From Bdellovibrionota bacterium (GTDB lineage Bacteria; Bdellovibrionota_C; UBA2361; CALJRW01), in the NCBI GenBank assembly GCA_041740355.1, contig JBGSMD010000016.1, forward strand, positions 1-64,000: a stretch of 64,000 nt of DNA, in the 5' to 3' direction. The position numbers and the translations under genes are program-made. The notes beneath the pieces were generated by a model, which saw only the letters and a list, made by a program, of their open reading frames with translations, was not told the DNA's origin and made no database searches. Positions within the stretch are counted from its first letter, which is position 1. Every line of letters begins with the position of its first letter. Below, piece after piece: positions 1 through 64,000 of this stretch.

Positions 1-142
1 CATCAAAGGAGCTTTGATCAGTAGTTTTTACTAAGTTTTGAAAGAGAGAAAAACTAGGGGAACCAATTGTAAGAACTAGGAATAGAATTAAAACTGCTAA
101 AACAGGGATTAATTTCTTATTTAAAAAAATTGAAAATACCAT
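1..142 (-). CDS. Partial CDS (N-terminus, runs off the window), probable membrane or secreted protein
   Basis: ATG at 142-140 opens MVFSIFLNKKLIPVLAVLILFLVLTIGSPSF... with a hydrophobic helix and no stop before base 1; not in the ORF track. Confidence 0.55.
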   Translation of the reverse strand, partial: MVFSIFLNKKLIPVLAVLILFLVLTIGSPSFSLFQNLVKTTDQSSFD

Positions 143-497
143 TGTCTTAACCTAACCTTAATTATCCTATTTTGGGATGCAAATTAATAGTTGAAAGGTT
201 CAAATACTTGAAAACTCTTAGTGTTTTTATCAAAATCTTTTAAATTAAGGGTCAAATCATAGAATGGTAATTTTGCAAATCAAAATGACCCCTTATTTGG
301 AAGTGCAGAGTATTTGCTTATTAAGCAATATTTACATTATTTGGACAGGAGCAGTGTTCTGCAATTCTGATAGTAAAAAGTGAATGATTTTAAAGGAGTC
401 GCTTGTCCGCCCTTCGGGCTATGACGCGACACTTTCTCTGTGTCATTTGTTGCTGCGTGGAATCTATTGAATATGAGGGAGGTTGTTTTGCTGAGAG

Positions 498-613
498 TCC
501 GTCGTCGCTAGAAGTTATTTAAAGTTAGAATATTGTGTAAGGCTTTGACGTGATAAATCCGTCGTCGCTAGAAGTTATTTAAAGTTAGAATATTCTGTAA
601 GGCTTTGACGTGA
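498..613. repeat. Tandem direct repeat, 60 bp period, two 56 bp copies
   Basis: TCCGTCGTCGCTAGAAGTTATTTAAAGTTAGAATATT(G/C)TGTAAGGCTTTGACGTGA at 498-553 and 558-613, one mismatch. Confidence 0.95.
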
Positions 614-661
614 CATTTTATCCGTGTATCATTCCGCTTCGCGAAATATTTTTGAATAAAA

Positions 662-687
662 TGGTGGGCTGAAGAGAAGTTGAACTT
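662..687 (-). repeat. Degenerate duplicate of the tRNA-Ile 3' end
   Basis: TGGTGGGCTGAAGAGAAGTTGAACTT versus tRNA 746-771 TGGTGGGCTGAGAAAGAGTTGAACTT. Confidence 0.8.
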
Positions 688-745
688 GCAAATCATAAAT
701 GGGTTATTTTGATTTTGCCAAAGGCAAATCAAAATTCCCGAGATA

Positions 746-822
<77 letters not shown>

Positions 823-917
823 AAAGAATAAACAAATGAATTTGCTTTAATTTGGAAAACGTAAAATAGTAATTTAGACGATTATTGTCAAGTTTTGGGG
901 ACAATAATGCGAGTTAA

Positions 918-3599
918 TTAGCTTACAATTACATTTGCTAATTTAACTGATCCATCTTTAGGATTTTTCACTAATATGAAGCGATCTGTAAGACTTACTG
1001 GATGAAGGCTATCTTTTAAGTTTTCAACAATCATTTGTTTTAAAATTTCTTCATCAATTTTAATGTCAACTTCTAGGTTCGCCCGTTTTTTTCCATTTAC
1101 TTGAATTACAACATTAATTGTTTCTTGTTGTAATAATTCAGGATCAAAGGATGGCCACTTAGCGGATGTCACTGAATTAGCGTTACCTAATAAATTCCAA
1201 ATTTCTTCCGCTAAATGTGGCGCATATGGTGAAAGTAAAATTGCAAATAGCGAAGCTGATTCCTTAGAAAATTTTAGTTGGGAAGTATTATTTAAAAATT
1301 CCATCATACTAGATACTGGAGTATTAAATCTTAAATTCTCCAAGTCTAAGGTAATCTTTTGGATTAGCGCGGCTAAAGCCTTCTTTACTAAAAGATCCTC
1401 TTCCTCAACTGAAACAAAATCGAGGCGATTTGCAACAAAGCCATATGCCTTTCTTAAGAAGCGGTTTACTCCAGTTATAGCTTGTGAATCCCAAGATTTT
1501 TGTGCTTCAAGTGGTGCCATAAACATCAGAAATGTTCTTAGGGTATCAGCACCATATTCATTAATAATTTCATCCGGCGTTACAACATTACGAAGTGACT
1601 TGGACATCTTAGCAGTAATTCTTTCCACTTTCTCACCGCTAGATATTTGAATAAATTCACCAGCATCATTAGTATTAACTTCATCAACTGCAACTAATGC
1701 ACCGCGCGAGTCTTTATAGGCATAGCTAGTGAGCATTCCCTGATTAAATAATCTTTGAAATGGTTCATTCGTTGATACAAAACCCAGATCGAATAAAATT
1801 TTATGCCAGAATCGAGCATATAATAAATGAAGGACAGCATGCTCTGCTCCACCCACATATAAATCAACATTCATCCAGCTTTGTTCCAGATCTTTGGCCC
1901 AAGGTAGAGTAGAATTTTTTGGATCAATAAATCTTAAATAGTACCAACAAGATCCAGCCCACTGGGGCATGGTATTAGTTTCACGTCGTCCTTTTTGGCC
2001 GGTCTTTGGACAAATAACTTCTAACCAATTTTCCGCTTTGGCTAGTGGCGATTCCCCATCAGTAGAAGGTTTATAATCAGCAACTTCCGGTAAAACTAAT
2101 GGTAGCTGATCGTCTTCTAGTCCAGTTATTGAACCATCTTCCCAATGGATGATTGGAATCGGTTCTCCCCAGTATCTTTGTCTAGAAAATAACCAATCAC
2201 GTAGTCGGTAATTAACAACTTGCTTACCTTGTTGTTGCTTTTCAAGCCATTCGCAGATTGAGGTTTTTGCTAATTCATTATGCTTATTACTTAACGCAAG
2301 TTCTTTGAATACCGGGTAATCAATGGAGATCATTTTTCCAGATTCTGTCCAGCAAAGCTCTTTTGTTAATACCAATTTGGCGAGATCCTGATCTTCTGGA
2401 ACAATAACTGGAATAATTTCGACATTAAATTTTTTGGCAAATTCAAAATCTCTTTCGTCATGTGCGGGTACACCCATTACTGCCCCAGTCCCATAATTCA
2501 TCAGCACGTAATCTCCAATATAAAGGGGGACTTCAGCTTGATTAATTGGATTAACTAAATAAGTACCAGTGAAGACACCGGTCTTTTCACGATTCTCAAT
2601 AGTTCTAGAAAGATCGCTTAATTTACTTGCTTGATCACAGTAATTTTTAACGGCAATTTTTTGTTCAGTCGTAGTAAGAGCTTCAACTAAAGGATGCTCA
2701 GGAGAGATTACAAAAAATGTAACACCAAAAAGTGTATCCGGGCGTGTTGTAAAAGCAGTTAATTTAGTTTCTTTTCCTTTAACTTTAAAGTCAATTTCGG
2801 CTCCGTAACGACGACCAATCCAATTACGTTGTTGATCCTTAATACTTTCCGGCCAATTTAATGTTGGTAAATCCTCAATTAATCGTTCAGAATATTTAGT
2901 AATTCGTAGCAGCCACTGACGCATTGGTTTGCGAATAACATCGAAACTTCCAACTTCAGATTTTCCATCAATTACTTCTTCGTTGGAAAGTACAGTTCCT
3001 AATTCTGGACACCAGTTAACCATCGCGTAATCCATATATGCTAAGCGGAAACTATCACGATATTCTTGAATAGCCTTCTTGCCAGCCTTTGTTATTTCAC
3101 TTGGAATTGGTAATTCTGTAATAGGCCTAGCTTTTTGACTTGCTTCATCAAACCAAGAATTATAAATTTTTAGAAAAATCCACTGTGTCCACTGATAGTA
3201 TTCTGGATCGCACGTTGCAACTTCTCTTTCCCAGTCATAGGAAAATCCCAGTCTTTTTAATTGTTTCTTAAAAACTTCACAGTTCTTCTTTGTAAATTCA
3301 GCTGGGTGGTTTCCAGTGCGAATAGCATGTTGTTCTGCTGGTAATCCAAAGGCATCAAAACCCATTGGGTGGAGTACACTGAATCCTTGGAGACGTTTAA
3401 AACGTGAATAGATATCTGTTCCAGTATAACCTAGGGGGTGACCCATATGGAGACCACTGCCACTTGGATATGGAAACATATCCAGCACGTATGCTTTATT
3501 CTTACTGGCATTTTCAACAGGAACTTTATAAGGCTCCGTTTTCTCCCAAACCGCTTGCCACTTTTCTTCGATTTCTTGAAAATTATATTCTTTTTGCAT
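918..3599 (-). CDS. leuS: Leucine--tRNA ligase
   Basis: MFPYPSG...HMGH (HIGH), FTTRPDT editing domain, SRQRYWG, KMSKS; start moved to ATG 3599 (MQKEY) from ORF-track 3653. Confidence 0.97.
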   Translation of the reverse strand: MQKEYNFQEIEEKWQAVWEKTEPYKVPVENASKNKAYVLDMFPYPSGSGLHMGHPLGYTGTDIYSRFKRLQGFSVLHPMGFDAFGLPAEQHAIRTGNHPAEFTKKNCEVFKKQLKRLGFSYDWEREVATCDPEYYQWTQWIFLKIYNSWFDEASQKARPITELPIPSEITKAGKKAIQEYRDSFRLAYMDYAMVNWCPELGTVLSNEEVIDGKSEVGSFDVIRKPMRQWLLRITKYSERLIEDLPTLNWPESIKDQQRNWIGRRYGAEIDFKVKGKETKLTAFTTRPDTLFGVTFFVISPEHPLVEALTTTEQKIAVKNYCDQASKLSDLSRTIENREKTGVFTGTYLVNPINQAEVPLYIGDYVLMNYGTGAVMGVPAHDERDFEFAKKFNVEIIPVIVPEDQDLAKLVLTKELCWTESGKMISIDYPVFKELALSNKHNELAKTSICEWLEKQQQGKQVVNYRLRDWLFSRQRYWGEPIPIIHWEDGSITGLEDDQLPLVLPEVADYKPSTDGESPLAKAENWLEVICPKTGQKGRRETNTMPQWAGSCWYYLRFIDPKNSTLPWAKDLEQSWMNVDLYVGGAEHAVLHLLYARFWHKILFDLGFVSTNEPFQRLFNQGMLTSYAYKDSRGALVAVDEVNTNDAGEFIQISSGEKVERITAKMSKSLRNVVTPDEIINEYGADTLRTFLMFMAPLEAQKSWDSQAITGVNRFLRKAYGFVANRLDFVSVEEEDLLVKKALAALIQKITLDLENLRFNTPVSSMMEFLNNTSQLKFSKESASLFAILLSPYAPHLAEEIWNLLGNANSVTSAKWPSFDPELLQQETINVVIQVNGKKRANLEVDIKIDEEILKQMIVENLKDSLHPVSLTDRFILVKNPKDGSVKLANVIVS

Positions 3600-3757
3600 T
3601 ATTACTCTATTTCTACGATATTTATGAGGATTCCGAATGACTAGTAATAGCAAAAATTTAATTACTTTGCATCACTTGATAAATGCTCCAAATTAAGTTA
3701 AAAATGCGTGGCTGAAATTAAGAACCTCTTAAGAGTTATTAATTTCCGTAAACTTAA

Positions 3758-3792
3758 GGGGCAATAGTTCAGCGGTTAGAACGCTCGCCTGT
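3758..3792 (+). pseudogene. Exact duplicate of tRNA-Asp positions 1-35 (5' half)
   Basis: GGGGCAATAGTTCAGCGGTTAGAACGCTCGCCTGT identical to 3885-3919, then diverges. Confidence 0.9.
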
Positions 3793-3884
3793 TTGAGTAA
3801 GGCCTTACTAGCGTAAGTCCTACTCGGGGGAAGTCGAGCATTGTAGCAAATGAATTACAACTTCATTCGGTATAATTAATATTT

Positions 3885-3960
3885 GGGGCAATAGTTCAGC
3901 GGTTAGAACGCTCGCCTGTCACGCGAGAGGTCGCGGGTTCGAATCCCGTTTGCCCCGCCA
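3885..3960 (+). tRNA. tRNA-Asp(GTC)
   Basis: 76 nt cloverleaf, anticodon arm CTCGC-CTGTCAC-GCGAG, T loop TTCGAAT, encoded CCA; TATAAT at 3871-3876 just upstream. Confidence 0.97.
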
Positions 3961-3983
3961 AATTATTTGGCATATTTGTAGGT

Positions 3984-4067
3984 CGGGATTCGAACCCCGC
4001 CCCGCAGGGAGTATGCTGCGAATCTTAAATTTGCGAAGCAAATTTAACTCGTTTGCCCCGCCAAATT
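3984..4067. repeat. tRNA-linked repeat: inverted T-arm copy, perfect hairpin and duplicated tRNA-Asp 3' end
   Basis: 3984-3997 is the reverse complement of 3935-3948; TTAAATTTGC-GAA-GCAAATTTAA at 4025-4047; CGTTTGCCCCGCCAAATT at 4050-4067 equals 3947-3964. Confidence 0.85.
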
Positions 4068-4223
4068 TTTTTTAGTTTGAACTTGGAACTAGTAAAAAAT
4101 TTAGCAGTTAATATGAGTCATATTTTAGTTTTTATATAACTTTTGATATATATTACTGAAGTATATGAGCAGTTATCTTCATAAATAATTTATTGAATTA
4201 TTTATGAAGAGAAGTGGACTTGT

Positions 4224-4296
4224 GGGCCCATAGCTCAGTTGGTAGAGCGCCTGCCTTGCACGCAGGAGGTCATCAGTTCGACCCTGATTGGGTCCA
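4224..4296 (+). tRNA. tRNA-Ala(TGC), CCA not encoded
   Basis: GGGCCCA/TGGGTCC acceptor stem with G3:U70, anticodon arm CCTGC-CTTGCAC-GCAGG; discriminator A followed by CTC. Confidence 0.95.
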
Positions 4297-4350
4297 CTCT
4301 CTTTTTTCTTTACAATACTACTTTTCTTAACTTTCCCCTCAATAAGTTAC

Positions 4351-5718
4351 TTGAACTCCTTAGTCGATTTCCCTCAGTTATCAAATCAATGTGAGAGATT
4401 AGCAAATAATCCTAACGTCATCATATTATCTAATGCTCTTGGCGCTCATTCCAAATTACATCTAGTTGGTGGAGCCATCCGTAATTTAGCATTAAATCTT
4501 CCCACTAAAGATTTAGATTTTGCAACTGTTCTAACACCACAAGAAGTTTTTAAAGCCTGCCAGAAAGCAAAGATTTCTGTTTATTCTACGGGTTTAGCGC
4601 ATGGTACTGTCACTGCTAACATCGATAATGAGAATTATGAAATTACAACTTTTCGTCAGCCTGGGCAGAGAAATTCGGAATTGTTTTCTAAGGAAATTGC
4701 AATAGATTTAGCAGGAAGAGATTTTACTTTAAATGCTATCGCCTACGATCTACAAAATAAGATTATTGTAGATCCTTTTGATGGACTAAAAGATTTATTT
4801 AATCGCATGTTGAGGGCTGTGAGCGATCCTGAACTTCGCTTTGAGGAAGATCCACTGCGAATATTGCGAATGATTAGAATAGCTGCGGAAGTTGAAGTGA
4901 ATATTGATCCAGCAACTTTTTCTGTAGCTAAGAATTTTTTACGAGATTTGCGAAAAGTCAGTCCAGAACGGATTCGCGTTGAGTTAGAAAAAATCCTTTT
5001 AACGAACCGAACCAGAATAGCTTTTAATCAGATGCTTGAACTAGGTATATTAGGAGAGATTCTGCCGGAAATGTTACCAGCTGTAGGCTTTGAACAAAAT
5101 GATTTTCACCACGAAGATGTTTATAATCATTTGCTTAGTGTGATTGAACAAAGCGCACCTATACTAAAAGTGAGACTAGCCGCTTTGTTTCATGATTTCG
5201 GCAAGCCTCATACCCTAACAATTGGCGAAGATGGACGAAGACATTTCTTTAACCACGAAAAGATCAGTACTGAGCTTTGCATAAAGATTATGGAAAGACT
5301 GCGATTCTCCAAATCGATGGTCAAGTCGGTGAGCAGAATTGTTGCTTTTCATATGCGCCCTCTAAGTTGTGGGGCTGCAGGAGCACGCCGTTTAATTAGA
5401 GATCTTGAAGATGATTTTGATGATTGGTTTTTGCATAAACAAGCAGATTATTCTGCTAAATTTGATTTTGATGAATTTAATGAGGGTCAGAAGAAGTTTT
5501 TAGAAATAGTCGAACTTGAAAAGCAGCGACAAGCTTCGCCTGTTTATGGTAGCCTAGCTATTAATGGCGATGACTTGATTTCTCTGGGACTTTTGCCAGG
5601 TAAGGATATTGGTCGAATTCTATCAGAAATCAAGGAAGAATTAATGGATCACCCAGAATTTAATCAAAGAGAAATTTTATTAAATAAGGCTAAAGAGCTG
5701 ATTTCGAAATCAAAATGA
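4351..5718 (+). CDS. tRNA nucleotidyltransferase (class II, CCA/CC-adding family) with HD domain
   Basis: LVGGAIR..DLDF, ITTFR, RDFTLNA, EDPLRILR, HD motif HDFGK; the ORF-track start 4288 lies inside tRNA-Ala, so TTG 4351 is preferred (uncertain). Confidence 0.88.
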   Translation: MNSLVDFPQLSNQCERLANNPNVIILSNALGAHSKLHLVGGAIRNLALNLPTKDLDFATVLTPQEVFKACQKAKISVYSTGLAHGTVTANIDNENYEITTFRQPGQRNSELFSKEIAIDLAGRDFTLNAIAYDLQNKIIVDPFDGLKDLFNRMLRAVSDPELRFEEDPLRILRMIRIAAEVEVNIDPATFSVAKNFLRDLRKVSPERIRVELEKILLTNRTRIAFNQMLELGILGEILPEMLPAVGFEQNDFHHEDVYNHLLSVIEQSAPILKVRLAALFHDFGKPHTLTIGEDGRRHFFNHEKISTELCIKIMERLRFSKSMVKSVSRIVAFHMRPLSCGAAGARRLIRDLEDDFDDWFLHKQADYSAKFDFDEFNEGQKKFLEIVELEKQRQASPVYGSLAINGDDLISLGLLPGKDIGRILSEIKEELMDHPEFNQREILLNKAKELISKSK

Positions 5719-6125
5719 AGCAGATAATTTATTGTTCCTTTCTATCTGTCTTCCTACTTATGTTCTATCCCTTTCAAGAAGATTTAATTTGGGTTCCAGC
5801 TAGAAATTTTGAAACTGCTTATCAGGAAATATTACTTAATAATGAACATAATGCTGATTTTAGCTTAGAAGTAAATTTAGGGGAGCAGCCAACACAATTT
5901 ATTGAATCATCGCAAATTAAAAAACCACTTAGAATGTTTGAGTTATTAAATGAATCAAGGATTTTTGCGAGACCATTAAACACTACAAAACCTTATTTAA
6001 AGATTAAATTAGCAGTTAAAGATGACACATTTAATTCTGAGTTGAGCTACAAACAATTTAAAAAAAATATGCCAGTTCAGTTAGTCATGAATTTATTGCT
6101 GTTAGAAGGCTCTTACTCTAAATGA
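5715..6125 (+). CDS. Hypothetical protein with N-terminal hydrophobic segment
   Basis: 136 aa ORF overlapping the upstream stop (ATGA). Confidence 0.6.
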   Translation: MKQIIYCSFLSVFLLMFYPFQEDLIWVPARNFETAYQEILLNNEHNADFSLEVNLGEQPTQFIESSQIKKPLRMFELLNESRIFARPLNTTKPYLKIKLAVKDDTFNSELSYKQFKKNMPVQLVMNLLLLEGSYSK

Positions 6126-6191
6126 GTTTTTTCTAATTCCTCTGAATTATTCTGATTGTGAGGAGTCTATTAATCTTAAGTCTGAATAATT

Positions 6192-6827
6192 ATGAAGATC
6201 AAATTAATCCATATACCCTTAATTATTGTATTTTTAATTTTAGAAGCTACACAGCTAATGGCTAATGAAACCGAAAAACAAGTTGTTGATGCTGAAAAAC
6301 CAGCATTTGCAACTTTCGCGGGTGGTTGTTTCTGGTGTTTACAGTCTACCTTTGATCATACTCCGGGAGTCATTTCTACCTCCGTAGGTTTTTCTGGTGG
6401 TGATGAACTGAACCCTACCTACAATCAAGTAGCGTATGGAAAAACAGGCCATCTTGAAAGTATTCAAGTAAAATATTACCCAAGTAAAGTTAGTTACAAA
6501 TTATTACTTCACAACTTTTTTCTGGAGCATGATCCTTATGATGGGGAAGGACAGTTTTGCGACCGTGGGGCACATTATCGTCCCGCGGCTTTTTATCATA
6601 ACCCTGAACAGAAAATAGAAATTACGGACTATATTTCTAAACTAGAAAGTAGTGAGAAAGTAAAAACTCAAGTTTTAGCTTATAAAAACTTTTTCCCTGC
6701 TGAAGAATATCATCAAGATTTTTATAAAAAAGAACCTGAACATTATCAAAGATACAAAGCCGGGTGCGGTCGGGATAGAAGACTAAAAGAGATTTGGAAG
6801 GATAAGAAATCTCAAAAAAAGGATTAA
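6192..6827 (+). CDS. msrA: Peptide methionine sulfoxide reductase MsrA (exported)
   Basis: FAGGCFWC, GHLE, AEEYHQDFY; N-terminal signal peptide. Confidence 0.95.
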   Translation: MKIKLIHIPLIIVFLILEATQLMANETEKQVVDAEKPAFATFAGGCFWCLQSTFDHTPGVISTSVGFSGGDELNPTYNQVAYGKTGHLESIQVKYYPSKVSYKLLLHNFFLEHDPYDGEGQFCDRGAHYRPAAFYHNPEQKIEITDYISKLESSEKVKTQVLAYKNFFPAEEYHQDFYKKEPEHYQRYKAGCGRDRRLKEIWKDKKSQKKD

Positions 6828-6839
6828 TTAAAATCTAAT

Positions 6840-6882
6840 TATAGAGAACCCAAAAAAGGATTGCCGTTAAGGAAATTATTTT
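6840..6882 (+). repeat. Fragment of TATAGT MITE-like family, subtype 2 (left end)
   Basis: TATAGAGAACCCAAAAAAGGATTGCCGTTAAGGAAATTATTTT closely matches 53933-53975. Confidence 0.7.
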
Positions 6883-6902
6883 CAGAGATAGTGCTAGAAA
6901 AA

Positions 6903-7079
6903 TTAATTACTCTCTAGAATCACAAGGGCGTGATATGAAAGTGAGTTAGATCCCATTGCTGGAGGTGTAGTCGAAAACTTAATATCAATCAATGTTGAGT
7001 TTGAATCGGAGATAGCTTTGTTGATTTCTTTTTCAACAACTTCACGACTGATTGAGCTAAATATTTTAACGGTTTTCAT
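6903..7079 (-). CDS. 58 aa small protein, Cse60 (DUF2758)-like
   Basis: MKTVKIFSSISREVVEKEINKAISDSNSTLIDIKFSTT...YHALVIL fits the VKxF...E.EIN...IDIK(F/Y)...ALV pattern; below the ORF-track cutoff. Confidence 0.6.
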   Translation of the reverse strand: MKTVKIFSSISREVVEKEINKAISDSNSTLIDIKFSTTPPAMGSNSLSYHALVILESN

Positions 7080-7164
7080 AGTAGTACTAATTTAAAAAGA
7101 AATCTTAGCTGATTTTATCACATTCCTTGCCAAGAAGCTTTGAACTTTCGTGATAAGTTTTAAA

Positions 7165-8175
7165 TTAATTTAGCTTCTTAATTGATTCAATTATTTTTAA
7201 TTGTTCAATAATTTGCCAAGTCTGAATTTTTAATTCTGATTTTCCATGGATTACCTCAGCTAAGTTAATAAAAAGTCCCATCCAGTTACCAGAGATTGTG
7301 TCGATGGTGTTAGTGGATTTGATTTCCTTATCGATAGTATTTAAAACTCCATTAAATTCTTGCTGTTCTTTCCCAAATCCAGGAGTATCGGGCCAGATTC
7401 CTACTTTAAGTTGATCTTCTTGAATATCAATCCCATACTTCACAAAAGTTCCTTTGGTCCCGTGAATAACATAGCGAGGACCTTGCTCCTTAACCATTAA
7501 ACTCGACTTTAAGGTTACTTTTAAGTTTGGATAATTCAGGAAAAGATTAAAGGCATCATCAATTTTAGAAGCAGATCTCTCCGTAAATGTTTCTCCGTAA
7601 TAGCTTTCTGGTTTACCAAACAGACAAATTGCTTGATCGATTAAATGTGCACCAAGGTCATAAAGAATACCACTTCCCGGAGTGGCTGTTTCTTTCCACT
7701 CTTTAGAATTTAATTCCGGCTTAAAGCGATCATAAGAAGCTTCAAAACTATTTATTTCTCCAAGGATGTTAGAGCTAATAAGTTTTTGAATAGTTAGAAA
7801 ATCACTATCAAAACGACGATTTTGATAAGTGCAGCAAACTCGATTTTGTTTTTTAGCAAGCGCATATAATTCTATTGCTTCAGATGAAGTTGCCGACATT
7901 GGTTTTTCGATTAAGACATGTTTGCCAGCCAGCAATGACTTTTTTGCAAAATCAAAATGAGTGAAGTTTGGGGAGCAAATAGAGATTAAGTCAATTGTTG
8001 GATCGCTTAGTAGTAGATCTAAATCTGAGAATCGAATAACGTGTGGAAATAAATCACTTGGAATTTCTTGTGAGGTAACAATCGCTTTTAAATTAAAGGC
8101 ATCATTTACCATAAAAAAAGGGGCTTGCAGGTATCTTCCTGAAAGCCCAAAACCAAGCAGTCCAACATTAATCAT
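7165..8175 (-). CDS. Gfo/Idh/MocA family oxidoreductase (YdgJ/IolW-like)
   Basis: GLLGFGLSG Rossmann motif, HVLIEKP, QNRRFDSDF, GILYDLGAH. Confidence 0.92.
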   Translation of the reverse strand: MINVGLLGFGLSGRYLQAPFFMVNDAFNLKAIVTSQEIPSDLFPHVIRFSDLDLLLSDPTIDLISICSPNFTHFDFAKKSLLAGKHVLIEKPMSATSSEAIELYALAKKQNRVCCTYQNRRFDSDFLTIQKLISSNILGEINSFEASYDRFKPELNSKEWKETATPGSGILYDLGAHLIDQAICLFGKPESYYGETFTERSASKIDDAFNLFLNYPNLKVTLKSSLMVKEQGPRYVIHGTKGTFVKYGIDIQEDQLKVGIWPDTPGFGKEQQEFNGVLNTIDKEIKSTNTIDTISGNWMGLFINLAEVIHGKSELKIQTWQIIEQLKIIESIKKLN

Positions 8176-8188
8176 TGGTCTAGTCTTA

Positions 8189-9073
8189 TTATTGTTTTAG
8201 CGCAGCAATTCTTTCTTCTAGGGGAGGGTGCGTAGCAAATAAACTTAAGAATTTACTTTTGCCAGAGTTGTCCGAAATTTGTAGACTGGCAATTGCTTCC
8301 GTTCTCTTATCAGGAACGATCTGGCCTTTAACTCTTTGAAGGGCTTCTAGGGCAGCAATCATTTTCTCACGCCCAACTAATTTCCCACTACCAGAATCCG
8401 CACGGAACTCACGTTTTCTAGAAAACCATGCAACAACCGTTGATCCAAGAATTCCAAAAAGTATTTGTAAGACAATAACACTAATAAAGTGCACGATTTG
8501 CTGTTGTTCTTCCTTAACTGCTTGAGCAGCAAAAAAAGCGACCACACGAGCTAGGAACATCACAAAGGCGTTGACTACACCTTGGATCAGCGTAAGCGTT
8601 ACCATGTCACCGTTTTTAATATGGGCAATTTCGTGAGCGATAACACCTTCAATCTCATCTTTGCTCATGAAGCTGATTAGGCCAGACGAAACAGCTACTA
8701 AAGATTTTGACTTTGAAGGACCAGTGGCAAAAGCGTTAATATCATCACTTTGAAAGATACCAACTTCTGGCATGGCTGGTAATTTAGCTTGACGAGAGAT
8801 GTTATAAACCATGTCGATAAGCCACTGGTGTCCTTGAGCATTTTTAGAATCAATCAGTTGAACGCCCATCATTTTTTTGGCCATCCAGCGACTCAAGGCT
8901 AAGGAAATAAATGAACCAACCATCCCCCAGACCAAACAGAAGATTAGTAGTGATTTATAGTCGATACCCTGCGTTGTCATGTATCCGGAAACACCGAAGA
9001 CCTGTAAAACAATAGTAACAACGGTTAGGACTAAGACGTTAGTTAAGATGAAAAGACCAATTCTTTTAAACAT
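8189..9073 (-). CDS. htpX: Membrane zinc protease HtpX
   Basis: NAFATG, AHEIAH, NGDMVT, FSRKREFRAD, THPPLEERI. Confidence 0.95.
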   Translation of the reverse strand: MFKRIGLFILTNVLVLTVVTIVLQVFGVSGYMTTQGIDYKSLLIFCLVWGMVGSFISLALSRWMAKKMMGVQLIDSKNAQGHQWLIDMVYNISRQAKLPAMPEVGIFQSDDINAFATGPSKSKSLVAVSSGLISFMSKDEIEGVIAHEIAHIKNGDMVTLTLIQGVVNAFVMFLARVVAFFAAQAVKEEQQQIVHFISVIVLQILFGILGSTVVAWFSRKREFRADSGSGKLVGREKMIAALEALQRVKGQIVPDKRTEAIASLQISDNSGKSKFLSLFATHPPLEERIAALKQ

Positions 9074-9182
9074 GTATTTTAGTATTAAGAAAGTTTTAGA
9101 TCGTGCTTATATGAAACACAGTGATATTAATAATCATTTATATTAAGAGATTCAAGTATAAAGGACAATCTTTTCCGGGAAG

Positions 9183-9491
9183 TTATTTACCAAATTTATC
9201 TGGATGCCGTTCTTTGAGTATTTTAATTGATTCTAATTCCAAATCGGCAATTTTACACGTTGATTTCTTTCCCTCTAGATTGATAAACAGGGATGCGAAG
9301 ACCAGATCTAATAGTTCATGTTTATCGGAATTATCTAACTCGATATCATGATATTTGTAGGCATCGTCAACATTATAGAGTGTAACTCCTGTAGGGTTTA
9401 GCTCAGAAATTCCAATGATGCTTTCGCCAAAACAATCTATTTGCTCAAATCTTTGACAATTGAAAATGCCACTGTGTGTTAATAAGTACAT
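9183..9491 (-). CDS. Hypothetical protein
   Basis: 102 aa ATG-start ORF, no recognised motif. Confidence 0.55.
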   Translation of the reverse strand: MYLLTHSGIFNCQRFEQIDCFGESIIGISELNPTGVTLYNVDDAYKYHDIELDNSDKHELLDLVFASLFINLEGKKSTCKIADLELESIKILKERHPDKFGK

Positions 9492-9709
9492 AATATTTTT
9501 TTAATAAATTTTGTGTTTGTAGACTCACTAAATTTAATCGAGTGGTCTCAATAAATTAATATAAGAGAGATTAAGAATATTTCTCCCTAATGACAAGAGA
9601 GTTTATACCATAAGCTATTAAATTTTACTGAATAAATTGCAAAAACGCTTGGGTGTTGTTGTTCCACATTTTTTAGTAGAACAGATTTTCTTTTTAACAC
9701 ACTTTCCCA

Positions 9710-10705
9710 TTAAAAATCATCCTTTTGTTTTTTCACCTTGTTTTCTAAGGCTCTAGCAACCTCAAGATCGGATCTTTCGGTGTAGCGCATGGTAATTTTC
9801 ACATCGCCATGACCTAGAGCTTGAGAGACAAGTCTGATATCCTTGGAACTTTCTAGTAAGTCCATGGCAAAAGTGTGACGGAGTAAGTGGGGATGAAGCA
9901 TAATCTCGGCGCTGAACTCATTTATTGCACGCCACAGTGTTTTTGATCCCATTAAAAAAGTTTGTGGGTCTAAGGGATCACATTTGTAAGTACTAATAAA
10001 AAGGGGAAGTTTTTGATCAAATTTTAAATCGAGTTTGCCAAGATGTTTTTTTAATTCAACTTGGCGGCGGTCAAGATAAGGAATTAAAATTTCTTTAATT
10101 TTAGAATTTAAATAAACATTGCGATACCGTTTACCCTTCGTACGGACATTCTTAATCCAATCAATCTGTTCATCAATTTGAGAAAGTCTTAGCAAGCGCA
10201 CTTCATCAGCGCGAAGACCTGTTTCCAGTAAAAAACATAAAAGCACCTGATTGCGGTACCGAATAAAAGAATTCTTATGATCAACTCTGGAAGTTGCTCG
10301 TTCCATGATACTTGCGAGTTCTTCTGAGCTTAGGGATTTCGGAATTGTTGTTTGCATTTTAGGAGTTTTCAGCTCCTTAGTTGGATTCTTAAAATTTGGA
10401 ATTTGATCCGCTAGGGTCCTACCGCAATGTTTTAATGTAGCTAAGCGACGAGAAACTGTAGCGGGACTTTCTTCCTGTAAACAAGCCTCTGCAAACTGTA
10501 GACTACTGGAGTGATCCCAGTCTGATAATTTTAATTTATCGGACTTGGAGTATCCTTTGATATTTGTTAGAAATACGATAAACTTTTTTAAATCTAACTG
10601 CTTAGCTTTGGCTGTGTGGGAAGATCCTGAGGCGTAGTAATTGAGATAGTAATCAATTACAGTCTTTAGGGAATTCTGCTCGGGTACTGGTAAGTTTAAA
10701 GTCAT
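9710..10705 (-). CDS. Tyrosine recombinase, XerC/XerD-like
   Basis: Full catalytic set TGLR, KG, HLLRH, LGH, RY; N-terminal SAM-like domain (SPATVSRRLATL). Confidence 0.92.
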   Translation of the reverse strand: MTLNLPVPEQNSLKTVIDYYLNYYASGSSHTAKAKQLDLKKFIVFLTNIKGYSKSDKLKLSDWDHSSSLQFAEACLQEESPATVSRRLATLKHCGRTLADQIPNFKNPTKELKTPKMQTTIPKSLSSEELASIMERATSRVDHKNSFIRYRNQVLLCFLLETGLRADEVRLLRLSQIDEQIDWIKNVRTKGKRYRNVYLNSKIKEILIPYLDRRQVELKKHLGKLDLKFDQKLPLFISTYKCDPLDPQTFLMGSKTLWRAINEFSAEIMLHPHLLRHTFAMDLLESSKDIRLVSQALGHGDVKITMRYTERSDLEVARALENKVKKQKDDF

Positions 10706-10710
10706 AATAT

Positions 10711-10905
10711 TATAGTAATGACAAAAATAATTTACAAAAGTAAATTAAGAGCTGTCATTATGGCTAAGTCAAATCTTGGTCTTTGTCACGCTGAAACTTT
10801 TGAGAAAGCGGATATTCAAGATTGCCTAGCTAAAAACAACATAAATTGTGAGCAACAACAAAATCGTTAAATTTTTAACGTTATTTATCTTTAAGACTCA
10901 ATATA
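10711..10905 (+). mobile_element. TATAGT MITE-like element, subtype 1, with ~29 bp insert in hairpin 2
   Basis: Colinear with 12279-12506 and the reverse complement of 47627-47792. Confidence 0.8.
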
Positions 10906-10917
10906 GTTATAAATCCG

Positions 10918-11721
10918 ATGAGCTTTACGCAAAAGTCCCTATTAATTTGTCCGCCCGATCACTTCGATGTTATTTATGAAATTAATGCTTGGATGAGTGT
11001 TGATCAAAAACCGGAACAGGCAGTTGCTCGTGAACAATGGCATCAATATGAAAATGTATTGGCGATGTTAGATTTTGATTTATATTATCTTCGCCCCGAA
11101 CCTGGTGTGCCTGATTTAGTATTTACTGCCAATCATGGCTTAATACGGGGAAATAAAGTGGTATTGGCCACAATGAAGCATCCGGAACGACAATTGGAGG
11201 CTCCTTTTTATAGCAAATGGTTTGAAGATGCTGGACTTGAAACCTATACTCCCAAGTCTGGATTCTACGAAGGCGAAGGTGATTCATTTATTATTGGTGA
11301 TACGCTTTATTATGGATATGGTTTTAGAAGTGAGAAATCTGTAGCAGAAGAAATTAAAGATTTCTTAGGTTTATCAAAAATAATTTATGTTAAATTGACC
11401 GATCCATACTTCTATCATTTTGATACATGCTTTGCTCCTTTGGGGCAAGACCTTGCAATGCTTTATGAATCTGCAATTGAACCTGAAAGTTTAGCAGAGA
11501 TTAAGAAAAATTTAGAAGTTATCAGTGTCAGCAAAGAAGAGGCTCATCGCTTTTGTTGTAATGCAGTTGTCGGCGGCAAGGATGTTGTCATGCCTGAGGG
11601 CTGTTTTAAGGTTTATTTGGAGCTAGCTAATCGCGGTTTCAATCCTTACCAGGTGCAGTTAAATCAATATTTAAAAGCTGGCGGTGCCGCGAAGTGTTTA
11701 TGTCTGAAGCTTTCAAATTAA
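10918..11721 (+). CDS. Amidinotransferase family protein (DDAH/arginine deiminase-like)
   Basis: Y.IN.WM, PDLVFTAN, EGEGD, FYHFDTCF, GGAAKCL. Confidence 0.9.
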   Translation: MSFTQKSLLICPPDHFDVIYEINAWMSVDQKPEQAVAREQWHQYENVLAMLDFDLYYLRPEPGVPDLVFTANHGLIRGNKVVLATMKHPERQLEAPFYSKWFEDAGLETYTPKSGFYEGEGDSFIIGDTLYYGYGFRSEKSVAEEIKDFLGLSKIIYVKLTDPYFYHFDTCFAPLGQDLAMLYESAIEPESLAEIKKNLEVISVSKEEAHRFCCNAVVGGKDVVMPEGCFKVYLELANRGFNPYQVQLNQYLKAGGAAKCLCLKLSN

Positions 11722-11727
11722 GTACTA

Positions 11728-12267
11728 TTACTTATTAGTTTTTGCCGGAACTTGATAAAGAAAAACATTATCCTCTTTTCGAATTAAGGTTAACTCGGCA
11801 ATCTCAAATCTATATGATACAACAGTTGCCCCAGGGCGCATTTCCGCAATAATTTTCTTACCCAGTTTGTCAGCAAAGCAGGCAGTCATATAAGATGCAA
11901 GGATATCAACTTCGGAGATATCAAAAGTCCAAATATTTTTCAAATGGATATAAACATTCTTTTTACCTGAAAGAAAAAATCTCAACCGACTATATGCAAC
12001 TAGTAATGGGTTAATTTCGATTCCAATGCACTTTTTGGCACCAGCTTTACAAAAAGCAGCTAAGATTCTTCCATCACCTGAACCAAAATCAAGGACAGTG
12101 TCAGTCGGCTTAAGTCCTGATATTCTGACTAGATGATCAACGCGTTTTTGAGGAGTTGGAATATAGGCTGAACCTCTAAAGATTGCGATCAGTGTGTAGA
12201 CAAACTGAATCATCAACAAAAAATATGCAAATATTATTAGTAAGGCAATTGTAAGGTGTAAGGCCAT
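11728..12267 (-). CDS. Class I SAM-dependent methyltransferase, membrane anchored
   Basis: YIPT, DFGSGDGRI, GIEIN, VVSYRF. Confidence 0.88.
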   Translation of the reverse strand: MALHLTIALLIIFAYFLLMIQFVYTLIAIFRGSAYIPTPQKRVDHLVRISGLKPTDTVLDFGSGDGRILAAFCKAGAKKCIGIEINPLLVAYSRLRFFLSGKKNVYIHLKNIWTFDISEVDILASYMTACFADKLGKKIIAEMRPGATVVSYRFEIAELTLIRKEDNVFLYQVPAKTNK

Positions 12268-12278
12268 TGTTTGATAGA

Positions 12279-12506
12279 TATAGTAATGACAAAAAATAAT
12301 TTACTGCCTGCCTAGCCGAAGCTTCAGCGAAGGCTGGTTAGTAAATTAAACAGAGTCATTACGGCTAATGCAAATCTTGAATTCCCACCTTCGCTAAAGC
12401 TATGGCAGCCAAGTATCCAAGTTTGCATAGTTAAAAACAACATAAATAGTGAGTCAAAGCAAAATCCTTGGGTTTTTAAAGTAATTTATTTTTCGGACTC
12501 ACTATA
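12279..12506 (+). mobile_element. TATAGT MITE-like element, subtype 1, with two ~30 bp inserts; a further left-end fragment follows at 12530-12556
   Basis: TATAGTAATGACAAAAAATAATTTAC...GTAATTTATTTTTCGGACTCACTATA imperfect terminal inverted repeats. Confidence 0.88.
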
Positions 12507-12595
12507 ATAAATCCCTTCTAGAAGTATTATATAGTAAGTCCAAAAATTAATTTTCTAGACGCTTAATTGTGTGCAAAGACTATCCTATCTGAAGA

Positions 12596-12961
12596 TTAAG
12601 TTAAGTTGCTTCTTTCAATAATTGCTAACACATCAGCAGTTTCAATAATTCTCAAATTATCATCCCAAGGAACCTTAATGCCAATTGCTTTTTCGATCAA
12701 GACTAAAGCATCTTGTGGAATGCCACTAATATTAGTTGGCTCGTCATCCTCTTCTTCGTTAGCCATAGCTACGGCAACGACTTGGGCAATCACCGATTCC
12801 GAAAGATTATCTTTAGCATTATCAGGAATGTATAATCCACCATTAGATTTCTCATGAGGAACTAATATTTTCACAAGCACCCGCATTCCTAAGGGATTAA
12901 TACTATGCACGGTTTTTCCATCAATTACAAAGGAAGCGTTATCGTTCATTGAGTTATTCAT
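12596..12961 (-). CDS. groES: Co-chaperonin GroES family protein (orphan, divergent)
   Basis: PLGMRVLVK, KSNGGLYIPDNAK, VVAV, IIETADVLAII. Confidence 0.8.
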   Translation of the reverse strand: MNNSMNDNASFVIDGKTVHSINPLGMRVLVKILVPHEKSNGGLYIPDNAKDNLSESVIAQVVAVAMANEEEDDEPTNISGIPQDALVLIEKAIGIKVPWDDNLRIIETADVLAIIERSNLT

Positions 12962-13039
12962 ATTTTCTTTTTTTCTAGATCGATATTGGTATTTTGGACT
13001 TATAAGACTTGTTAACTATAAACTAAAGCTTTTAGCTAT

Positions 13040-13792
13040 TCAATTCCGACGAGCATCTCGGCTAGAGTTGACATAAAAATCTTTTAAACTAAGCGCAAAA
13101 GCTCGGCTAAAGGCATCTTTTTCTTCCGTTTTAAGATATTCCAGATAATGCCTGATTCGAGAGCTGTTGGTTACTTTTAATAGATAAGCAAACATCAGCT
13201 TTGATTGTTTATAGGCAGTAATTGCTTTCTCTTTAGGAAGTAATGCAAATGAATTTTCGAGTTCAGTAATTTGTAATATTCTAGATTCATAGACCATTCT
13301 TCGATCTCTGTCCTTTTCTACTTCTGAATAATGACCTTCCATGTATTGAGCTAGTCCCTCATCAAACCAAGCAGGAGATTTTCCTGCCGTTAGGCAATCA
13401 AGATAAGCATGAGTTAGTTCATGCTTTAAAGTTGAAGAAAACTGTTCGTAAGAGTTAGTTATTGAGAAATTTAAAAATATATTTTCCTTAGCATAAAATC
13501 CATTGGGCTTTAAGCTGGAATATAGAATAATACTAAATTGTTCATTGGAAACTAAAAATAATCTTGGACTCGGGCACTTTGGTTGGGGAAATATTTTTAA
13601 TAATTCTTGATTTGCTTCCTTCCACGCACGCTTAACGATGCTAAGTTGATTTAACCAAATAGTATCTTCTACCTGATAATTTAGCGTCCAAGGTTTTGTA
13701 GTGCGCTGGATGTTTTGTGAGGAACATCCAATAATTAGAAGACTAGCAACTAGTAATACTAGGCAGAATTTAATATTCAGAATCTTACCCAA
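13040..13792 (-). CDS. Peptidase MA-like metalloprotease lipoprotein
   Basis: Lipobox IIGC, HELTH, PAWFDEGLAQY. Confidence 0.82.
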   Translation of the reverse strand: MGKILNIKFCLVLLVASLLIIGCSSQNIQRTTKPWTLNYQVEDTIWLNQLSIVKRAWKEANQELLKIFPQPKCPSPRLFLVSNEQFSIILYSSLKPNGFYAKENIFLNFSITNSYEQFSSTLKHELTHAYLDCLTAGKSPAWFDEGLAQYMEGHYSEVEKDRDRRMVYESRILQITELENSFALLPKEKAITAYKQSKLMFAYLLKVTNSSRIRHYLEYLKTEEKDAFSRAFALSLKDFYVNSSRDARRN

Positions 13793-14759
13793 GAATTTGT
13801 GTAATTTCTTTCAGGCACATTTCAACATTGGGTCTAATGTAATTTTCCAGTACTTTGGAGTATGGCATTGGAACATCCATTGTGGAAACCAGACCTATCG
13901 GAGCATCTAATTGATCAAAGATTTCTCTTTGAATCATGTGAGAAAGATATGCTCCATAACTAGCAGTTTCAAATTGATCTTGAATAATAATACAACGATT
14001 AGTTTTAGAAACTGATTTAAGCACTGCTTCCTTATCTAGCGGTCGCAGAGTTCGCAGATCTAATACTTCAGCGCTGATACCTTGTTCCGCTAATTTTTCA
14101 GCAACTTGCAAAGTAATAAATACCGAGCGTGACCATGAAATTAAAGTAACATCAGTACCTTCTTTCTTAATATCAGCTTTTCCAATTGGAATTATGTATT
14201 CTTCCTCAGGAACCTCACCACGCAGTCCATAAGTTAATTCGGCTTCTAAAAAAATTACTGGATCGCTATTTCTGATAGCACTTTTTAATAAACCTTTAGT
14301 GTCATAAGGAGTTGAAGGTGCAATGACCACTAGTCCGGGCGTATTGGCATAGATGCCTTCTAAGTAGTTAACGTGTTGTGCTCCAAGTTGAAAAGCTCCG
14401 CCATTTGCTCCACGAAAAACTATTGGACATGTTAATTGCCCACCAGACATTAAATGCGCCTTCGCTGCGCTATTGATAATTTGATCAATGGCTACTAAGG
14501 AAAAGTTAAATGTCATAAACTCAACAATTGGACGAAGCCCACACATAGCGGCACCTACACCAATTCCCGAAAATCCAGTTTCGGCGATTGGAGCATCGAT
14601 GACTCTTTGCGCACCAAACTCTTCTAGCATTCCTTTGGAACATTTGTAGGCGCCATTATAAGCACCAACTTCTTCGCCAACTAAAAAGACATTTGGATCA
14701 CGACGCATTTCTTCGCTCATTGCTTCACGAATGGCATCTCTCATCATAATTTCACGCAT
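13785..14759 (-). CDS. pdhB: Pyruvate dehydrogenase E1 beta subunit
   Basis: GEEVG.YNGAYK, PIAE.GF.G, EFMTFNF, DLRTLRPLD. Confidence 0.95.
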   Translation of the reverse strand: MREIMMRDAIREAMSEEMRRDPNVFLVGEEVGAYNGAYKCSKGMLEEFGAQRVIDAPIAETGFSGIGVGAAMCGLRPIVEFMTFNFSLVAIDQIINSAAKAHLMSGGQLTCPIVFRGANGGAFQLGAQHVNYLEGIYANTPGLVVIAPSTPYDTKGLLKSAIRNSDPVIFLEAELTYGLRGEVPEEEYIIPIGKADIKKEGTDVTLISWSRSVFITLQVAEKLAEQGISAEVLDLRTLRPLDKEAVLKSVSKTNRCIIIQDQFETASYGAYLSHMIQREIFDQLDAPIGLVSTMDVPMPYSKVLENYIRPNVEMCLKEITQILG

Positions 14760-14785
14760 GGGGAACTCCTAAGTAAAGATCTAAA

Positions 14786-15745
14786 CTATTGTTTTAGATC
14801 AAAATAAGCATATTTGGCGGCATCAGCGATATCTGGAAAATCTGATTTTTCAGCAAAGTCTACTGCTTCAGCAATTTCAGCTTCAATTTCTTGAATAACT
14901 TTTTCGCGCACGGCAGAAAGACCCAGCTCATTTAATTTATCTCCTAAGACAGAGATTGGGTCACGGCTTCTCCAAGCTTCAACATCATCTTTAGTACGGT
15001 ACGTTCCCGGGTCTGCCATGGAATGTCCACGATAGCGATAGGTTTTAGCCTCGATTAGTGTAGGCTGACTTTGTTCCCGCGCTCTTTTAGCTGCTTTGTG
15101 GACTGCCGCGCGAACAGCAAAAATATCATGACCATCAACAGTTTCTCTCGCCATCGGATAACCTAAGGCACGAATCGAAAGATCCTCGCTAGTAGCAGTT
15201 TTTTCCAGTGGAGTTCCCATCGCAAAGTGATTGTTTTCTATAATAAAAATTGCTGGTAATTCCCAAAGAGCTGCTAGGGCTAGACCTTCATGGAATGCTC
15301 CAATATTAATTGAACCATCGCCCAAAAAACTTAGGCTGACATTTTTATTACCTTTGTATTTATTAGCAAAGGCCATTCCGGCAGACATTGGAATTTGACC
15401 CCCAATGATTGCCCACCCACCATAGAAAGCATGCTCCACATCAAAAAAATGCATTGATCCACCGCGACCTTTAGAACAACCTGTAACTTTTCCCATTAGT
15501 TCGGCCATACCAGCTTTAGGAGATCCACCACGAGCCAAATAATGACCGTGACAACGATATGATGTTAAAATTTGATCTTGAGGATCTAAAACAGAGATTG
15601 CGCCAACCGCAACTGCTTCCTGACCAATATATAGGTGTAAGAATCCACCAATTTTTCTTTCCGTGTAAAGCCTAGCGGCTTCTTCTTCGAATCTTCTAAT
15701 TCGCAACATGTTTGTGTAGAGCTGGGTTATGAGGTCTTGATCCAT
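14786..15745 (-). CDS. pdhA: Pyruvate dehydrogenase E1 alpha subunit
   Basis: GFLHLYIGQEA, GRGGSMH, GDG...NN TPP motif, YRYRGHSMADP. Confidence 0.95.
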   Translation of the reverse strand: MDQDLITQLYTNMLRIRRFEEEAARLYTERKIGGFLHLYIGQEAVAVGAISVLDPQDQILTSYRCHGHYLARGGSPKAGMAELMGKVTGCSKGRGGSMHFFDVEHAFYGGWAIIGGQIPMSAGMAFANKYKGNKNVSLSFLGDGSINIGAFHEGLALAALWELPAIFIIENNHFAMGTPLEKTATSEDLSIRALGYPMARETVDGHDIFAVRAAVHKAAKRAREQSQPTLIEAKTYRYRGHSMADPGTYRTKDDVEAWRSRDPISVLGDKLNELGLSAVREKVIQEIEAEIAEAVDFAEKSDFPDIADAAKYAYFDLKQ

Positions 15746-16256
15746 AATACTTTACTTAACAGTTAAACGCCCACACCAAACTAAGATGGAAAGCTTAAAA
15801 TAAAAAATTATTATAAAGCCTTTTAGTTGCTGGGAGTATATTTAAAATAGTTTACCAAAATAATAATATACTAGGCTACAACGAAGATTACCGTTTTAAA
15901 TCTAGTCGCCTAGTATATATCATGCACACTGTGTTTCAGGCGACCCAAGTGGGAAGCTTAGGTTTCAACCTTATAAAATAAGGTTAATAACTGGGGAAAC
16001 CAATATGCTAAAACCCAAATAAGCTAAAATGTGAGACACATTTTCCAAGCAGTACAGTAATACTTAATGGATTTTAGTATATACGGTTAGTTTCATTTCT
16101 CTAATCACTCATATTAAGAAGAATTCTTATATCTAATTCTCCGTATACCGAAGTGGAAGTTAGCAAAAATCAGGATTAGTGGCAATTAGCTACAGATTTT
16201 GAAAATGCAATCAATTTTAAATTAAGAATTCAAATTTTAGGCGACTCCATGTCTTC

Positions 16257-16781
16257 TTAGGAAGTTTGCTCGCAGAGCTCTTTCATCGGTATTGCCTCTC
16301 CACCATTTCCTTGAACCCATGCGGGACTAGTTAACGGGTACTTCACACCATTATGCAAAAAATGACTACCACCACAGGCTGCGACTGTTATTTGTGGCAC
16401 AGCAAAATTATATACTTGGGGACCTTCGGCAGGACAAATATTCCCACCAAACCATAAAATCATATAAATTCGTTCCTTTAGATTCAGTGCTGAAGGCATA
16501 AATTGCTCTACGTACTTTGAAAAATAAGGTAAATTAATTACTATGCTACTTGGATTGCGCATGAAGACTACAGTATTGCAATACTGCCCATAACGCTCCT
16601 GACCGTCAGCAATAAATGCTTCGGCAACTTCAATAGCTCTACGGTGATAATTTAAGGTGTATATATCAATGGCTTTTTCCCGATATACCTGAAAGTTAGA
16701 TACTGAGATGCTACTTAATATTCCTACAACAGCAACTGTTACTAGAGTTTCGACCAGTGTAAAAGCCTTTTGTCCGCGCAT
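16257..16781 (-). CDS. Prepilin-type (type IV pilin-like) protein
   Basis: Class III signal KA/FTLVE followed by a hydrophobic helix; Cys residues in the head. Confidence 0.85.
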   Translation of the reverse strand: MRGQKAFTLVETLVTVAVVGILSSISVSNFQVYREKAIDIYTLNYHRRAIEVAEAFIADGQERYGQYCNTVVFMRNPSSIVINLPYFSKYVEQFMPSALNLKERIYMILWFGGNICPAEGPQVYNFAVPQITVAACGGSHFLHNGVKYPLTSPAWVQGNGGEAIPMKELCEQTS

Positions 16782-17024
16782 GTTGAAATTCTAATTAGAT
16801 AGTTTTATTAACTATTTTACCTGTTTGGCATGTGATTTACAATGATCTAAAATTAACTATTCCATAACATATTCAGATATAATCCTAATATCTATTAGGA
16901 TACAAAAAGGTAATAAATGAATATAGGAGCTTATTTGGTCAATAAGATTTAATCGCCTAGCAGATGTGGGCAGCGACAGAATTAAAATATTTTTGTTGAA
17001 AACTCATTTAATATGTTGATATTA

Positions 17025-17172
17025 TGTAGTTATTCCAAAAAATTATTTACCCATTAACAAAATAAAGTAAATTGTTTTTTGTAATAACTATATTATTTTA
17101 TTATCCCTTCGGGGAATTGAAAGCCCTAAAATTAATTCCAGATGTTAATTATTTTTGGACTTTCTTAATATA
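17025..17172 (-). mobile_element. Degenerate TATAGT MITE-like element, subtype 2
   Basis: ...TTTTTGTAATAACTATATTATTTTATTATCCCTTCGGGG...TTTTTGGAC...AATATA aligns with 63224-63370; length 148 versus 147. Confidence 0.65.
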
Positions 17173-17210
17173 ATAACTCCAACTTCCAACTTAATTAATT
17201 ATCATCTTTA

Positions 17211-17783
17211 GTGCATAATTTAGACCTCTACTTTACAAGTAGTCCAGATCTGCAGCTAGTGAAGACTTGTTTTTATTTTAATTATGAAAGACCAATTATC
17301 ACCGAAAGAGGAAAATGTTTTCCACATTCCACTAAGTCAGGTAGTTTTATTTGGTCTAACGGAGTAAAGGCTTTAGTTTATTTATTGCTTCAATCCGTTT
17401 GTTTGGCACAGCTTGGTTCAGCTAATCAGTATATCTTATCTGGTACTAAGAAAAGTTTGGCCCATACTTTAGCTCTTACTCTATTAAAGGAACCCAATTG
17501 GTTAATTGAAATGTGTGGAGTGGATATTAACGGCAAGGCTAGGGCAAGAAAATTGGTAAACATTCGAAATCCATATTACAATTTAGGAGAAAAAGTCGAG
17601 TTAAGTCTTAATACTCAATTTTTAAGTTTCTCGCAGATTAATTTCTATCTGAACAATAAAAAACAAACTTCAGGTAAAAATTTGCTTCAACTTCGTAATT
17701 GGTTGCGGGCATCATTGCAAGATTCAGATGCCGGATTGAGCCTCGACAGTCAAATCGCCCAATTAGGGTTTGATTTCTTGTAA
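17211..17783 (+). CDS. Hypothetical protein
   Basis: 190 aa GTG-start ORF divergent from the pilin. Confidence 0.6.
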   Translation: MHNLDLYFTSSPDLQLVKTCFYFNYERPIITERGKCFPHSTKSGSFIWSNGVKALVYLLLQSVCLAQLGSANQYILSGTKKSLAHTLALTLLKEPNWLIEMCGVDINGKARARKLVNIRNPYYNLGEKVELSLNTQFLSFSQINFYLNNKKQTSGKNLLQLRNWLRASLQDSDAGLSLDSQIAQLGFDFL

Positions 17784-17894
17784 ATCTTTTCGGAGAGTCT
17801 GGAGAATCTCAACTATTCAAAGAGAATGGCGAAATTTTTGAAATTGAATTAGTGTTTATTTGAAAACACTCGATTTTATTTTCAAACTAGATTC

Positions 17895-18659
17895 ATGTTA
17901 AAAAAATTAATCTTTCTAATTACCTTGTTACTCAGCCTTAGTTCTACAGTATTAGCTGAAGAAATTTATGACCCTTGGGAAAATACCAATAGAGCTGTCT
18001 TTAATTTGAATGATAAATTAGATATCTATCTGCTTGAACCTGTGGCTAGAACCTATGGAAAGATTACGCCTTCACCATTACAAAAAGGAGTTACTAGCTT
18101 TTTCGAAAATTTACGTTATCCAAGATATTTAGTTAGTGATTTGATTCAGTTTAAGTTTGGACAGGCGCTAAGTCATACAGGAAGATTTTTGATTAACTCT
18201 ACAATCGGTTTAGCTGGGATAATTGATGTTGCTGAGGATATGGGATTAGAGGAACATTACGAAGATTTCGCAACAGCCTTAGCCTATTATGAAGTTCCCG
18301 CGGGGCCTTACATGGTTGTACCTTTTATTGGTTCAAGCAATATTCGAGATTTTAGTGGAAGTGTCGTTGATCGATTATTAAATCCAATTTATTGGTTAGG
18401 TGAGTTTGATGAAATAGATGATACGGATGCTATGCGTATTTCAATTGGTACTACAATCCTAGAAGTTATTAATATGCGTTATAATTATACGGAAGCAATT
18501 AATAGTGCCAAAGAAAGTTCATTAGACTACTATTCTTTTATGCAATCATCTTATTATCAGTATCGGGAAGGCTTAGTTTATGATGGACAGAAACCAACTA
18601 CTGGCTTGAATGTCGATGCCTGGGATGAAGATGAACCAAATTGGAATGAAGAAGAATAG
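17895..18659 (+). CDS. mlaA: VacJ/MlaA family phospholipid transport protein
   Basis: DPWE..NR..F..ND, RFLINSTIG..G..DVA, EDF..AL, GPY.V.PFIG...RD. Confidence 0.92.
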   Translation: MLKKLIFLITLLLSLSSTVLAEEIYDPWENTNRAVFNLNDKLDIYLLEPVARTYGKITPSPLQKGVTSFFENLRYPRYLVSDLIQFKFGQALSHTGRFLINSTIGLAGIIDVAEDMGLEEHYEDFATALAYYEVPAGPYMVVPFIGSSNIRDFSGSVVDRLLNPIYWLGEFDEIDDTDAMRISIGTTILEVINMRYNYTEAINSAKESSLDYYSFMQSSYYQYREGLVYDGQKPTTGLNVDAWDEDEPNWNEEE

Positions 18660-18665
18660 TTAATA

Positions 18666-19256
18666 ATGAACATACACATGATTAAGAATGCCAAGGGCTT
18701 GTTAAATAGTGCACTTGAACAGAGTGTTTTAGTTAAGAAGGAGCTAACAGCTGATTTGAATTTCCAAAGTTCATTTCAACTTGCGGCGGAGTTGCTTTTA
18801 GCAACCCGGATTGCGGGAGGTACTATTTATATCTGTGGAAATGGAGGTTCTGCCTGTGATGCGATGCACTTTAATGAAGAGCTGGTAGCGCGTTATGCTA
18901 AAGAAAGAAAGGGGATTAGGTCTCAACATTTTATGGATATGTCGACGATTACCTGTTGGGGAAATGATTATAGTTTTGAAACTATTTTTAGTCGGCAAGT
19001 GGAAACATTCTGTACTCCGCTAGATGTTTTTGTTGCAATTAGTACATCAGGAAATTCCAAGAATATCATCGCTGGTTTAAAAGCTGCTAAAGAGAAGAAA
19101 GTACCCACAATTTTATTGACAGGTAAGGATGGGGGTATTGCCAAATCGATTGCTGATATTTCCCTGATAGTTAAGACTGATCGTACTGATCGAATTCAGG
19201 AGGCACATATCCTAGCAATCCATGCATTCTGTGAATTTCTAGAACAAGACTTATAA
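18666..19256 (+). CDS. gmhA: Phosphoheptose isomerase
   Basis: CGNGGSACDA.H, GNDY.F..IFSRQ, ISTSGNS, RIQEAH. Confidence 0.93.
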   Translation: MNIHMIKNAKGLLNSALEQSVLVKKELTADLNFQSSFQLAAELLLATRIAGGTIYICGNGGSACDAMHFNEELVARYAKERKGIRSQHFMDMSTITCWGNDYSFETIFSRQVETFCTPLDVFVAISTSGNSKNIIAGLKAAKEKKVPTILLTGKDGGIAKSIADISLIVKTDRTDRIQEAHILAIHAFCEFLEQDL

Positions 19257-19409
19257 AAAGTCGAACTTTCGCACGTTTTCATTGATCTGCTCACTTGAAA
19301 ATACTGGAGAACCATCAAGGTTGCTCCCGTCGTTTTTCTCGTTCGCCGCCTTTGTCTTCACTCAAGCCAGATATGCCGCAATAGCACTTCATGCAAATCT
19401 CGACTTTTT
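19255..19409. repeat. Possible ~155 bp miniature inverted-repeat element
   Basis: AAAAAGTCGA ... TCGACTTTTT termini around a GC-richer interior between convergent genes; single copy in this window. Confidence 0.4.
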
Positions 19410-19418
19410 TGAACGAAG

Positions 19419-19778
19419 CTATGTAAGCTGATCGTACTTTGATTTGTTGTTTAGGCTTTTATCAACAGGATATTTCTCCTGATTTTTTTGCATCTTTTGT
19501 TCAAAAGCATCTGCTAAGTCAATATTCAAATCTTTACAGATTATTAATAGCCAGTAAAAAATATCGGCCAGTTCATCGGCAACGTTGCTAGGATCTCTTT
19601 CAACCTCTGCTTGAAGTTCCTCTGAGGTTTTCCATTGAATCAGTTCTAATAGTTCTGCTGATTCCAAATTTAGTGAAATTAACATGTCTTTAATATTATG
19701 GAACTGCTTCCAGTTGCGGGCATTTCGAAACTCCTCAATCTGTTTGGTGAATTGCGCTAGTTGTATATTCTTGTCCAT
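19419..19778 (-). CDS. MazG-like nucleotide pyrophosphohydrolase
   Basis: RNWKQFH, ESAELLE..QW, DELADI, K...N..KYP. Confidence 0.9.
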   Translation of the reverse strand: MDKNIQLAQFTKQIEEFRNARNWKQFHNIKDMLISLNLESAELLELIQWKTSEELQAEVERDPSNVADELADIFYWLLIICKDLNIDLADAFEQKMQKNQEKYPVDKSLNNKSKYDQLT

Positions 19779-20415
19779 ATTTTTTTTTAATTAGTAGTAA
19801 TAAATCTTCCGCATTTTGACAAAATTGTAACTCTTCATTCAATATAGTTAAGTCAGCTAAGTCTTGATAGCGAGTCTCCCGTTCGTTAATAAGTAATTTT
19901 AACTGTTGTTTAATTTCTAGTGCGGTTGGAGTGTCTAATTCTTTTGGAAAATGATTATTCCAAAGAATTGGTCGAGGATTGGAACTATAACTAGAGATAA
20001 TTTTTTCTGTCTGCTCTGAACTGAGTTTCAAGTAGATCACTAAAAAATTTGATTTAACCTGATGAAGAGTTTTCGAAGAGCAGTAAATTAGACTTCCAGT
20101 CGAATCAAGGAGAGTAGGTAATTCACTAATTTTGGAACTTAGATCGAACATGTATTCGTTTTCTAAGTCTAGATAGATAGCTTCGCGCTGATTGAAGCCT
20201 GCCTGCCATGGAAATCCTAGCCACGTTCCTAAACATGAAATAATTTTCTCGTTAGAATCAATCTTCTGGAGAATATGCTCGCAGATAAGTTGATCGCAGG
20301 AAACAACCTGATAGTCTTTAGCGTGAAATTTTTCAGCCCAGAAAGATTTTCCAACCCCCGACATGCCAATTAAGCATAGTTTACTAAAGTTTTCTTTTTT
20401 ACTGCCGATAGACAT
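19735..20415 (-). CDS. Shikimate kinase-like P-loop kinase
   Basis: IGMSGVGKS, DSTGSL, RP, R...Y..LAD. Confidence 0.75.
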   Translation of the reverse strand: MSIGSKKENFSKLCLIGMSGVGKSFWAEKFHAKDYQVVSCDQLICEHILQKIDSNEKIISCLGTWLGFPWQAGFNQREAIYLDLENEYMFDLSSKISELPTLLDSTGSLIYCSSKTLHQVKSNFLVIYLKLSSEQTEKIISSYSSNPRPILWNNHFPKELDTPTALEIKQQLKLLINERETRYQDLADLTILNEELQFCQNAEDLLLLIKKKYGQEYTTSAIHQTD

Positions 20416-20769
20416 TTAGAAGTAAAGTTTCAAAGTTATTTAGAGTCATTTCCTTAGGGTTGTCCCTGAAAGGTGTTGATTCAAGTTACTAGTTATGGGT
20501 TAGTGGATTACCACTTACCTTTTCTATTGTAGCCGAGAGACAGACAATTCATAATGAATTGAATGTTTCTCGGGAGTTTAGAAAACATTATGCTAGTTAT
20601 AAATCTTTAAAGATTTTACTGAAAAAACATTACTGATTTGAACAAATTGTACACTTTTGTTGTACATTATTGTACGCATGACAATTTTTGTACTATTAAG
20701 AAGCTATCTCCGTACACCTAAATCTAGTTAAAACAACAAGTTATCCCCAATTAAAAGACTCCATCATTG

Positions 20770-20785
20770 TGGCATAATCCTTGCA
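20770..20785 (+). promoter_or_regulatory. Sigma54 (-24/-12) promoter upstream of the FliA-type sigma gene
   Basis: TGGCATAATCCTTGCA = GG-N10-GC, matching TGGCAC-N5-TTGCW; 52 bp before the ATG. Confidence 0.7.
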
Positions 20786-20837
20786 CTAATAAAAGTATAA
20801 TTCGCCGTAAGGTTTTAGGTTTTAAAAGGTTTTTGTC

Positions 20838-21596
20838 ATGTCAGCACTAACGCAGTTTAAAATTGAAGATTATTTAAGTTTTAGTCCGCTAGAACAAGAA
20901 GAGATCATCAAGTCATATATTCCACTTGTTAAAAGAGTAGTTCATCGTTTAGCAGGACGATTACCAAAAGATGTCGATTTAAAAGAAATGCTGAATTCTG
21001 GTCTAATTGGACTGGTTGATGCATTAGAAAAATTTGATTCTGCTAAAGAGACAAGTTTTGCAACATATGCGCAGTTTCGTATCCGTGGAGCAATCTTAGA
21101 TAGTTTTAGAGCTCAGGATTGGATGCCTCGTTCGATTAGAGCAAGAGCTAACCAAATTGAAAAGGCTTATAAACTTGTAGAGCAAAAATTAGGTCGAGCC
21201 GCTAGTGACAAGGAAGTTGCTGGAGAGCTTGGATTAAATTTAGAAGATTTTAGAGCTCAACTTGGTCAGGTAAGTAATGCTGTAATGTATAGTTTTGAAG
21301 AAATTGGGTTTGGTCATGGAGATGATCGTTTCCAGTCAGAATACTCGGCAAAAATTAATCAGGATCCAGCGGATCGCATGATTTCTAAACAAAGAGTAGA
21401 ATTACTAGCTAGAGCATTAGACCGCCTAACTTACAAAGAAAGATTAGTAGTTACTTTACACTTCTATGAAGAGTTAAGCTTAAAAGAAATTGGGGATATT
21501 TTAGAACTTACTGAGTCTCGTATTTCTCAAATTAGAACTAGAGCATTAATTCGTTTGAAAAACTGCTTACATACAGTAGTTCGCGGCGAAGCTTAG
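20838..21596 (+). CDS. fliA: FliA/WhiG family RNA polymerase sigma factor
   Basis: YIPLVKRVV, G.IGLVDA..KFD, F.TYA..RIRGAILD..R..DW.PRS, LTESRISQI. Confidence 0.92.
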   Translation: MSALTQFKIEDYLSFSPLEQEEIIKSYIPLVKRVVHRLAGRLPKDVDLKEMLNSGLIGLVDALEKFDSAKETSFATYAQFRIRGAILDSFRAQDWMPRSIRARANQIEKAYKLVEQKLGRAASDKEVAGELGLNLEDFRAQLGQVSNAVMYSFEEIGFGHGDDRFQSEYSAKINQDPADRMISKQRVELLARALDRLTYKERLVVTLHFYEELSLKEIGDILELTESRISQIRTRALIRLKNCLHTVVRGEA

Positions 21597-21642
21597 GCTC
21601 AAGTAGGTTCCAAATCTAAAAATCTTGTGGCAAGATTAGCCA

Positions 21643-22332
21643 ATGTCTATATGTTGGCTAATCTTATTTGTTTGTTTGTTCCTGCCATTAAACTCACCTC
21701 AGGCAGAGAATTCCTCACAAGTGTGGTCAATCTTAAATTTTGATTTACCAATTCTTGAAAATCAAGATCAGTATCGATTATATCTCGAAACCCAACCTCG
21801 TTATAATTTATCAGAGCACCGAAACGAACGATTTTTCTTGAATTCCGCATTGGGCTATCGTTTGAATTCAAAGTTTTCGATTTGGTTGGGTTATCTTTGG
21901 AATACTACTGGATTCCGCTTGGAAGATGGCGATCGCCTGCAAGAAAATCGTCCATGGCAACAAATCAATTATTCAGAGACTTATCGTCAATTAGCCATTG
22001 GGCATCGCCTGCGCTTTGAGCAGCGGATGATTGAAGATCAGGATTCCACCATCTATCGACTGCGCTATCAAATTCGTGCTAGTCACCCTTTGTTAAGCTT
22101 TCAACAAAAGACTCTGGGCCTAACATTAGCTGATGAGGTAGTTTATAATTTTAGTAATCCTTCCATTGTTGGAAATTCTGGTTGGACTAGAAATCGCATC
22201 TTTTTTGGACCTTATCTGACTGGTAAAAATTATCGCCTGGAAATTGGCTACCAAAATGAAAGAATTCGGATTGACGATAACTGGAATCGGAATAATCATA
22301 TACTTCTAACCTCACTAAGTTTTGTTTATTAA
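21643..22332 (+). CDS. DUF2490-like outer membrane beta-barrel protein
   Basis: Signal peptide, ENRPWQQ, HRLRFEQR, RLRYQ, NR.F.G, C-terminal aromatic residue. Confidence 0.8.
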   Translation: MSICWLILFVCLFLPLNSPQAENSSQVWSILNFDLPILENQDQYRLYLETQPRYNLSEHRNERFFLNSALGYRLNSKFSIWLGYLWNTTGFRLEDGDRLQENRPWQQINYSETYRQLAIGHRLRFEQRMIEDQDSTIYRLRYQIRASHPLLSFQQKTLGLTLADEVVYNFSNPSIVGNSGWTRNRIFFGPYLTGKNYRLEIGYQNERIRIDDNWNRNNHILLTSLSFVY

Positions 22333-22338
22333 TGATTT

Positions 22339-23406
22339 ATGTCCGATTTTCAAGTAATCCTTCAGGCCTTTAATCATCCCTTTTCTAAATCTACCAATGT
22401 GCGGGCAATTAAAATTGGTATTATCAACGATACATTTATCGTTAGTGACTCAAAACATAAATTTATCTTACAAAAGATTAATCATCACGTTTTCCTAAAT
22501 ATTCCTGAGCTGATGTCCAATATTCGTTTGGTCTTATCTCATATTCAAACTATCCTTAAGCCTTCCGATCAAGATCGCTATCCTACATTAATAGCCACTA
22601 GAAATGGGGAGGACTTTTTTGTTGATCAAGAAGAGAATTATTGGAGACTAATGACGCTGGTTGATGAGACTAGTAGTAGTTATATTTGTGATTCAGTTAA
22701 TGCTGCGGAAGAGGCCGCTCGTTCTTTAGCACGATTCCAAAGATACCTTGCTCCGCTTAATCAAGCAGATTTCTTTATTACTATTAAAAACTTTCACGAT
22801 ATTAAATCTCGTTTGGAACAATTAAAATTAGCCGTAGCTGCTGATGCTTATGGATTATTAGGGAAAATCAAGCATGACATTGATTTTCTACTTGGCTTAG
22901 AGCCATGGATTAATAATGTAGTAGATATTTTGGAACAAACTCCCAATCGAATTGTTCATAACGATCTAAAATTTAATAATATTCTATTTAACGATCAGCG
23001 TCAGGCAGTTTGTTTAGTTGATTATGATACTATTATGCCCGGGAAAATTGCTTATGATTTCGGAGAACTGGCTCGCACTGTTGCCTGTAATTTAGTGGAA
23101 GATGATCCTCATTATTTAGATGTTAAAGTACGAAAAGAATATTTTGTAACTTTATTTAAAGCCTATCATCAAGAGACTAAGCAAGTCTTAGACTCTAATG
23201 AAATTGAATCTATTGCTTATGCGCCGAGTTACATGACCTTAATTCTGGCTATTCGTTTTTTGGCGGATTATCTAAATGGTAGCAAGTATTTCAAAGTTGA
23301 CTATGCTGAGCACAATCGCGATCGAGGCCTTAATCAGCTTTATCTTTTCAAGGAATTTCATGCGCTGGAATCTGAGTTTTTACGTGAGATTGGGATGACT
23401 CGTTAA
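22339..23406 (+). CDS. Aminoglycoside phosphotransferase-like kinase (N-acetylhexosamine kinase-like)
   Basis: G.INDT, LQKIN..VF, HNDLKFNN, DYDTIMPG...YDFG, RFLADYLNG..YF. Confidence 0.85.
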   Translation: MSDFQVILQAFNHPFSKSTNVRAIKIGIINDTFIVSDSKHKFILQKINHHVFLNIPELMSNIRLVLSHIQTILKPSDQDRYPTLIATRNGEDFFVDQEENYWRLMTLVDETSSSYICDSVNAAEEAARSLARFQRYLAPLNQADFFITIKNFHDIKSRLEQLKLAVAADAYGLLGKIKHDIDFLLGLEPWINNVVDILEQTPNRIVHNDLKFNNILFNDQRQAVCLVDYDTIMPGKIAYDFGELARTVACNLVEDDPHYLDVKVRKEYFVTLFKAYHQETKQVLDSNEIESIAYAPSYMTLILAIRFLADYLNGSKYFKVDYAEHNRDRGLNQLYLFKEFHALESEFLREIGMTR

Positions 23407-23870
23407 TCTGTAAATCCATTTTTGACCCAATCTGGGATTTATTCGTTCATTTTTAAAAATCCAAGTTTTTTCTCCAGCATTATTTCTATTGAATCTTCTA
23501 GATCCTCTGAAGTAAAACTTCGCTTAGGGATAATAATTTTCTCAAATAAATATGCAAGCAATATTAGACATAGCTCATAATAAAAAGAAAATGGTTTTTT
23601 GCTCAGTATTGATTATCGGCACTAAAAAATAGCGAGTCGATACTAGTGTTGTTTCGAGGTTAGAAATAAGGATTTATTAGCTGAGTAAGTTCAGTCTTTT
23701 AAAGTGAATCTAAGGGTAATTTTCCTTTCATCGGATGTAATAAACGCATAAACCAAGAAATCTGAAATGAATGTATAATTCTCTTGTTTTTGATGCTTTC
23801 CCTGCCTTGTATTAGCGCCTAGCATAGGATATAAATAGCTAAATTCCTGCTTTAATTTAAAGATACCCGA

Positions 23871-24938
23871 ATGTTGTCACTTAAATACAATAATGTTCGC
23901 ATTGAGTCCTATGCGTTCAATCGCCCCCAAATCAAAGTAACCAGCGCTGAAATTGAAGATCGACTTGCTCCAATCTATCAAAGATACTCTGTTCCATTTG
24001 GCACTTTAGAAAGATTAAGTGGCATCACGGAAAGAGGGTTCTTTGAAAAGGGAACTCGCCCAAGTCAGATTGCAACAGCTGCAGCTAAAGAAGCGATTGA
24101 AAAATCAGGTATCGCCATGGAAGATATTGGAGCAATTATTAATTGTTCAGTTACGCGAGATTTTTTCGAGCCAGCAACTGCAATCCTTGTCCACCGTAAT
24201 TTAGGAATGAAAGAAGAAGTTTTGGCATTTGATATTACCAATGCCTGTATTGGATTTTCCAATGGAATGATGTTGATTGCCAACATGATTGAGTCGGGAG
24301 TTATCAAAGCTGGTCTTGTAACTTCTGGTGAAAATATGGCACCGATTACAGATACAACATTTAAGAAGCTCTTAGAAGAAGATAGCTCGCATCTTACTCG
24401 TTCTGAGTTTGTTAAAATGTTACCAACCTTCACTTTAGGTAGTGGCGGGGTAGCTATGGTTCTTTGTCATCAGGATATTGCTACTCAAAATCACCGCTTA
24501 GTTGCCAGTCATCCACGCAGCGCCAGTGAGCATGCCGATCTTTGCATCGGAAATGGTGATTTCTGCTTTACTCAAGCAGAAGGCTTAGATCCTTTAATGG
24601 AAACAGAATCTCAAAAGTTAATTGCAGCAGCGGCAAAACTTGGGGCTCGCGCTTGGCCGGAATTTTCAGAATTATCAGGTTGGACTGCTGATGAACTAGA
24701 TCATATTGTTTGTCATCAAATTGGTAAGCAGGTAAATGCCAGCTTTTATGGAGTTCAGGGACTTCCTCACGATCGTGAACATTTGTCATATCCAGAATAT
24801 GGAAACTTAGTTTCTGCTGCCTTGCCTTCAGCCTTAATTATGGCTGCTGAAAATAATAAATTTATGACCGGTGACAAAATTCTACTGACTGCCTATGGCA
24901 GTGGTCTTAATACAATTTTTTCTGGTATTATTTGGTGA
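23871..24938 (+). CDS. oleA: OleA acyl-CoA:acyl-CoA condensing enzyme (KAS III/thiolase fold)
   Basis: EPATA, FDITNAC, TLGSG, HQ.G, YGN, GSGLN; followed by oleBC and oleD. Confidence 0.88.
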   Translation: MLSLKYNNVRIESYAFNRPQIKVTSAEIEDRLAPIYQRYSVPFGTLERLSGITERGFFEKGTRPSQIATAAAKEAIEKSGIAMEDIGAIINCSVTRDFFEPATAILVHRNLGMKEEVLAFDITNACIGFSNGMMLIANMIESGVIKAGLVTSGENMAPITDTTFKKLLEEDSSHLTRSEFVKMLPTFTLGSGGVAMVLCHQDIATQNHRLVASHPRSASEHADLCIGNGDFCFTQAEGLDPLMETESQKLIAAAAKLGARAWPEFSELSGWTADELDHIVCHQIGKQVNASFYGVQGLPHDREHLSYPEYGNLVSAALPSALIMAAENNKFMTGDKILLTAYGSGLNTIFSGIIW

Positions 24939-27514
24939 ACCAACAAGAAATCGATCTGCTAAAGCAGCATTATCCTTTTCCATCAAAATTTCTTACAATT
25001 GCCGGACATCAAATGCATTACATTGATGTAGGTTCCGGTCCGGTTGTAATTTTATTACATGGAAATCCAACCTGGGGGTTTTACTATCGGGAGTTAGTAA
25101 AAACTTTACAAGAACAGTATCGGGTCATTGTCCCTGACTTTCTGGGAATGGGTTTATCTGATCATCCAACAGATGCGAGCTTTCGCTCCGTAGATCGAAT
25201 TGCCCATATGCAAGAATTTATTGATACTTTGGAAATTAAAAACTTTTCCTTGGTGATGCATGATTGGGGAGGCTCAATTGGATCGGGATTAGCAATCCGT
25301 AATTTAGAACGCCTAGAGCGAATTGTTTATCTAAATACTACTTTAACTGTTACCGAAAGCTTACCGCTGATTATTAAGCGCGCTACTAAACCATTGATTG
25401 GAAATTTCCTAACCCAGCGAACCAGACATTTTTTAAAGTTAACTACTGAGGTTGGTGTTGCTAAAAAATTACCTAAGGAAATCAAGAAGTGTTATTTGTT
25501 ACCTTATAAAACAAGAGCACGTCGTAAAGCAATTTGGGATTTTGTTGCCGATATTCCTTTTGATAGTCAACACCCAAGTTATCCGGCGATGCTTGATTTA
25601 GCAGAAAAAATTGGGACTTTAGCTAAGATTCCAGTACAGATTATTTGGGGATTAAAAGATCCCTGTTTCCATCGTGAGATGCTAAACAACGTAGCCGCAC
25701 TTTTCCCACAGTCTCGTGTATTGGAAATTCCCGATGCCTCACACTTAGTCTTGGAAGATGCCGAAGAAATTACCTGTAAGACAATTAAAAATTTTTTAGC
25801 GATGTCTTATGAAGAAGCTATTCAGCCGATTTATTCGGATGATGCCTCCACGGAAACACCAGAACATATTAATACTTTTTTTAGATCTTTCACTGCTAAC
25901 GTTAAAAAGCAGCCCTATACTTATGCGGCCATTGAGCCGAGTTTTTTAATCGATGATTTAAAATATCGTCAGATTAATTTTAAAGATCTAGCTAAAACTG
26001 TCAATAAATATCAACGTGGTCTCAGTGAGTTAGGCTTAAAAGCAGGGGACAAGGTTTTGATGTTAGTACCTCCGGGAATTAATTTCTTAACGCTTAGTTA
26101 TGCGGTAATGGGGAGAGGGGCTGTGCCTGTTTTTCTTGATCCGGGAATGGGGAAAGAGAAGTTAATCAAATGTATCGAGGAGTTAAAACCAGACGTACTA
26201 ATTGGTTCACTTAAAGCGGAAGTTTTTAGATTCTTAAAACCAAAAATATTTTCAACTGTTAAGTTTAGAATCGTAGCTTGTGAATGGTTCCTTGGAAGGG
26301 CCTATTCCTTATCTTACTTAAAAAAGTTTGCGGAACAGAGTATCCCAGCGATTGGTAATCCTGATCAAACAGTCTTAGTTGCATATACCTCTGGTGCTAC
26401 AGGACGTCCTAAAGGTGTTGTCTATGATAACCAAATGGTTGATGCTCAATTAAAAATATTCAGAGAGCAACTTGGTATAGAAGCAGGAAAAAAGGATTTA
26501 CCGTTATTACCAATTTTTGCCTTGTTTAATTTAGCACTCGGTGTGACCAGCGTAATCCCTCCACTAAATCCAGCTAAGCCATTGGATTTAGATCCCAGAA
26601 AAATTACCCAAATTATTAATGATTTAGGAATAAATTATTCTTTTGGTTCACCTACACTGTGGCGTAAAATTGCCGAGTATTCTTTTCGTTCCAGGCAGAA
26701 GTTATTTTCCCTAGAGAAAATTTTTATGGCTGGTGCGCCGGTTCCAAAAAGTACTGTGGAGTTACTAAAAGATATCGTTCCAAATGGCGAGTCTTATACA
26801 CCTTATGGTGCAACGGAAGCTTTGCCAGTTACATTAATCAGTGGACAAGAGATTATTAATGCCAAACGAATTGCAGCTAAATCTAGTGAGCTAGGAACAT
26901 TAGTTGGCCGACAGGTTCAGGGCATCGAGCTTAAAATTATTGCCAGACGCTCTGAACAAACAACTAACTATAGCGAGCTTCGAGAATTGCCTGCCTTGGA
27001 GATTGGAGAAATTCTTGTTTCTGGTGATAACGTTAGTAAGCAGTACTTCGAACTGCCGGAAGTAAATCAAAAATCAAAAATTTTTGATGGTGCTAAGTTA
27101 TGGCATGTAATCGGAGATTTAGGTTATCTTGATGAACAACAAAATTTGTATTTTTGTGGACGTACTGCGCATATCGTCGAGTATCAAGGGACAACATACT
27201 ACAGCGAACCTTGTGAGATCCCTTTTAATTTACATCCTAAAGTCGCGAGGAGCGCTTTAGTTAAGCTTAGTTCTGGTGAACCTGCAATTGTGATTGAGCC
27301 ACTCCCGCAATATTATCCTGACACTAGTGATAAAAAAGCTGCTTTTGTAAGGGATTTAAAAGTTATTTCGGGAGAGCATTCCTTCACTAAACATATTAAT
27401 CGCTACTTTTTTCACATTGCTTTTCCGGTAGATCCTCGACATAACGCTAAGATTTTTAGGGATCAATTAGGTGTCTGGGCTAGTAAGCAAGAAGCTAATT
27501 TAAAAGAACTTTAA
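24932..27514 (+). CDS. oleBC: Fused OleB (alpha/beta hydrolase) - OleC (AMP-dependent ligase)
   Basis: N-terminal HGNPTW, HDWGG, WGLKDPCF, HLVLED; C-terminal YTSGATGRPKG, TPYGATE, GD.GY, FCGR, FPVDPRHNAKI. Confidence 0.88.
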   Translation: MVNQQEIDLLKQHYPFPSKFLTIAGHQMHYIDVGSGPVVILLHGNPTWGFYYRELVKTLQEQYRVIVPDFLGMGLSDHPTDASFRSVDRIAHMQEFIDTLEIKNFSLVMHDWGGSIGSGLAIRNLERLERIVYLNTTLTVTESLPLIIKRATKPLIGNFLTQRTRHFLKLTTEVGVAKKLPKEIKKCYLLPYKTRARRKAIWDFVADIPFDSQHPSYPAMLDLAEKIGTLAKIPVQIIWGLKDPCFHREMLNNVAALFPQSRVLEIPDASHLVLEDAEEITCKTIKNFLAMSYEEAIQPIYSDDASTETPEHINTFFRSFTANVKKQPYTYAAIEPSFLIDDLKYRQINFKDLAKTVNKYQRGLSELGLKAGDKVLMLVPPGINFLTLSYAVMGRGAVPVFLDPGMGKEKLIKCIEELKPDVLIGSLKAEVFRFLKPKIFSTVKFRIVACEWFLGRAYSLSYLKKFAEQSIPAIGNPDQTVLVAYTSGATGRPKGVVYDNQMVDAQLKIFREQLGIEAGKKDLPLLPIFALFNLALGVTSVIPPLNPAKPLDLDPRKITQIINDLGINYSFGSPTLWRKIAEYSFRSRQKLFSLEKIFMAGAPVPKSTVELLKDIVPNGESYTPYGATEALPVTLISGQEIINAKRIAAKSSELGTLVGRQVQGIELKIIARRSEQTTNYSELRELPALEIGEILVSGDNVSKQYFELPEVNQKSKIFDGAKLWHVIGDLGYLDEQQNLYFCGRTAHIVEYQGTTYYSEPCEIPFNLHPKVARSALVKLSSGEPAIVIEPLPQYYPDTSDKKAAFVRDLKVISGEHSFTKHINRYFFHIAFPVDPRHNAKIFRDQLGVWASKQEANLKEL

Positions 27515-28509
27515 TGGCTAAGATTCTTGTTACAGGAGGTAGCGGTTTTGTCGGGCAAGCTTTGGCTATTGCTTTAGTGGAACAAGGTCACCAAGTAATA
27601 GCCGTTAGCCGCAAGCCCAATCAAAAATTAATTCAGTTCGGAATTGAATTAGTCTCTTGTGACTTAGCAAAAAAAGATGAGATTGAATCTATTTCGCTTG
27701 CTGGTATTGAGACAATTTTTCACACCGCTGCCTATGTAAAAATGTGGGGCAAATACCAAGATTTTTACAAAACTAATTATCTGGGTACTAAATATTTATT
27801 AGAAAAAGCAAAAGCTAATAATATTAAGAAATTTATTTATACTAGTTCTCCCAGTGTAATTGCCGATGGTAAAGATTTACAAGGCGTTAATGAAGCCTAC
27901 TCTTATCCCAGAAAGTATAAAGCTTATTATCCTCAAACCAAATCCTTAGCAGAAAGATTTGTCTTAGCTAATAATTCTAAAGATTTTAAAACTTTGTCTT
28001 TAAGGCCACATTTAATTTGGGGACCAGGGGATACTAATTTAATTCCAACAATATTGGCTAAAGCCAAATCTGGTAAACTAAAAATAATTGGAACAGGGAA
28101 AAATAAAGTTGATCTTTGTTTTATAGAAGATTGTATTTCGGCACACCTCTGTGCCTATCAAGCTTTGGATATTAACCCGAAGTCCTCCGGTAAGGCTTAT
28201 TTCATTAGCCAAGGAGAACCGGTAGTGCTTTGGGATTGGATTAACGAAGTTTTAGAATTAAATAATTTACCAAAAGTTACTACCAAGATCCCCTTTAAAC
28301 TTGCTTATAGTATAGCTACAATTTTAGAAATGATTGCCCGAGTTGTTCCTAATGCTCCCGAGCCATTACTCACCAGATTCTTAGTCTCTGAAATGGCGAC
28401 TGATCATTATTTTGATTTATCAAGGGCAAAAGAACTTCTTGGATTTGAGCCGAAATATTCAATCAAGACTGGAATGGAAAAAACTTTTGGTAATTCTAAG
28501 CAGAATTAG
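27514..28509 (+). CDS. oleD: OleD NAD(P)-dependent reductase (3-beta-HSD family)
   Basis: TGGSGFVG, YTSSPSV, YPQTK, LRPHLIWGPGD. Confidence 0.88.
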   Translation: MAKILVTGGSGFVGQALAIALVEQGHQVIAVSRKPNQKLIQFGIELVSCDLAKKDEIESISLAGIETIFHTAAYVKMWGKYQDFYKTNYLGTKYLLEKAKANNIKKFIYTSSPSVIADGKDLQGVNEAYSYPRKYKAYYPQTKSLAERFVLANNSKDFKTLSLRPHLIWGPGDTNLIPTILAKAKSGKLKIIGTGKNKVDLCFIEDCISAHLCAYQALDINPKSSGKAYFISQGEPVVLWDWINEVLELNNLPKVTTKIPFKLAYSIATILEMIARVVPNAPEPLLTRFLVSEMATDHYFDLSRAKELLGFEPKYSIKTGMEKTFGNSKQN

Positions 28510-28694
28510 TTAATAAGTATTTGAAATTAATGCTTAATAGCGGCGTAAGACATTGATTTACTTATGTAATCTTCCCAGAAACAAGAATTCATTATTCCTC
28601 AAAATTTCTTACTCTAGAAAAAAAGTATTAATGTAATGGCAGGATAGTGACGAATTAATAGTTAAATCAATATACTAATACTTATTAAAATAGC

Positions 28695-29294
28695 ATGGTT
28701 TATTATCTATCTACTAAACTAAAAGGGTTCAGCCTTGTTGAGCTTATGTTTAGTATCGCTGTCGCTGGAGTATTATCCAGTATGTCCATGGCTATTTTTA
28801 CGAAATACAAAGATAAAGCCTACCAAACTGAACTTGTGATGGCAATGAGAGATTTAGCTACTGCTTCAGAAGCAACATACTTTGAGATAGATGCTGCAAT
28901 GAATGCGGATTCACAGGGAGGAGGATCCTCTGCTAGATACTCAGTATCAAATCAAGGAACTTCTGATGTGCTTCAGATAACAAATCAATTTGATCCAAGT
29001 ATAAAGATTGGGGAGGAATTACTTTCGCACCTAACAAAAAATGGCAATATGCAATTCTCAATGTACTACTGGAGAGCGGACACTGGTTCTGGCGGTGGTA
29101 ATGCCGTTTATCTCTGGAAAGTATATTACGCCTCTACTTGCAAGACTAGTATAGGGGCAGGAAATTCTATGTCTTACGCCGAATTGGATGTATTTTTTCA
29201 ATCACGATCTGAGGTAAGCCCTACTGTAATTAATAATGGTAAAAATCTTACATATAGTCCAATGTTTGGTATAGGAGGTACAAGTTGTTTATAA
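28695..29294 (+). CDS. Prepilin-type (type IV pilin-like) protein
   Basis: KG/FSLVEL class III signal, hydrophobic helix, C-terminal Cys pair. Confidence 0.87.
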   Translation: MVYYLSTKLKGFSLVELMFSIAVAGVLSSMSMAIFTKYKDKAYQTELVMAMRDLATASEATYFEIDAAMNADSQGGGSSARYSVSNQGTSDVLQITNQFDPSIKIGEELLSHLTKNGNMQFSMYYWRADTGSGGGNAVYLWKVYYASTCKTSIGAGNSMSYAELDVFFQSRSEVSPTVINNGKNLTYSPMFGIGGTSCL

Positions 29295-29390
29295 AATTTA
29301 ACAAACTAAATTTTGAGAGAGCTTATTCTATTATTAAAAAGTTTAAAAATCAGAAAGGATTTCTCTGATATTTCATCCACTGAAAATAAG

Positions 29391-29603
29391 TTAGAATCCA
29401 AATTTATTAATTAGATATTTGCCTTTATCTCCAAGCTTATCTTATAATTTTTCTTTAACTTTCTAATCAATTGCATTAGTTGCAACAAGTTAAATTAAGC
29501 GTTTTAAGTTAGGTGCAATTATCAGATTCTGCGTGGTACGTTTAATGATTAATGGTAAAACTAATTGATCATTTGTATCTAGTACATGTTTCAGTTCTTT
29601 GGT
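29391..29603 (-). pseudogene. Decayed copy of the asmA-like gene 3' end
   Basis: Colinear with 30167-30379; translates KHVLDTNDQLVLPLIIKRTTQNL...NKFGF with three in-frame stops. Confidence 0.85.
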
Positions 29604-30029
29604 GGTAGTGGTTTTGTAGGACATGCCTTAGCTATTGGCTTAGTTCAGCAAGGACATCAAGTTATTGCGGTTAGTCGCAAACCGAATCAAAAATTAATTC
29701 AGTATGGAATTGAGCTAGTTTCTTGTGACTTAGCTAAAAGGGATGAGATTGAATCTCTATCACTGTCCGGTGTGGAAACAATTTTTCATACTGCCGCCTA
29801 TGTAAAAATGTGGGGCAAATACCAAGATTTTTACAGAACTAATTATTTAGGTACTAAATATTTGCTGGAAAAAGCAAAAACCAATCATGTAAAGAAGTTT
29901 GTTTATACCAGTTCTCCTAGCGTGATTGCAGATGGTAAAGATTTGCAAGGAATCAACAAAACATACCCTTACCATCTGAAATACAAAGCTTACTATCCAC
30001 AAACTAAATCATTAGCTGAAAGATTTGTC
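29604..30029 (+). pseudogene. Truncated second oleD fragment
   Basis: 426 bp colinear with 27538-27963; the ORF-track ends (MFQFF, PLNP...) come from unrelated flanking DNA. Confidence 0.9.
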
Positions 30030-30164
30030 CCCCTCAATCCGATGGAGCACGGCATGTATCCAATAAGCATAAATGTTCTCTAAGTCCTGGACTATTTGAT
30101 GAGCCTCATTCCAGTTGCCAGCAATAGCTAATTCAAGTGACTTTCTAATTAGTGGATCTGCCAT
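30012..30164 (-). pseudogene. Truncated conserved hypothetical gene (W..AH...Q ... WIHAVLHRIEGD family)
   Basis: MADPLIRKSLELAIAGNWNEAHQIVQDLENIYAYWIHAVLHRIEGD starts 2 bp after the asmA stop and is cut by the oleD fragment. Confidence 0.7.
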
Positions 30165-30166
30165 TA

Positions 30167-32083
30167 TTAGAATCCAAATTTATTTAGTAGTTCTTTCCCC
30201 GATTCTCCAAGTTTATCTTTAACTTTCTCCTTCACCTTTTCTTCAATTGCCTTGGTTGCTCCAAGCTCAATCAAACGTTTTAGGTTAGGAACAATAATTA
30301 GATTCTGCGATGTCCCTTTAATGATTAATGGTAAAACTAATTGACCATTTTTATCAAGGACATGTTTTAGCTCTTTGGTCGTTGATGCCAAGGCCTGAGA
30401 GAATGCTTGATTGAAAGTAATTTCTGAATTTAAGTTAATTGATTTGTCGAGTCCAACAGTTCCAGTGGCTGTTAGATTGAAGATTGAACTGAGTAGGCTA
30501 AGCGAGTTGATTTTCAAACTTGAACCAGCAATTCCAAAATTAGTTTTTAGTTCTTTAATTGACGTATCATCGCCAGTGATTTCTCCTCGTAGACTTTCTG
30601 GAACAGCTTCAAGCAATGAACCTGAAATAAAAGGAATGTCTTTGACTACAGCTAAAACTTTAGCTGGAAGGTTTATTCCCTTAATTGTTCCATTAGTAAG
30701 CAACAGATCTCCTTCTCCGCCTATTGAAGACATTAATTTAGGTCCCAAGCTTCCATTTGCAGTTACATTAAGACTATTCAGAGTTCCAGTAAAAATTTTT
30801 AGGATAGGCATTGGTAAAGCCTGATATGCCTGTCCCAAATCAAGTGCATTAACTTTTAAAGATGAATTAAAAGCTTGAGATTTTAAATCTGTTCCAGCAG
30901 TAACGTTAGCTGTGCCACCAAAAATATTGACTAAAGCATTCTCTAGTTTTGCATTACTGCCCTCAAGATTAGCTTTGAAATTAACATTTACTGGAGCACT
31001 GCCTACTAATAATTTAATATTTTCAGAGCTGATATTTTGTTTCTTTAAATCGGCGGCAAGATTTAAATCTCCTGCAAGTTGACTTAAATTAATTGTTCCA
31101 AATTTAGCGGCGATATCAGACAAACCAACAGTTCCCGAAGCATTTATCTCTTTTTTGTTTAGTATATCTATATTGATATTCGGAGTTACATTACCAGAAA
31201 TGCCTAGTGTTTTCAGTGCCGGTGTAAAAGGAGTCAACGCATCGGCCACCGTTGCTAATTTAATATTTGAACCAGTTAATCCAGTTTTGCCTTGGAAAGA
31301 TTTTAGATTTAAGTCGGAAGTAACTTTAAAATCAGCATCCAACACTTTAGCAGTTAAAGAATCGAGGGTGAGGTTCTGCTCTTTTAAATCAAAATTTATT
31401 GAATCAGTTGCTAATGCTAATTTACTAATACCAGCTACTTCAGCATTAACAACCAAGTTTTGTAACTTAGCAAGCGAGCCAACTAATTCCACTCCAGCTC
31501 CAACTGTTAATGGACTAATTAAAAATTTCTTATTTGTAACCTGATCTTCTAACTCAATAGTCGCATTATCAATTTGAAATTTTTCTAAAACAACTTGAAT
31601 ACCACCTGGAATTTCAGTAGGAGTAATAGTGGTAGTTTCGGCAGGTGCTTTGTCAGTTACAGTAACAGAATTTACTTCTTTTTTTTCAGGAAGAGGCAAG
31701 CCGTCGATGATCATTCCTGTTTTAGTTTTAATGATCTTAAGACTTGGATTACTTACACTAAGCTCTTTAATTAAGAGTTTCTTTTTTAATAGTTCAAAAA
31801 TTGCTACATCCAGATTAATTTCTTTAACTGTGATTCCCGGCGCTGATGCCGTCTTTCCAATAGTTAAACTAGCAACATTTACTACCGCATTTGGAAATAC
31901 TTGTAATTTCAATTCTCCTAATTCTGTAGGAGTCTTGAGGATTAGACTGATCTTTGACTCAAAAAATGGTTTGCTGGCATTTAAGATTGCTTGGCCATTT
32001 TTAAAGAGATAGACGCTACCACCAGCAATTATAACTACAATGACAACAAGCAGAATTAGTGCTAATTTTACAATCTTATTCAT
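30167..32083 (-). CDS. AsmA family (repeating beta-groove) protein
   Basis: N-terminal TM helix, beta-rich repeats, G.IKGINL and LPLIIKGT..N C-terminal motifs. Confidence 0.82.
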   Translation of the reverse strand: MNKIVKLALILLVVIVVIIAGGSVYLFKNGQAILNASKPFFESKISLILKTPTELGELKLQVFPNAVVNVASLTIGKTASAPGITVKEINLDVAIFELLKKKLLIKELSVSNPSLKIIKTKTGMIIDGLPLPEKKEVNSVTVTDKAPAETTTITPTEIPGGIQVVLEKFQIDNATIELEDQVTNKKFLISPLTVGAGVELVGSLAKLQNLVVNAEVAGISKLALATDSINFDLKEQNLTLDSLTAKVLDADFKVTSDLNLKSFQGKTGLTGSNIKLATVADALTPFTPALKTLGISGNVTPNINIDILNKKEINASGTVGLSDIAAKFGTINLSQLAGDLNLAADLKKQNISSENIKLLVGSAPVNVNFKANLEGSNAKLENALVNIFGGTANVTAGTDLKSQAFNSSLKVNALDLGQAYQALPMPILKIFTGTLNSLNVTANGSLGPKLMSSIGGEGDLLLTNGTIKGINLPAKVLAVVKDIPFISGSLLEAVPESLRGEITGDDTSIKELKTNFGIAGSSLKINSLSLLSSIFNLTATGTVGLDKSINLNSEITFNQAFSQALASTTKELKHVLDKNGQLVLPLIIKGTSQNLIIVPNLKRLIELGATKAIEEKVKEKVKDKLGESGKELLNKFGF

Positions 32084-32104
32084 GATTTTTTTTATTAATC
32101 AAAA

Positions 32105-33322
32105 GTGACGCTGGTTTATCAAATCATAACCTTGGCCTTAAGTATAATCATATATCCATGGTTAAAGATCAATAAAAAGACTGCGCCGTTTTTATCACAG
32201 CGTTATGGTTCTAATCCAGTTCCAATCGGGGAGTATTATTGGTTTCATGGGGCATCCCTAGGCGAAATTCAGGGATTAGTGCCCCTAATTAAATTACTTA
32301 GAGCGGAGAAACCTAAGGCTCAAATCTTAGGGACGGCTACTTCGGTCAAAGGTTACCAACAAATGATGGAAATTGCTGACTTTGCCTCCTTACTTCCAAT
32401 TGATCATCCAATTTACCTCAATAAATTTTTGGCTCATGCTACAATAAAAAAATTCATTTTTGGTGAAACAGAAATCTGGCCATCTCTAATTGACCACCTA
32501 ACGAAATGCAAGGTCTCCTGTTATTTAGTAAATGGCCGGTTATCGGAATTTAATTTAAAAAAATATTTATTCTTCAAGAATTTTTTCAAGCGCTCCCTTA
32601 ATAAATTAGTTGCTATAACTTGTATCTCTAAGATTTACCAAGAGCGTTTTCTCGAATTGGGCGCCAAGCCAGAGCAGGTCCAAGTAACCGGCAACTTAAA
32701 ATACGATCAGTCTGGGGAGTTGATGAACCCAGTCAGTGCTAAAATTTTAGAAGCTAAAATTTTTAATAAAAAATTACCAGTATTTACAATTGCCTCGATT
32801 CGACCAGATGAAGAGTTGTTTTTTTCGGAGATATTACAAAATTATCCAGGTAAATTTAATATCATTATCGCCCCTAGGCATCCTGAAAAATTTAATTATT
32901 TTAAAAAATATTTATTAAACTTAGATCTTGATTTCAAATTAAAGTCGGAATTAAATCAACCTACCGATTCTAACCTAGTTCTCCTTGATACACTGGGTGA
33001 GCTAAGTCAGGTATATTCTTTTACTAAGGTAAGTTTTATTGGGGGTAGTTTAATTCCTGGGATTGGAGGGCATAATCCAATGGAAGCGGCACCATATCAA
33101 AATATTATTCTAATTGGTCCCGAGCATCAGAATCAAATTGATTGTGTTAGCGAGCTACAAAAAAACAAAGCAATTTTTGTTGTAAATAGTTCCACGGAAA
33201 TTTCGGAGATCTTAGATAATTATTTAGAGTTAGAAGATTATGGAGCTAATGCCAAAGAAACCTGGCTTAGTTTTCAAAATAAAAGTAAGTTAGTTTTTGG
33301 AATGATTTTTGCAGATGCTTAA
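32105..33322 (+). CDS. waaA: Kdo transferase
   Basis: WFHGASLGE, ETEIWP, NGRLS, TGNLKYD, APRHPE, GGHNPMEAA. Confidence 0.93.
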   Translation: MTLVYQIITLALSIIIYPWLKINKKTAPFLSQRYGSNPVPIGEYYWFHGASLGEIQGLVPLIKLLRAEKPKAQILGTATSVKGYQQMMEIADFASLLPIDHPIYLNKFLAHATIKKFIFGETEIWPSLIDHLTKCKVSCYLVNGRLSEFNLKKYLFFKNFFKRSLNKLVAITCISKIYQERFLELGAKPEQVQVTGNLKYDQSGELMNPVSAKILEAKIFNKKLPVFTIASIRPDEELFFSEILQNYPGKFNIIIAPRHPEKFNYFKKYLLNLDLDFKLKSELNQPTDSNLVLLDTLGELSQVYSFTKVSFIGGSLIPGIGGHNPMEAAPYQNIILIGPEHQNQIDCVSELQKNKAIFVVNSSTEISEILDNYLELEDYGANAKETWLSFQNKSKLVFGMIFADA

Positions 33323-34304
33323 GATTTTAACCATACTTTATAGTTTAATAATCAGCAGTCGTAATTTCTTGTACAACAAAAAGATCTTAGCTAGCTACAA
33401 AGCTAGTATACCAATAATTTGCGTTGGTAATGCAACGGTAGGAGGGAATGGCAAAAGTCCGATCGTGATAAAAATTGCCCAAGATTTAAAAGCAAAAGGA
33501 TATCAGCCAGTAATTCTCAGTAGAGGATATGGAGGTAAAGTTGCAGGTCCGTACATTCTAAAAAATCATGATTTGCCTAGCTCTGTTGGGGATGAACCAG
33601 TGATGCTTAGTCGAGCTACTGGTTGTCCAGTTGTTATCTCCCGAAAACGTGTAGCCGGAGCTAAACTGATTGAGAGTGAAGTACTTGGTAATATAATAAT
33701 CATGGATGATGGCTACCAACATCGAAGCTTAGAGCGAAATTTAAATATTCTTTGTTTTGATGTGAGTTCCGAGGAAGCTATCACCTTAGCTACAAATGAA
33801 ACTTTACTCCCAGTTGGTCGCTTACGTGAAAGACTTTCTGCTGCAATACAAAGATGTCATTTAGTAATTCTTAACTCTAGAAAGAATGAATTTTCCACGC
33901 TCGATCAAACTAAATTATGTAAACTGTTCGCAAAATTACCAATTTATGAAACAAGATTAGTAACGCAGGGGTTAATAAATCTTGCCAGTACTGAGAAACA
34001 ATCCATTTCAACTGGCAAAGTAGTTTTAGTTTCGTCAATTGCCAAGCCAGAGGGTTTTAAGGAAACCGTCCTTAGTAATGGGTTCCAAGTCGCAAAAACT
34101 TTTTTTTATCCAGATCATTATGAATTAACTGATCGAGAGATAAAATTAGTCCGACAAGATTTTCCTGATCTTCCAATTATTTGCACCTCTAAAGATGCCG
34201 TTAAGATTCAAGGCAAGTCGCTAGATGCTAATATTTGGGAACTTAAAACTGAATTGCAGTTTAAAGAAAGTTCTCCAGATTGGATCACTTATTGCGTTGC
34301 TTGA
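33309..34304 (+). CDS. lpxK: Tetraacyldisaccharide 4'-kinase
   Basis: VGNATVGGNGKSP, SRGYG, GDEP, DDGYQH, LLPVGRLRE, PDH, TSKDAVK. Confidence 0.94.
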   Translation: MQMLKILTILYSLIISSRNFLYNKKILASYKASIPIICVGNATVGGNGKSPIVIKIAQDLKAKGYQPVILSRGYGGKVAGPYILKNHDLPSSVGDEPVMLSRATGCPVVISRKRVAGAKLIESEVLGNIIIMDDGYQHRSLERNLNILCFDVSSEEAITLATNETLLPVGRLRERLSAAIQRCHLVILNSRKNEFSTLDQTKLCKLFAKLPIYETRLVTQGLINLASTEKQSISTGKVVLVSSIAKPEGFKETVLSNGFQVAKTFFYPDHYELTDREIKLVRQDFPDLPIICTSKDAVKIQGKSLDANIWELKTELQFKESSPDWITYCVA

Positions 34305-35020
34305 TGATTAGAATCTAATGTTAAGTCGTCGTAGCAATTAGCCATTTCCATAAGATTATTCATCTCTGATTCAACACGATGAATCATTTCTAATAATTCC
34401 TGTTCACTAAGCTGTCTAGCTATAGTGATTGGCTTACCAATTAAAAAAGTACCCTTACAAAATGGTTTTGGTAAAATCATCTTGTCCCAGCTTTTAAATT
34501 GCCAAAAGGAATTTGTGCTAATGACTAAAGGAAAGATAGGTGTGCCAGTCGCCATTGCTAATTGAATAACTCCACGCTTTAATTTATAAATTGGGCCTCG
34601 TGGTCCATCAGGAGTTATTACCGCGGAAAAACCTTTGTTTATCAGGTCAATTAATGCAAGTAGTGCTTCCTTACCGCCTTCAGTGGAAGATCCTGCTACG
34701 GAATTGATATTAAATCTTTTAACTGTTTTCGCTATTAATCTTCCATCGGTATGTTTGGAGATCATTACATAGGGAGTTGGAGTATTTTGAAGCTTTAGTC
34801 CTAATAATAACTGCGGCATGGTTAGCTGTTGATTATGCCAAAAGGACATGATGACCGGTTTTGTTTGAAATACTTCTTGGGATGATGGGTCTAAGAATTG
34901 GTAATCCCATCGTTGGGTTGAGTAAAGTATTTTTAGAAAATAGTATCCTAAAAAGGAACCCACATTCACCATAAAAGTTCTTTTAATCTTCTTCCACTTA
35001 GACATAGCTCTGAACAACAT
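34289..35020 (-). CDS. DUF374 lysophospholipid acyltransferase family (LpxJ-like)
   Basis: FWH, S.H.DG, GSS..GG, TPDGPRGP, SWDKM.LPKPF; lipid A gene context. Confidence 0.85.
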   Translation of the reverse strand: MLFRAMSKWKKIKRTFMVNVGSFLGYYFLKILYSTQRWDYQFLDPSSQEVFQTKPVIMSFWHNQQLTMPQLLLGLKLQNTPTPYVMISKHTDGRLIAKTVKRFNINSVAGSSTEGGKEALLALIDLINKGFSAVITPDGPRGPIYKLKRGVIQLAMATGTPIFPLVISTNSFWQFKSWDKMILPKPFCKGTFLIGKPITIARQLSEQELLEMIHRVESEMNNLMEMANCYDDLTLDSNHQATQ

Positions 35021-37943
35021 CCTCTTTAAACTGTAAACTATGAAGCTTTAGGTAAGTACCATCTTTAGCTAAGAGCTCTTGGTGAGTACCTGCCTCAACA
35101 ATTCTGCCTTGCTCCATAACAGCAATCAAATCTGCATTTCTAATTGTAGAAAGTCTATGGGCAATAATAATTGCCGTTCTTCCTTTCTGCAATCTTTCTA
35201 ACGCCTTTTGAACTTCATTCTCGGAACGATTATCTAGGGCCGCAGTTGCTTCATCAAGGATTAGAATTGGAGCATTTTTTAAGATTGCTCTGGCAATCGC
35301 AATCCTTTGTTTTTCACCTCCTGATAACGTTGCACCATTTTCACCAACTATAGTTTGATAGCCATACTCAAACTGGCTGATGAACTGATCGGCATAAGCC
35401 GCTTTAGCTGCTTCTCGTACTTCTTCTAGGCTAGCCTGATGATTACCGTAGGCTATGTTATTAAAGATTGTATCATTAAATAGAAAAGTAGTTTGATTTA
35501 CCATTGCTATTTGCTTTCTCAGGTCTGTAAGTCCAAATTCCCTAAGATTAATTCCTCCGATGGTAATTTCTCCTATCTCGGGGTCTATAAACCTTGGTAA
35601 TAGATCGACCAAGGTGCTTTTTCCAGAACCAGAAAAACCAACTAATGCTAATTTTTGTCCAGGTTTTATAGAGAGGTTAATATTTTCAAGTGCTGGAGTA
35701 TTTGCTTTAGGATATGAAAAAGTAACATTCTTAAATTCAATTTGATAATTACTCGGAACTGCAATTGGTGAATCTGTTTCTTTCACCGGGGATTCAGCAT
35801 CAAGAATTTCATAAATTCTTTCCGCTCCAGATAAGCCCTGTTGTAATTGATGATAAACTTTAGAAAGTTTTTTTATTGGATCGTAAAGTAGGAATACGGC
35901 AATCAAGAAGGCAATAAACTCACCTTGGCTGCGAGTTCCAGTTATAACGCTGCTACCGCCATATATAATTACACAACAAACAGCTAGTACCGCAATAATT
36001 TCATTTACTGGATTGGACAGCGCATTGTACTTTTCGGACTTAACAAAAACATTTGTAAGCTGCTGGTTTTTAGCTTCAAATTTGTCTTGTTCAAAATTTT
36101 CTTGATTAAAAAGCTTGATTACACGGTTACCAGCAACACTTTCTTGCACTAAAGAACTAGCATTCCCAATTTCTGCTTGTCCTACTTTACTCAGTTTTCT
36201 AATTTTGCGTCCAAAGTGGTAAACTGGATAAACACAAAGTGGTAGTGCAATAAAAGCAATAACTGCTAGAGTTGGATCAAGATAAATAGCTGCTATAATT
36301 AGGGCAATTACTCTAATGGAATCTCGCACAACGGAAGCGGAAGATTTTGTTAAGAACTCACGAACTAATAGTACATCGCTGGTAAAGCGTGCCAAGATGC
36401 TACCACTAGAATTAAATGCAAAATATTCAGGAGTAAGCTTCAACAGTTGTTGGTGCATCTTATTACGCATGTCACGTACAAGGTTATGTCCAATCGAGGC
36501 CATCAAATATTCTTGTAAAAATCCGCTGACAGCACGAATAAGCCCTAATCCAATTAAGATGAAAGGTAAGATCCAGAGTGCGCTAGAACTCTTATCAGCG
36601 AAAACCCCATCTAAAAAATGTTTAATGATCAGTGGCAATGTTCCATCAGTGGCTCCAAAAATTACCATTGCACCTAATGCTAGAGCAAAGTCCTTACGAT
36701 AGTTTTTAAGATTAGCAAGTAATCGAACAACTAAGTTTGTTTTGTCGACAAATACTGTAGTCGCATGATTAATTTGAATTTCAGTAGCTGCTCTTTGATA
36801 GGCAGATGCTTGGGGAGCATTGTCAGCAACCAAGGCATTACGGATTTCCCCAAAATCTGTGAGCATCTTTAGACGATATTCTTGATTATAAATTAATTCT
36901 TTTAGTTCTTGAGCGATTGCCTCCGGCTTAAACTCTTCTTGGATAAATTCTTTAATCGTTTTGGTCTTCATTATATTGACCAAAGAAAACTCTTTCAGGG
37001 TTACAAATTTTTTAACCATCCAATGGGCAAACCAGGATGCTTGATAAAAACAACAAAATGGCAGATTTAAATAGGCAGCTTCCAAGTTGCAGGTACCAGA
37101 CTTTAGCAATCCAGCATCAACGTTTTTCATAACGACTCGGGAATCTGTTTGCGAAACTTTAATCCAGTCATATTGATCATTAATTTTTGAAAAGAGTTTA
37201 GGTGATTGTGAAGGAGCAATCACAAAAAGAGCTTGGAGTTCTGGGATTTCTTTTTTAGCTTTTAATAAACAGCTGATCATTGTTGGTAGATGTTTTAATA
37301 TTTCTGACTTGCGACTGCCTGCCAAGACAGCAATTGTTGGGTAGCTAGGTACAAGACCCAAAGATCGGAGTAGGCTACTTCGATCTTTATAATGTATTCC
37401 TTGTTCATTTAATAATTCAGTATTAAAGGGATGGCCAATAAAGTTTGCTTTGGAATAGTTATTTTTCTCAAAAAACTCTGATTCAAAGGGAAAGATAGTT
37501 AGAGTTTGATCGATGTATTTATGAAAAGATTTAATCCTCTTTTGGCGCCAAGCCCAGATCTTTGGTGGGATAAAGTATACCGTTTTGATATTAATAAATT
37601 TTGCAAAACGTGCTAAGCGGAGGTTAAAGTCTGGATAATCAACTACAATCAGCATTTCTGGTTTCCAACTTTTTAGGAAGATACAAAAACGAAAAAAAAT
37701 TGGAAAAACACTTAGGATTTTTAGTAGGTTAAAACCGTTAATTGCTCCCTTCGTTTCAGAGTTAATAATTAATTTAACTCCAGCAAGTTCCAAATTCTTA
37801 CCTCCCATACCAGCAAATTCAGCATTTGGGTATTGTTCCCTCAGTGCTTCCACTAATTTGGCAGCGTGTTGATCTCCAGATAGCTCACCGGCAGAAATTG
37901 CGATTCTAATATGTTGCTGATTGATTACATTGTGTATAGTCAA
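34998..37943 (-). CDS. lpxB-msbA: Fusion of lipid-A-disaccharide synthase LpxB and lipid A flippase MsbA
   Basis: N-terminal AGELSGD, DYPDFN, P.IWAWR, GSRKSE, SGT..LE; C-terminal ABC TM domain, GFSGSGKST, LSGGEKQR, LDEAT, AHRLST in one 981 aa frame. Confidence 0.9.
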   Translation of the reverse strand: MTIHNVINQQHIRIAISAGELSGDQHAAKLVEALREQYPNAEFAGMGGKNLELAGVKLIINSETKGAINGFNLLKILSVFPIFFRFCIFLKSWKPEMLIVVDYPDFNLRLARFAKFINIKTVYFIPPKIWAWRQKRIKSFHKYIDQTLTIFPFESEFFEKNNYSKANFIGHPFNTELLNEQGIHYKDRSSLLRSLGLVPSYPTIAVLAGSRKSEILKHLPTMISCLLKAKKEIPELQALFVIAPSQSPKLFSKINDQYDWIKVSQTDSRVVMKNVDAGLLKSGTCNLEAAYLNLPFCCFYQASWFAHWMVKKFVTLKEFSLVNIMKTKTIKEFIQEEFKPEAIAQELKELIYNQEYRLKMLTDFGEIRNALVADNAPQASAYQRAATEIQINHATTVFVDKTNLVVRLLANLKNYRKDFALALGAMVIFGATDGTLPLIIKHFLDGVFADKSSSALWILPFILIGLGLIRAVSGFLQEYLMASIGHNLVRDMRNKMHQQLLKLTPEYFAFNSSGSILARFTSDVLLVREFLTKSSASVVRDSIRVIALIIAAIYLDPTLAVIAFIALPLCVYPVYHFGRKIRKLSKVGQAEIGNASSLVQESVAGNRVIKLFNQENFEQDKFEAKNQQLTNVFVKSEKYNALSNPVNEIIAVLAVCCVIIYGGSSVITGTRSQGEFIAFLIAVFLLYDPIKKLSKVYHQLQQGLSGAERIYEILDAESPVKETDSPIAVPSNYQIEFKNVTFSYPKANTPALENINLSIKPGQKLALVGFSGSGKSTLVDLLPRFIDPEIGEITIGGINLREFGLTDLRKQIAMVNQTTFLFNDTIFNNIAYGNHQASLEEVREAAKAAYADQFISQFEYGYQTIVGENGATLSGGEKQRIAIARAILKNAPILILDEATAALDNRSENEVQKALERLQKGRTAIIIAHRLSTIRNADLIAVMEQGRIVEAGTHQELLAKDGTYLKLHSLQFKEDVVQSYV

Positions 37944-37962
37944 AGTGAGATCCTGAAGTATT

Positions 37963-38109
37963 TATAGTGAGTCCAAAAAGTAATTTCCTATGGAAATTAT
38001 TTTTTGGGGCTTACTATCCCCCGGAGGGATAAAAAATTCATATAGTTATGACAAAAAACACAAAACTTATTTTTAAAACATTCGGAAAATACTTTTTGTC
38101 ATAACTATA
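37963..38109 (+). mobile_element. TATAGT MITE-like element, subtype 2 (147 bp)
   Basis: TATAGTGAGTCCAAAAA...TTTTTGTCATAACTATA with three internal hairpins; homologous to the 53933 and 63224 copies. Confidence 0.88.
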
Positions 38110-38219
38110 TATAATGAGTTTATACTATCAAATTAGTATTTATTTGCCAAAGTTTAAACTACTAGCGCCACTTAGGAAGTCTTCCCAGTTCCTAAGGATT
38201 TAAAGTCTTTATTTTAAGT

Positions 38220-40076
38220 ATGCGAAACTATAATTTTCTCTGTAAATACGTATTAATTTCAACAATTTTACTTTTTGTTTCTTGTAGTACAAAAGCTGAA
38301 CAGCCAGCTACCTTGGAACCAGTTGTAGCAGCCGCGAAACCTTTAGGAGAATTAAATTCCACTAAAAAATTCTCGACTTTAGATGTGGAAGCCTTCAAAG
38401 AGAGCGATCTCAGCAAGTATCAAGAAATAATTCAGAAAAATCTTGTTATTAAAGTTTCTGACGAAGTTTTGAGGCAAGAAATAACAACAGGAATATTAAA
38501 AGCAGCTAAGACCTATCATCTAAATCCAATATTTTTATTGGCAATTGCCGAAGCCACCTCTAACCTGAAACCAGATTTTATTGGGAATGATCGCTTTGGC
38601 TTTATTCCACTAAATCAAGCCAAGGCTAATTATATTTCCAAGCTTTACAATATTCCCCTGAGTGATCCGGCAGAGTTACAAAATTTTTCTAAAAATTTAG
38701 AATTAGCAGGAGCATATTTTGGTTTCGTGGGTGAGCTTTATCAAAATAACTATGAGCATTATGTCTTAGCTTATAATTGGAATGCTGAAGCTTTAAGTGT
38801 TTTTCTTAAAAGCAGAACGGGCTTACCAAAGGAACACCAGAAGTTACTCAGTCAAGTAGCTAAGGTTTATCAGTCTTATTTTCAAGAGCAGAAACTTGGA
38901 ACTACTCCTATTGAAAAATCAGCAGGAACAACTGATAGGAAAACAGTAGAAAATCCAGAAGTACCAAAAGCGAGCGACCCTGTTGCTACAAAAGAGGTGG
39001 AGCTAAGCCAAGTTGACCCAATTATTAAAACTGATTCTACTAAATCATTGCCAGAGTATTATCTCACAACAAAAACTAAAAAATCTTCTAATGAATATTA
39101 TCAAAAATTATTAAGTTTAACTCTAGCTGAGAAAATAAATCTTACGAATCCACAGATAATCCTAAAGGCAATCGTCGCTAAAAGTATGGAGGCTAATATT
39201 GATCCCGTTTTCGTTTTTAGTTTTATTAAAAATTCTAGTAATTTTAATGAGCAACTAAGTATTAATAATAAATTTGGAATACTACAAATTTCTTTAGAAG
39301 ATGCTGAGCTAGCGGCAAATTTTATAGGACAACCTTGGACTGGAAAAGATAGTTTATATGTAGTGGAGCAAAACTTAGCTCTAGGTCTGGGGTATTTAAA
39401 GATTTGTCATAATATTTTTGATAATAATTCTTTTCAAGCATTAGCTGGATATCGTTGGGGAATTAAAAATTTAATCTTAGCTTTAAAAAACAAATCTGAT
39501 ATTCCTCCCTTGGTTATTCGTTACCCACAGATAATCTTAGAGGAATATCAAACTTATAAGGGAGAATTGAATAATCCTAAACAAAATAAATTAGCAGAGA
39601 CTGGTGACCGTAAGAACATTACTCTTGCTGTGGAGCCGCTCCAAAAATTTATTTGTCACTCGACACAGGAATTAGATCTATGCACCAAGCTGACAAATCT
39701 AATCAAGAAAGAATCCGGTTATTATCAAGTTACACCAATGACCTTAGCAAAATATGCTCAACTGCAAAGTAACTTTAAAGTAGATTTGCAGGCCAATGGT
39801 CGATTCGGATTATTTCAATGGAGTGCGAGTGAGGCTGAAAAAATTGCCGAGTATGCCAAAGTTGCTTGGGCTGGTCCAAAAGAATTACTAAAACCTGAGT
39901 ATTCCATAAAAATTGCGGCAAAATATTATAATTATTTGGAGCAAAGATTCAAAGGTAATAAGAAATATATTGCTCTGGCTTTATTTTGGGATGTTGATCT
40001 TTTAACCAAAACTATCAGTTCAAAAGGAGCGATCCCTAATGATGTGAACTCTAAGGCGACGCAACTTCTACAATAG
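38220..40076 (+). CDS. Lipoprotein with three SLT (lytic transglycosylase)-like domains
   Basis: Lipobox FVSC; repeated xS-NF/L ... FG(F/I/L)x(Q/P) ... N/S...G/A..Y ... AY.W pattern three times. Confidence 0.72.
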   Translation: MRNYNFLCKYVLISTILLFVSCSTKAEQPATLEPVVAAAKPLGELNSTKKFSTLDVEAFKESDLSKYQEIIQKNLVIKVSDEVLRQEITTGILKAAKTYHLNPIFLLAIAEATSNLKPDFIGNDRFGFIPLNQAKANYISKLYNIPLSDPAELQNFSKNLELAGAYFGFVGELYQNNYEHYVLAYNWNAEALSVFLKSRTGLPKEHQKLLSQVAKVYQSYFQEQKLGTTPIEKSAGTTDRKTVENPEVPKASDPVATKEVELSQVDPIIKTDSTKSLPEYYLTTKTKKSSNEYYQKLLSLTLAEKINLTNPQIILKAIVAKSMEANIDPVFVFSFIKNSSNFNEQLSINNKFGILQISLEDAELAANFIGQPWTGKDSLYVVEQNLALGLGYLKICHNIFDNNSFQALAGYRWGIKNLILALKNKSDIPPLVIRYPQIILEEYQTYKGELNNPKQNKLAETGDRKNITLAVEPLQKFICHSTQELDLCTKLTNLIKKESGYYQVTPMTLAKYAQLQSNFKVDLQANGRFGLFQWSASEAEKIAEYAKVAWAGPKELLKPEYSIKIAAKYYNYLEQRFKGNKKYIALALFWDVDLLTKTISSKGAIPNDVNSKATQLLQ

Positions 40077-40523
40077 CTACTGATTCGTTAAGTATGGAAA
40101 GAGAAATACGTTAACTTCACTTTGAGCTAATCCTAGCTCAACATCAAGATTTGCTTCTCTAAGTTGTCCAAGTCCTCGCCCATTATTTCGAGGATCGCTA
40201 TCAAGCATAGCAATATAGATTTTCTTGGGATGCACTTTAATTAGGCGCTCAGTGCAGGCCGGAGTTCTTCCAAAGAAAGAACAAGGTTCTAACGTCACAT
40301 AGAGTTCACACTCGGCCAGTTTATATTTGCAATTATCAATTGCCATAATCTCAGCGTGTCTTTCTCCAGGCTCTTGAGTATAGCCTGAGGCGACAATCTT
40401 ATCTTGATAAGTAATTACACAACCAACCGGAGGATTCGGGCGGCATTTAGGAAGAGCTTGTTTGCTAATTGCTAGTGCTTCTAGCATAAATTCTTTTGGT
40501 TTCATGCTTTTTTCTTGAACCAA
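40077..40523 (-). CDS. Riboflavin biosynthesis deaminase (stand-alone RibD N-domain)
   Basis: PNPPVGCVI, HAE, YVTLEPC....TPAC, D.DP. Confidence 0.9.
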   Translation of the reverse strand: MVQEKSMKPKEFMLEALAISKQALPKCRPNPPVGCVITYQDKIVASGYTQEPGERHAEIMAIDNCKYKLAECELYVTLEPCSFFGRTPACTERLIKVHPKKIYIAMLDSDPRNNGRGLGQLREANLDVELGLAQSEVNVFLFPYLTNQ

Positions 40524-41170
40524 TTAATTGTTGTTGTACCAAGTTGTTCTGATTTAAATTCTTTTAGGGATAGCAATTTGGTAATGTTAAATCTGGGTGC
40601 AGAAATCGGGAGTGGACCTAATGTAATTGGGGCAATTGCCAGTCTAAGTTGATCAAATAGTTCTAAATTTATTAGCTGATTAATTAAATTGGCACCTCCT
40701 TCTACTAATAGCTGATTAATACCGAGAGCTTTTAATTGCTTCATTAACTCTGGTAGTGAACTGGGTAGTGGGAGTATTTTAACTCCGAAAACAGGATTTG
40801 GTATTTTTAATTGATCACAGAAAATAATAGTAGGAGCTTCTCCCGAGAAAATCTTTGAGTTTGGAGGCAAAATCCCCGAGGCACTAATTACTATTCGCCA
40901 AGGCTGATTTGTTAAGTTGTTTTGAATTCGTTGACTTATGTACTCAGCATTTTTAATTAAGAGTCGTGGATCATCTTTACGGATAGTATTGGCGCCTACA
41001 AGGATGGCATCGACTTCTGATCTTAATTGATCAACTGCAAGCTTATCTTCTTCGCTGGAAAGAATTAAACGATCAGTATTCAGATCATCTAAATAACCAT
41101 CAATACTAATAGCCAATTTTAAAATTATTTTGGGATAGTCTGTTCCTGAAAATTCTTCCTGCTTATTCAC
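40502..41170 (-). CDS. Riboflavin biosynthesis reductase (stand-alone RibD C-domain)
   Basis: KLAISIDG, R...DAILVGANT...DDP.L, LLVEGGA. Confidence 0.88.
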
Positions 41171-42392
41171 TGATTAGTTTTAGATTATGGCCAAGTTTAT
41201 CACGTTTAGTTTTCAAGTATTTCAGATTGTGCTTATTGGGTTTAATTTCAATGGGCACATTTTGAACAATCTCTAAGCCATATCCAATTAGACCGATTCT
41301 TTTACGTGGATTATTAGTCAGAAATTTTATTTTGCTAACATTTAGATCTCTTAGGATCTGCGCACCAATACCATAATCACGTTGATCTTTAGAAAACCCA
41401 AGAGCTAAGTTTGCCTCAACTGTATCCATCCCTTCTTCTTGAAGTTGGTAAGCTTTGAGTTTATTGAGCAGGCCAATTCCACGACCCTCTTGGTTCATAT
41501 AAAGTATGACTCCTTTTCCTTGAGTGTTGATCATTTCCATGGCAAAACTTAGTTGATCCCCACAATCACAGCGCAGCGAATGTAAGACATCACCAGTTAC
41601 GCACGATGAATGAACACGAACTAGGACGGGTTCTTCCGTTTGCCACTCACCTTTGGTAAGAGCTAAATGCACATTTGTGGTGTGGTCTTCGGAGTAAGCA
41701 GTCAAATTAAAATCCCCATATTTCGTAGGAAGTTTAATTTGAACTTCCTTCTTAATTAATTTTTCACGGTATAGGCGATATTCAATCAAATCTTTAATTG
41801 AAATTATTTTTAACTTATGAAGTTTGGCGATCTTTAAAAGCTCCGGAAGTCGGGCCATTGTGCCATCTTCATTCATGATCTCTACCAGCACAGCAGCTGG
41901 TTGTAATCCTGCTAATTGAGCTAAATCCACACCTGCTTCTGTATGGCCAGCTCTCCTAAGTACTCCACCAGGTTTTGCTGAAAGGGGAAAGATGTGACCA
42001 GGCCGAGAAAATTGATGAGCTTTAAAATTTGGATTTGCTAATGCTTGAACTGTAGCCGAACGATCCGCAGCCGAAACACCAGTAGTTATACCTGTTGCAA
42101 TTAAGTCCACTGGAACAGTGAAAGGAGTAGCATAGCGACTGGTATTATTATTAACCATTAGTTCTAATCCTAACTCCTGACAGCGAGATTCTGGAAGTGG
42201 GGCACAGATAATACCGCGTCCTTCTTTTGCCATGAAATTAATAATCTCTGGGGTGGCCATTTCAGCAGCGACAACAAAATCACCTTCGTTTTCGCGTGCT
42301 TCATCATCCACCACAATGACTAGTTTTCCAGCTTTAATGTCGTATATTGCATCAGCGATTGAATCAAGCTCAGACTTATTTTTTGTGGCCAT
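41163..42392 (-). CDS. ribBA: Bifunctional DHBP synthase / GTP cyclohydrolase II
   Basis: [23 protein letters not shown]; RVHSSC.TGD...[18 protein letters not shown]. Confidence 0.96.
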
Positions 42393-42401
42393 TGTTTTTC
42401 C

Positions 42402-43667
42402 TTAGTTGCTTTCTTTTAATTTGATCTTGACCTCTTGGGGGAGAGCAATCCATTGTTTTTTTATTTCTGTGGTATTTTTTAAGATTACTTGGAAGATCGT
42501 ATCCATGTCCCTTAAGTTTTTACTTTGACCTTGCTCATTAATCACCTTCAGCGACTGATGACTGTCTTCAACAAAGCGATCAACGCTAGAGATTTCTAAT
42601 AGATAATATTCCGGATCATAACCCAAATTCTTCACGGCATTTTTGGCCTCAGCTAAAATTGTTGGGTAATCTTGTGATGAGTCGATTCCAATAGTTTTAA
42701 ATAATCGACGGTTTAAAATTCGATCGGCTAAGTCTTTAACAATGGCGTCCTGACTCTCGGCCCAATGAATTAAATGATATCTCCACCAAGATTCACGCAT
42801 CGCAAAGATCGTCGCAATTGATAAATCAGCGGAAGTTTTAGAATTTAAAACAGCCTCCATAATTGGATCCGCAAAATAAGTTGTCCGATCAACTGACCGT
42901 AGGCGCTTGACTAAGATTGTTAGTAATTTATCCGCAGAAAGTAGTACCCGATGTTGGTAGATTTGCTTGTACATGGCATGACGCGATACAGCAAAGTGCA
43001 TCATGGAATCTAAGCGATTCTCTTCTAAGGCTAAAAAATTATTTTGATCGATTATAATGGAATTAATTATGGCACTGATATTATATTTGCCATAGGAAAC
43101 TCCAGCGAGAATGCTATCGGCAATACACCAATTACCTCGATCAACATTCCAACCACCACCAGAAATAATTTGCCAAGTCCAAGCTGGTAGGCTTGGATCT
43201 TCAGATAAAATCTGACAAACTTGTTTTGATAAGCTTGGACTAACTGCCGATAATATCTTTTGAATTGCTGAATCGGACTCAATTATTTTTAAAGCAATCT
43301 TTTCATGTTGATCTTTTTGGTTAGGATACCAAACTTTAAAGGCTGTGTGGGAACCAGGTGCTAGGTGACCAATATCATGTAAAAGGGAGGCTACGGCTAT
43401 TGCGGGGGCAAAGTCATTTGCTTGAGAAAAATCCCGCGCTAATTTTTTTAGTAAGCGACAAGCTAAGTGGGCGACTCCCAGGCTATGCCCAAACCTAGAA
43501 TGTTCTGAAAACATATAGACTAAACGAGTGTTTCCAGTTTGGCTAATATCTCGCAGTCTTTGAACCCAAGGGGTATCAATTAGTTCTAAAACAAGCTTTT
43601 CAGCCAAGATTTTGGAATCAAACTGTAATTCCTCGGTTACGACATCAGCAAAAGTGATTTTTGACAC
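42402..43667 (-). CDS. HD-domain phosphohydrolase (YdhJ/dNTPase-like)
   Basis: [32 protein letters not shown]. Confidence 0.88.
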
Positions 43668-43959
43668 AAAAAAAGCTTAAAAGATTACTAAAAAGTGACG
43701 ATAGCTAACTGTAAGACAGTTGAGCTAAGAAAAAGAAGATACCGCTTAACCAGAGGATATTTGTGAAGTGAAATTCACTTATTTTTCAGGTTTATTCTGG
43801 ATCCCGAGTTCTTAGCGCAAGTATAGAGTATTTAATGTTAATTTTCAAAATTTCTTAAATCTGGAAGTAAATTGATTAGGTTTATCCATTTTAGGTGACT
43901 AAATTACTTAAGTGATAAAGATTATTATAGCTGAAAGATAAGAATAGAGGTGTTGTTGT

Positions 43960-44454
43960 ATGAATAATTCGAGATTTGATTCCCGTGGTTACGATATTAG
44001 TTATATCCGCAATGACTTAGCTTTTAAGAATTCTCCCGATCGAGATTTAGTCATTGCTCGGAGAACAGCTTTTGTGGCTCGTTTTATAGTCCTTCGAGAG
44101 ACGAAAAATAGCCATGCACATCGTGGAATTGAGCTAATGGAGTGGGATGAATTTACCACAGCAGAAGAACTAGCGGAACAGTTTCGAGCGGCCTTTTTAA
44201 AGAATCAGGATAATATTAAGCAGGTAGACCGAGATTTAAAGCGTTCTTTAGCTCATGGAAATAGAACCTTACAGTATTTTATAGCAGAGTATGTCAAAAG
44301 ATCTACGCTAAGCTTTGCCGATGCACTGGCTGATTATCATAAATCGAACCAACTTTTATTTGGAGAAGAGGAAAAACCTGCGAGTAGTGCTTGGGCTTCG
44401 GTAGATAGTATCCGTTATCGCAAAGAACAGATAGCAATCAATTCCAAAAAATAA
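43960..44454 (+). CDS. Hypothetical protein
   Basis: 164 aa ORF with a GAGG RBS. Confidence 0.7.
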   Translation: MNNSRFDSRGYDISYIRNDLAFKNSPDRDLVIARRTAFVARFIVLRETKNSHAHRGIELMEWDEFTTAEELAEQFRAAFLKNQDNIKQVDRDLKRSLAHGNRTLQYFIAEYVKRSTLSFADALADYHKSNQLLFGEEEKPASSAWASVDSIRYRKEQIAINSKK

Positions 44455-44494
44455 TCAGTAGTTTAGCTTAAAGCAATTTTTAGATTTATTCTGG

Positions 44495-44986
44495 TTAAGC
44501 TACTAATTGCAAATGTGCAAATTGGTTTCCAACAATTTGTTCAATTTCTTCAATTAATGAGCCAATGGCATAAGCCCAGAGGTATTGACCAGAGCGATTA
44601 CCAGTAATTACTTCAGCAATTGATTCCTTGTCTTCGATTCGATGTTTTAGGAATAAACTCTTACCATCAGTAATTAACATCATATCTACTGGATTAGAGA
44701 TTAATTTTGGCATTCGTTTGCGCAGATAATCAATACCTTCGCGAAAACGATTTACTGGCAAACCTTCAGATTTCATTCTAAAAAGCCAGCAAAGCAAAAT
44801 TAGATCAGAATATGTATATTTATTTCTTCCACGACTACTAGATTGTCCAGTACATGGAACTAGGCTGGTACGAGCATAATAATTTAACAGAGCTAGTCCA
44901 ATTTTTTCTGTATTGCCAGTAAGTGAACGAAGAATTGATTGCACTTCCTTAGCAGTAAATTCTAAATCTCTAATTCTATACTTCAT
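44495..44986 (-). CDS. MerR family HTH transcriptional regulator
   Basis: FTAKEV...LNYYAR..LV.......GR..Y.YSDL..L......K.EGL; start moved to ATG 44986 (AGGAAG RBS). Confidence 0.8.
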   Translation of the reverse strand: MKYRIRDLEFTAKEVQSILRSLTGNTEKIGLALLNYYARTSLVPCTGQSSSRGRNKYTYSDLILLCWLFRMKSEGLPVNRFREGIDYLRKRMPKLISNPVDMMLITDGKSLFLKHRIEDKESIAEVITGNRSGQYLWAYAIGSLIEEIEQIVGNQFAHLQLVA

Positions 44987-45012
44987 GAAACTTCCTAGAA
45001 AATTTTTGCGCC

Positions 45013-45047
45013 TAGATCCAACATTCATTTAGACCCCATTGGATCTA
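45013..45047. promoter_or_regulatory. Inverted repeat, candidate operator upstream of the MerR gene
   Basis: TAGATCCAA-N17-TTGGATCTA. Confidence 0.4.
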
Positions 45048-45483
45048 ATTTGTATTGTAAACGCAGTCTTTTATGAAAAAATGATTTTTCTAATAATCGT
45101 CGTTGAATACTAATCGAACGATATCAGAGCTTTGAACATCTTAGATAAATTAGACATTTCCTTGGTTCCTGTCAATTAGTGAAATACGGCTTCTGCCAGA
45201 TTAATTTTCCTTAATAAACTTTAGTAAACCATAATGAATAAGGTTTAAGTTTCATTTTCCGCTTTTCATTTTGATCAAATGAAAAGAACGGGGATTGAGC
45301 AAAATCCTGACCAAGACAGGTTTTGTAAATTGAGAAATACTACCTAAACCTAAGAAAATCAGCAGTTATTATTTGTTCTGTCTTCATCGGTCGAGACAAA
45401 TTTGCTCGCTACCTCACAGATTTGACTTGGCTAAAACCAAGATCGTGCGCGCCCTCCACAAATTTGATTTGCAAAGGACTTAG

Positions 45484-46202
45484 TTAAAGTTCTGCTTTGT
45501 GACTTAATCTTAAAAAAACAGGGACAGTACTAAACCCAATAATTGAATCAGATAATTTACCTTCTTGATAAAAATAATATTGAGTAGAGCTTCCACCATC
45601 TAGGTTTAGAGCGTCAAAGCAACCAATTTCTGTATCTAAAAGAATATCTTGCAAATCTGTAAAATTAATCACAGCATTCTTCGTGGTGATATAAATAATC
45701 AAGTCACGATTTTGATTTAGGCAGATGCCACTTCTTCTTTCCTCTTTTTCAGAATTTTTCATGGAAAGAATTTTACCATCTGCAAGAATCCTAGGTCCTG
45801 CTTGCAAAGCAAAATCAAGCGATGATAATCGAGCTAGGTTTAATTGATCCCGGTGCTTAATTGCTAAAAAATCATTTTTTTGATTAATACACCAGTTAAA
45901 ACACTTCCTCCCAGGTGCACTTTATTAAGGACGGCGCCTTTTTCTAATATAAGTCCTAGTGGATTAAAATCTGTATCGAAAAAACTAGCATTCATTAGTA
46001 ATTCCGTAGAACTGGGAGGATTATCTGTGGAAAAGGTCGGTAACTTGTTAATAGATAGATCAAATTTCTTTAAGTTGGTTTTATATAGAATTAATTTAGG
46101 GTGTTCAAGCTTCCATAAATCGTCCTCAAGGAGCTTCCATTCAGCAGCTTGTACAATATTGATTTGAAGGGAGAAAAGTATAAGGAGTAAGAAAATCTTC
46201 AC
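45484..46202 (-). pseudogene. Phosphodiester glycosidase (NAGPA/DUF2233) family gene split by a frameshift
   Basis: ORF1 has a signal peptide and NASFF...PLGL; ORF2 has QAGP, RRSGI, ALNLDGGSS; one extra A in the A7 run at 45875-45881 joins them in frame. Confidence 0.8.
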
Positions 46203-46325
46203 TATGACACTATAAATTTAATGATCAAAAGGATCAAGTTATAGTAAAATATATTACTGTCTATTTTATCGATTAGGAAAAGAAATATTTTTCTTTTCTA
46301 AAAAAAATATGGCATAATATGTTTT

Positions 46326-46859
46326 ATGTCTTCTGATACTTTTAAAACAAAATTAGCAAAATTAATCCAAAAAAGTAGAAAGGCAATTAGGATCTATTCA
46401 ACCGTCGGACGAGATTCAATTGGTCGACCAAGTAAACCATATTCTGATATGCAACTTAAAGCATGGTATAATATCAATGAGGAGTTGCTCTTGTTTCTTC
46501 AGGATGTGACTACTAAGCTTCATTTAAGACAAGTAGCAACAGAGACCTTAAAATATGCTCAAAAGCTTTCAGCCCAGTTGCACCCTGAGCAAATTAGGCT
46601 TAATTCTGATCATCGCTTGTTGCTGCATTTTACTGAAGCTGGTGATTTCGTGAATTCTGCGAAATTAAGTCAAGAATTAATTGTTTTAAAAGCTAAGATT
46701 GAAGCAAAAAAGGCTGTTTTAAATGAACTGGAAGATTTATTATCTTCGGCGAATCTAAAACTTCCAGTTACTCATCAAATTAACCAAGATTCCCAGGACT
46801 CATTAAAGATCACAGAATCTAAAATTATCCCTTTTAGAACTAAAAAAATTGGAATATAA
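46326..46859 (+). CDS. Hypothetical helical protein
   Basis: 177 aa ATG-start ORF. Confidence 0.65.
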   Translation: MSSDTFKTKLAKLIQKSRKAIRIYSTVGRDSIGRPSKPYSDMQLKAWYNINEELLLFLQDVTTKLHLRQVATETLKYAQKLSAQLHPEQIRLNSDHRLLLHFTEAGDFVNSAKLSQELIVLKAKIEAKKAVLNELEDLLSSANLKLPVTHQINQDSQDSLKITESKIIPFRTKKIGI

Positions 46860-47067
46860 TCAATTTTTACTACAGTTTTAAACAAGCTTGTAACCAGTTT
46901 AGCCTTTAGCGAATCTCGAAAGAAAAACTAGAAAATTACTCACTGCCATTTGTACAGCTGCGTTTTTGATAAATTTTAATTCGACTATCGTTCTAAATCT
47001 AAACGCTTAGGCCTTGAAGGCCTTTCAGTCTTTGGCAGTTCTCTGAAAAAAATAAGGAATTAAGTTT

Positions 47068-47607
47068 ATGGTGTCCTACGAAGATATAGAAGTAATTTTT
47101 TCTAGAATTACAGAAAAATTTGATGATTCGATTCCAATTGGTGGTCGTTGTGAAAGTAGTGTCTATTATCATACTTCAGATTTATCTGAAGAAGATTTAG
47201 ATTGTTGTGCTGAATATGCGGTTGATCGTATTCGCAAAGTACTAAATACGCAGAATGCTGATGTTTTTCTGAAACTTCCATCTGAACATAGTTTCTTTGC
47301 CGAGCGACTTTACCAGATATATCGAGAGTATCTTCCAAATCCTGACGCACTGATTTTTGATACTTATAGTCCCACAGCCATTACCAATGGGATGGGAGAA
47401 AAGTATCGTGGACGTAATACGATTTTGATTAATGATGTAATTACTACGGCACGTTCTACTTTAGAGGCTCATAGTAAAGCTACCCTTAGGGGGATTCCCG
47501 TACTTTGTTGGGCAACGCTAATCGATCGGACTTTTGGTCCAGGACCCGTACCCGTCGTTTCGGCCTTTACTGGTGCGCCAGTTCGTGTTTTGACTAATAT
47601 TTCTTAG
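47068..47607 (+). CDS. Type I phosphoribosyltransferase-like protein (orotate PRT-like, divergent)
   Basis: PRPP loop ILINDVITTARST and LIDR. Confidence 0.7.
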   Translation: MVSYEDIEVIFSRITEKFDDSIPIGGRCESSVYYHTSDLSEEDLDCCAEYAVDRIRKVLNTQNADVFLKLPSEHSFFAERLYQIYREYLPNPDALIFDTYSPTAITNGMGEKYRGRNTILINDVITTARSTLEAHSKATLRGIPVLCWATLIDRTFGPGPVPVVSAFTGAPVRVLTNIS

Positions 47608-47626
47608 ATTTTGTAATAGCAACAAA

Positions 47627-47792
47627 TATAGTGAGTCCAAAAAATAAATTACTTTAAAAAACTAACGATTTTGCTTGGACTCACTATTTATGTTGTTTTT
47701 AGCTATGCAAACTTGGATAAAACCAAGATTTGCATTAGCCGTAATGACTCTGTTTAATTTACTAACGTAAATTATTTCTTGTCATTACTATA
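47627..47792 (-). mobile_element. TATAGT MITE-like element, subtype 1, insert-free 166 bp reference copy
   Basis: 26 bp imperfect TIRs TATAGTAATGACAAGAAATAATTTAC / TATAGTGAGTCCAAAAAATAAATTAC and three hairpins. Confidence 0.9.
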
Positions 47793-48137
47793 TTTTTAAG
47801 TCATGAAAAATGCTTGTTCTGGCCCTGATAGATTTAGCAAAAATGGGGTGGGGGCGAGAGCTCCAAGTTTGAAAAGAACAAACAAAATTATATAGTAGCG
47901 ACCAAAGGGTTTAACCTCCGAAGCATAAGCGGAGAAGGAGTGAGCCAAAAGACAAAGAGTCAACCCAACAAAAATATAGTTGCGCGCTGGGTTACTAATC
48001 AATCGGGATGCATTGATAGAAGTCAATTAAAATTTGGCGATAGCTCCAAAGCTAGAATGTAATTTTAATGTAATTTATTTTTTGGGTTTACCATACATGG
48101 TCTTAAAATACTGTATTTCTTTTTTGGATTCACAATA

Positions 48138-50075
48138 ATGTCATCTGGCAGTAAAATTATTTCTAAAGCTTCATTATCAAGTGAGGAGATAGTTTTCTGT
48201 GAAGAATTACTAAGTAAACTTGGAATTCAAGGCGCCTTTCTTGGTGCCCTGAAAAGTTTCTACGGAGCGATTAGTCCGGTAATCCTCCAAGGGAAGCAAC
48301 TCAAAGTCTTGAAATTGACGACGCCAATTCCCTCTGCTGAGAAAATACTATTGTCACAATTAGATTCTCGTTATCAAGAATTAAATAAGTTTTATCCAGA
48401 ACAGATTAATCAATTTGGTACCATTGGGAAATATTTTTATTATTTGAGATCTTTTGAACGCAGCACTCTGCCAGATTATTTAGAAGAAATTTCAATTAAA
48501 GTTGCTGAAGCTAATTATTTTGTTACTAAAATTTTAAATTTAATTTTGGATTTAAAGCGGATAAATTTTCCTCATGGGCACATAAGTCTAAATAATTTAA
48601 TTATCGATGAGAAAAATTTGACGTTAGTTGATTTTGGATTTGCCTTTAGCAGTAGTAAAAGTCCCGGTGTTAAATTAACAGAGGGAACTTATTTAGCTCC
48701 CGAGAGTAATCGCACTTTAACGTCTGATTTTGCTACTGATATATATTCATTTGGTAAAATTATTAAGTTTCTATATCGAGGTCTACAGTGTCCGATACCT
48801 TTAGATTTACCCGACCTCATGTGCGATCCGGATCCCCGAAAACGCCCAAGTTTGATTGATGTAAATAATAAGATTACTGAGACTTTTACTCAGAAACGAA
48901 ATCAGACAGAGCACTGGAGTAAATCGGCAATTTTTAATAATGAGCTTGATCCTAGTAAATTGTATAAAGGCTATTTAAGTCCAGCAATTTTAGAACAAAT
49001 TCGGCAAGAATTCGCTAAGAGTATGATTCCGGCTCCTATTGCTCCCGCCATAGTCACTCCGCCAACTCCACCCCCAGTTGTTGCACCTGTAATCCAAAAT
49101 GAATTAGCAAGAATTGAAGTTAAAAAAAATGATCCAAACTTTATTCTTACTGCAATTGCAGTCGGAAGCTTGTTGTTGGTAATTTACGTATGGAGAACGT
49201 CTTCCTCGCCAGAGCCTACTAATGTTAATCCTAACAATCAGCAACAGTTCCAAAATAATAATCTAATCACGACTCCCAACACATTTATACCAGAACCAGT
49301 TAAAATGACCGTTCAGTTTTTGGAGCAAAATAAAATTAATCGACCCCAAGACTATCAGCAGATTTTATCAGATATATATAATGCCAATTATCAAAGTGGT
49401 AAGCTTACAGCCTTTATTAGTCCGATCGAAAATGTAGAGGCACAATTAATTAAAGTGCAGGCGCTAGTTTTGTTAGTGGCCAGTAATCCCAATTTATTGG
49501 ATCTGATTTATCAAGACCTTGAAGCCAATAAGATTTTAGTAAAATATATTCACTGGTTTAAATCAAATACAATATTGGACTGGAGAGAAGTGGCAAATCC
49601 CTTAAAGTTAATGATTCTATCGGGAAATATTCCAGAGACAACTTTACCTTTAGAGTTTTATTTTGATTTAGCAAAGCACTTTAACCCTCAAATCCAAAAA
49701 GCTACTCGTTTGCCACTGAATGCTAAGATTAACGGGGAAGAACAGAAAGAGTTTTATTTAGTTCTGCTGAATCAAATTGATCAATTTGATCGTAATAATT
49801 TAAATTTTCTAACTTTAGCTCTAACTAAAGAAAAGGATTTGCAGTTAGCCTTGATTTCCGAGTGGTTTGATAATACCAAGCCTAAAAATGAATTAGTCTT
49901 TAACTTAGTCCGTGCTCGTAAAAAGCCAGTGGAAGGGCAAGACTATTTTAGTTTTTATGCTGCAAGATATCTACGGGAATACTTGAGTACTTTACCGCTA
50001 GTGGAGTTAGAGAAATTAAAAAATCATCATGAAAAGCAATTGACAATTTTTTACCAAATAAAAAAGGGAGGCTAA
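48138..50075 (+). CDS. Ser/Thr protein kinase-like membrane protein (probable pseudokinase)
   Basis: PHGHISLNN, DFG, YLAPE, DIYSFG, RP; Pro-rich linker, TM helix, large C-terminal domain. Confidence 0.75.
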   Translation: MSSGSKIISKASLSSEEIVFCEELLSKLGIQGAFLGALKSFYGAISPVILQGKQLKVLKLTTPIPSAEKILLSQLDSRYQELNKFYPEQINQFGTIGKYFYYLRSFERSTLPDYLEEISIKVAEANYFVTKILNLILDLKRINFPHGHISLNNLIIDEKNLTLVDFGFAFSSSKSPGVKLTEGTYLAPESNRTLTSDFATDIYSFGKIIKFLYRGLQCPIPLDLPDLMCDPDPRKRPSLIDVNNKITETFTQKRNQTEHWSKSAIFNNELDPSKLYKGYLSPAILEQIRQEFAKSMIPAPIAPAIVTPPTPPPVVAPVIQNELARIEVKKNDPNFILTAIAVGSLLLVIYVWRTSSSPEPTNVNPNNQQQFQNNNLITTPNTFIPEPVKMTVQFLEQNKINRPQDYQQILSDIYNANYQSGKLTAFISPIENVEAQLIKVQALVLLVASNPNLLDLIYQDLEANKILVKYIHWFKSNTILDWREVANPLKLMILSGNIPETTLPLEFYFDLAKHFNPQIQKATRLPLNAKINGEEQKEFYLVLLNQIDQFDRNNLNFLTLALTKEKDLQLALISEWFDNTKPKNELVFNLVRARKKPVEGQDYFSFYAARYLREYLSTLPLVELEKLKNHHEKQLTIFYQIKKGG

Positions 50076-50088
50076 AGCCTCCCTTTTT
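50061..50088. terminator. Bidirectional intrinsic terminator
   Basis: AAAAAGGGAGGC-TAAA-GCCTCCCTTTTT between convergent genes. Confidence 0.85.
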
Positions 50089-50112
50089 GTTTTTACTAGA
50101 ACGTTCCTTATT

Positions 50113-50565
50113 CTAGTTGGCTGGAGCCGTAATGTTAGTATTGGAACTAGTTTCACACTCATCCAGTATTGTAGTACCAAAGAAAGTATTAACTAATGAA
50201 CGTAGGATGAAGGCACCAATAGCCACTGCTAATAATCCTAAGGCAGCTTTATACTGTCCAAAGGCCGCACTGACGATTGCACCAATTCCAGCAATAATCA
50301 TAATTAAGGCACCGAAAGCACCCTCAATGAAATCTAGGATTGCACAAATAATTGCCTTAAATTGTCCTTGTTGAATTTCAAACTTTTTGGTTCCACCATC
50401 ACCAGCAGCAAGAACTAAGTCTGTAACTCCCAAGTTAATCAACATGACACCTAAAAATAGATAACAATACATTTTCGTATTATCACTAGGATTCTTTATA
50501 ATTGCGCCTAGCTTTTGGCTAGTAGCGAGATAATTTTTGTTTAATTTATTAATAATATTTTTCAT
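50113..50565 (-). CDS. TrbC/VirB2/TraA-like conjugative-type pilin
   Basis: Long leader ending VLA/A, then two Gly/Ala-rich TM helices separated by a short basic loop (GQYK); follows traX. Confidence 0.7.
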   Translation of the reverse strand: MKNIINKLNKNYLATSQKLGAIIKNPSDNTKMYCYLFLGVMLINLGVTDLVLAAGDGGTKKFEIQQGQFKAIICAILDFIEGAFGALIMIIAGIGAIVSAAFGQYKAALGLLAVAIGAFILRSLVNTFFGTTILDECETSSNTNITAPAN

Positions 50566-50668
50566 TTTAAATTTACTATGTAAAATTTCGTTAAAGAATC
50601 ATAGTTTTTCTTTAACCCTTAGTTCCTACTCTAAACTTATTGTAAAGATCACTCAATTACTAGAATGA

Positions 50669-51373
50669 TCATTCTATTAACAAATGGATGATCACCAAGA
50701 GTATTAAATGTAAGGGGTAAAAGGCGTAAAAAAAATATTTATAGCGATTTATAAAATCTAATTTCCAAGGTGCTCTCCAGCAAAAATAAAAAATCACTGG
50801 CAAATAAGCAATAATAGCGACAAAGCTTACAAGTGAGTTATTTAAAAAATAACAAGAAATCAGGGTAAAAAGTGCGAAATCCAAGGTGCGATGGACTAAC
50901 AAGCTACTAATGGTTAGTCCAAAGATAATAGCAGGGGCGCCATAATCAAAGTAAAAGGGGACTTGAAATAAACGTAAACCTAAAAATAATAATATGATTA
51001 TAGAAACAATCCAATAGTAGTTCCAGGCAGATCGTTTAATCAGCGCTAAGCTAAAGTGTAATGTTAGTCCTAAAAATCCTAGTGTAAATAAAATATTAAG
51101 TAATAATGGATCATGAAACGCTAAGTAGAAGGGAAGTTGTGAAAGTACCGCAAATATGAATATACGTTTCAGATATTTAAAGGGATTTTTAGAATTATAT
51201 TGAAGATTTAAAACCAACAACAACACAAAGAGTGGCATTGCTATTCGTCCGAATTTTGTTCCGAATGAATCTGGTGAAAGATAAAGTATTTTAGTAACAT
51301 GATCGACGATCATGCTCGCTAGGGCCCAAAGCTTTAGGGCATTAAGATTGAGATTAATTTTCTGCTCTTTCAT
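50669..51373 (-). CDS. traX: TraX family membrane acyltransferase
   Basis: LK..A...M..DH, GRIAMPLF, SQLPF, NILFTL, DYG, FYAFYPLH. Confidence 0.88.
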   Translation of the reverse strand: MKEQKINLNLNALKLWALASMIVDHVTKILYLSPDSFGTKFGRIAMPLFVLLLVLNLQYNSKNPFKYLKRIFIFAVLSQLPFYLAFHDPLLLNILFTLGFLGLTLHFSLALIKRSAWNYYWIVSIIILLFLGLRLFQVPFYFDYGAPAIIFGLTISSLLVHRTLDFALFTLISCYFLNNSLVSFVAIIAYLPVIFYFCWRAPWKLDFINRYKYFFYAFYPLHLILLVIIHLLIE

Positions 51374-51921
51374 TAACCTTCTGCTTCAACTAACAAGCCC
51401 GGAAAAATTTTAAGTGGATCCAAGGCTTTGCCATTTCTTCTAATTTCAAAATGAAGATGGGGACCGGTTGCTAAGCCAGTACTACCAACATAGGCAATAA
51501 TTGCTCCAGCTTTTACTTTTATCCCCGGCTTAACTATGTTTTTGGTATTATGCCCATAGTGACTAGATGTTCCATCAGGATGAAGAATGACGACGAGATT
51601 TCCATATCCCGCATGGGGATCAGAAAAGACTACGATACCATTGGCAATTGCTCTGATTGGAGATTCTTTAGGCGCTGCTAAATCGAGCCCATCATGGTGA
51701 CGAATGGCTTTGCTTACAGGGTGTTTTCTGGTACCAAAATTACTACTTAGTCGGGCATCCATTAAAGGATAAATGTAGGAAGTTTGGCCAGCACGATCTA
51801 GAGGCGGACCTTGAGATTCTAAATTAAAAGTAAAAAGCACGAGAACTATTAAGATCGGGCCACAGAAATTAAGAGTTGCCTTTAATAAGTTTAAGGGCTC
51901 TAGCTTCCACGTCATGATCAT
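51373..51921 (-). CDS. M23 family peptidoglycan endopeptidase
   Basis: SS.FG.R.HP, HDGLD, YGN.V.I.H, YGH, GSTG.ATGPHLHFE. Confidence 0.93.
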   Translation of the reverse strand: MIMTWKLEPLNLLKATLNFCGPILIVLVLFTFNLESQGPPLDRAGQTSYIYPLMDARLSSNFGTRKHPVSKAIRHHDGLDLAAPKESPIRAIANGIVVFSDPHAGYGNLVVILHPDGTSSHYGHNTKNIVKPGIKVKAGAIIAYVGSTGLATGPHLHFEIRRNGKALDPLKIFPGLLVEAEG

Positions 51922-53008
51922 ATCCTTGAACCTTTACTGTTGATGTTTCTTCGTTAAAACCGTTTGGGACTGTTTCCGTTACATCAGCGGAAATCCAAGC
52001 TCTAACACCATTAGGAGCTATTACTCTAAACCAAGCACCTTGTTTCTGTTCTACAACAAGACGAGAGCCTCCAGCAAGTTCCATTAATGGGGAGTGATTC
52101 ATACCAGGTCCTGTTCGAAGATTTGCTTTATCAACTGCTACTTTTACAACAGGCATATCTGAATTTTGTTCTGCTTCAGCATCATCAGCAATTTTATTAA
52201 CAGCAGGCGCTTCTTTCTTACTTTCGCGATCCATTGGTTTTAAGCCAAGGACTTTGCGATTTTGGTCTTCCAATATTGTTGAAAGTCTTTCTACTTCAGT
52301 TTCGGCCAGAAGTAATTGTAAATTTAACTTTTCAGACTGGCTTTCAAATTTTTGATTTAATTCAGCCTCAATTGTTTGATACCCTTGATTAGCAACTTTT
52401 AATTGAGAAATTTCATCTCCTTGACCCTTAACCTGCTCTGATAAAGTTTTAATTTGACTTTCAGATTGGTTAGTAAGTGAAATCTTCATTGCTTCTAATT
52501 CCTTAGCAAATTCACTTCTAATTTGAGCAATCTCTTGATCTTTTTTTAACAACTCTTCGTTTTTTTTAGCAATTGTTTGCTCAAGGTTGGTAATGTCTGA
52601 CTTAACTTTATCAGCTATTGAATTATTTTCAGTAGTCTTGTTTTTGGGAGTTTCAGTGTTTGTTTTTGCAACTACTGACTTAACAGTAATTTCTTGTTTT
52701 TTTTCTAATGGCTTGAGGGTCTTTTGTTCCACAGGTTTAACTGTCGTTGTTGGTTTCATTACTGCCAGTTGTTTTTTTTGAACTACTTCTGTTTTTGCCG
52801 TTCCAATTGGTGTCTTCGACTTAATTTGTCCAGATAAAGAACTCTCTAGAGCTTTTAATCTAGCTTCTGCTTGATCAAGCTCTTCCACATTTAAATTAAA
52901 ATCATAGGAAGCTTTAATCGCCTTATTGTCATTGTTGACTGGCGTATCAGCGAAAACGGAAACAGTTAATGCAAATGAAGGAATGATTAACCAAGATAAA
53001 TTTTTCAA
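51869..53008 (-). CDS. Exported coiled-coil protein with C-terminal SH3b domain
   Basis: Signal peptide VFA/D, long coiled coil, ANLRTGPG...W.RV....G..AWI; start moved to TTG 53008 (GGAGG RBS). Confidence 0.82.
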   Translation of the reverse strand: MKNLSWLIIPSFALTVSVFADTPVNNDNKAIKASYDFNLNVEELDQAEARLKALESSLSGQIKSKTPIGTAKTEVVQKKQLAVMKPTTTVKPVEQKTLKPLEKKQEITVKSVVAKTNTETPKNKTTENNSIADKVKSDITNLEQTIAKKNEELLKKDQEIAQIRSEFAKELEAMKISLTNQSESQIKTLSEQVKGQGDEISQLKVANQGYQTIEAELNQKFESQSEKLNLQLLLAETEVERLSTILEDQNRKVLGLKPMDRESKKEAPAVNKIADDAEAEQNSDMPVVKVAVDKANLRTGPGMNHSPLMELAGGSRLVVEQKQGAWFRVIAPNGVRAWISADVTETVPNGFNEETSTVKVQGYDHDVEARALKLIKGNS

Positions 53009-53039
53009 CACAAAACCTCCAAATAAAGTGGGTATGACA

Positions 53040-53546
53040 TTAATCAGATTGATGATTTCGAAGACGGGCATCTCTTTCGCGCTCTAACATATCTTTAATT
53101 TCATATGGTGCGTCAATTCCTTGCAGAAAAACTTCATTCTCTGCTGAGGCGGCTGTCCCAATCTCGATTGCTCCAACATCTAACATTCTTTCAATGATTG
53201 TTTGATGTATATCAATCCCCCTGATATCTTCATATCGGACACGGTTAACTGTTTGCTTCATAGAAAGTCGTCCCGAACATGATTCAATACCACGATTATC
53301 TACTCGGTAGATGACATTATAAATCTTAAAGATGCAGGAAAATAAATAAGATACTGGAATTAGCCAGAGGATAGGTAAAGCCAGATAGACCTTGTACCCA
53401 TTAAGATTAAAGATATGTCCATGGAGAGTAAGGAAGGTGAATTTATTTGACAATATAATGCAACCAACTGATAATATTAGGAAAATTGCGATACTGCTGA
53501 CCTCGGAACGCCACACTTTATGAATAATAACCTCTGATTTAATCAT
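53040..53546 (-). CDS. Membrane protein with bacterial PH domain
   Basis: Two TM helices, then Y.V....I....G.L.......RY.DI..I.I.Q....RM..VG.I.I.TA. Confidence 0.8.
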   Translation of the reverse strand: MIKSEVIIHKVWRSEVSSIAIFLILSVGCIILSNKFTFLTLHGHIFNLNGYKVYLALPILWLIPVSYLFSCIFKIYNVIYRVDNRGIESCSGRLSMKQTVNRVRYEDIRGIDIHQTIIERMLDVGAIEIGTAASAENEVFLQGIDAPYEIKDMLERERDARLRNHQSD

Positions 53547-53550
53547 TTTA

Positions 53551-53820
53551 TTAACGGAACATTTCTTCTAGATCTTTTAACGAGCTGCTTTTCGAGCCAT
53601 TATTATTTTTATTATTTGTTGAATCATTACGTGTATCTGAACGAGTTTCTGTTTTCGGAAGGAAGGGAGCCGTTTTCCCTTCTTTGACAAACTCAAATTT
53701 ACCACCAGAAAGCCTTAGAATAGTAAATGCAATCACTACCAGGATAATCGAAGTTAGGTGTAACTTGTTGGTAAAAGGACTAATTATGTTCTTTGTGCTG
53801 ATTAATGCCATATATAACAC
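53551..53820 (-). CDS. Small membrane-anchored hypothetical protein
   Basis: 89 aa, one TM helix, 4 bp from the next gene. Confidence 0.65.
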   Translation of the reverse strand: MLYMALISTKNIISPFTNKLHLTSIILVVIAFTILRLSGGKFEFVKEGKTAPFLPKTETRSDTRNDSTNNKNNNGSKSSSLKDLEEMFR

Positions 53821-53932
53821 TCCAAATTTTAGGCTACTCCTGATTATGATAGCTCTAAATTTCTGCCGTAGATCTTAAAACATAGTTTAGATTAACCCGA
53901 GTAGGATTAAAATTCAAATATCTTTAGTTAAA

Positions 53933-54155
53933 TATAGAGATTCCAAAAAAGGATTTCCGTTAAGGAAATTACTTTTTGGTGTATACTATCCCCCGAAGTG
54001 AAAATAAAATCATATAGTTAAGACAAAAATCACAAAACTAACTTTTAAATATTCGGAAATTGCTTTTTGTCATAATTATAGTAAGTCCAAAAAGTAACTT
54101 CCTTTGGGAATTCCTTTTTGGGGCTTACTATCCCCCTGAGGGATAATAAAATCAT
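53933..54155 (+). mobile_element. TATAGT MITE-like element, subtype 2, 1.5 tandem units sharing TATA at 54077-54080
   Basis: Colinear with 37963-38109, then the left half repeats. Confidence 0.85.
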
Positions 54156-54250
54156 TCTTGGGTTTAGTATGATTACAAAATCAAAAAACCTAATATTCTT
54201 TAAGCAAATTAAACTTCCAGTCTTGAGCGGGAGTAGTTTTAAATAATTAG

Positions 54251-54586
54251 CTACTTTTCTTGTTCAATATCTTTAGGTTGCTCATATCTCCAGCGACCCT
54301 GGCGAATTTCCACAACCTCTTCGTGGGCAGGTCGATAGTAAATTCCTTCCGGATCGAGCCCAGGGGGGACTTTAATTACATCTACAATTGGGGGTTCCCA
54401 GACATATTCAACGGCACCGGGGTCTTTAATTGTAATTGTTTCAACTTTCTCTTTCTCGACAAAGACTGCTTCTTTCGTATACTTTGAAGAACAAGAAACA
54501 AAGCTAGTCAGAAGGACAAGCAAAGTGAAAAATTTTAATTTAGTCATAAACTTATAAGTGTTAAATTCAAATTTATTCCGTATCAA
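54251..54586 (-). CDS. Lipoprotein, second TraV-like protein
   Basis: Lipobox FVSC; VIKVPPGLDPEGIYYRPAHEEVVEIRQGRW parallels the TraV C-terminal motif. Confidence 0.6.
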   Translation of the reverse strand: MIRNKFEFNTYKFMTKLKFFTLLVLLTSFVSCSSKYTKEAVFVEKEKVETITIKDPGAVEYVWEPPIVDVIKVPPGLDPEGIYYRPAHEEVVEIRQGRWRYEQPKDIEQEK

Positions 54587-57311
54587 GTCTTTGCCAAGAA
54601 TCGGAGCGATCTAAGATATTTTTTTCTGGTTCCGGTTCCGTTTCCTCCGGAGTCGGGTTCATCACCATTTTTCCACGCACAGATTTGGCACCAAGGGGAG
54701 CCATTTTAATTGCTTGTAGAAAGGCTTGTACATGATCACCATTACAACGCTTAACCAAATCAGCATAGAATTGGTTATCATCACCATTGTTAGTGCTAGC
54801 CCAATAGAAAGATGCTTCTAATGGCAAGACTAAGGCTGACTCCCCAATATCTGATAGCAAGTAGAATTGCGATTCCAAACCCATAACAGTTTTTAGCTGA
54901 GTGATAACACTTGCTTGTTGCTCTGTTAGATTAAAAGCTTTCGCAGTTAAGTGAAATTTACTTGGATCCTGTTTTAAGAAAATTTTATGGGCCGAGTTTT
55001 GTACAATGGCCTGGCCACCTTCTCCCACATAAAAATCTTCTGCCGACTGAGATGCTGCAATTACCAGTCCTTTTCTTTTACGATAAAGACGAAAAGCTGT
55101 TTCAATAGTTTTAGCAGAAGTTTTACCAATTAGATCATGGGCCTCATCAAAGACAAGCAGCTTTCTGGTATCTAATTCATTTGGATCGTTCATTACTTCA
55201 TCGGCCCAAAGCATTGCTACTTTTAAAAATACACGTTGCAAATCAGGATTACGACTTAAGGATTTTAAGTCAAATACAATCAGTCTCTCTGTTAATTCTA
55301 AAGCGCCAGCACGGTCAAAAAAGTTTGAATAAATTCCATCACCATAATAATCGCTGATTAGAATTGAAACCCTTTGTCGGCGTAATGCTTCTTCCTCGTT
55401 TTCATCAACTTTTTTAGGAGCACGAAGAACGGAAATTACATCACTTAAAATTAACTCTCGACGTCGCGGGCCGTTATAATAAATTCGGTGAGCTTCAATA
55501 AGTGAATCTCTCACGGCGCTTCGGTCCAATCGATCAGGCTGGGTTGTGGCATCGGTTGCCATATCCAAGATAACATCAACTGCCATGTCAATTAAATCTT
55601 TATAATCTTCGTTGGAATTATCTCCGGGTGTTTTCCCCAGTCGAGAAAGGAAATTCATTGCTGGAGCTTTTGCTGGAGTTGCTTCGTAAATTTTACCACC
55701 AAAAATATGAGCCAAGCGTTCAAATCCACAAGGCTGACCGGTCATACCCTTGTCAAAGATAAAGGCGATTGGAGATTTATCAACAACTTCTCCATCAAGT
55801 TTATGAGAAAAATGTCCTCTCATTAATGTTATAATTAGGAAACAAAGTAGATATGATTTACCAGCACCAGAGACTCCGCTGATTAGAACGTTCGGTGCCA
55901 TGTTAGAATCATATAGATCAAATCCAACTAGTTCACGATTCCAAAGGCTTGGTAAAACGAATAAAGGATTCTTACTGCCATGCCAGTTGCCCCAAATAGG
56001 AAACAAGCGAACAGCCCGCGAGGAGCGCATCATGGTTGTCCAACCTTCGCCATCTGTAGTTGGATCATAGCAACCCGGCAGGGTATTTAACATTACACCC
56101 ATGTCGGAGATCAGGTGCGTCATTCCGCGTGCACCATTTAATTGAGGAAATCCAGCCACAGCTTCGGAGCTAGCACGGATTACTTCATCTGCGGTTTCAC
56201 AAACAAATGTTTGATGGACACCGACACGAACAATTTGTGAAGTATTGCTATAAAGTTCTTGTCTTGCAGCTCTAATTGTACCAATTTGTGTTTGAACTTT
56301 TTGGTTGGAGCGACCTCCGGGAGTTCTTAATCTTAGTCCCATAAAGCCATCAATCGCATCGAGTCTTTTAATTTGATCTTGAACAGAATCCTTAGAAAAT
56401 GTTACGGATAGTAAATTTTCATAGGGAGTAGATTGCATTGGTGTAATCATCAAAGGCAAGCATCTTTTAGGGGGCTTAACCATGGAAACAGTTCTAAAAT
56501 AACGGCCATCTTTTTTAATAATTCCATCTTCTGGGTGTTCCGCAGGGGTTTCTGAAATCTGATTTGCCAGTAGATCTAATGGGTCGTACAAGGGAACAGG
56601 GACTGCTGTATTTCTACCATGACGAGACTTTGAACCTTTGGTACTGCGGCGATTTAAGATTGGATACAACAGGTCAATTAAATCTTGGGCATGAAACATT
56701 TTCGGAGTCATGCCATTATCTCTAAATTTAACAATACTACCCTCGATGACCCCTCGAAATTTAGAAGCATAGCCTTGATACTCTTTACGACGCATTGTTG
56801 CGCTGACACCAACCTTACCCTTCAAAAGTAATTCCACTGTTCTTTGGATTTGTTGTTTAAGACCTATAGCTCTCCATGGGGGATCGTAACGAAAAGCCAC
56901 AATTAATCTTTGGTGTCTAGGTCGACGATGTAAAGCATGATTACGAGCTGAAGTTCTAATTGATTTTACCCAACGCCGAGCCATCCAACCAGCAACACCA
57001 GAAGTAGGAAAGGCGGTTAGAGATGAACGCAAAAGATTTTCAACATCAAAGGTTGTTGTCCAGATCATTTGCAGACTAATACTGGGTTCAAAGGAGTCAA
57101 CCATCTCTTGAATGCTATCAGAAATGTGAAATGCTTCATGATCGGAAACTGTTACCAGAATCTTTGGTGTTACCTCCCAAATTGACCAGAGTGAGGCATC
57201 AGAATTAATAAACACACCATTATCTTCATCATATTTGGAATAGGCCAAGAGCGAATTAAATAATGTTTCATCTTGATATAATCTATTTCTGGTAATTCTG
57301 TTGATGCTCAT
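54573..57311 (-). CDS. traC: VirB4/TraC family T4SS ATPase
   Basis: 912 aa; Walker A GVSGAGKS, FDKG, Walker B VFDEAH, R.YRK..G....ASQS, QNS....L.Q. Confidence 0.9.
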   Translation of the reverse strand: MSINRITRNRLYQDETLFNSLLAYSKYDEDNGVFINSDASLWSIWEVTPKILVTVSDHEAFHISDSIQEMVDSFEPSISLQMIWTTTFDVENLLRSSLTAFPTSGVAGWMARRWVKSIRTSARNHALHRRPRHQRLIVAFRYDPPWRAIGLKQQIQRTVELLLKGKVGVSATMRRKEYQGYASKFRGVIEGSIVKFRDNGMTPKMFHAQDLIDLLYPILNRRSTKGSKSRHGRNTAVPVPLYDPLDLLANQISETPAEHPEDGIIKKDGRYFRTVSMVKPPKRCLPLMITPMQSTPYENLLSVTFSKDSVQDQIKRLDAIDGFMGLRLRTPGGRSNQKVQTQIGTIRAARQELYSNTSQIVRVGVHQTFVCETADEVIRASSEAVAGFPQLNGARGMTHLISDMGVMLNTLPGCYDPTTDGEGWTTMMRSSRAVRLFPIWGNWHGSKNPLFVLPSLWNRELVGFDLYDSNMAPNVLISGVSGAGKSYLLCFLIITLMRGHFSHKLDGEVVDKSPIAFIFDKGMTGQPCGFERLAHIFGGKIYEATPAKAPAMNFLSRLGKTPGDNSNEDYKDLIDMAVDVILDMATDATTQPDRLDRSAVRDSLIEAHRIYYNGPRRRELILSDVISVLRAPKKVDENEEEALRRQRVSILISDYYGDGIYSNFFDRAGALELTERLIVFDLKSLSRNPDLQRVFLKVAMLWADEVMNDPNELDTRKLLVFDEAHDLIGKTSAKTIETAFRLYRKRKGLVIAASQSAEDFYVGEGGQAIVQNSAHKIFLKQDPSKFHLTAKAFNLTEQQASVITQLKTVMGLESQFYLLSDIGESALVLPLEASFYWASTNNGDDNQFYADLVKRCNGDHVQAFLQAIKMAPLGAKSVRGKMVMNPTPEETEPEPEKNILDRSDSWQRLDTE

Positions 57312-57314
57312 ATT

Positions 57315-57785
57315 TTACTTGGCAAATTGTGGAATAATTCGTTCTCCTGATAGCAAGCGAACTTCTCTATTAATCGAATCGATCATTACTTTAACATTAT
57401 TTTCTTGTTCGATTAAGTCCTTAAGTTCATAGGGAGTTAAAATTTTCGTTACAGCATACTTCCTCTCTCCTAAGCTTGGGGCACAGTAATAATGATACTT
57501 AAAAGAAGTTGCTAAAGCTTGGCCAACTTCACAAAGTGTGGCTTCAGGCAAATCATAATTAAAACGTTTAACAATTACTTTTTTACTGTGAAGACTGGGA
57601 AACTCTTTATATCCAGGGGAAGAGGAGCGCACATTGGCTACTGGGTAATAAACTGGTGGTGGTTTTGTCTGCGTATCTGCTACTGGATAGGGACGTTCAG
57701 GCAGTGGCTCAGCCGGATTAGTACTTGACGAACAGGCTAATATTCCTGTTGTAAGTGTTAAAAAAACTAGCATTTTCTGAAACAT
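57315..57785 (-). CDS. Lipoprotein with Pro-rich linker and possible N0/DotD-like domain
   Basis: Lipobox ILAC; beta-alpha-beta-beta-alpha-beta-beta-like pattern at the C-terminus (inferred). Confidence 0.55.
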   Translation of the reverse strand: MFQKMLVFLTLTTGILACSSSTNPAEPLPERPYPVADTQTKPPPVYYPVANVRSSSPGYKEFPSLHSKKVIVKRFNYDLPEATLCEVGQALATSFKYHYYCAPSLGERKYAVTKILTPYELKDLIEQENNVKVMIDSINREVRLLSGERIIPQFAK

Positions 57786-57791
57786 TAATTT

Positions 57792-58220
57792 TTACTTTCT
57801 AATATAGGGCAAATTAGATGTGCTAGTTGCACCGTTGTTTAATTGTGATTCTAACTCAAAGGCATCTTGCAAATTCCAGCGTTCATCAAGAACTTTTAGA
57901 TAGTAATAATGCGCGGGAATTAAGTCACCATAAGAGTTAAGGTGATCGGGGATCCACATTAATCGAACCACGGCAGGCTTCATTACCGGATTTACTGGTT
58001 GCGGCGGAAGGGCAGCTTGATAACTACCAACTTGCTCCAAAACTTCTCGTGCTTGCTTGCCTTTATTATTATCCGGATTTAAGGCGTCATCATTAGCCTC
58101 ACCTTGGAGTGCCATATCAGAAGGTGGTTCATAAAAGGGATTTACAACTTTACCAATTGTGCCACAGGCTGAAAGCAAGCCTAGAAAAATACATAATACT
58201 ATTTTTAATTTCATAATCAT
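57792..58220 (-). CDS. traV: TraV family lipoprotein
   Basis: Lipobox LSAC; PVMKPAVVRLMWIPDHLNSYGDLIPAHYYYLKV...W; lies between traB and traC. Confidence 0.78.
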   Translation of the reverse strand: MIMKLKIVLCIFLGLLSACGTIGKVVNPFYEPPSDMALQGEANDDALNPDNNKGKQAREVLEQVGSYQAALPPQPVNPVMKPAVVRLMWIPDHLNSYGDLIPAHYYYLKVLDERWNLQDAFELESQLNNGATSTSNLPYIRK

Positions 58221-58335
58221 TTAACCGTGATAGCAATTCCGTAAAGTAATCAACATACAAACTCTTTTGAAGTTTATTTAAAGATGATTACTGAACTTAT
58301 TTTTTGTAGACATCCAACTAAATTTACTATTTATA

Positions 58336-59478
58336 CTAATCTAAGGATGCAAATGTTAGATTAGGGTCTTCCATTGATTCAAACAAGCCATCAAGTTCGA
58401 CATTTTGAGAAAAAACAGCAGTTGCACTTCGACCTGAAAGAACTTTTACATGAGGGACTAACATTTTAGAACGTTCTTTAATATAACCACTCCAGTTAGA
58501 TCCAGCTTGAGAAACCCCACGACCAAGTCCATATTCTAAGGAGTCACCAGTAAGTGCTTGGCTAAATCCGCCCACGCCATTTGTTTGAGTACTAATTTGA
58601 GCCTGGGACATTCCTTGACCAACACCTGCAACGGTTCCGGCAATTAATTCTCCTGCTAAAACTTTACCAATTGGGTCAATTAGAATTCCTTCCATTCCCC
58701 GTATTCCATCCTCCCCAACAATCCAGCCATCAACATCGACAACTTTTCTTGAGCCATCAGGATAGCGCATACTCATTTTATTTAAACGAAAAAGAGCTCG
58801 CTGATCAATTAATGAACCAGTTGCCGCTGCTAAAATTCTTGCTTCACCCAAAGGAAGTACCGCACCATCAGGGCCAAGTACATCACTATCTAGTTGGAAC
58901 AAAACTGGATACGGATCACCATCAATCGGAGCATTGGCTCCGGCCAACAACTTTAAACGAACGGAGTCACCAGCCGCAATAAAAGCAATCTTGGCTGGTT
59001 CTGGCTTAACAGGAGGGGCAACTAATTCAGCACTATCTTCTTCCCAAATTGATTCTAAAGTGTTGGCGTCTAAATTTTCTGGTGTCACTGCAGCGGTGTT
59101 ATATCCTTTGACAGCTTCAGAAGATTCTTCCAAACCTCGAACACGCTCAATTACTTTGGCTAAGATTTTAGCAGTTTGTTCTTCTGTCTCAGCAGTTCGT
59201 TCCACGATTTTTTGCTTGTCAGCTTCCAATTCTTGAATACGACGTTCAAGTTCAGCTTTTTGATTTAAGTTGAATTCTAATAATTCACTACTAGCTTTAT
59301 CGGCGGAGGTTGCCCCAGCAGTTGAATCGATTTGATTAGCAGCAACGCCTCTACTTCGACGAGGTTTATTATCAGCAAAAGTACCAACTAAGATTACTAA
59401 GACCAGACCGACCAACAGAATCTGCCATTTACGGTCATTTTTAATTAATTGAACTAAATCATTAAGCTTCTGCTTCAT
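58336..59478 (-). CDS. traB: TraB/VirB10 family T4SS core protein
   Basis: TM helix, coiled coil, LL.GA.AP, A.GSL...RA.FRL, GWIVGEDGIRGM.G; start ATG 59478 after GGAGG. Confidence 0.85.
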   Translation of the reverse strand: MKQKLNDLVQLIKNDRKWQILLVGLVLVILVGTFADNKPRRSRGVAANQIDSTAGATSADKASSELLEFNLNQKAELERRIQELEADKQKIVERTAETEEQTAKILAKVIERVRGLEESSEAVKGYNTAAVTPENLDANTLESIWEEDSAELVAPPVKPEPAKIAFIAAGDSVRLKLLAGANAPIDGDPYPVLFQLDSDVLGPDGAVLPLGEARILAAATGSLIDQRALFRLNKMSMRYPDGSRKVVDVDGWIVGEDGIRGMEGILIDPIGKVLAGELIAGTVAGVGQGMSQAQISTQTNGVGGFSQALTGDSLEYGLGRGVSQAGSNWSGYIKERSKMLVPHVKVLSGRSATAVFSQNVELDGLFESMEDPNLTFASLD

Positions 59479-59904
59479 TATAACCTCCAAAACCTGTTTT
59501 TGACGATTTAAAAGTAACTAAATCGAGAAACATAGGGAATTTCATTATTCCAGGAACCTATCGGACTTTTTATCTAATATGCTTCAGACAAATAGATAGA
59601 TTTTCACGACCTTAATTTCTTAAATCTAAATATAACATCGGCCACTTCTTAAGCTTAACTTAAGTAAAAATATCAAAATATCTAAGTTTTTAAGGCCAAC
59701 AGCTTTAAAATCCTAATTTATGCTTTAAGGAATTATGTTTTAGGTTCCAAGTTCTCACAATAAAAATATTGAACTTTGAAACCTTGATTCGTGTGGTGCT
59801 AAAACAAAAGCTACGGCTATTATTCGCGTTTTTAGCTAGATAATAAACTAAACACTTACCATCTGCTTAATAAAATCTAAAAGATTTGGACAACAAATTT
59901 TTAG

Positions 59905-60687
59905 CTACTGAGCTTTGGTAATTACATAAACTTTGGCTCGGTGTGAACCGGCAAGTTGTTGTTCGCTAGTAAAGGGAGTAGGAGATAGCTCCCATCTCTC
60001 AGCCATAATCGCCTTTGTTCCATCAACACGAAAAGTAGCAGGATTGACTTGTTGATTACTGGAAAGCAAGTTTTCAACATTTAGGACATAGCCCCAAAGA
60101 TCCGCTCCCATATAGATTTGGTCAATTGTTGCCATCATAGTTCCATCGTTAAGGATTACTTCTCCGGCATGTTGATCGCTTGTGCGATAGCCTGGAATTT
60201 TCTTTTTGCCAAATTCAACAGCTAAGACTAATTCTTTCATCAAGCCACTGACCGAATTTGATTGAGCCTGTGGAAATTGCTTGCGATAATATTCAGGAAG
60301 TTCTTCTTCCTCGGGAATAATTGCCGCCATACCAGCGTTATCATTGATCGAGATAATATCATCTCTGGGGTTACTAGGGTCAGCTGGTTTAATTCGTAAG
60401 GAGTATGATTGTTCGTTTTCCAAAGTAACAATTAAGGCTTCACCGTTAGTACTAAGTTCTTCAGTTCCGAAAACAATTAATCTTTGTTCTTTCTTATCAA
60501 CAGTTAATGGAGCGCCTGTACGTTTAAAACCAGATTTAATTTCATTAGAAAAGTTAATTTGAGTGGGCTCACCGGGAGTTACGTAGATTGTAACCTCAGA
60601 ATTCTGATACTCAATCTCTCGAGCCATTGCGGAGCTGACAAAAATCAATAGCGAGGAAAGTGCTAAAACTAATTGGTTTATTTTCAT
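59905..60687 (-). CDS. traK: TraK/VirB9-like T4SS protein
   Basis: Signal peptide AMA/R, PTQI.F, YSL.I.P, Y.G..L.G....V.N, C-terminal VYVI; between traE and traB. Confidence 0.75.
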   Translation of the reverse strand: MKINQLVLALSSLLIFVSSAMAREIEYQNSEVTIYVTPGEPTQINFSNEIKSGFKRTGAPLTVDKKEQRLIVFGTEELSTNGEALIVTLENEQSYSLRIKPADPSNPRDDIISINDNAGMAAIIPEEEELPEYYRKQFPQAQSNSVSGLMKELVLAVEFGKKKIPGYRTSDQHAGEVILNDGTMMATIDQIYMGADLWGYVLNVENLLSSNQQVNPATFRVDGTKAIMAERWELSPTPFTSEQQLAGSHRAKVYVITKAQ

Positions 60688-60689
60688 AG

Positions 60690-61358
60690 TTACCTAGATG
60701 TTGATAATTCTAAATTACTTACAACAATACCATATGGATTGAATATATTCCTTGGGACAGTTGTTAAGTATACCGTATGTTTGATTTCTTGTCCTTCATA
60801 TTCTTGACCAGCAATAAATCTTACTTGTTCACCAACAAATGTAACACGCACATTACTTTCGTCAATTGCTTCAAAAACAGTTTTTTCGACATCCGCGAAG
60901 TAGATCTGCGTGCGTTGAGTTTGAGTAATTAAATTTAACTCAGTTTTTAACATTTCCAGTTCAAAACGACCCAGCATTGGTTCGATTAGATACTTTGATG
61001 CTTCACTAAATTGGCGGCCAGCAATTTTATATTGGTATGTAGAAATAAGATTAACAAATTCATTTGCCACACTAATAAATTCACTTTGTGGTATTTCACC
61101 AGCAGGATAATAACCGGGCAAAGGTTTTGCTGGAACGTTTAAATTTACTTGTTGGTTGGAATAAAAGAAAATTGCAGATACAATCGAAACAAAAGTTACC
61201 AAGATTTGTAATAGGGCTAAACCTCTCCACAATAAAGCTTGTTCTCGATAGTTCTCCCAAACACGAACAGTATCATTTTCAGTTCGGGCCTCTCGAAACG
61301 AAGTGTCGTTGATGATCTGTTTGACCTGTTTTTGAATTTTCTGTGATGGTTTATTCAT
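60690..61358 (-). CDS. traE: TraE/VirB8-like T4SS protein
   Basis: One TM helix, then A..FVNL..T, V...G....FI.G and terminal NPYGI.V motif. Confidence 0.75.
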   Translation of the reverse strand: MNKPSQKIQKQVKQIINDTSFREARTENDTVRVWENYREQALLWRGLALLQILVTFVSIVSAIFFYSNQQVNLNVPAKPLPGYYPAGEIPQSEFISVANEFVNLISTYQYKIAGRQFSEASKYLIEPMLGRFELEMLKTELNLITQTQRTQIYFADVEKTVFEAIDESNVRVTFVGEQVRFIAGQEYEGQEIKHTVYLTTVPRNIFNPYGIVVSNLELSTSR

Positions 61359-61752
61359 TAGAATATTTCTCCTCGTAGATCAGTTCAAACATCTCATCTA
61401 AATTTAAGTGAGAGTAATCTTTTTTTTCACTTACTTGTTTAATTGGTCCACCACTCCAGAGCGGTTGGATACTGGAGGGTCGGGGGATACCAGGCGGTGG
61501 CAATCCCATTGAGATCATAAATGAATTAGCAACCCCTCGCGTCCCATCGGGAAATTGTTTGCGCAGTGCAGCCATTCCAAATGTAATTCCTGCTAAAGTA
61601 GTTATGAATATTGGAGTACCACCAACAGGGCTAATTCCAAAGGCACTACCAATAAAGAGTGTCATCATGAACCCTGCTAGCCACTCTGTTAAGTTTGCCC
61701 CAATAAAGGTCCAACCTTCATTCAAGCCATTAATAACTTCTCCGTTATCCAT
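61351..61752 (-). CDS. TraL/VirB3-like small membrane protein
   Basis: I..GLNE.W.F.G....EW, two TM helices, (K)..PDG; directly upstream of and overlapping traE. Confidence 0.55.
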   Translation of the reverse strand: MDNGEVINGLNEGWTFIGANLTEWLAGFMMTLFIGSAFGISPVGGTPIFITTLAGITFGMAALRKQFPDGTRGVANSFMISMGLPPPGIPRPSSIQPLWSGGPIKQVSEKKDYSHLNLDEMFELIYEEKYSNE

Positions 61753-61755
61753 TAA

Positions 61756-62142
61756 TTACTTTAAATTATCAAAAATTTTAATATCTGGATCGTTCATCAC
61801 TCCCTCTTTAGAGATACGAGGTTGTGGACTAATAACAACGGTTAAATCATCAGCCAATTCACCGAGTTTAACGCGCCATTTTTCTTGATCTAGGATTGTT
61901 TCTGGACTTGCTATCCCTGCACCACGGTCAAATTCTTTAAGTGCCATCAGTAATAATTGTCTGGCACGAGAATAATGGCCAACTGCCTTTGAAAGGGCGG
62001 CCCCTTCGGCAACTTGAATACCCTCAGGTCCAGTTTCTGCGGAAACTGAAGAGAAAGATAATAGTAGTGTAATTAAAACCAGAGAAAACTTATTCATTTT
62101 GATTATGGGTAATATTCTAATTGCTATCACATGATAGCCCAA
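61756..62142 (-). CDS. Exported hypothetical protein, first gene of the tra-like operon
   Basis: Signal peptide MNKFSL...VSA/E (true start probably ATG 62097); 3 bp from the traL-like gene. Confidence 0.7.
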   Translation of the reverse strand: MGYHVIAIRILPIIKMNKFSLVLITLLLSFSSVSAETGPEGIQVAEGAALSKAVGHYSRARQLLLMALKEFDRGAGIASPETILDQEKWRVKLGELADDLTVVISPQPRISKEGVMNDPDIKIFDNLK

Positions 62143-62248
62143 AAATGATTCACTAAACAGACAAAATTATTCAAATTTTTACAAATCTTTCTATTGATTT
62201 TAATAAGCTACTGATATAACTTGGGAACTTCCTTTAAGCAGGTTTTCT

Positions 62249-62734
62249 ATGTACATCGGCGGAATTACATTTCACATCAATAAATCTTTTGCTAATTTGC
62301 AACTTGTTCCGGAGAGTCGGGGACTAAGAATAGTTTACAAGCCCGTAATTAATAATGTCGAGGTAGTGGAACACTTAGGCTTTATTGACCTTTTCTTACC
62401 AATTGATGCTGTGGGCGGACTGTGGGCAACAACGAAAGCATTTTTATATGCAGTAGAATCTTTGGATGAAAATATCATTTTACAAAATAATGGTACTGGC
62501 GATTCCACTAATGATATTTTGATAAAACTTTATCGTGATAAACCTCTTGGTGATCAAGGTAAATTAAATGGGCATGAAAGTTGTTGGTTAAGGATTGTAA
62601 ATGGGCGCAGTGAAGAGGAGCGTCGAAGAATTAAATTAGGGCCTCGCGATTTGCTTTGCTTAGAGCTTGCCTGTCAAAGTGTAATGACTATTGCCGGTGC
62701 CACTGCACAGCATAACCCTCAGAAGATTTCTTAG
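62249..62734 (+). CDS. Hypothetical protein, divergent from the tra-like operon
   Basis: 161 aa ORF with a weak RBS (CAGGT). Confidence 0.7.
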   Translation: MYIGGITFHINKSFANLQLVPESRGLRIVYKPVINNVEVVEHLGFIDLFLPIDAVGGLWATTKAFLYAVESLDENIILQNNGTGDSTNDILIKLYRDKPLGDQGKLNGHESCWLRIVNGRSEEERRRIKLGPRDLLCLELACQSVMTIAGATAQHNPQKIS

Positions 62735-62849
62735 CTTTGGATTTCAATAAACGTATTATGTCTTGGTATCCTTAAAGTACTTCCAATTATTGCTATCCTT
62801 TGCCTGATAAAACAGAATTTAACTGTTGAGACGATAGATAGACTTAATA

Positions 62850-63086
62850 TTAATAGTCTTTATTGTGACAACCAGTACTAAAACTTCCTAAGGCAGGTGG
62901 ATAAGTATAACAGACTTGATTCTTACTGCGAGGCTCATAAGCATCATGTTTATTATATTTCTGAATTTCCCGAATATGGTAGGCCTGCTTTGTATTTACA
63001 GATGTTTCATTTAGCATACCTAAATGATAATCGCGCGCTGTACATGAAGATAACAATAAGATCAGTCCACAAATTACCAAACGCAT
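62850..63086 (-). CDS. Small lipoprotein
   Basis: MRLVICGLILLLSSC lipobox; AAGGGA RBS. Confidence 0.65.
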   Translation of the reverse strand: MRLVICGLILLLSSCTARDYHLGMLNETSVNTKQAYHIREIQKYNKHDAYEPRSKNQVCYTYPPALGSFSTGCHNKDY

Positions 63087-63223
63087 GATTTTTCCCTTAA
63101 ATATAGAATCTCAAATGAATTAAGATCTAATTTTTGATTCTCTGCAAACCAGCTTGCTTACAAAGGATTTAGAGCTGTTATGGTAGGCTTTTGTCCTCCG
63201 TGCTGTCAATTAATCAAGTAATT

Positions 63224-63370
63224 TATATTTATGACAAAAGTAATTTTCGAATATTAAAAAGTAAGTTTTGTTATTTTTGTCATAACTATATGATTTTATT
63301 ATCCCTCCGGGGGCTAGAAAGGCCCAAAAAGTCCTTCCATACGAAAATTACTTTTTGCGCTTACAATATA
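63224..63370 (-). mobile_element. TATAGT MITE-like element, subtype 2 (147 bp)
   Basis: Reverse-complement homologue of 37963-38109. Confidence 0.85.
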
Positions 63371-63580
63371 CAAAGAGACTAAAAAATAACTAAACTAAAT
63401 AATATTGAGGTATTTCGGTTCCAATTGAGGCTTTAATCCTGAATTGTTGAAATGCTTAATGTCTTTCGGATAATTAAGTAAATAAATCCTAGAAGCAATT
63501 AAGAGGTAATACATGATGAGCACAGGTCAAGTATTATTGGCATAATTAATCTTAGAATAGTTTTATTTCATAATTAGAAA

Positions 63581-64000
63581 ATGTCACAATTAACAACACA
63601 ATTATCAAAATCACCAGAAGCAGAGAATAATGCTAAATTACCAACTAGGACTTTAGGCTACATATCTGTTGCCATCGCGGTGGCAAGTTTAAGTAGTTGT
63701 GTGCCATATGCTTATCCACCACAAGTTGGATCGTATCAAAATGCGCCTGCTAGAAACTATAATCAAGCACCTCAAGAATATAATTACCGAGCCAATAACT
63801 ATGTGGCACCACAGAACTCCTATAATATTCAAGGATCAGGTATTGAAGAGCAAACTAAAAGTATGCGAGAAGAAACCACTAGGATTGCTGCCTATAATCG
63901 TGCGGTTAATGCTTCAGCAAACGCTATACGGGCAGGAATTCCAAGTCAATTTCAAAATCGGGATACTAGAGCGATAGCTTTAATGCAGGCTAAAGCTACG
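63581..64000 (+). CDS. Partial CDS, probable lipoprotein (runs off the window)
   Basis: MSQLTTQ...GYISVAIAVASLSSCVPY...; 140 codons open to the window end with lipobox LSSC; not in the ORF track. Confidence 0.7.
   Translation, partial: MSQLTTQLSKSPEAENNAKLPTRTLGYISVAIAVASLSSCVPYAYPPQVGSYQNAPARNYNQAPQEYNYRANNYVAPQNSYNIQGSGIEEQTKSMREETTRIAAYNRAVNASANAIRAGIPSQFQNRDTRAIALMQAKAT

Follow-up and report, generated by a model that had tools for sequence, protein, structure and literature searches.

Does a run of genes resembling the core of an F-type conjugation system belong to a mobile element or to the bacterium that carries it, and what would such a machine deliver? The question is raised by positions 50113–62142 of the window (the whole 64,000-nucleotide stretch of DNA that was analysed), where the original prediction had placed an F-like T4SS. 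The interval is filled exactly by 15 minus-strand ORFs of the window's ORF list, all intact as claimed, and profile matches confirmed the series of F-like core and distal genes on one strand. The proximal order is exported protein, TraL/VirB3-like, TraE, TraK, TraB, TraV, lipoprotein and TraC/VirB4, followed by a distal module of lipoprotein, small TM protein, bPH protein, coiled-coil SH3b protein, M23 peptidase, TraX and VirB2-like pilin:

61756..62142, minus strand: g01, exported protein with a conserved helical domain of ~90 aa, first gene (signal peptide, orthologues)
61351..61752, minus strand: g02, putative TraL/VirB3-like small inner-membrane protein (ESM-Atlas lead, position before traE)
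60690..61358, minus strand: g03, TraE (VirB8-like), bitopic (Pfam matches of orthologues)
59905..60687, minus strand: g04, TraK (VirB9-like outer-membrane core subunit), with signal peptide (TraK_C, TraK_Ftype)
59491..59904, no strand: unique 414-bp spacer between traK and traB (genome self-comparison)
58336..59490, minus strand: g05, TraB (VirB10-like) (TrbI/TraB, structure-profile search)
57792..58220, minus strand: g06, TraV lipoprotein (VirB7-like) (Pfam TraV, hhalign, lipobox)
57315..57785, minus strand: g07, lipoprotein of no known family (lipobox ILAC)
54573..57311, minus strand: g08, TraC/VirB4 ATPase (TraC_F_IV, TIGR02746, Walker A and B)
54251..54586, minus strand: g09, small lipoprotein, weakly TraV-like (hhalign, position after traC)
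53821..54250, no strand: gap with two adjacent copies of a ~150-bp MITE-like repeat (BLASTN)
53551..53820, minus strand: g10, small single-pass membrane protein (TM segment at residues 17–35)
53040..53546, minus strand: g11, two-TM membrane protein with a bacterial PH domain (bPH_2)
51869..53071, minus strand: g12, anchored or exported coiled-coil protein with a C-terminal SH3b domain of peptidoglycan-binding type (SH3_3)
51373..51921, minus strand: g13, membrane-anchored M23 (LytM-type) peptidoglycan endopeptidase (Peptidase_M23, motifs)
50669..51373, minus strand: g14, TraX/TrbP-type polytopic pilin acetylase (TraX, TrbP)
50113..50565, minus strand: g15, weak candidate for a VirB2/TraA-like propilin, long leader then two-helix hydrophobic hairpin (TrbC/VirB2 below cut-off)
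50061..50088, no strand: bidirectional intrinsic terminator closing the cluster, common to the convergent kinase-like gene (stem and T-runs)

The family of the machine was read from its core genes. The ATPase g08 matched TraC_F_IV (5.2e-12, 45.9 bits against a cut-off of 28.1), and its best NCBIfam model was the TraC-F-type TIGR02746 (3.6e-48); since its 164 bits compare with an equivalog cut-off of 567, it is a very divergent member of F-type TraC and not an equivalog. Both its Walker A (GVSGAGKS, residue 479) and Walker B (LLVFDE, residue 718) motifs are intact. For g05, TrbI/TraB was matched above cut-off (7.4e-15), and a profile search of the PDB returned only F-type TraB structures (7spb and 7okn, 1.5e-17). 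The gene g03 was assigned as TraE because Pfam TraE (PF05309) was matched by 5 of 8 orthologues, two of them over cut-off; it has one TM segment (residues 47–65). TraK and TraV were the best matches of g04 and g06, though below cut-off: g04 matched TraK_C (3e-5, 24.5 bits, cut-off 28.5) and TraK_Ftype (2.6e-4), with 44–52% identity in distant loci and 93% in the same-genus genome, and g06, whose lipobox is LSAC, matched Pfam TraV (2e-3, 19.5 bits, cut-off 21) and plasmid TraV in hhalign (probability 84%).

The assignment of g02 as TraL/VirB3-like is a lead only. None of the 9 sequences scanned had a Pfam match, the hhalign probability with a single TraL sequence was weak (11%), and the nearest ESM-Atlas clusters have VirB3 in 28–53% of their members, with TraL at rank 14; the gene is conserved in 19 loci, and its position ahead of traE agrees with F. 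An orthologue of g01 also stands first at 19 loci; this protein has no Pfam or NCBIfam match, and its alignment (A5) has a conserved core, GHYARAR...PQPR, to which a long low-complexity tail is added in other orders. Its translation probably begins at the Met heading the signal peptide, slightly downstream of the listed TTG, and that of traB is probably near 59478, again slightly downstream of a listed TTG. The lipoprotein g07 occurs in 15 loci, at 23–35% identity in distant ones and 69% in the same genus, and none of the 8 sequences scanned matched a family. Scanned singly against Pfam and NCBIfam, 6 of the 15 ORFs have no match.

In the distal module, g09 lies directly after traC, a position conserved in 20 loci; it has no Pfam match and is weakly related to TraV in hhalign (probability 37%). 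By BLASTP, g10 was found in 9 loci, without a family match. The bPH_2 match of g11 is over cut-off (1.9e-7; TM segments 14–32 and 55–73; 16 loci), g12 matches SH3_3 (6.7e-9; 18 loci) and g13 matches Peptidase_M23 (1.3e-33; 14 loci), its intact catalytic motifs (HxxxD at residue 76, HxH at 155) predicting an active M23 peptidase. The matches of g14 are TraX (8.4e-30) and TrbP (3.4e-12). At this position TraX is found only in the window's genus, BLASTP recovering it in 1 of 20 loci, the same-genus one. The adjoining g15 is a weak candidate for the VirB2/TraA-like pilin: it matches TrbC/VirB2 below the Pfam cut-off (1.7e-3), its best hhalign reference is TraA at a weak 22% probability, and there was no Foldseek match. 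Its alignment (A1) has an invariant G/A-rich hairpin, and its AF2 model has helices at 66–101 and 105–129 (pLDDT 73–88).

We then asked whether the cluster bears marks of mobility. Its flanks are housekeeping genes, no tRNA lies within 40000–64000, no att-like direct repeat brackets it, and neither a relaxase nor an integrase was found at either end, all in agreement with the claim that it is not an ICE. Its GC content (0.35–0.40) is host-like, as had been stated (window 0.33–0.41, genome about 0.36). In comparison with the same-genus genome, each of the 15 genes has a dN far lower than its dS (dN 0.05–0.37, dS at least 0.88 or saturated); judged from these coding sequences, the cluster is under purifying selection. 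The 414-bp traK–traB gap of the original prediction is real and unique, matching only itself in the genome and having no Rfam match. It is absent or much shorter in relatives: its length in the same-genus genome is 209 bp, and the frames abut or overlap in most other loci. A host MITE had also been reported in the cluster, and it is there, in the gap at 53821–54250 and not between traK and traB; the repeat gave 293 BLASTN matches genome-wide, itself included, and many contigs end in it. In the terminator at 50061..50088, 6 pairs of the 12-bp stem are G-C, and each strand has a T-run.

Inheritance was followed in 124 genomes of the phylum, 73 of them high-quality; public records label MAGs of this phylum Bdellovibrionota, Bdellovibrionales or Deltaproteobacteria. 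TraC was found in 121/124 genomes and 73/73 high-quality ones, at 55–93% identity, and the TraB profile in the same numbers (121/124 and 73/73), against 112/124 and 72/73 for RpoB. The cluster is near-universal and single-copy, not patchy; of 20 loci taken from 20 genomes, 18 have retained its gene order, as have L120 and L124. Pairwise TraC identity (49–93%, mean 62%) follows that of RpoB (53–98%, mean 66%) with r = 0.90, a value not attained in any of 2000 permutations. The trees of the two proteins have only 9 of 17 splits in common and five well-supported TraC splits are missing from the RpoB tree, so some exchange among members of the phylum, or the noise of single-gene trees, is possible. 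Among 1.84 billion representatives, the TraC clade is one 50%-identity cluster with one full-length member (1363 bits), and the next full-length VirB4 beyond it scores 191 bits at 30% identity. The 4006 plasmid records matching TraC are all below 60% identity, and the 25 listed are 20–26% identical over 54–68% of the protein. TraC is missing from 3 of the 124 genomes; one of these, G057, a single 2.3-Mb contig (82% complete), has no TraC, TraB or T4CP, which may be a real loss. In family f22, whose genomes are small, TraC and TraB are on separate contigs. Mainly vertical inheritance of the cluster, fixed in a phylum-rank uncultured lineage, is strongly supported, and with it the view that the system was vertically inherited and repurposed.

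The system had further been described as minimal, without coupling protein or TraG, and this proved wrong at genome level. A coupling protein and a TraG_N-like protein were found in two other conserved loci, given here by their positions on other contigs of the window's genome, G000:

C39:66700-69069: VirD4-type coupling ATPase (conserved second locus)
C6, about 52450-58460: operon of thioredoxin-like, Cys-rich exported protein(s) and TraG_N-like genes (conserved third locus)

The complete machine is spread across three conserved loci: the main cluster, the T4CP locus and the thioredoxin-like/Cys-rich/TraG_N-like operon. The T4CP is present in 110/124 genomes (67/73 high-quality) at 57–93% identity; it is of the VirD4/TraG family, bears a TraG-D_C domain and, from its conserved Walker A (AKTGGGKT) and Walker B (VIDE) motifs, is predicted to be catalytically intact. 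No gene is conserved beside it in the 5 loci compared. The operon, with its TraG_N-like protein, is conserved in 108/124 genomes. Pfam TraG_N was matched by 13 of 23 orthologues or paralogues, three over cut-off, and the copy in the window's genome, with no match itself, is linked only via 33% identity to a matching orthologue. The thioredoxin-like protein has only generic thioredoxin-like matches (5 of 16 orthologues and the copy in the window's genome), and the middle gene is TraH-like only by its ESM-Atlas neighbours, with Pfam matches in none of 14 orthologues and an hhalign probability of 0.1%. The order of thioredoxin-like, ~580-aa exported and TraG_N-like genes is that of traF-traH-traG (356, 483 and 1070 aa) on a Klebsiella MPF_F plasmid. 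In some genomes the loci lie close together: the operon immediately precedes g01, in the same orientation, in G050, the T4CP is 5 kb upstream of g01 in G013, and it adjoins a TraG-like gene in G036. Other orders of the phylum have five tandem TraG_N/VirB6-like paralogues with divergent C-terminal halves; one TraG_N-like paralogue has weak SseC-translocator-like and DUF4225 matches.

The list of F genes said to be missing is partly supported. T4CP and TraG_N-like genes are present elsewhere, whereas TraU (PF06834) and TraN (PF06986) were detected in 0 of 5 genomes, with the E. coli control matched, and TraH in none of the same number. For TraW/TrbC, hhalign comparison of the unnamed cluster proteins with single references was negative, a result that applies to the cluster and not genome-wide. 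Relaxases were searched as four families; PF08751, PF03432, PF07514 and PF03389 had no match in G041, G011, G056 or G046. The only matches were in G000, where TrwC occurs on contigs C1 and C14. A further T4CP and a complete T4SS of VirB type are also present in this genome; these genes and the relaxase are located on small low-GC contigs (C33, C14, C1 and C60), with VirB4, B6, B8, B9 and B10 on C33. Since the contigs are small and of low GC, the matches to canonical Pfam models strong and the genes absent from the sister genome, this is a separate mobile element. The G000 relaxase and T4CP were accordingly rejected as the cluster's missing half, being part of a strain-specific MPF_T conjugative element.

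The cluster represents the principal locus of a T4SS that is chromosomal, owned by its host and descended from an F-type (MPF_F) conjugation machine. It has the VirB4 of TraC type with an F-type N-terminal domain, the traL-traE-traK-traB-traV-traC order of F/pED208 and the SXT/R391-IncA/C-like branch (TraL/VirB3 from the ESM-Atlas lead only), TraX, a candidate VirB2/TraA-like pilin and a VirD4-family T4CP. Unlike MPF_F systems, it has no relaxase of the four families searched and no oriT context, integrase or replication genes, and in place of the lytic transglycosylase it has the extra bPH, SH3b and M23 module; it is also universal in its lineage, with its parts over three loci. The marks of a conjugative element are lacking: there is no associated relaxase of the four families searched, no module for integration or replication, no att site and no patchy distribution. 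A T4SS with T4CP and no relaxase, fixed in a lineage, as here, is what is expected of an exapted MOBless protein-translocating T4SS, and passages of PMC3548315 interpret MOBless T4SS as exaptations.

What does the machine move? A conserved, intact T4CP with no accompanying relaxase would make protein delivery most likely, and we think it reasonably probable that this host-owned system delivers proteins contact-dependently into other cells, with the pilus making contact. According to passages of PMC3548315, in which protein delivery is described only for MPF_T and MPF_I systems, T4SS that secrete proteins can do without a relaxosome and as a rule depend on a T4CP. A working scheme can be drawn from the known roles of homologues. 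TraL, TraE and TraC, with the TraG_N-like (VirB6-type) protein, would form the inner-membrane platform, and TraV, TraK and TraB the outer-membrane core. After cleavage and, in the window's genus, N-acetylation by TraX, the g15 propilin would be assembled by TraC into a polymeric pilus. The bPH, SH3b and M23 proteins may open the peptidoglycan locally, replacing the lytic transglycosylase of plasmid systems, while the thioredoxin-like protein would oxidise Cys-rich periplasmic parts. The T4CP would feed substrates into the channel, and the target may be a prey, host or competitor cell.

Parallels exist among other exapted systems. The X-T4SS of Xanthomonadales/Lysobacter and Dot/Icm of Legionellales inject proteins with T4CP-dependent substrate recruitment, and the bacteria-killing X-T4SS act on other bacteria, targets that would suit the predator-related lineage here; however, these are MPF_T and MPF_I derivatives, and no homologous effectors or recognition domains were identified in the present system. 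The rvh T4SS of Rickettsiales is chromosomal and lineage-wide, its genes are spread over several loci, and it has a conserved T4CP but no known relaxase; the present system resembles it in each respect. The rvh system is 'enriched with gene duplication' in the words of PMC4676284, recalling the five tandem TraG_N/VirB6-like paralogues. It differs in deriving from VirB/MPF_T and in serving obligate intracellular bacteria of eukaryotes. According to PMC12102498, Patescibacteria, a large uncultured lineage thought dependent on other cells, have a conjugation-derived T4SS as well, although from a monoderm conjugation type with a different VirB4 class and envelope.

The same parts could instead form a host-owned DNA machine that releases, takes up or transfers chromosomal DNA via an unrecognised relaxase or DNA-processing protein, which we consider unlikely. 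The gonococcal GGI F-type system and ComB of H. pylori are DNA-moving host machines; to our knowledge every characterised F-type system translocates DNA, and both the F-type ancestry and a T4CP with a TraG-D_C domain suit such a role. Against it, four relaxase families had no match in 4 of 5 genomes, and no gene is conserved beside the T4CP in the 5 loci compared. ComB-type uptake systems have, as far as we know, no T4CP, whereas here the T4CP is conserved in the phylum. The GGI is likewise a chromosomal F-type machine serving its host beyond plasmid transfer, but it is a variable island that secretes ssDNA and needs its own MOB_H relaxase (passages of PMC3548315 and PMC12857230), while the present system is fixed across the phylum and PF07514 found no MOB_H.

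A pilus alone, serving to adhere, aggregate or retract without translocating any substrate, seems more improbable still. In its favour, the pilin candidate, TraX and assembly core are present, and neither TraN nor TraU, which stabilise mating pairs, was detected in 5 genomes. F-pilus assembly is not known to require a T4CP, yet an intact one is kept in most genomes, and TraG_N-like genes are retained and even multiplied. That the locus is an integrative conjugative element, decaying or cryptic, or else a resident transfer machine that persists because mobilisable elements exploit it, is very improbable and largely refuted, for the relaxase and T4CP genes on other G000 contigs that might speak for it belong to a complete, separate MPF_T element, and the cluster is universal, single-copy, syntenic, under purifying selection and set among housekeeping genes.

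Returning to contact-dependent protein delivery, a bolder version can be put forward tentatively, although we hold it to be rather doubtful: that the system is a core, near-essential organelle of the whole phylum, a grappling-and-injection device derived from the F pilus for preying or living on other cells, in which the tandem TraG_N/VirB6-like paralogues would be interchangeable parts that engage or penetrate the target. The conservation of its ATPase is about equal to that of RpoB. If this version is correct, no T4SS of F-type descent would have been known to deliver proteins before, and the system would have arisen at the base of the phylum rather than in a recent exaptation.

The interval from 50113 to 62142 of the window (G000:C16:1-64000, on a contig, C16, of 252,935 bp) is filled exactly by fifteen minus-strand ORFs in the ORF listing of the window. 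The host genome (G000) comprises 3.27 Mb in 74 contigs, is 97% complete and has a GC content of ~0.36. Nine of the 15 ORFs were named by single-sequence scans with Pfam and NCBIfam, as follows from the cluster head to the pilin gene:

TraK: TraK_C, 3e-5, below cut-off
TraB: TrbI, 7.4e-15
TraV: 2e-3, just below cut-off
TraC/VirB4: TraC_F_IV, 5.2e-12; TIGR02746, 3.6e-48, 164 bits against a cut-off of 567
bPH protein: 1.9e-7
SH3b protein: 6.7e-9
M23 peptidase: 1.3e-33
TraX: 8.4e-30
pilin (g15): TrbC/VirB2, weak, 1.7e-3

The third gene (g03) was assigned as TraE because five of its eight orthologues match PF05309. For the second gene (g02), the nearest ESM-Atlas clusters are VirB3/TraL, a lead that suggests a VirB3/TraL-like protein. 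The unnamed cluster proteins and the proteins of the operon on contig C6, treated below, gave no family in the same single-sequence scans at loose thresholds. From the family names, the TraE orthologue matches and the ESM-Atlas lead, the gene list of the original prediction is correct item by item.

Profile searches of PDB sequences gave nothing meaningful for the pilin (A1, best E 0.13), g02 (A2, no match) or the middle protein of the C6 operon (A3, best E 1). The AF2 model of the pilin (mean pLDDT 69.8) is a helical hairpin, which is not diagnostic, and Foldseek found no PDB match to it at E <= 0.001. The hhalign references, one or two sequences per family from two plasmids, were too thin, with the positive control (g03 against TraE) failing; only TraV was convincing against them (84%), and g09/TraV (37%), pilin/TraA (22%) and g02/TraL (11%) were all weak. 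Among solved structures, the TraB profile matches only the F-type entries 7spb and 7okn.

The cluster is flanked by housekeeping genes. On one side are riboflavin genes and genes for an HD protein and a membrane kinase-like protein; the other side has genes for a HEAT protein, IleRS, pseudopilins, FliW and HemF. Neither a tRNA nor a bracketing repeat occurs at the cluster, and Rfam gave no match in 49900-62500. A promoter scan was not informative (44 sites, compared with 37.3 ± 6.6 in shuffles). Among the sequencing runs listed as containing 52200-62142 there were three DNA runs, all from a single study, and none of RNA. The predicted 414-bp spacer between traK and traB proved to be real and of unique sequence. 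The host MITE said to be carried by the cluster is also real, lying in a different gap from that spacer. Features within and around the cluster are:

53821-54250: two adjacent copies of a ~150-bp MITE-like repeat
50061-50088: strong bidirectional terminator at the cluster end
48138-50075, plus strand: 645-aa protein weakly matching a eukaryote-type protein kinase (8.4e-7), with a single TM segment (residues 334-352)
62249-62734, plus strand: 161-aa protein of no known family, divergent from the cluster head
34998-37943, minus strand: 981-aa fusion of LpxB (lipid-A-disaccharide synthase) and an MsbA-like ABC exporter (ABC_membrane plus ABC_tran)

The repeat has 293 BLASTN matches genome-wide over most contigs, and many G000 contigs start or stop inside it; it is therefore probably the cause of much of the assembly fragmentation. 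The kinase-like gene is convergent with the pilin gene, the terminator being common to both, and a homologue lies beside the pilin gene in three genomes of three families (L014, L023 and L025; 24-29% identity) and is 78% identical within the genus; its product could be a regulator or partner of the system. The 161-aa protein, found in the same arrangement in a distant family (L033, 60% identity) and in the same genus (94%), is a candidate regulator.

TraC occurs once per genome in 121 of the 124 genomes of the phylum and in 73/73 of those of high quality, counts equalled by the TraB profile, while the universal marker RpoB was detected in 112/124 and 72/73, respectively. TraC identity falls from 93% among members of the genus to 62-69% across the order and 55-62% across the class. 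Eighteen of 20 loci from 20 genomes, and two further loci, preserve the gene order from g01 to M23 and, if detected, the pilin. The two loci without it belong to a small-genome family (f22), in which TraC and TraB lie on different contigs and none of 15 cluster and second-locus families was detected by HMM within ±8.5 kb of TraC.

Pairwise identity over 20 genomes averages 62% for TraC and 66% for RpoB, and the two are correlated with r = 0.90, a value reached by none of 2000 label permutations. Both single-gene trees recover the genus pair, the f22 pair and a block formed by the other orders; because only 9 of 17 splits are common to both and five supported TraC splits are missing from the RpoB tree, inheritance of the cluster is described as mainly vertical. 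Relative to the same-genus sister genome (G041), dN is far below dS in all 15 genes, with dS saturated. The clade forms one full-length TraC cluster (1363 bits) among 1.84 billion representatives at 50% identity; the full-length VirB4 ranking next to it reaches 191 bits and 30% identity. Plasmid TraCs are, among the matches listed, 20-26% identical over 54-68% of the protein. The nearest VirB4 clusters outside the clade, one of them from a Planctomycetota MAG, carry only the label 'TraC' and are not informative. The parts of the machine are dispersed in the manner of ordinary chromosomal genes, and the rate at which the TraC ATPase evolves is nearly as low as that of RNA polymerase. The cluster belongs to the lineage and is no mobile element, and the claim that it is domesticated and vertically inherited holds on the TraC and TraB counts, the conserved order and the TraC–RpoB correlation.

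The accompanying claim of a minimal system with no coupling protein (T4CP) or TraG fails at the genome level. A 790-aa T4CP of the VirD4/TraG type (PF02534, PF10412, PF12696) is encoded at G000:C39:66700-69069, amid glycosyltransferase genes. It is found in 110/124 genomes (67/73 of high quality) at 57-93% identity, its Walker motifs are intact, and BLASTP over five loci revealed no conserved partner gene beside it. The T4CP gene adjoins the TraG-like gene in one genome (G036), lies 5 kb upstream of g01 in another (G013) and is within ~20 kb in two more (G014 and G042).

The second locus, on G000:C6, encodes in order a thioredoxin-like exported protein of 351 aa, two exported proteins with Cys residues (217 and 314 aa), and a protein of 1114 aa. 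Pfam TraG_N is matched by 13 of 23 orthologues and paralogues of the last, three of them over the cut-off, and the family is present in 108/124 genomes. In all 13 loci fetched from the same taxonomic order, the thioredoxin-like and TraG-like genes flank a stretch of 1.5-1.9 kb, which outside the window's genus holds one exported, Cys-conserving gene of 540-625 aa in 11 of 12 loci; in L107 the scan found no ORF there. The ESM-Atlas clusters nearest to this middle protein carry TraH, a lead that points to a TraH-like protein; none of 14 orthologues has a Pfam match. In gene order and protein size the locus parallels traF-traH-traG of a Klebsiella MPF_F plasmid, and in one genome (G050) g01 is directly preceded by this operon, with both on one strand.

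In the window's genus, the 217- and 314-aa genes (L055:7502-8155 and L055:8162-9106) stand where other genomes have the single ~580-aa middle gene; each has its own signal peptide, and neither resembles that gene by BLASTP. In five genomes of other orders (L118, at G011:C1:2762000-2781999, L119, L121, L122 and L123), the TraG_N-like gene forms a tandem array of five paralogues (614-1167 aa) with only a short conserved core in common; weak DUF4225 and SseC-translocator-like matches fall in the C-terminal part of the paralogue at L123:9529-12018. The genome carrying L107 (G057, a single 2.28-Mb contig, 82% complete) retains the thioredoxin-like and TraG-like genes and is without TraC, TraB and T4CP; one genus may truly have lost the machine here, or the three genes may be encoded in the portion that the assembly lacks.

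Searches for relaxases (PF08751, PF03432, PF07514 and PF03389) gave no hit in four of five genomes, and those for TraU, TraH and TraN none in any of the five, with a positive E. coli control. G000 encodes TrwC relaxases, a TrwB-type T4CP and ArdA on contigs C14 (L043), C1 (L046) and C60 (L047), the TrwC gene being intact on C1 and broken by two TAA stops on C14, and a complete VirB4/B6/B8/B9/B10 set on C33 (L056). These contigs are small, with a GC content of 0.34-0.35, and also carry DUF4141, Abi, AAA_13 and PIN genes. Their proteins match canonical models strongly (VirB8 6e-40, CagX 1e-53, TrbI 7.5e-60), and TrwC, TrbL/VirB6 and the TrwB-type T4CP were not found in the sister genome. These genes make up a canonical MPF_T conjugative element of their own and provide a helpful contrast, from within one genome, to the divergent host-owned system. 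Within the F-type family the latter is very divergent: its core features are present but TraU and TraN were not found, and by the tests that define conjugative elements it is not one of them.

Passages of PMC3548315 give a conserved T4CP without a relaxase as the profile of protein-secreting T4SS, and the agreement argues for contact-dependent protein delivery, a reading to which we would assign about half of our belief. By analogy with F-type homologues, TraL, TraE, TraC and the TraG_N-like protein would form a platform in the inner membrane, and TraV, TraK and TraB an outer-membrane core. The pilus would be built of g15 subunits, acetylated by TraX in the window's genus. The bPH, SH3b and M23 module, in which the M23 catalytic motifs are intact, would open the peptidoglycan locally, the thioredoxin-like protein would handle disulfides, and the T4CP, its ATPase motifs intact, would recruit substrates. 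DNA export or uptake with a processing enzyme that escaped recognition seems unlikely, and a pilus-only organelle, in a lineage that keeps a T4CP, is more doubtful again. Very little speaks for an ICE remnant, with housekeeping flanks and one TraC per genome.

T4SS that are exapted and relaxase-less are already known as a kind. Those characterised as delivering proteins derive from the VirB lineage (MPF_T) and the Dot/Icm lineage (MPF_I), and exaptations of this sort are described as late in evolution, in passages of PMC3548315. The present system would work like rvh, Dot/Icm and X-T4SS, but it is an F-type (MPF_F) descendant, fixed throughout a lineage of phylum rank. No description of it was found in the literature searched, and 'Bdellovibrio' appears nowhere in the text of a 2025 T4SS review (PMC12857230). 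Phylum-wide fixation suggests that interaction between cells is obligatory for a lineage without a cultured member, a concrete handle on its lifestyle, and the genes provide a marker set by which the lineage can be recognised. The system also offers a natural experiment on which of the F-type parts can be spared after DNA transfer has been given up: TraU and TraN are missing, TraG has multiplied and an M23/SH3b/bPH module has been gained.
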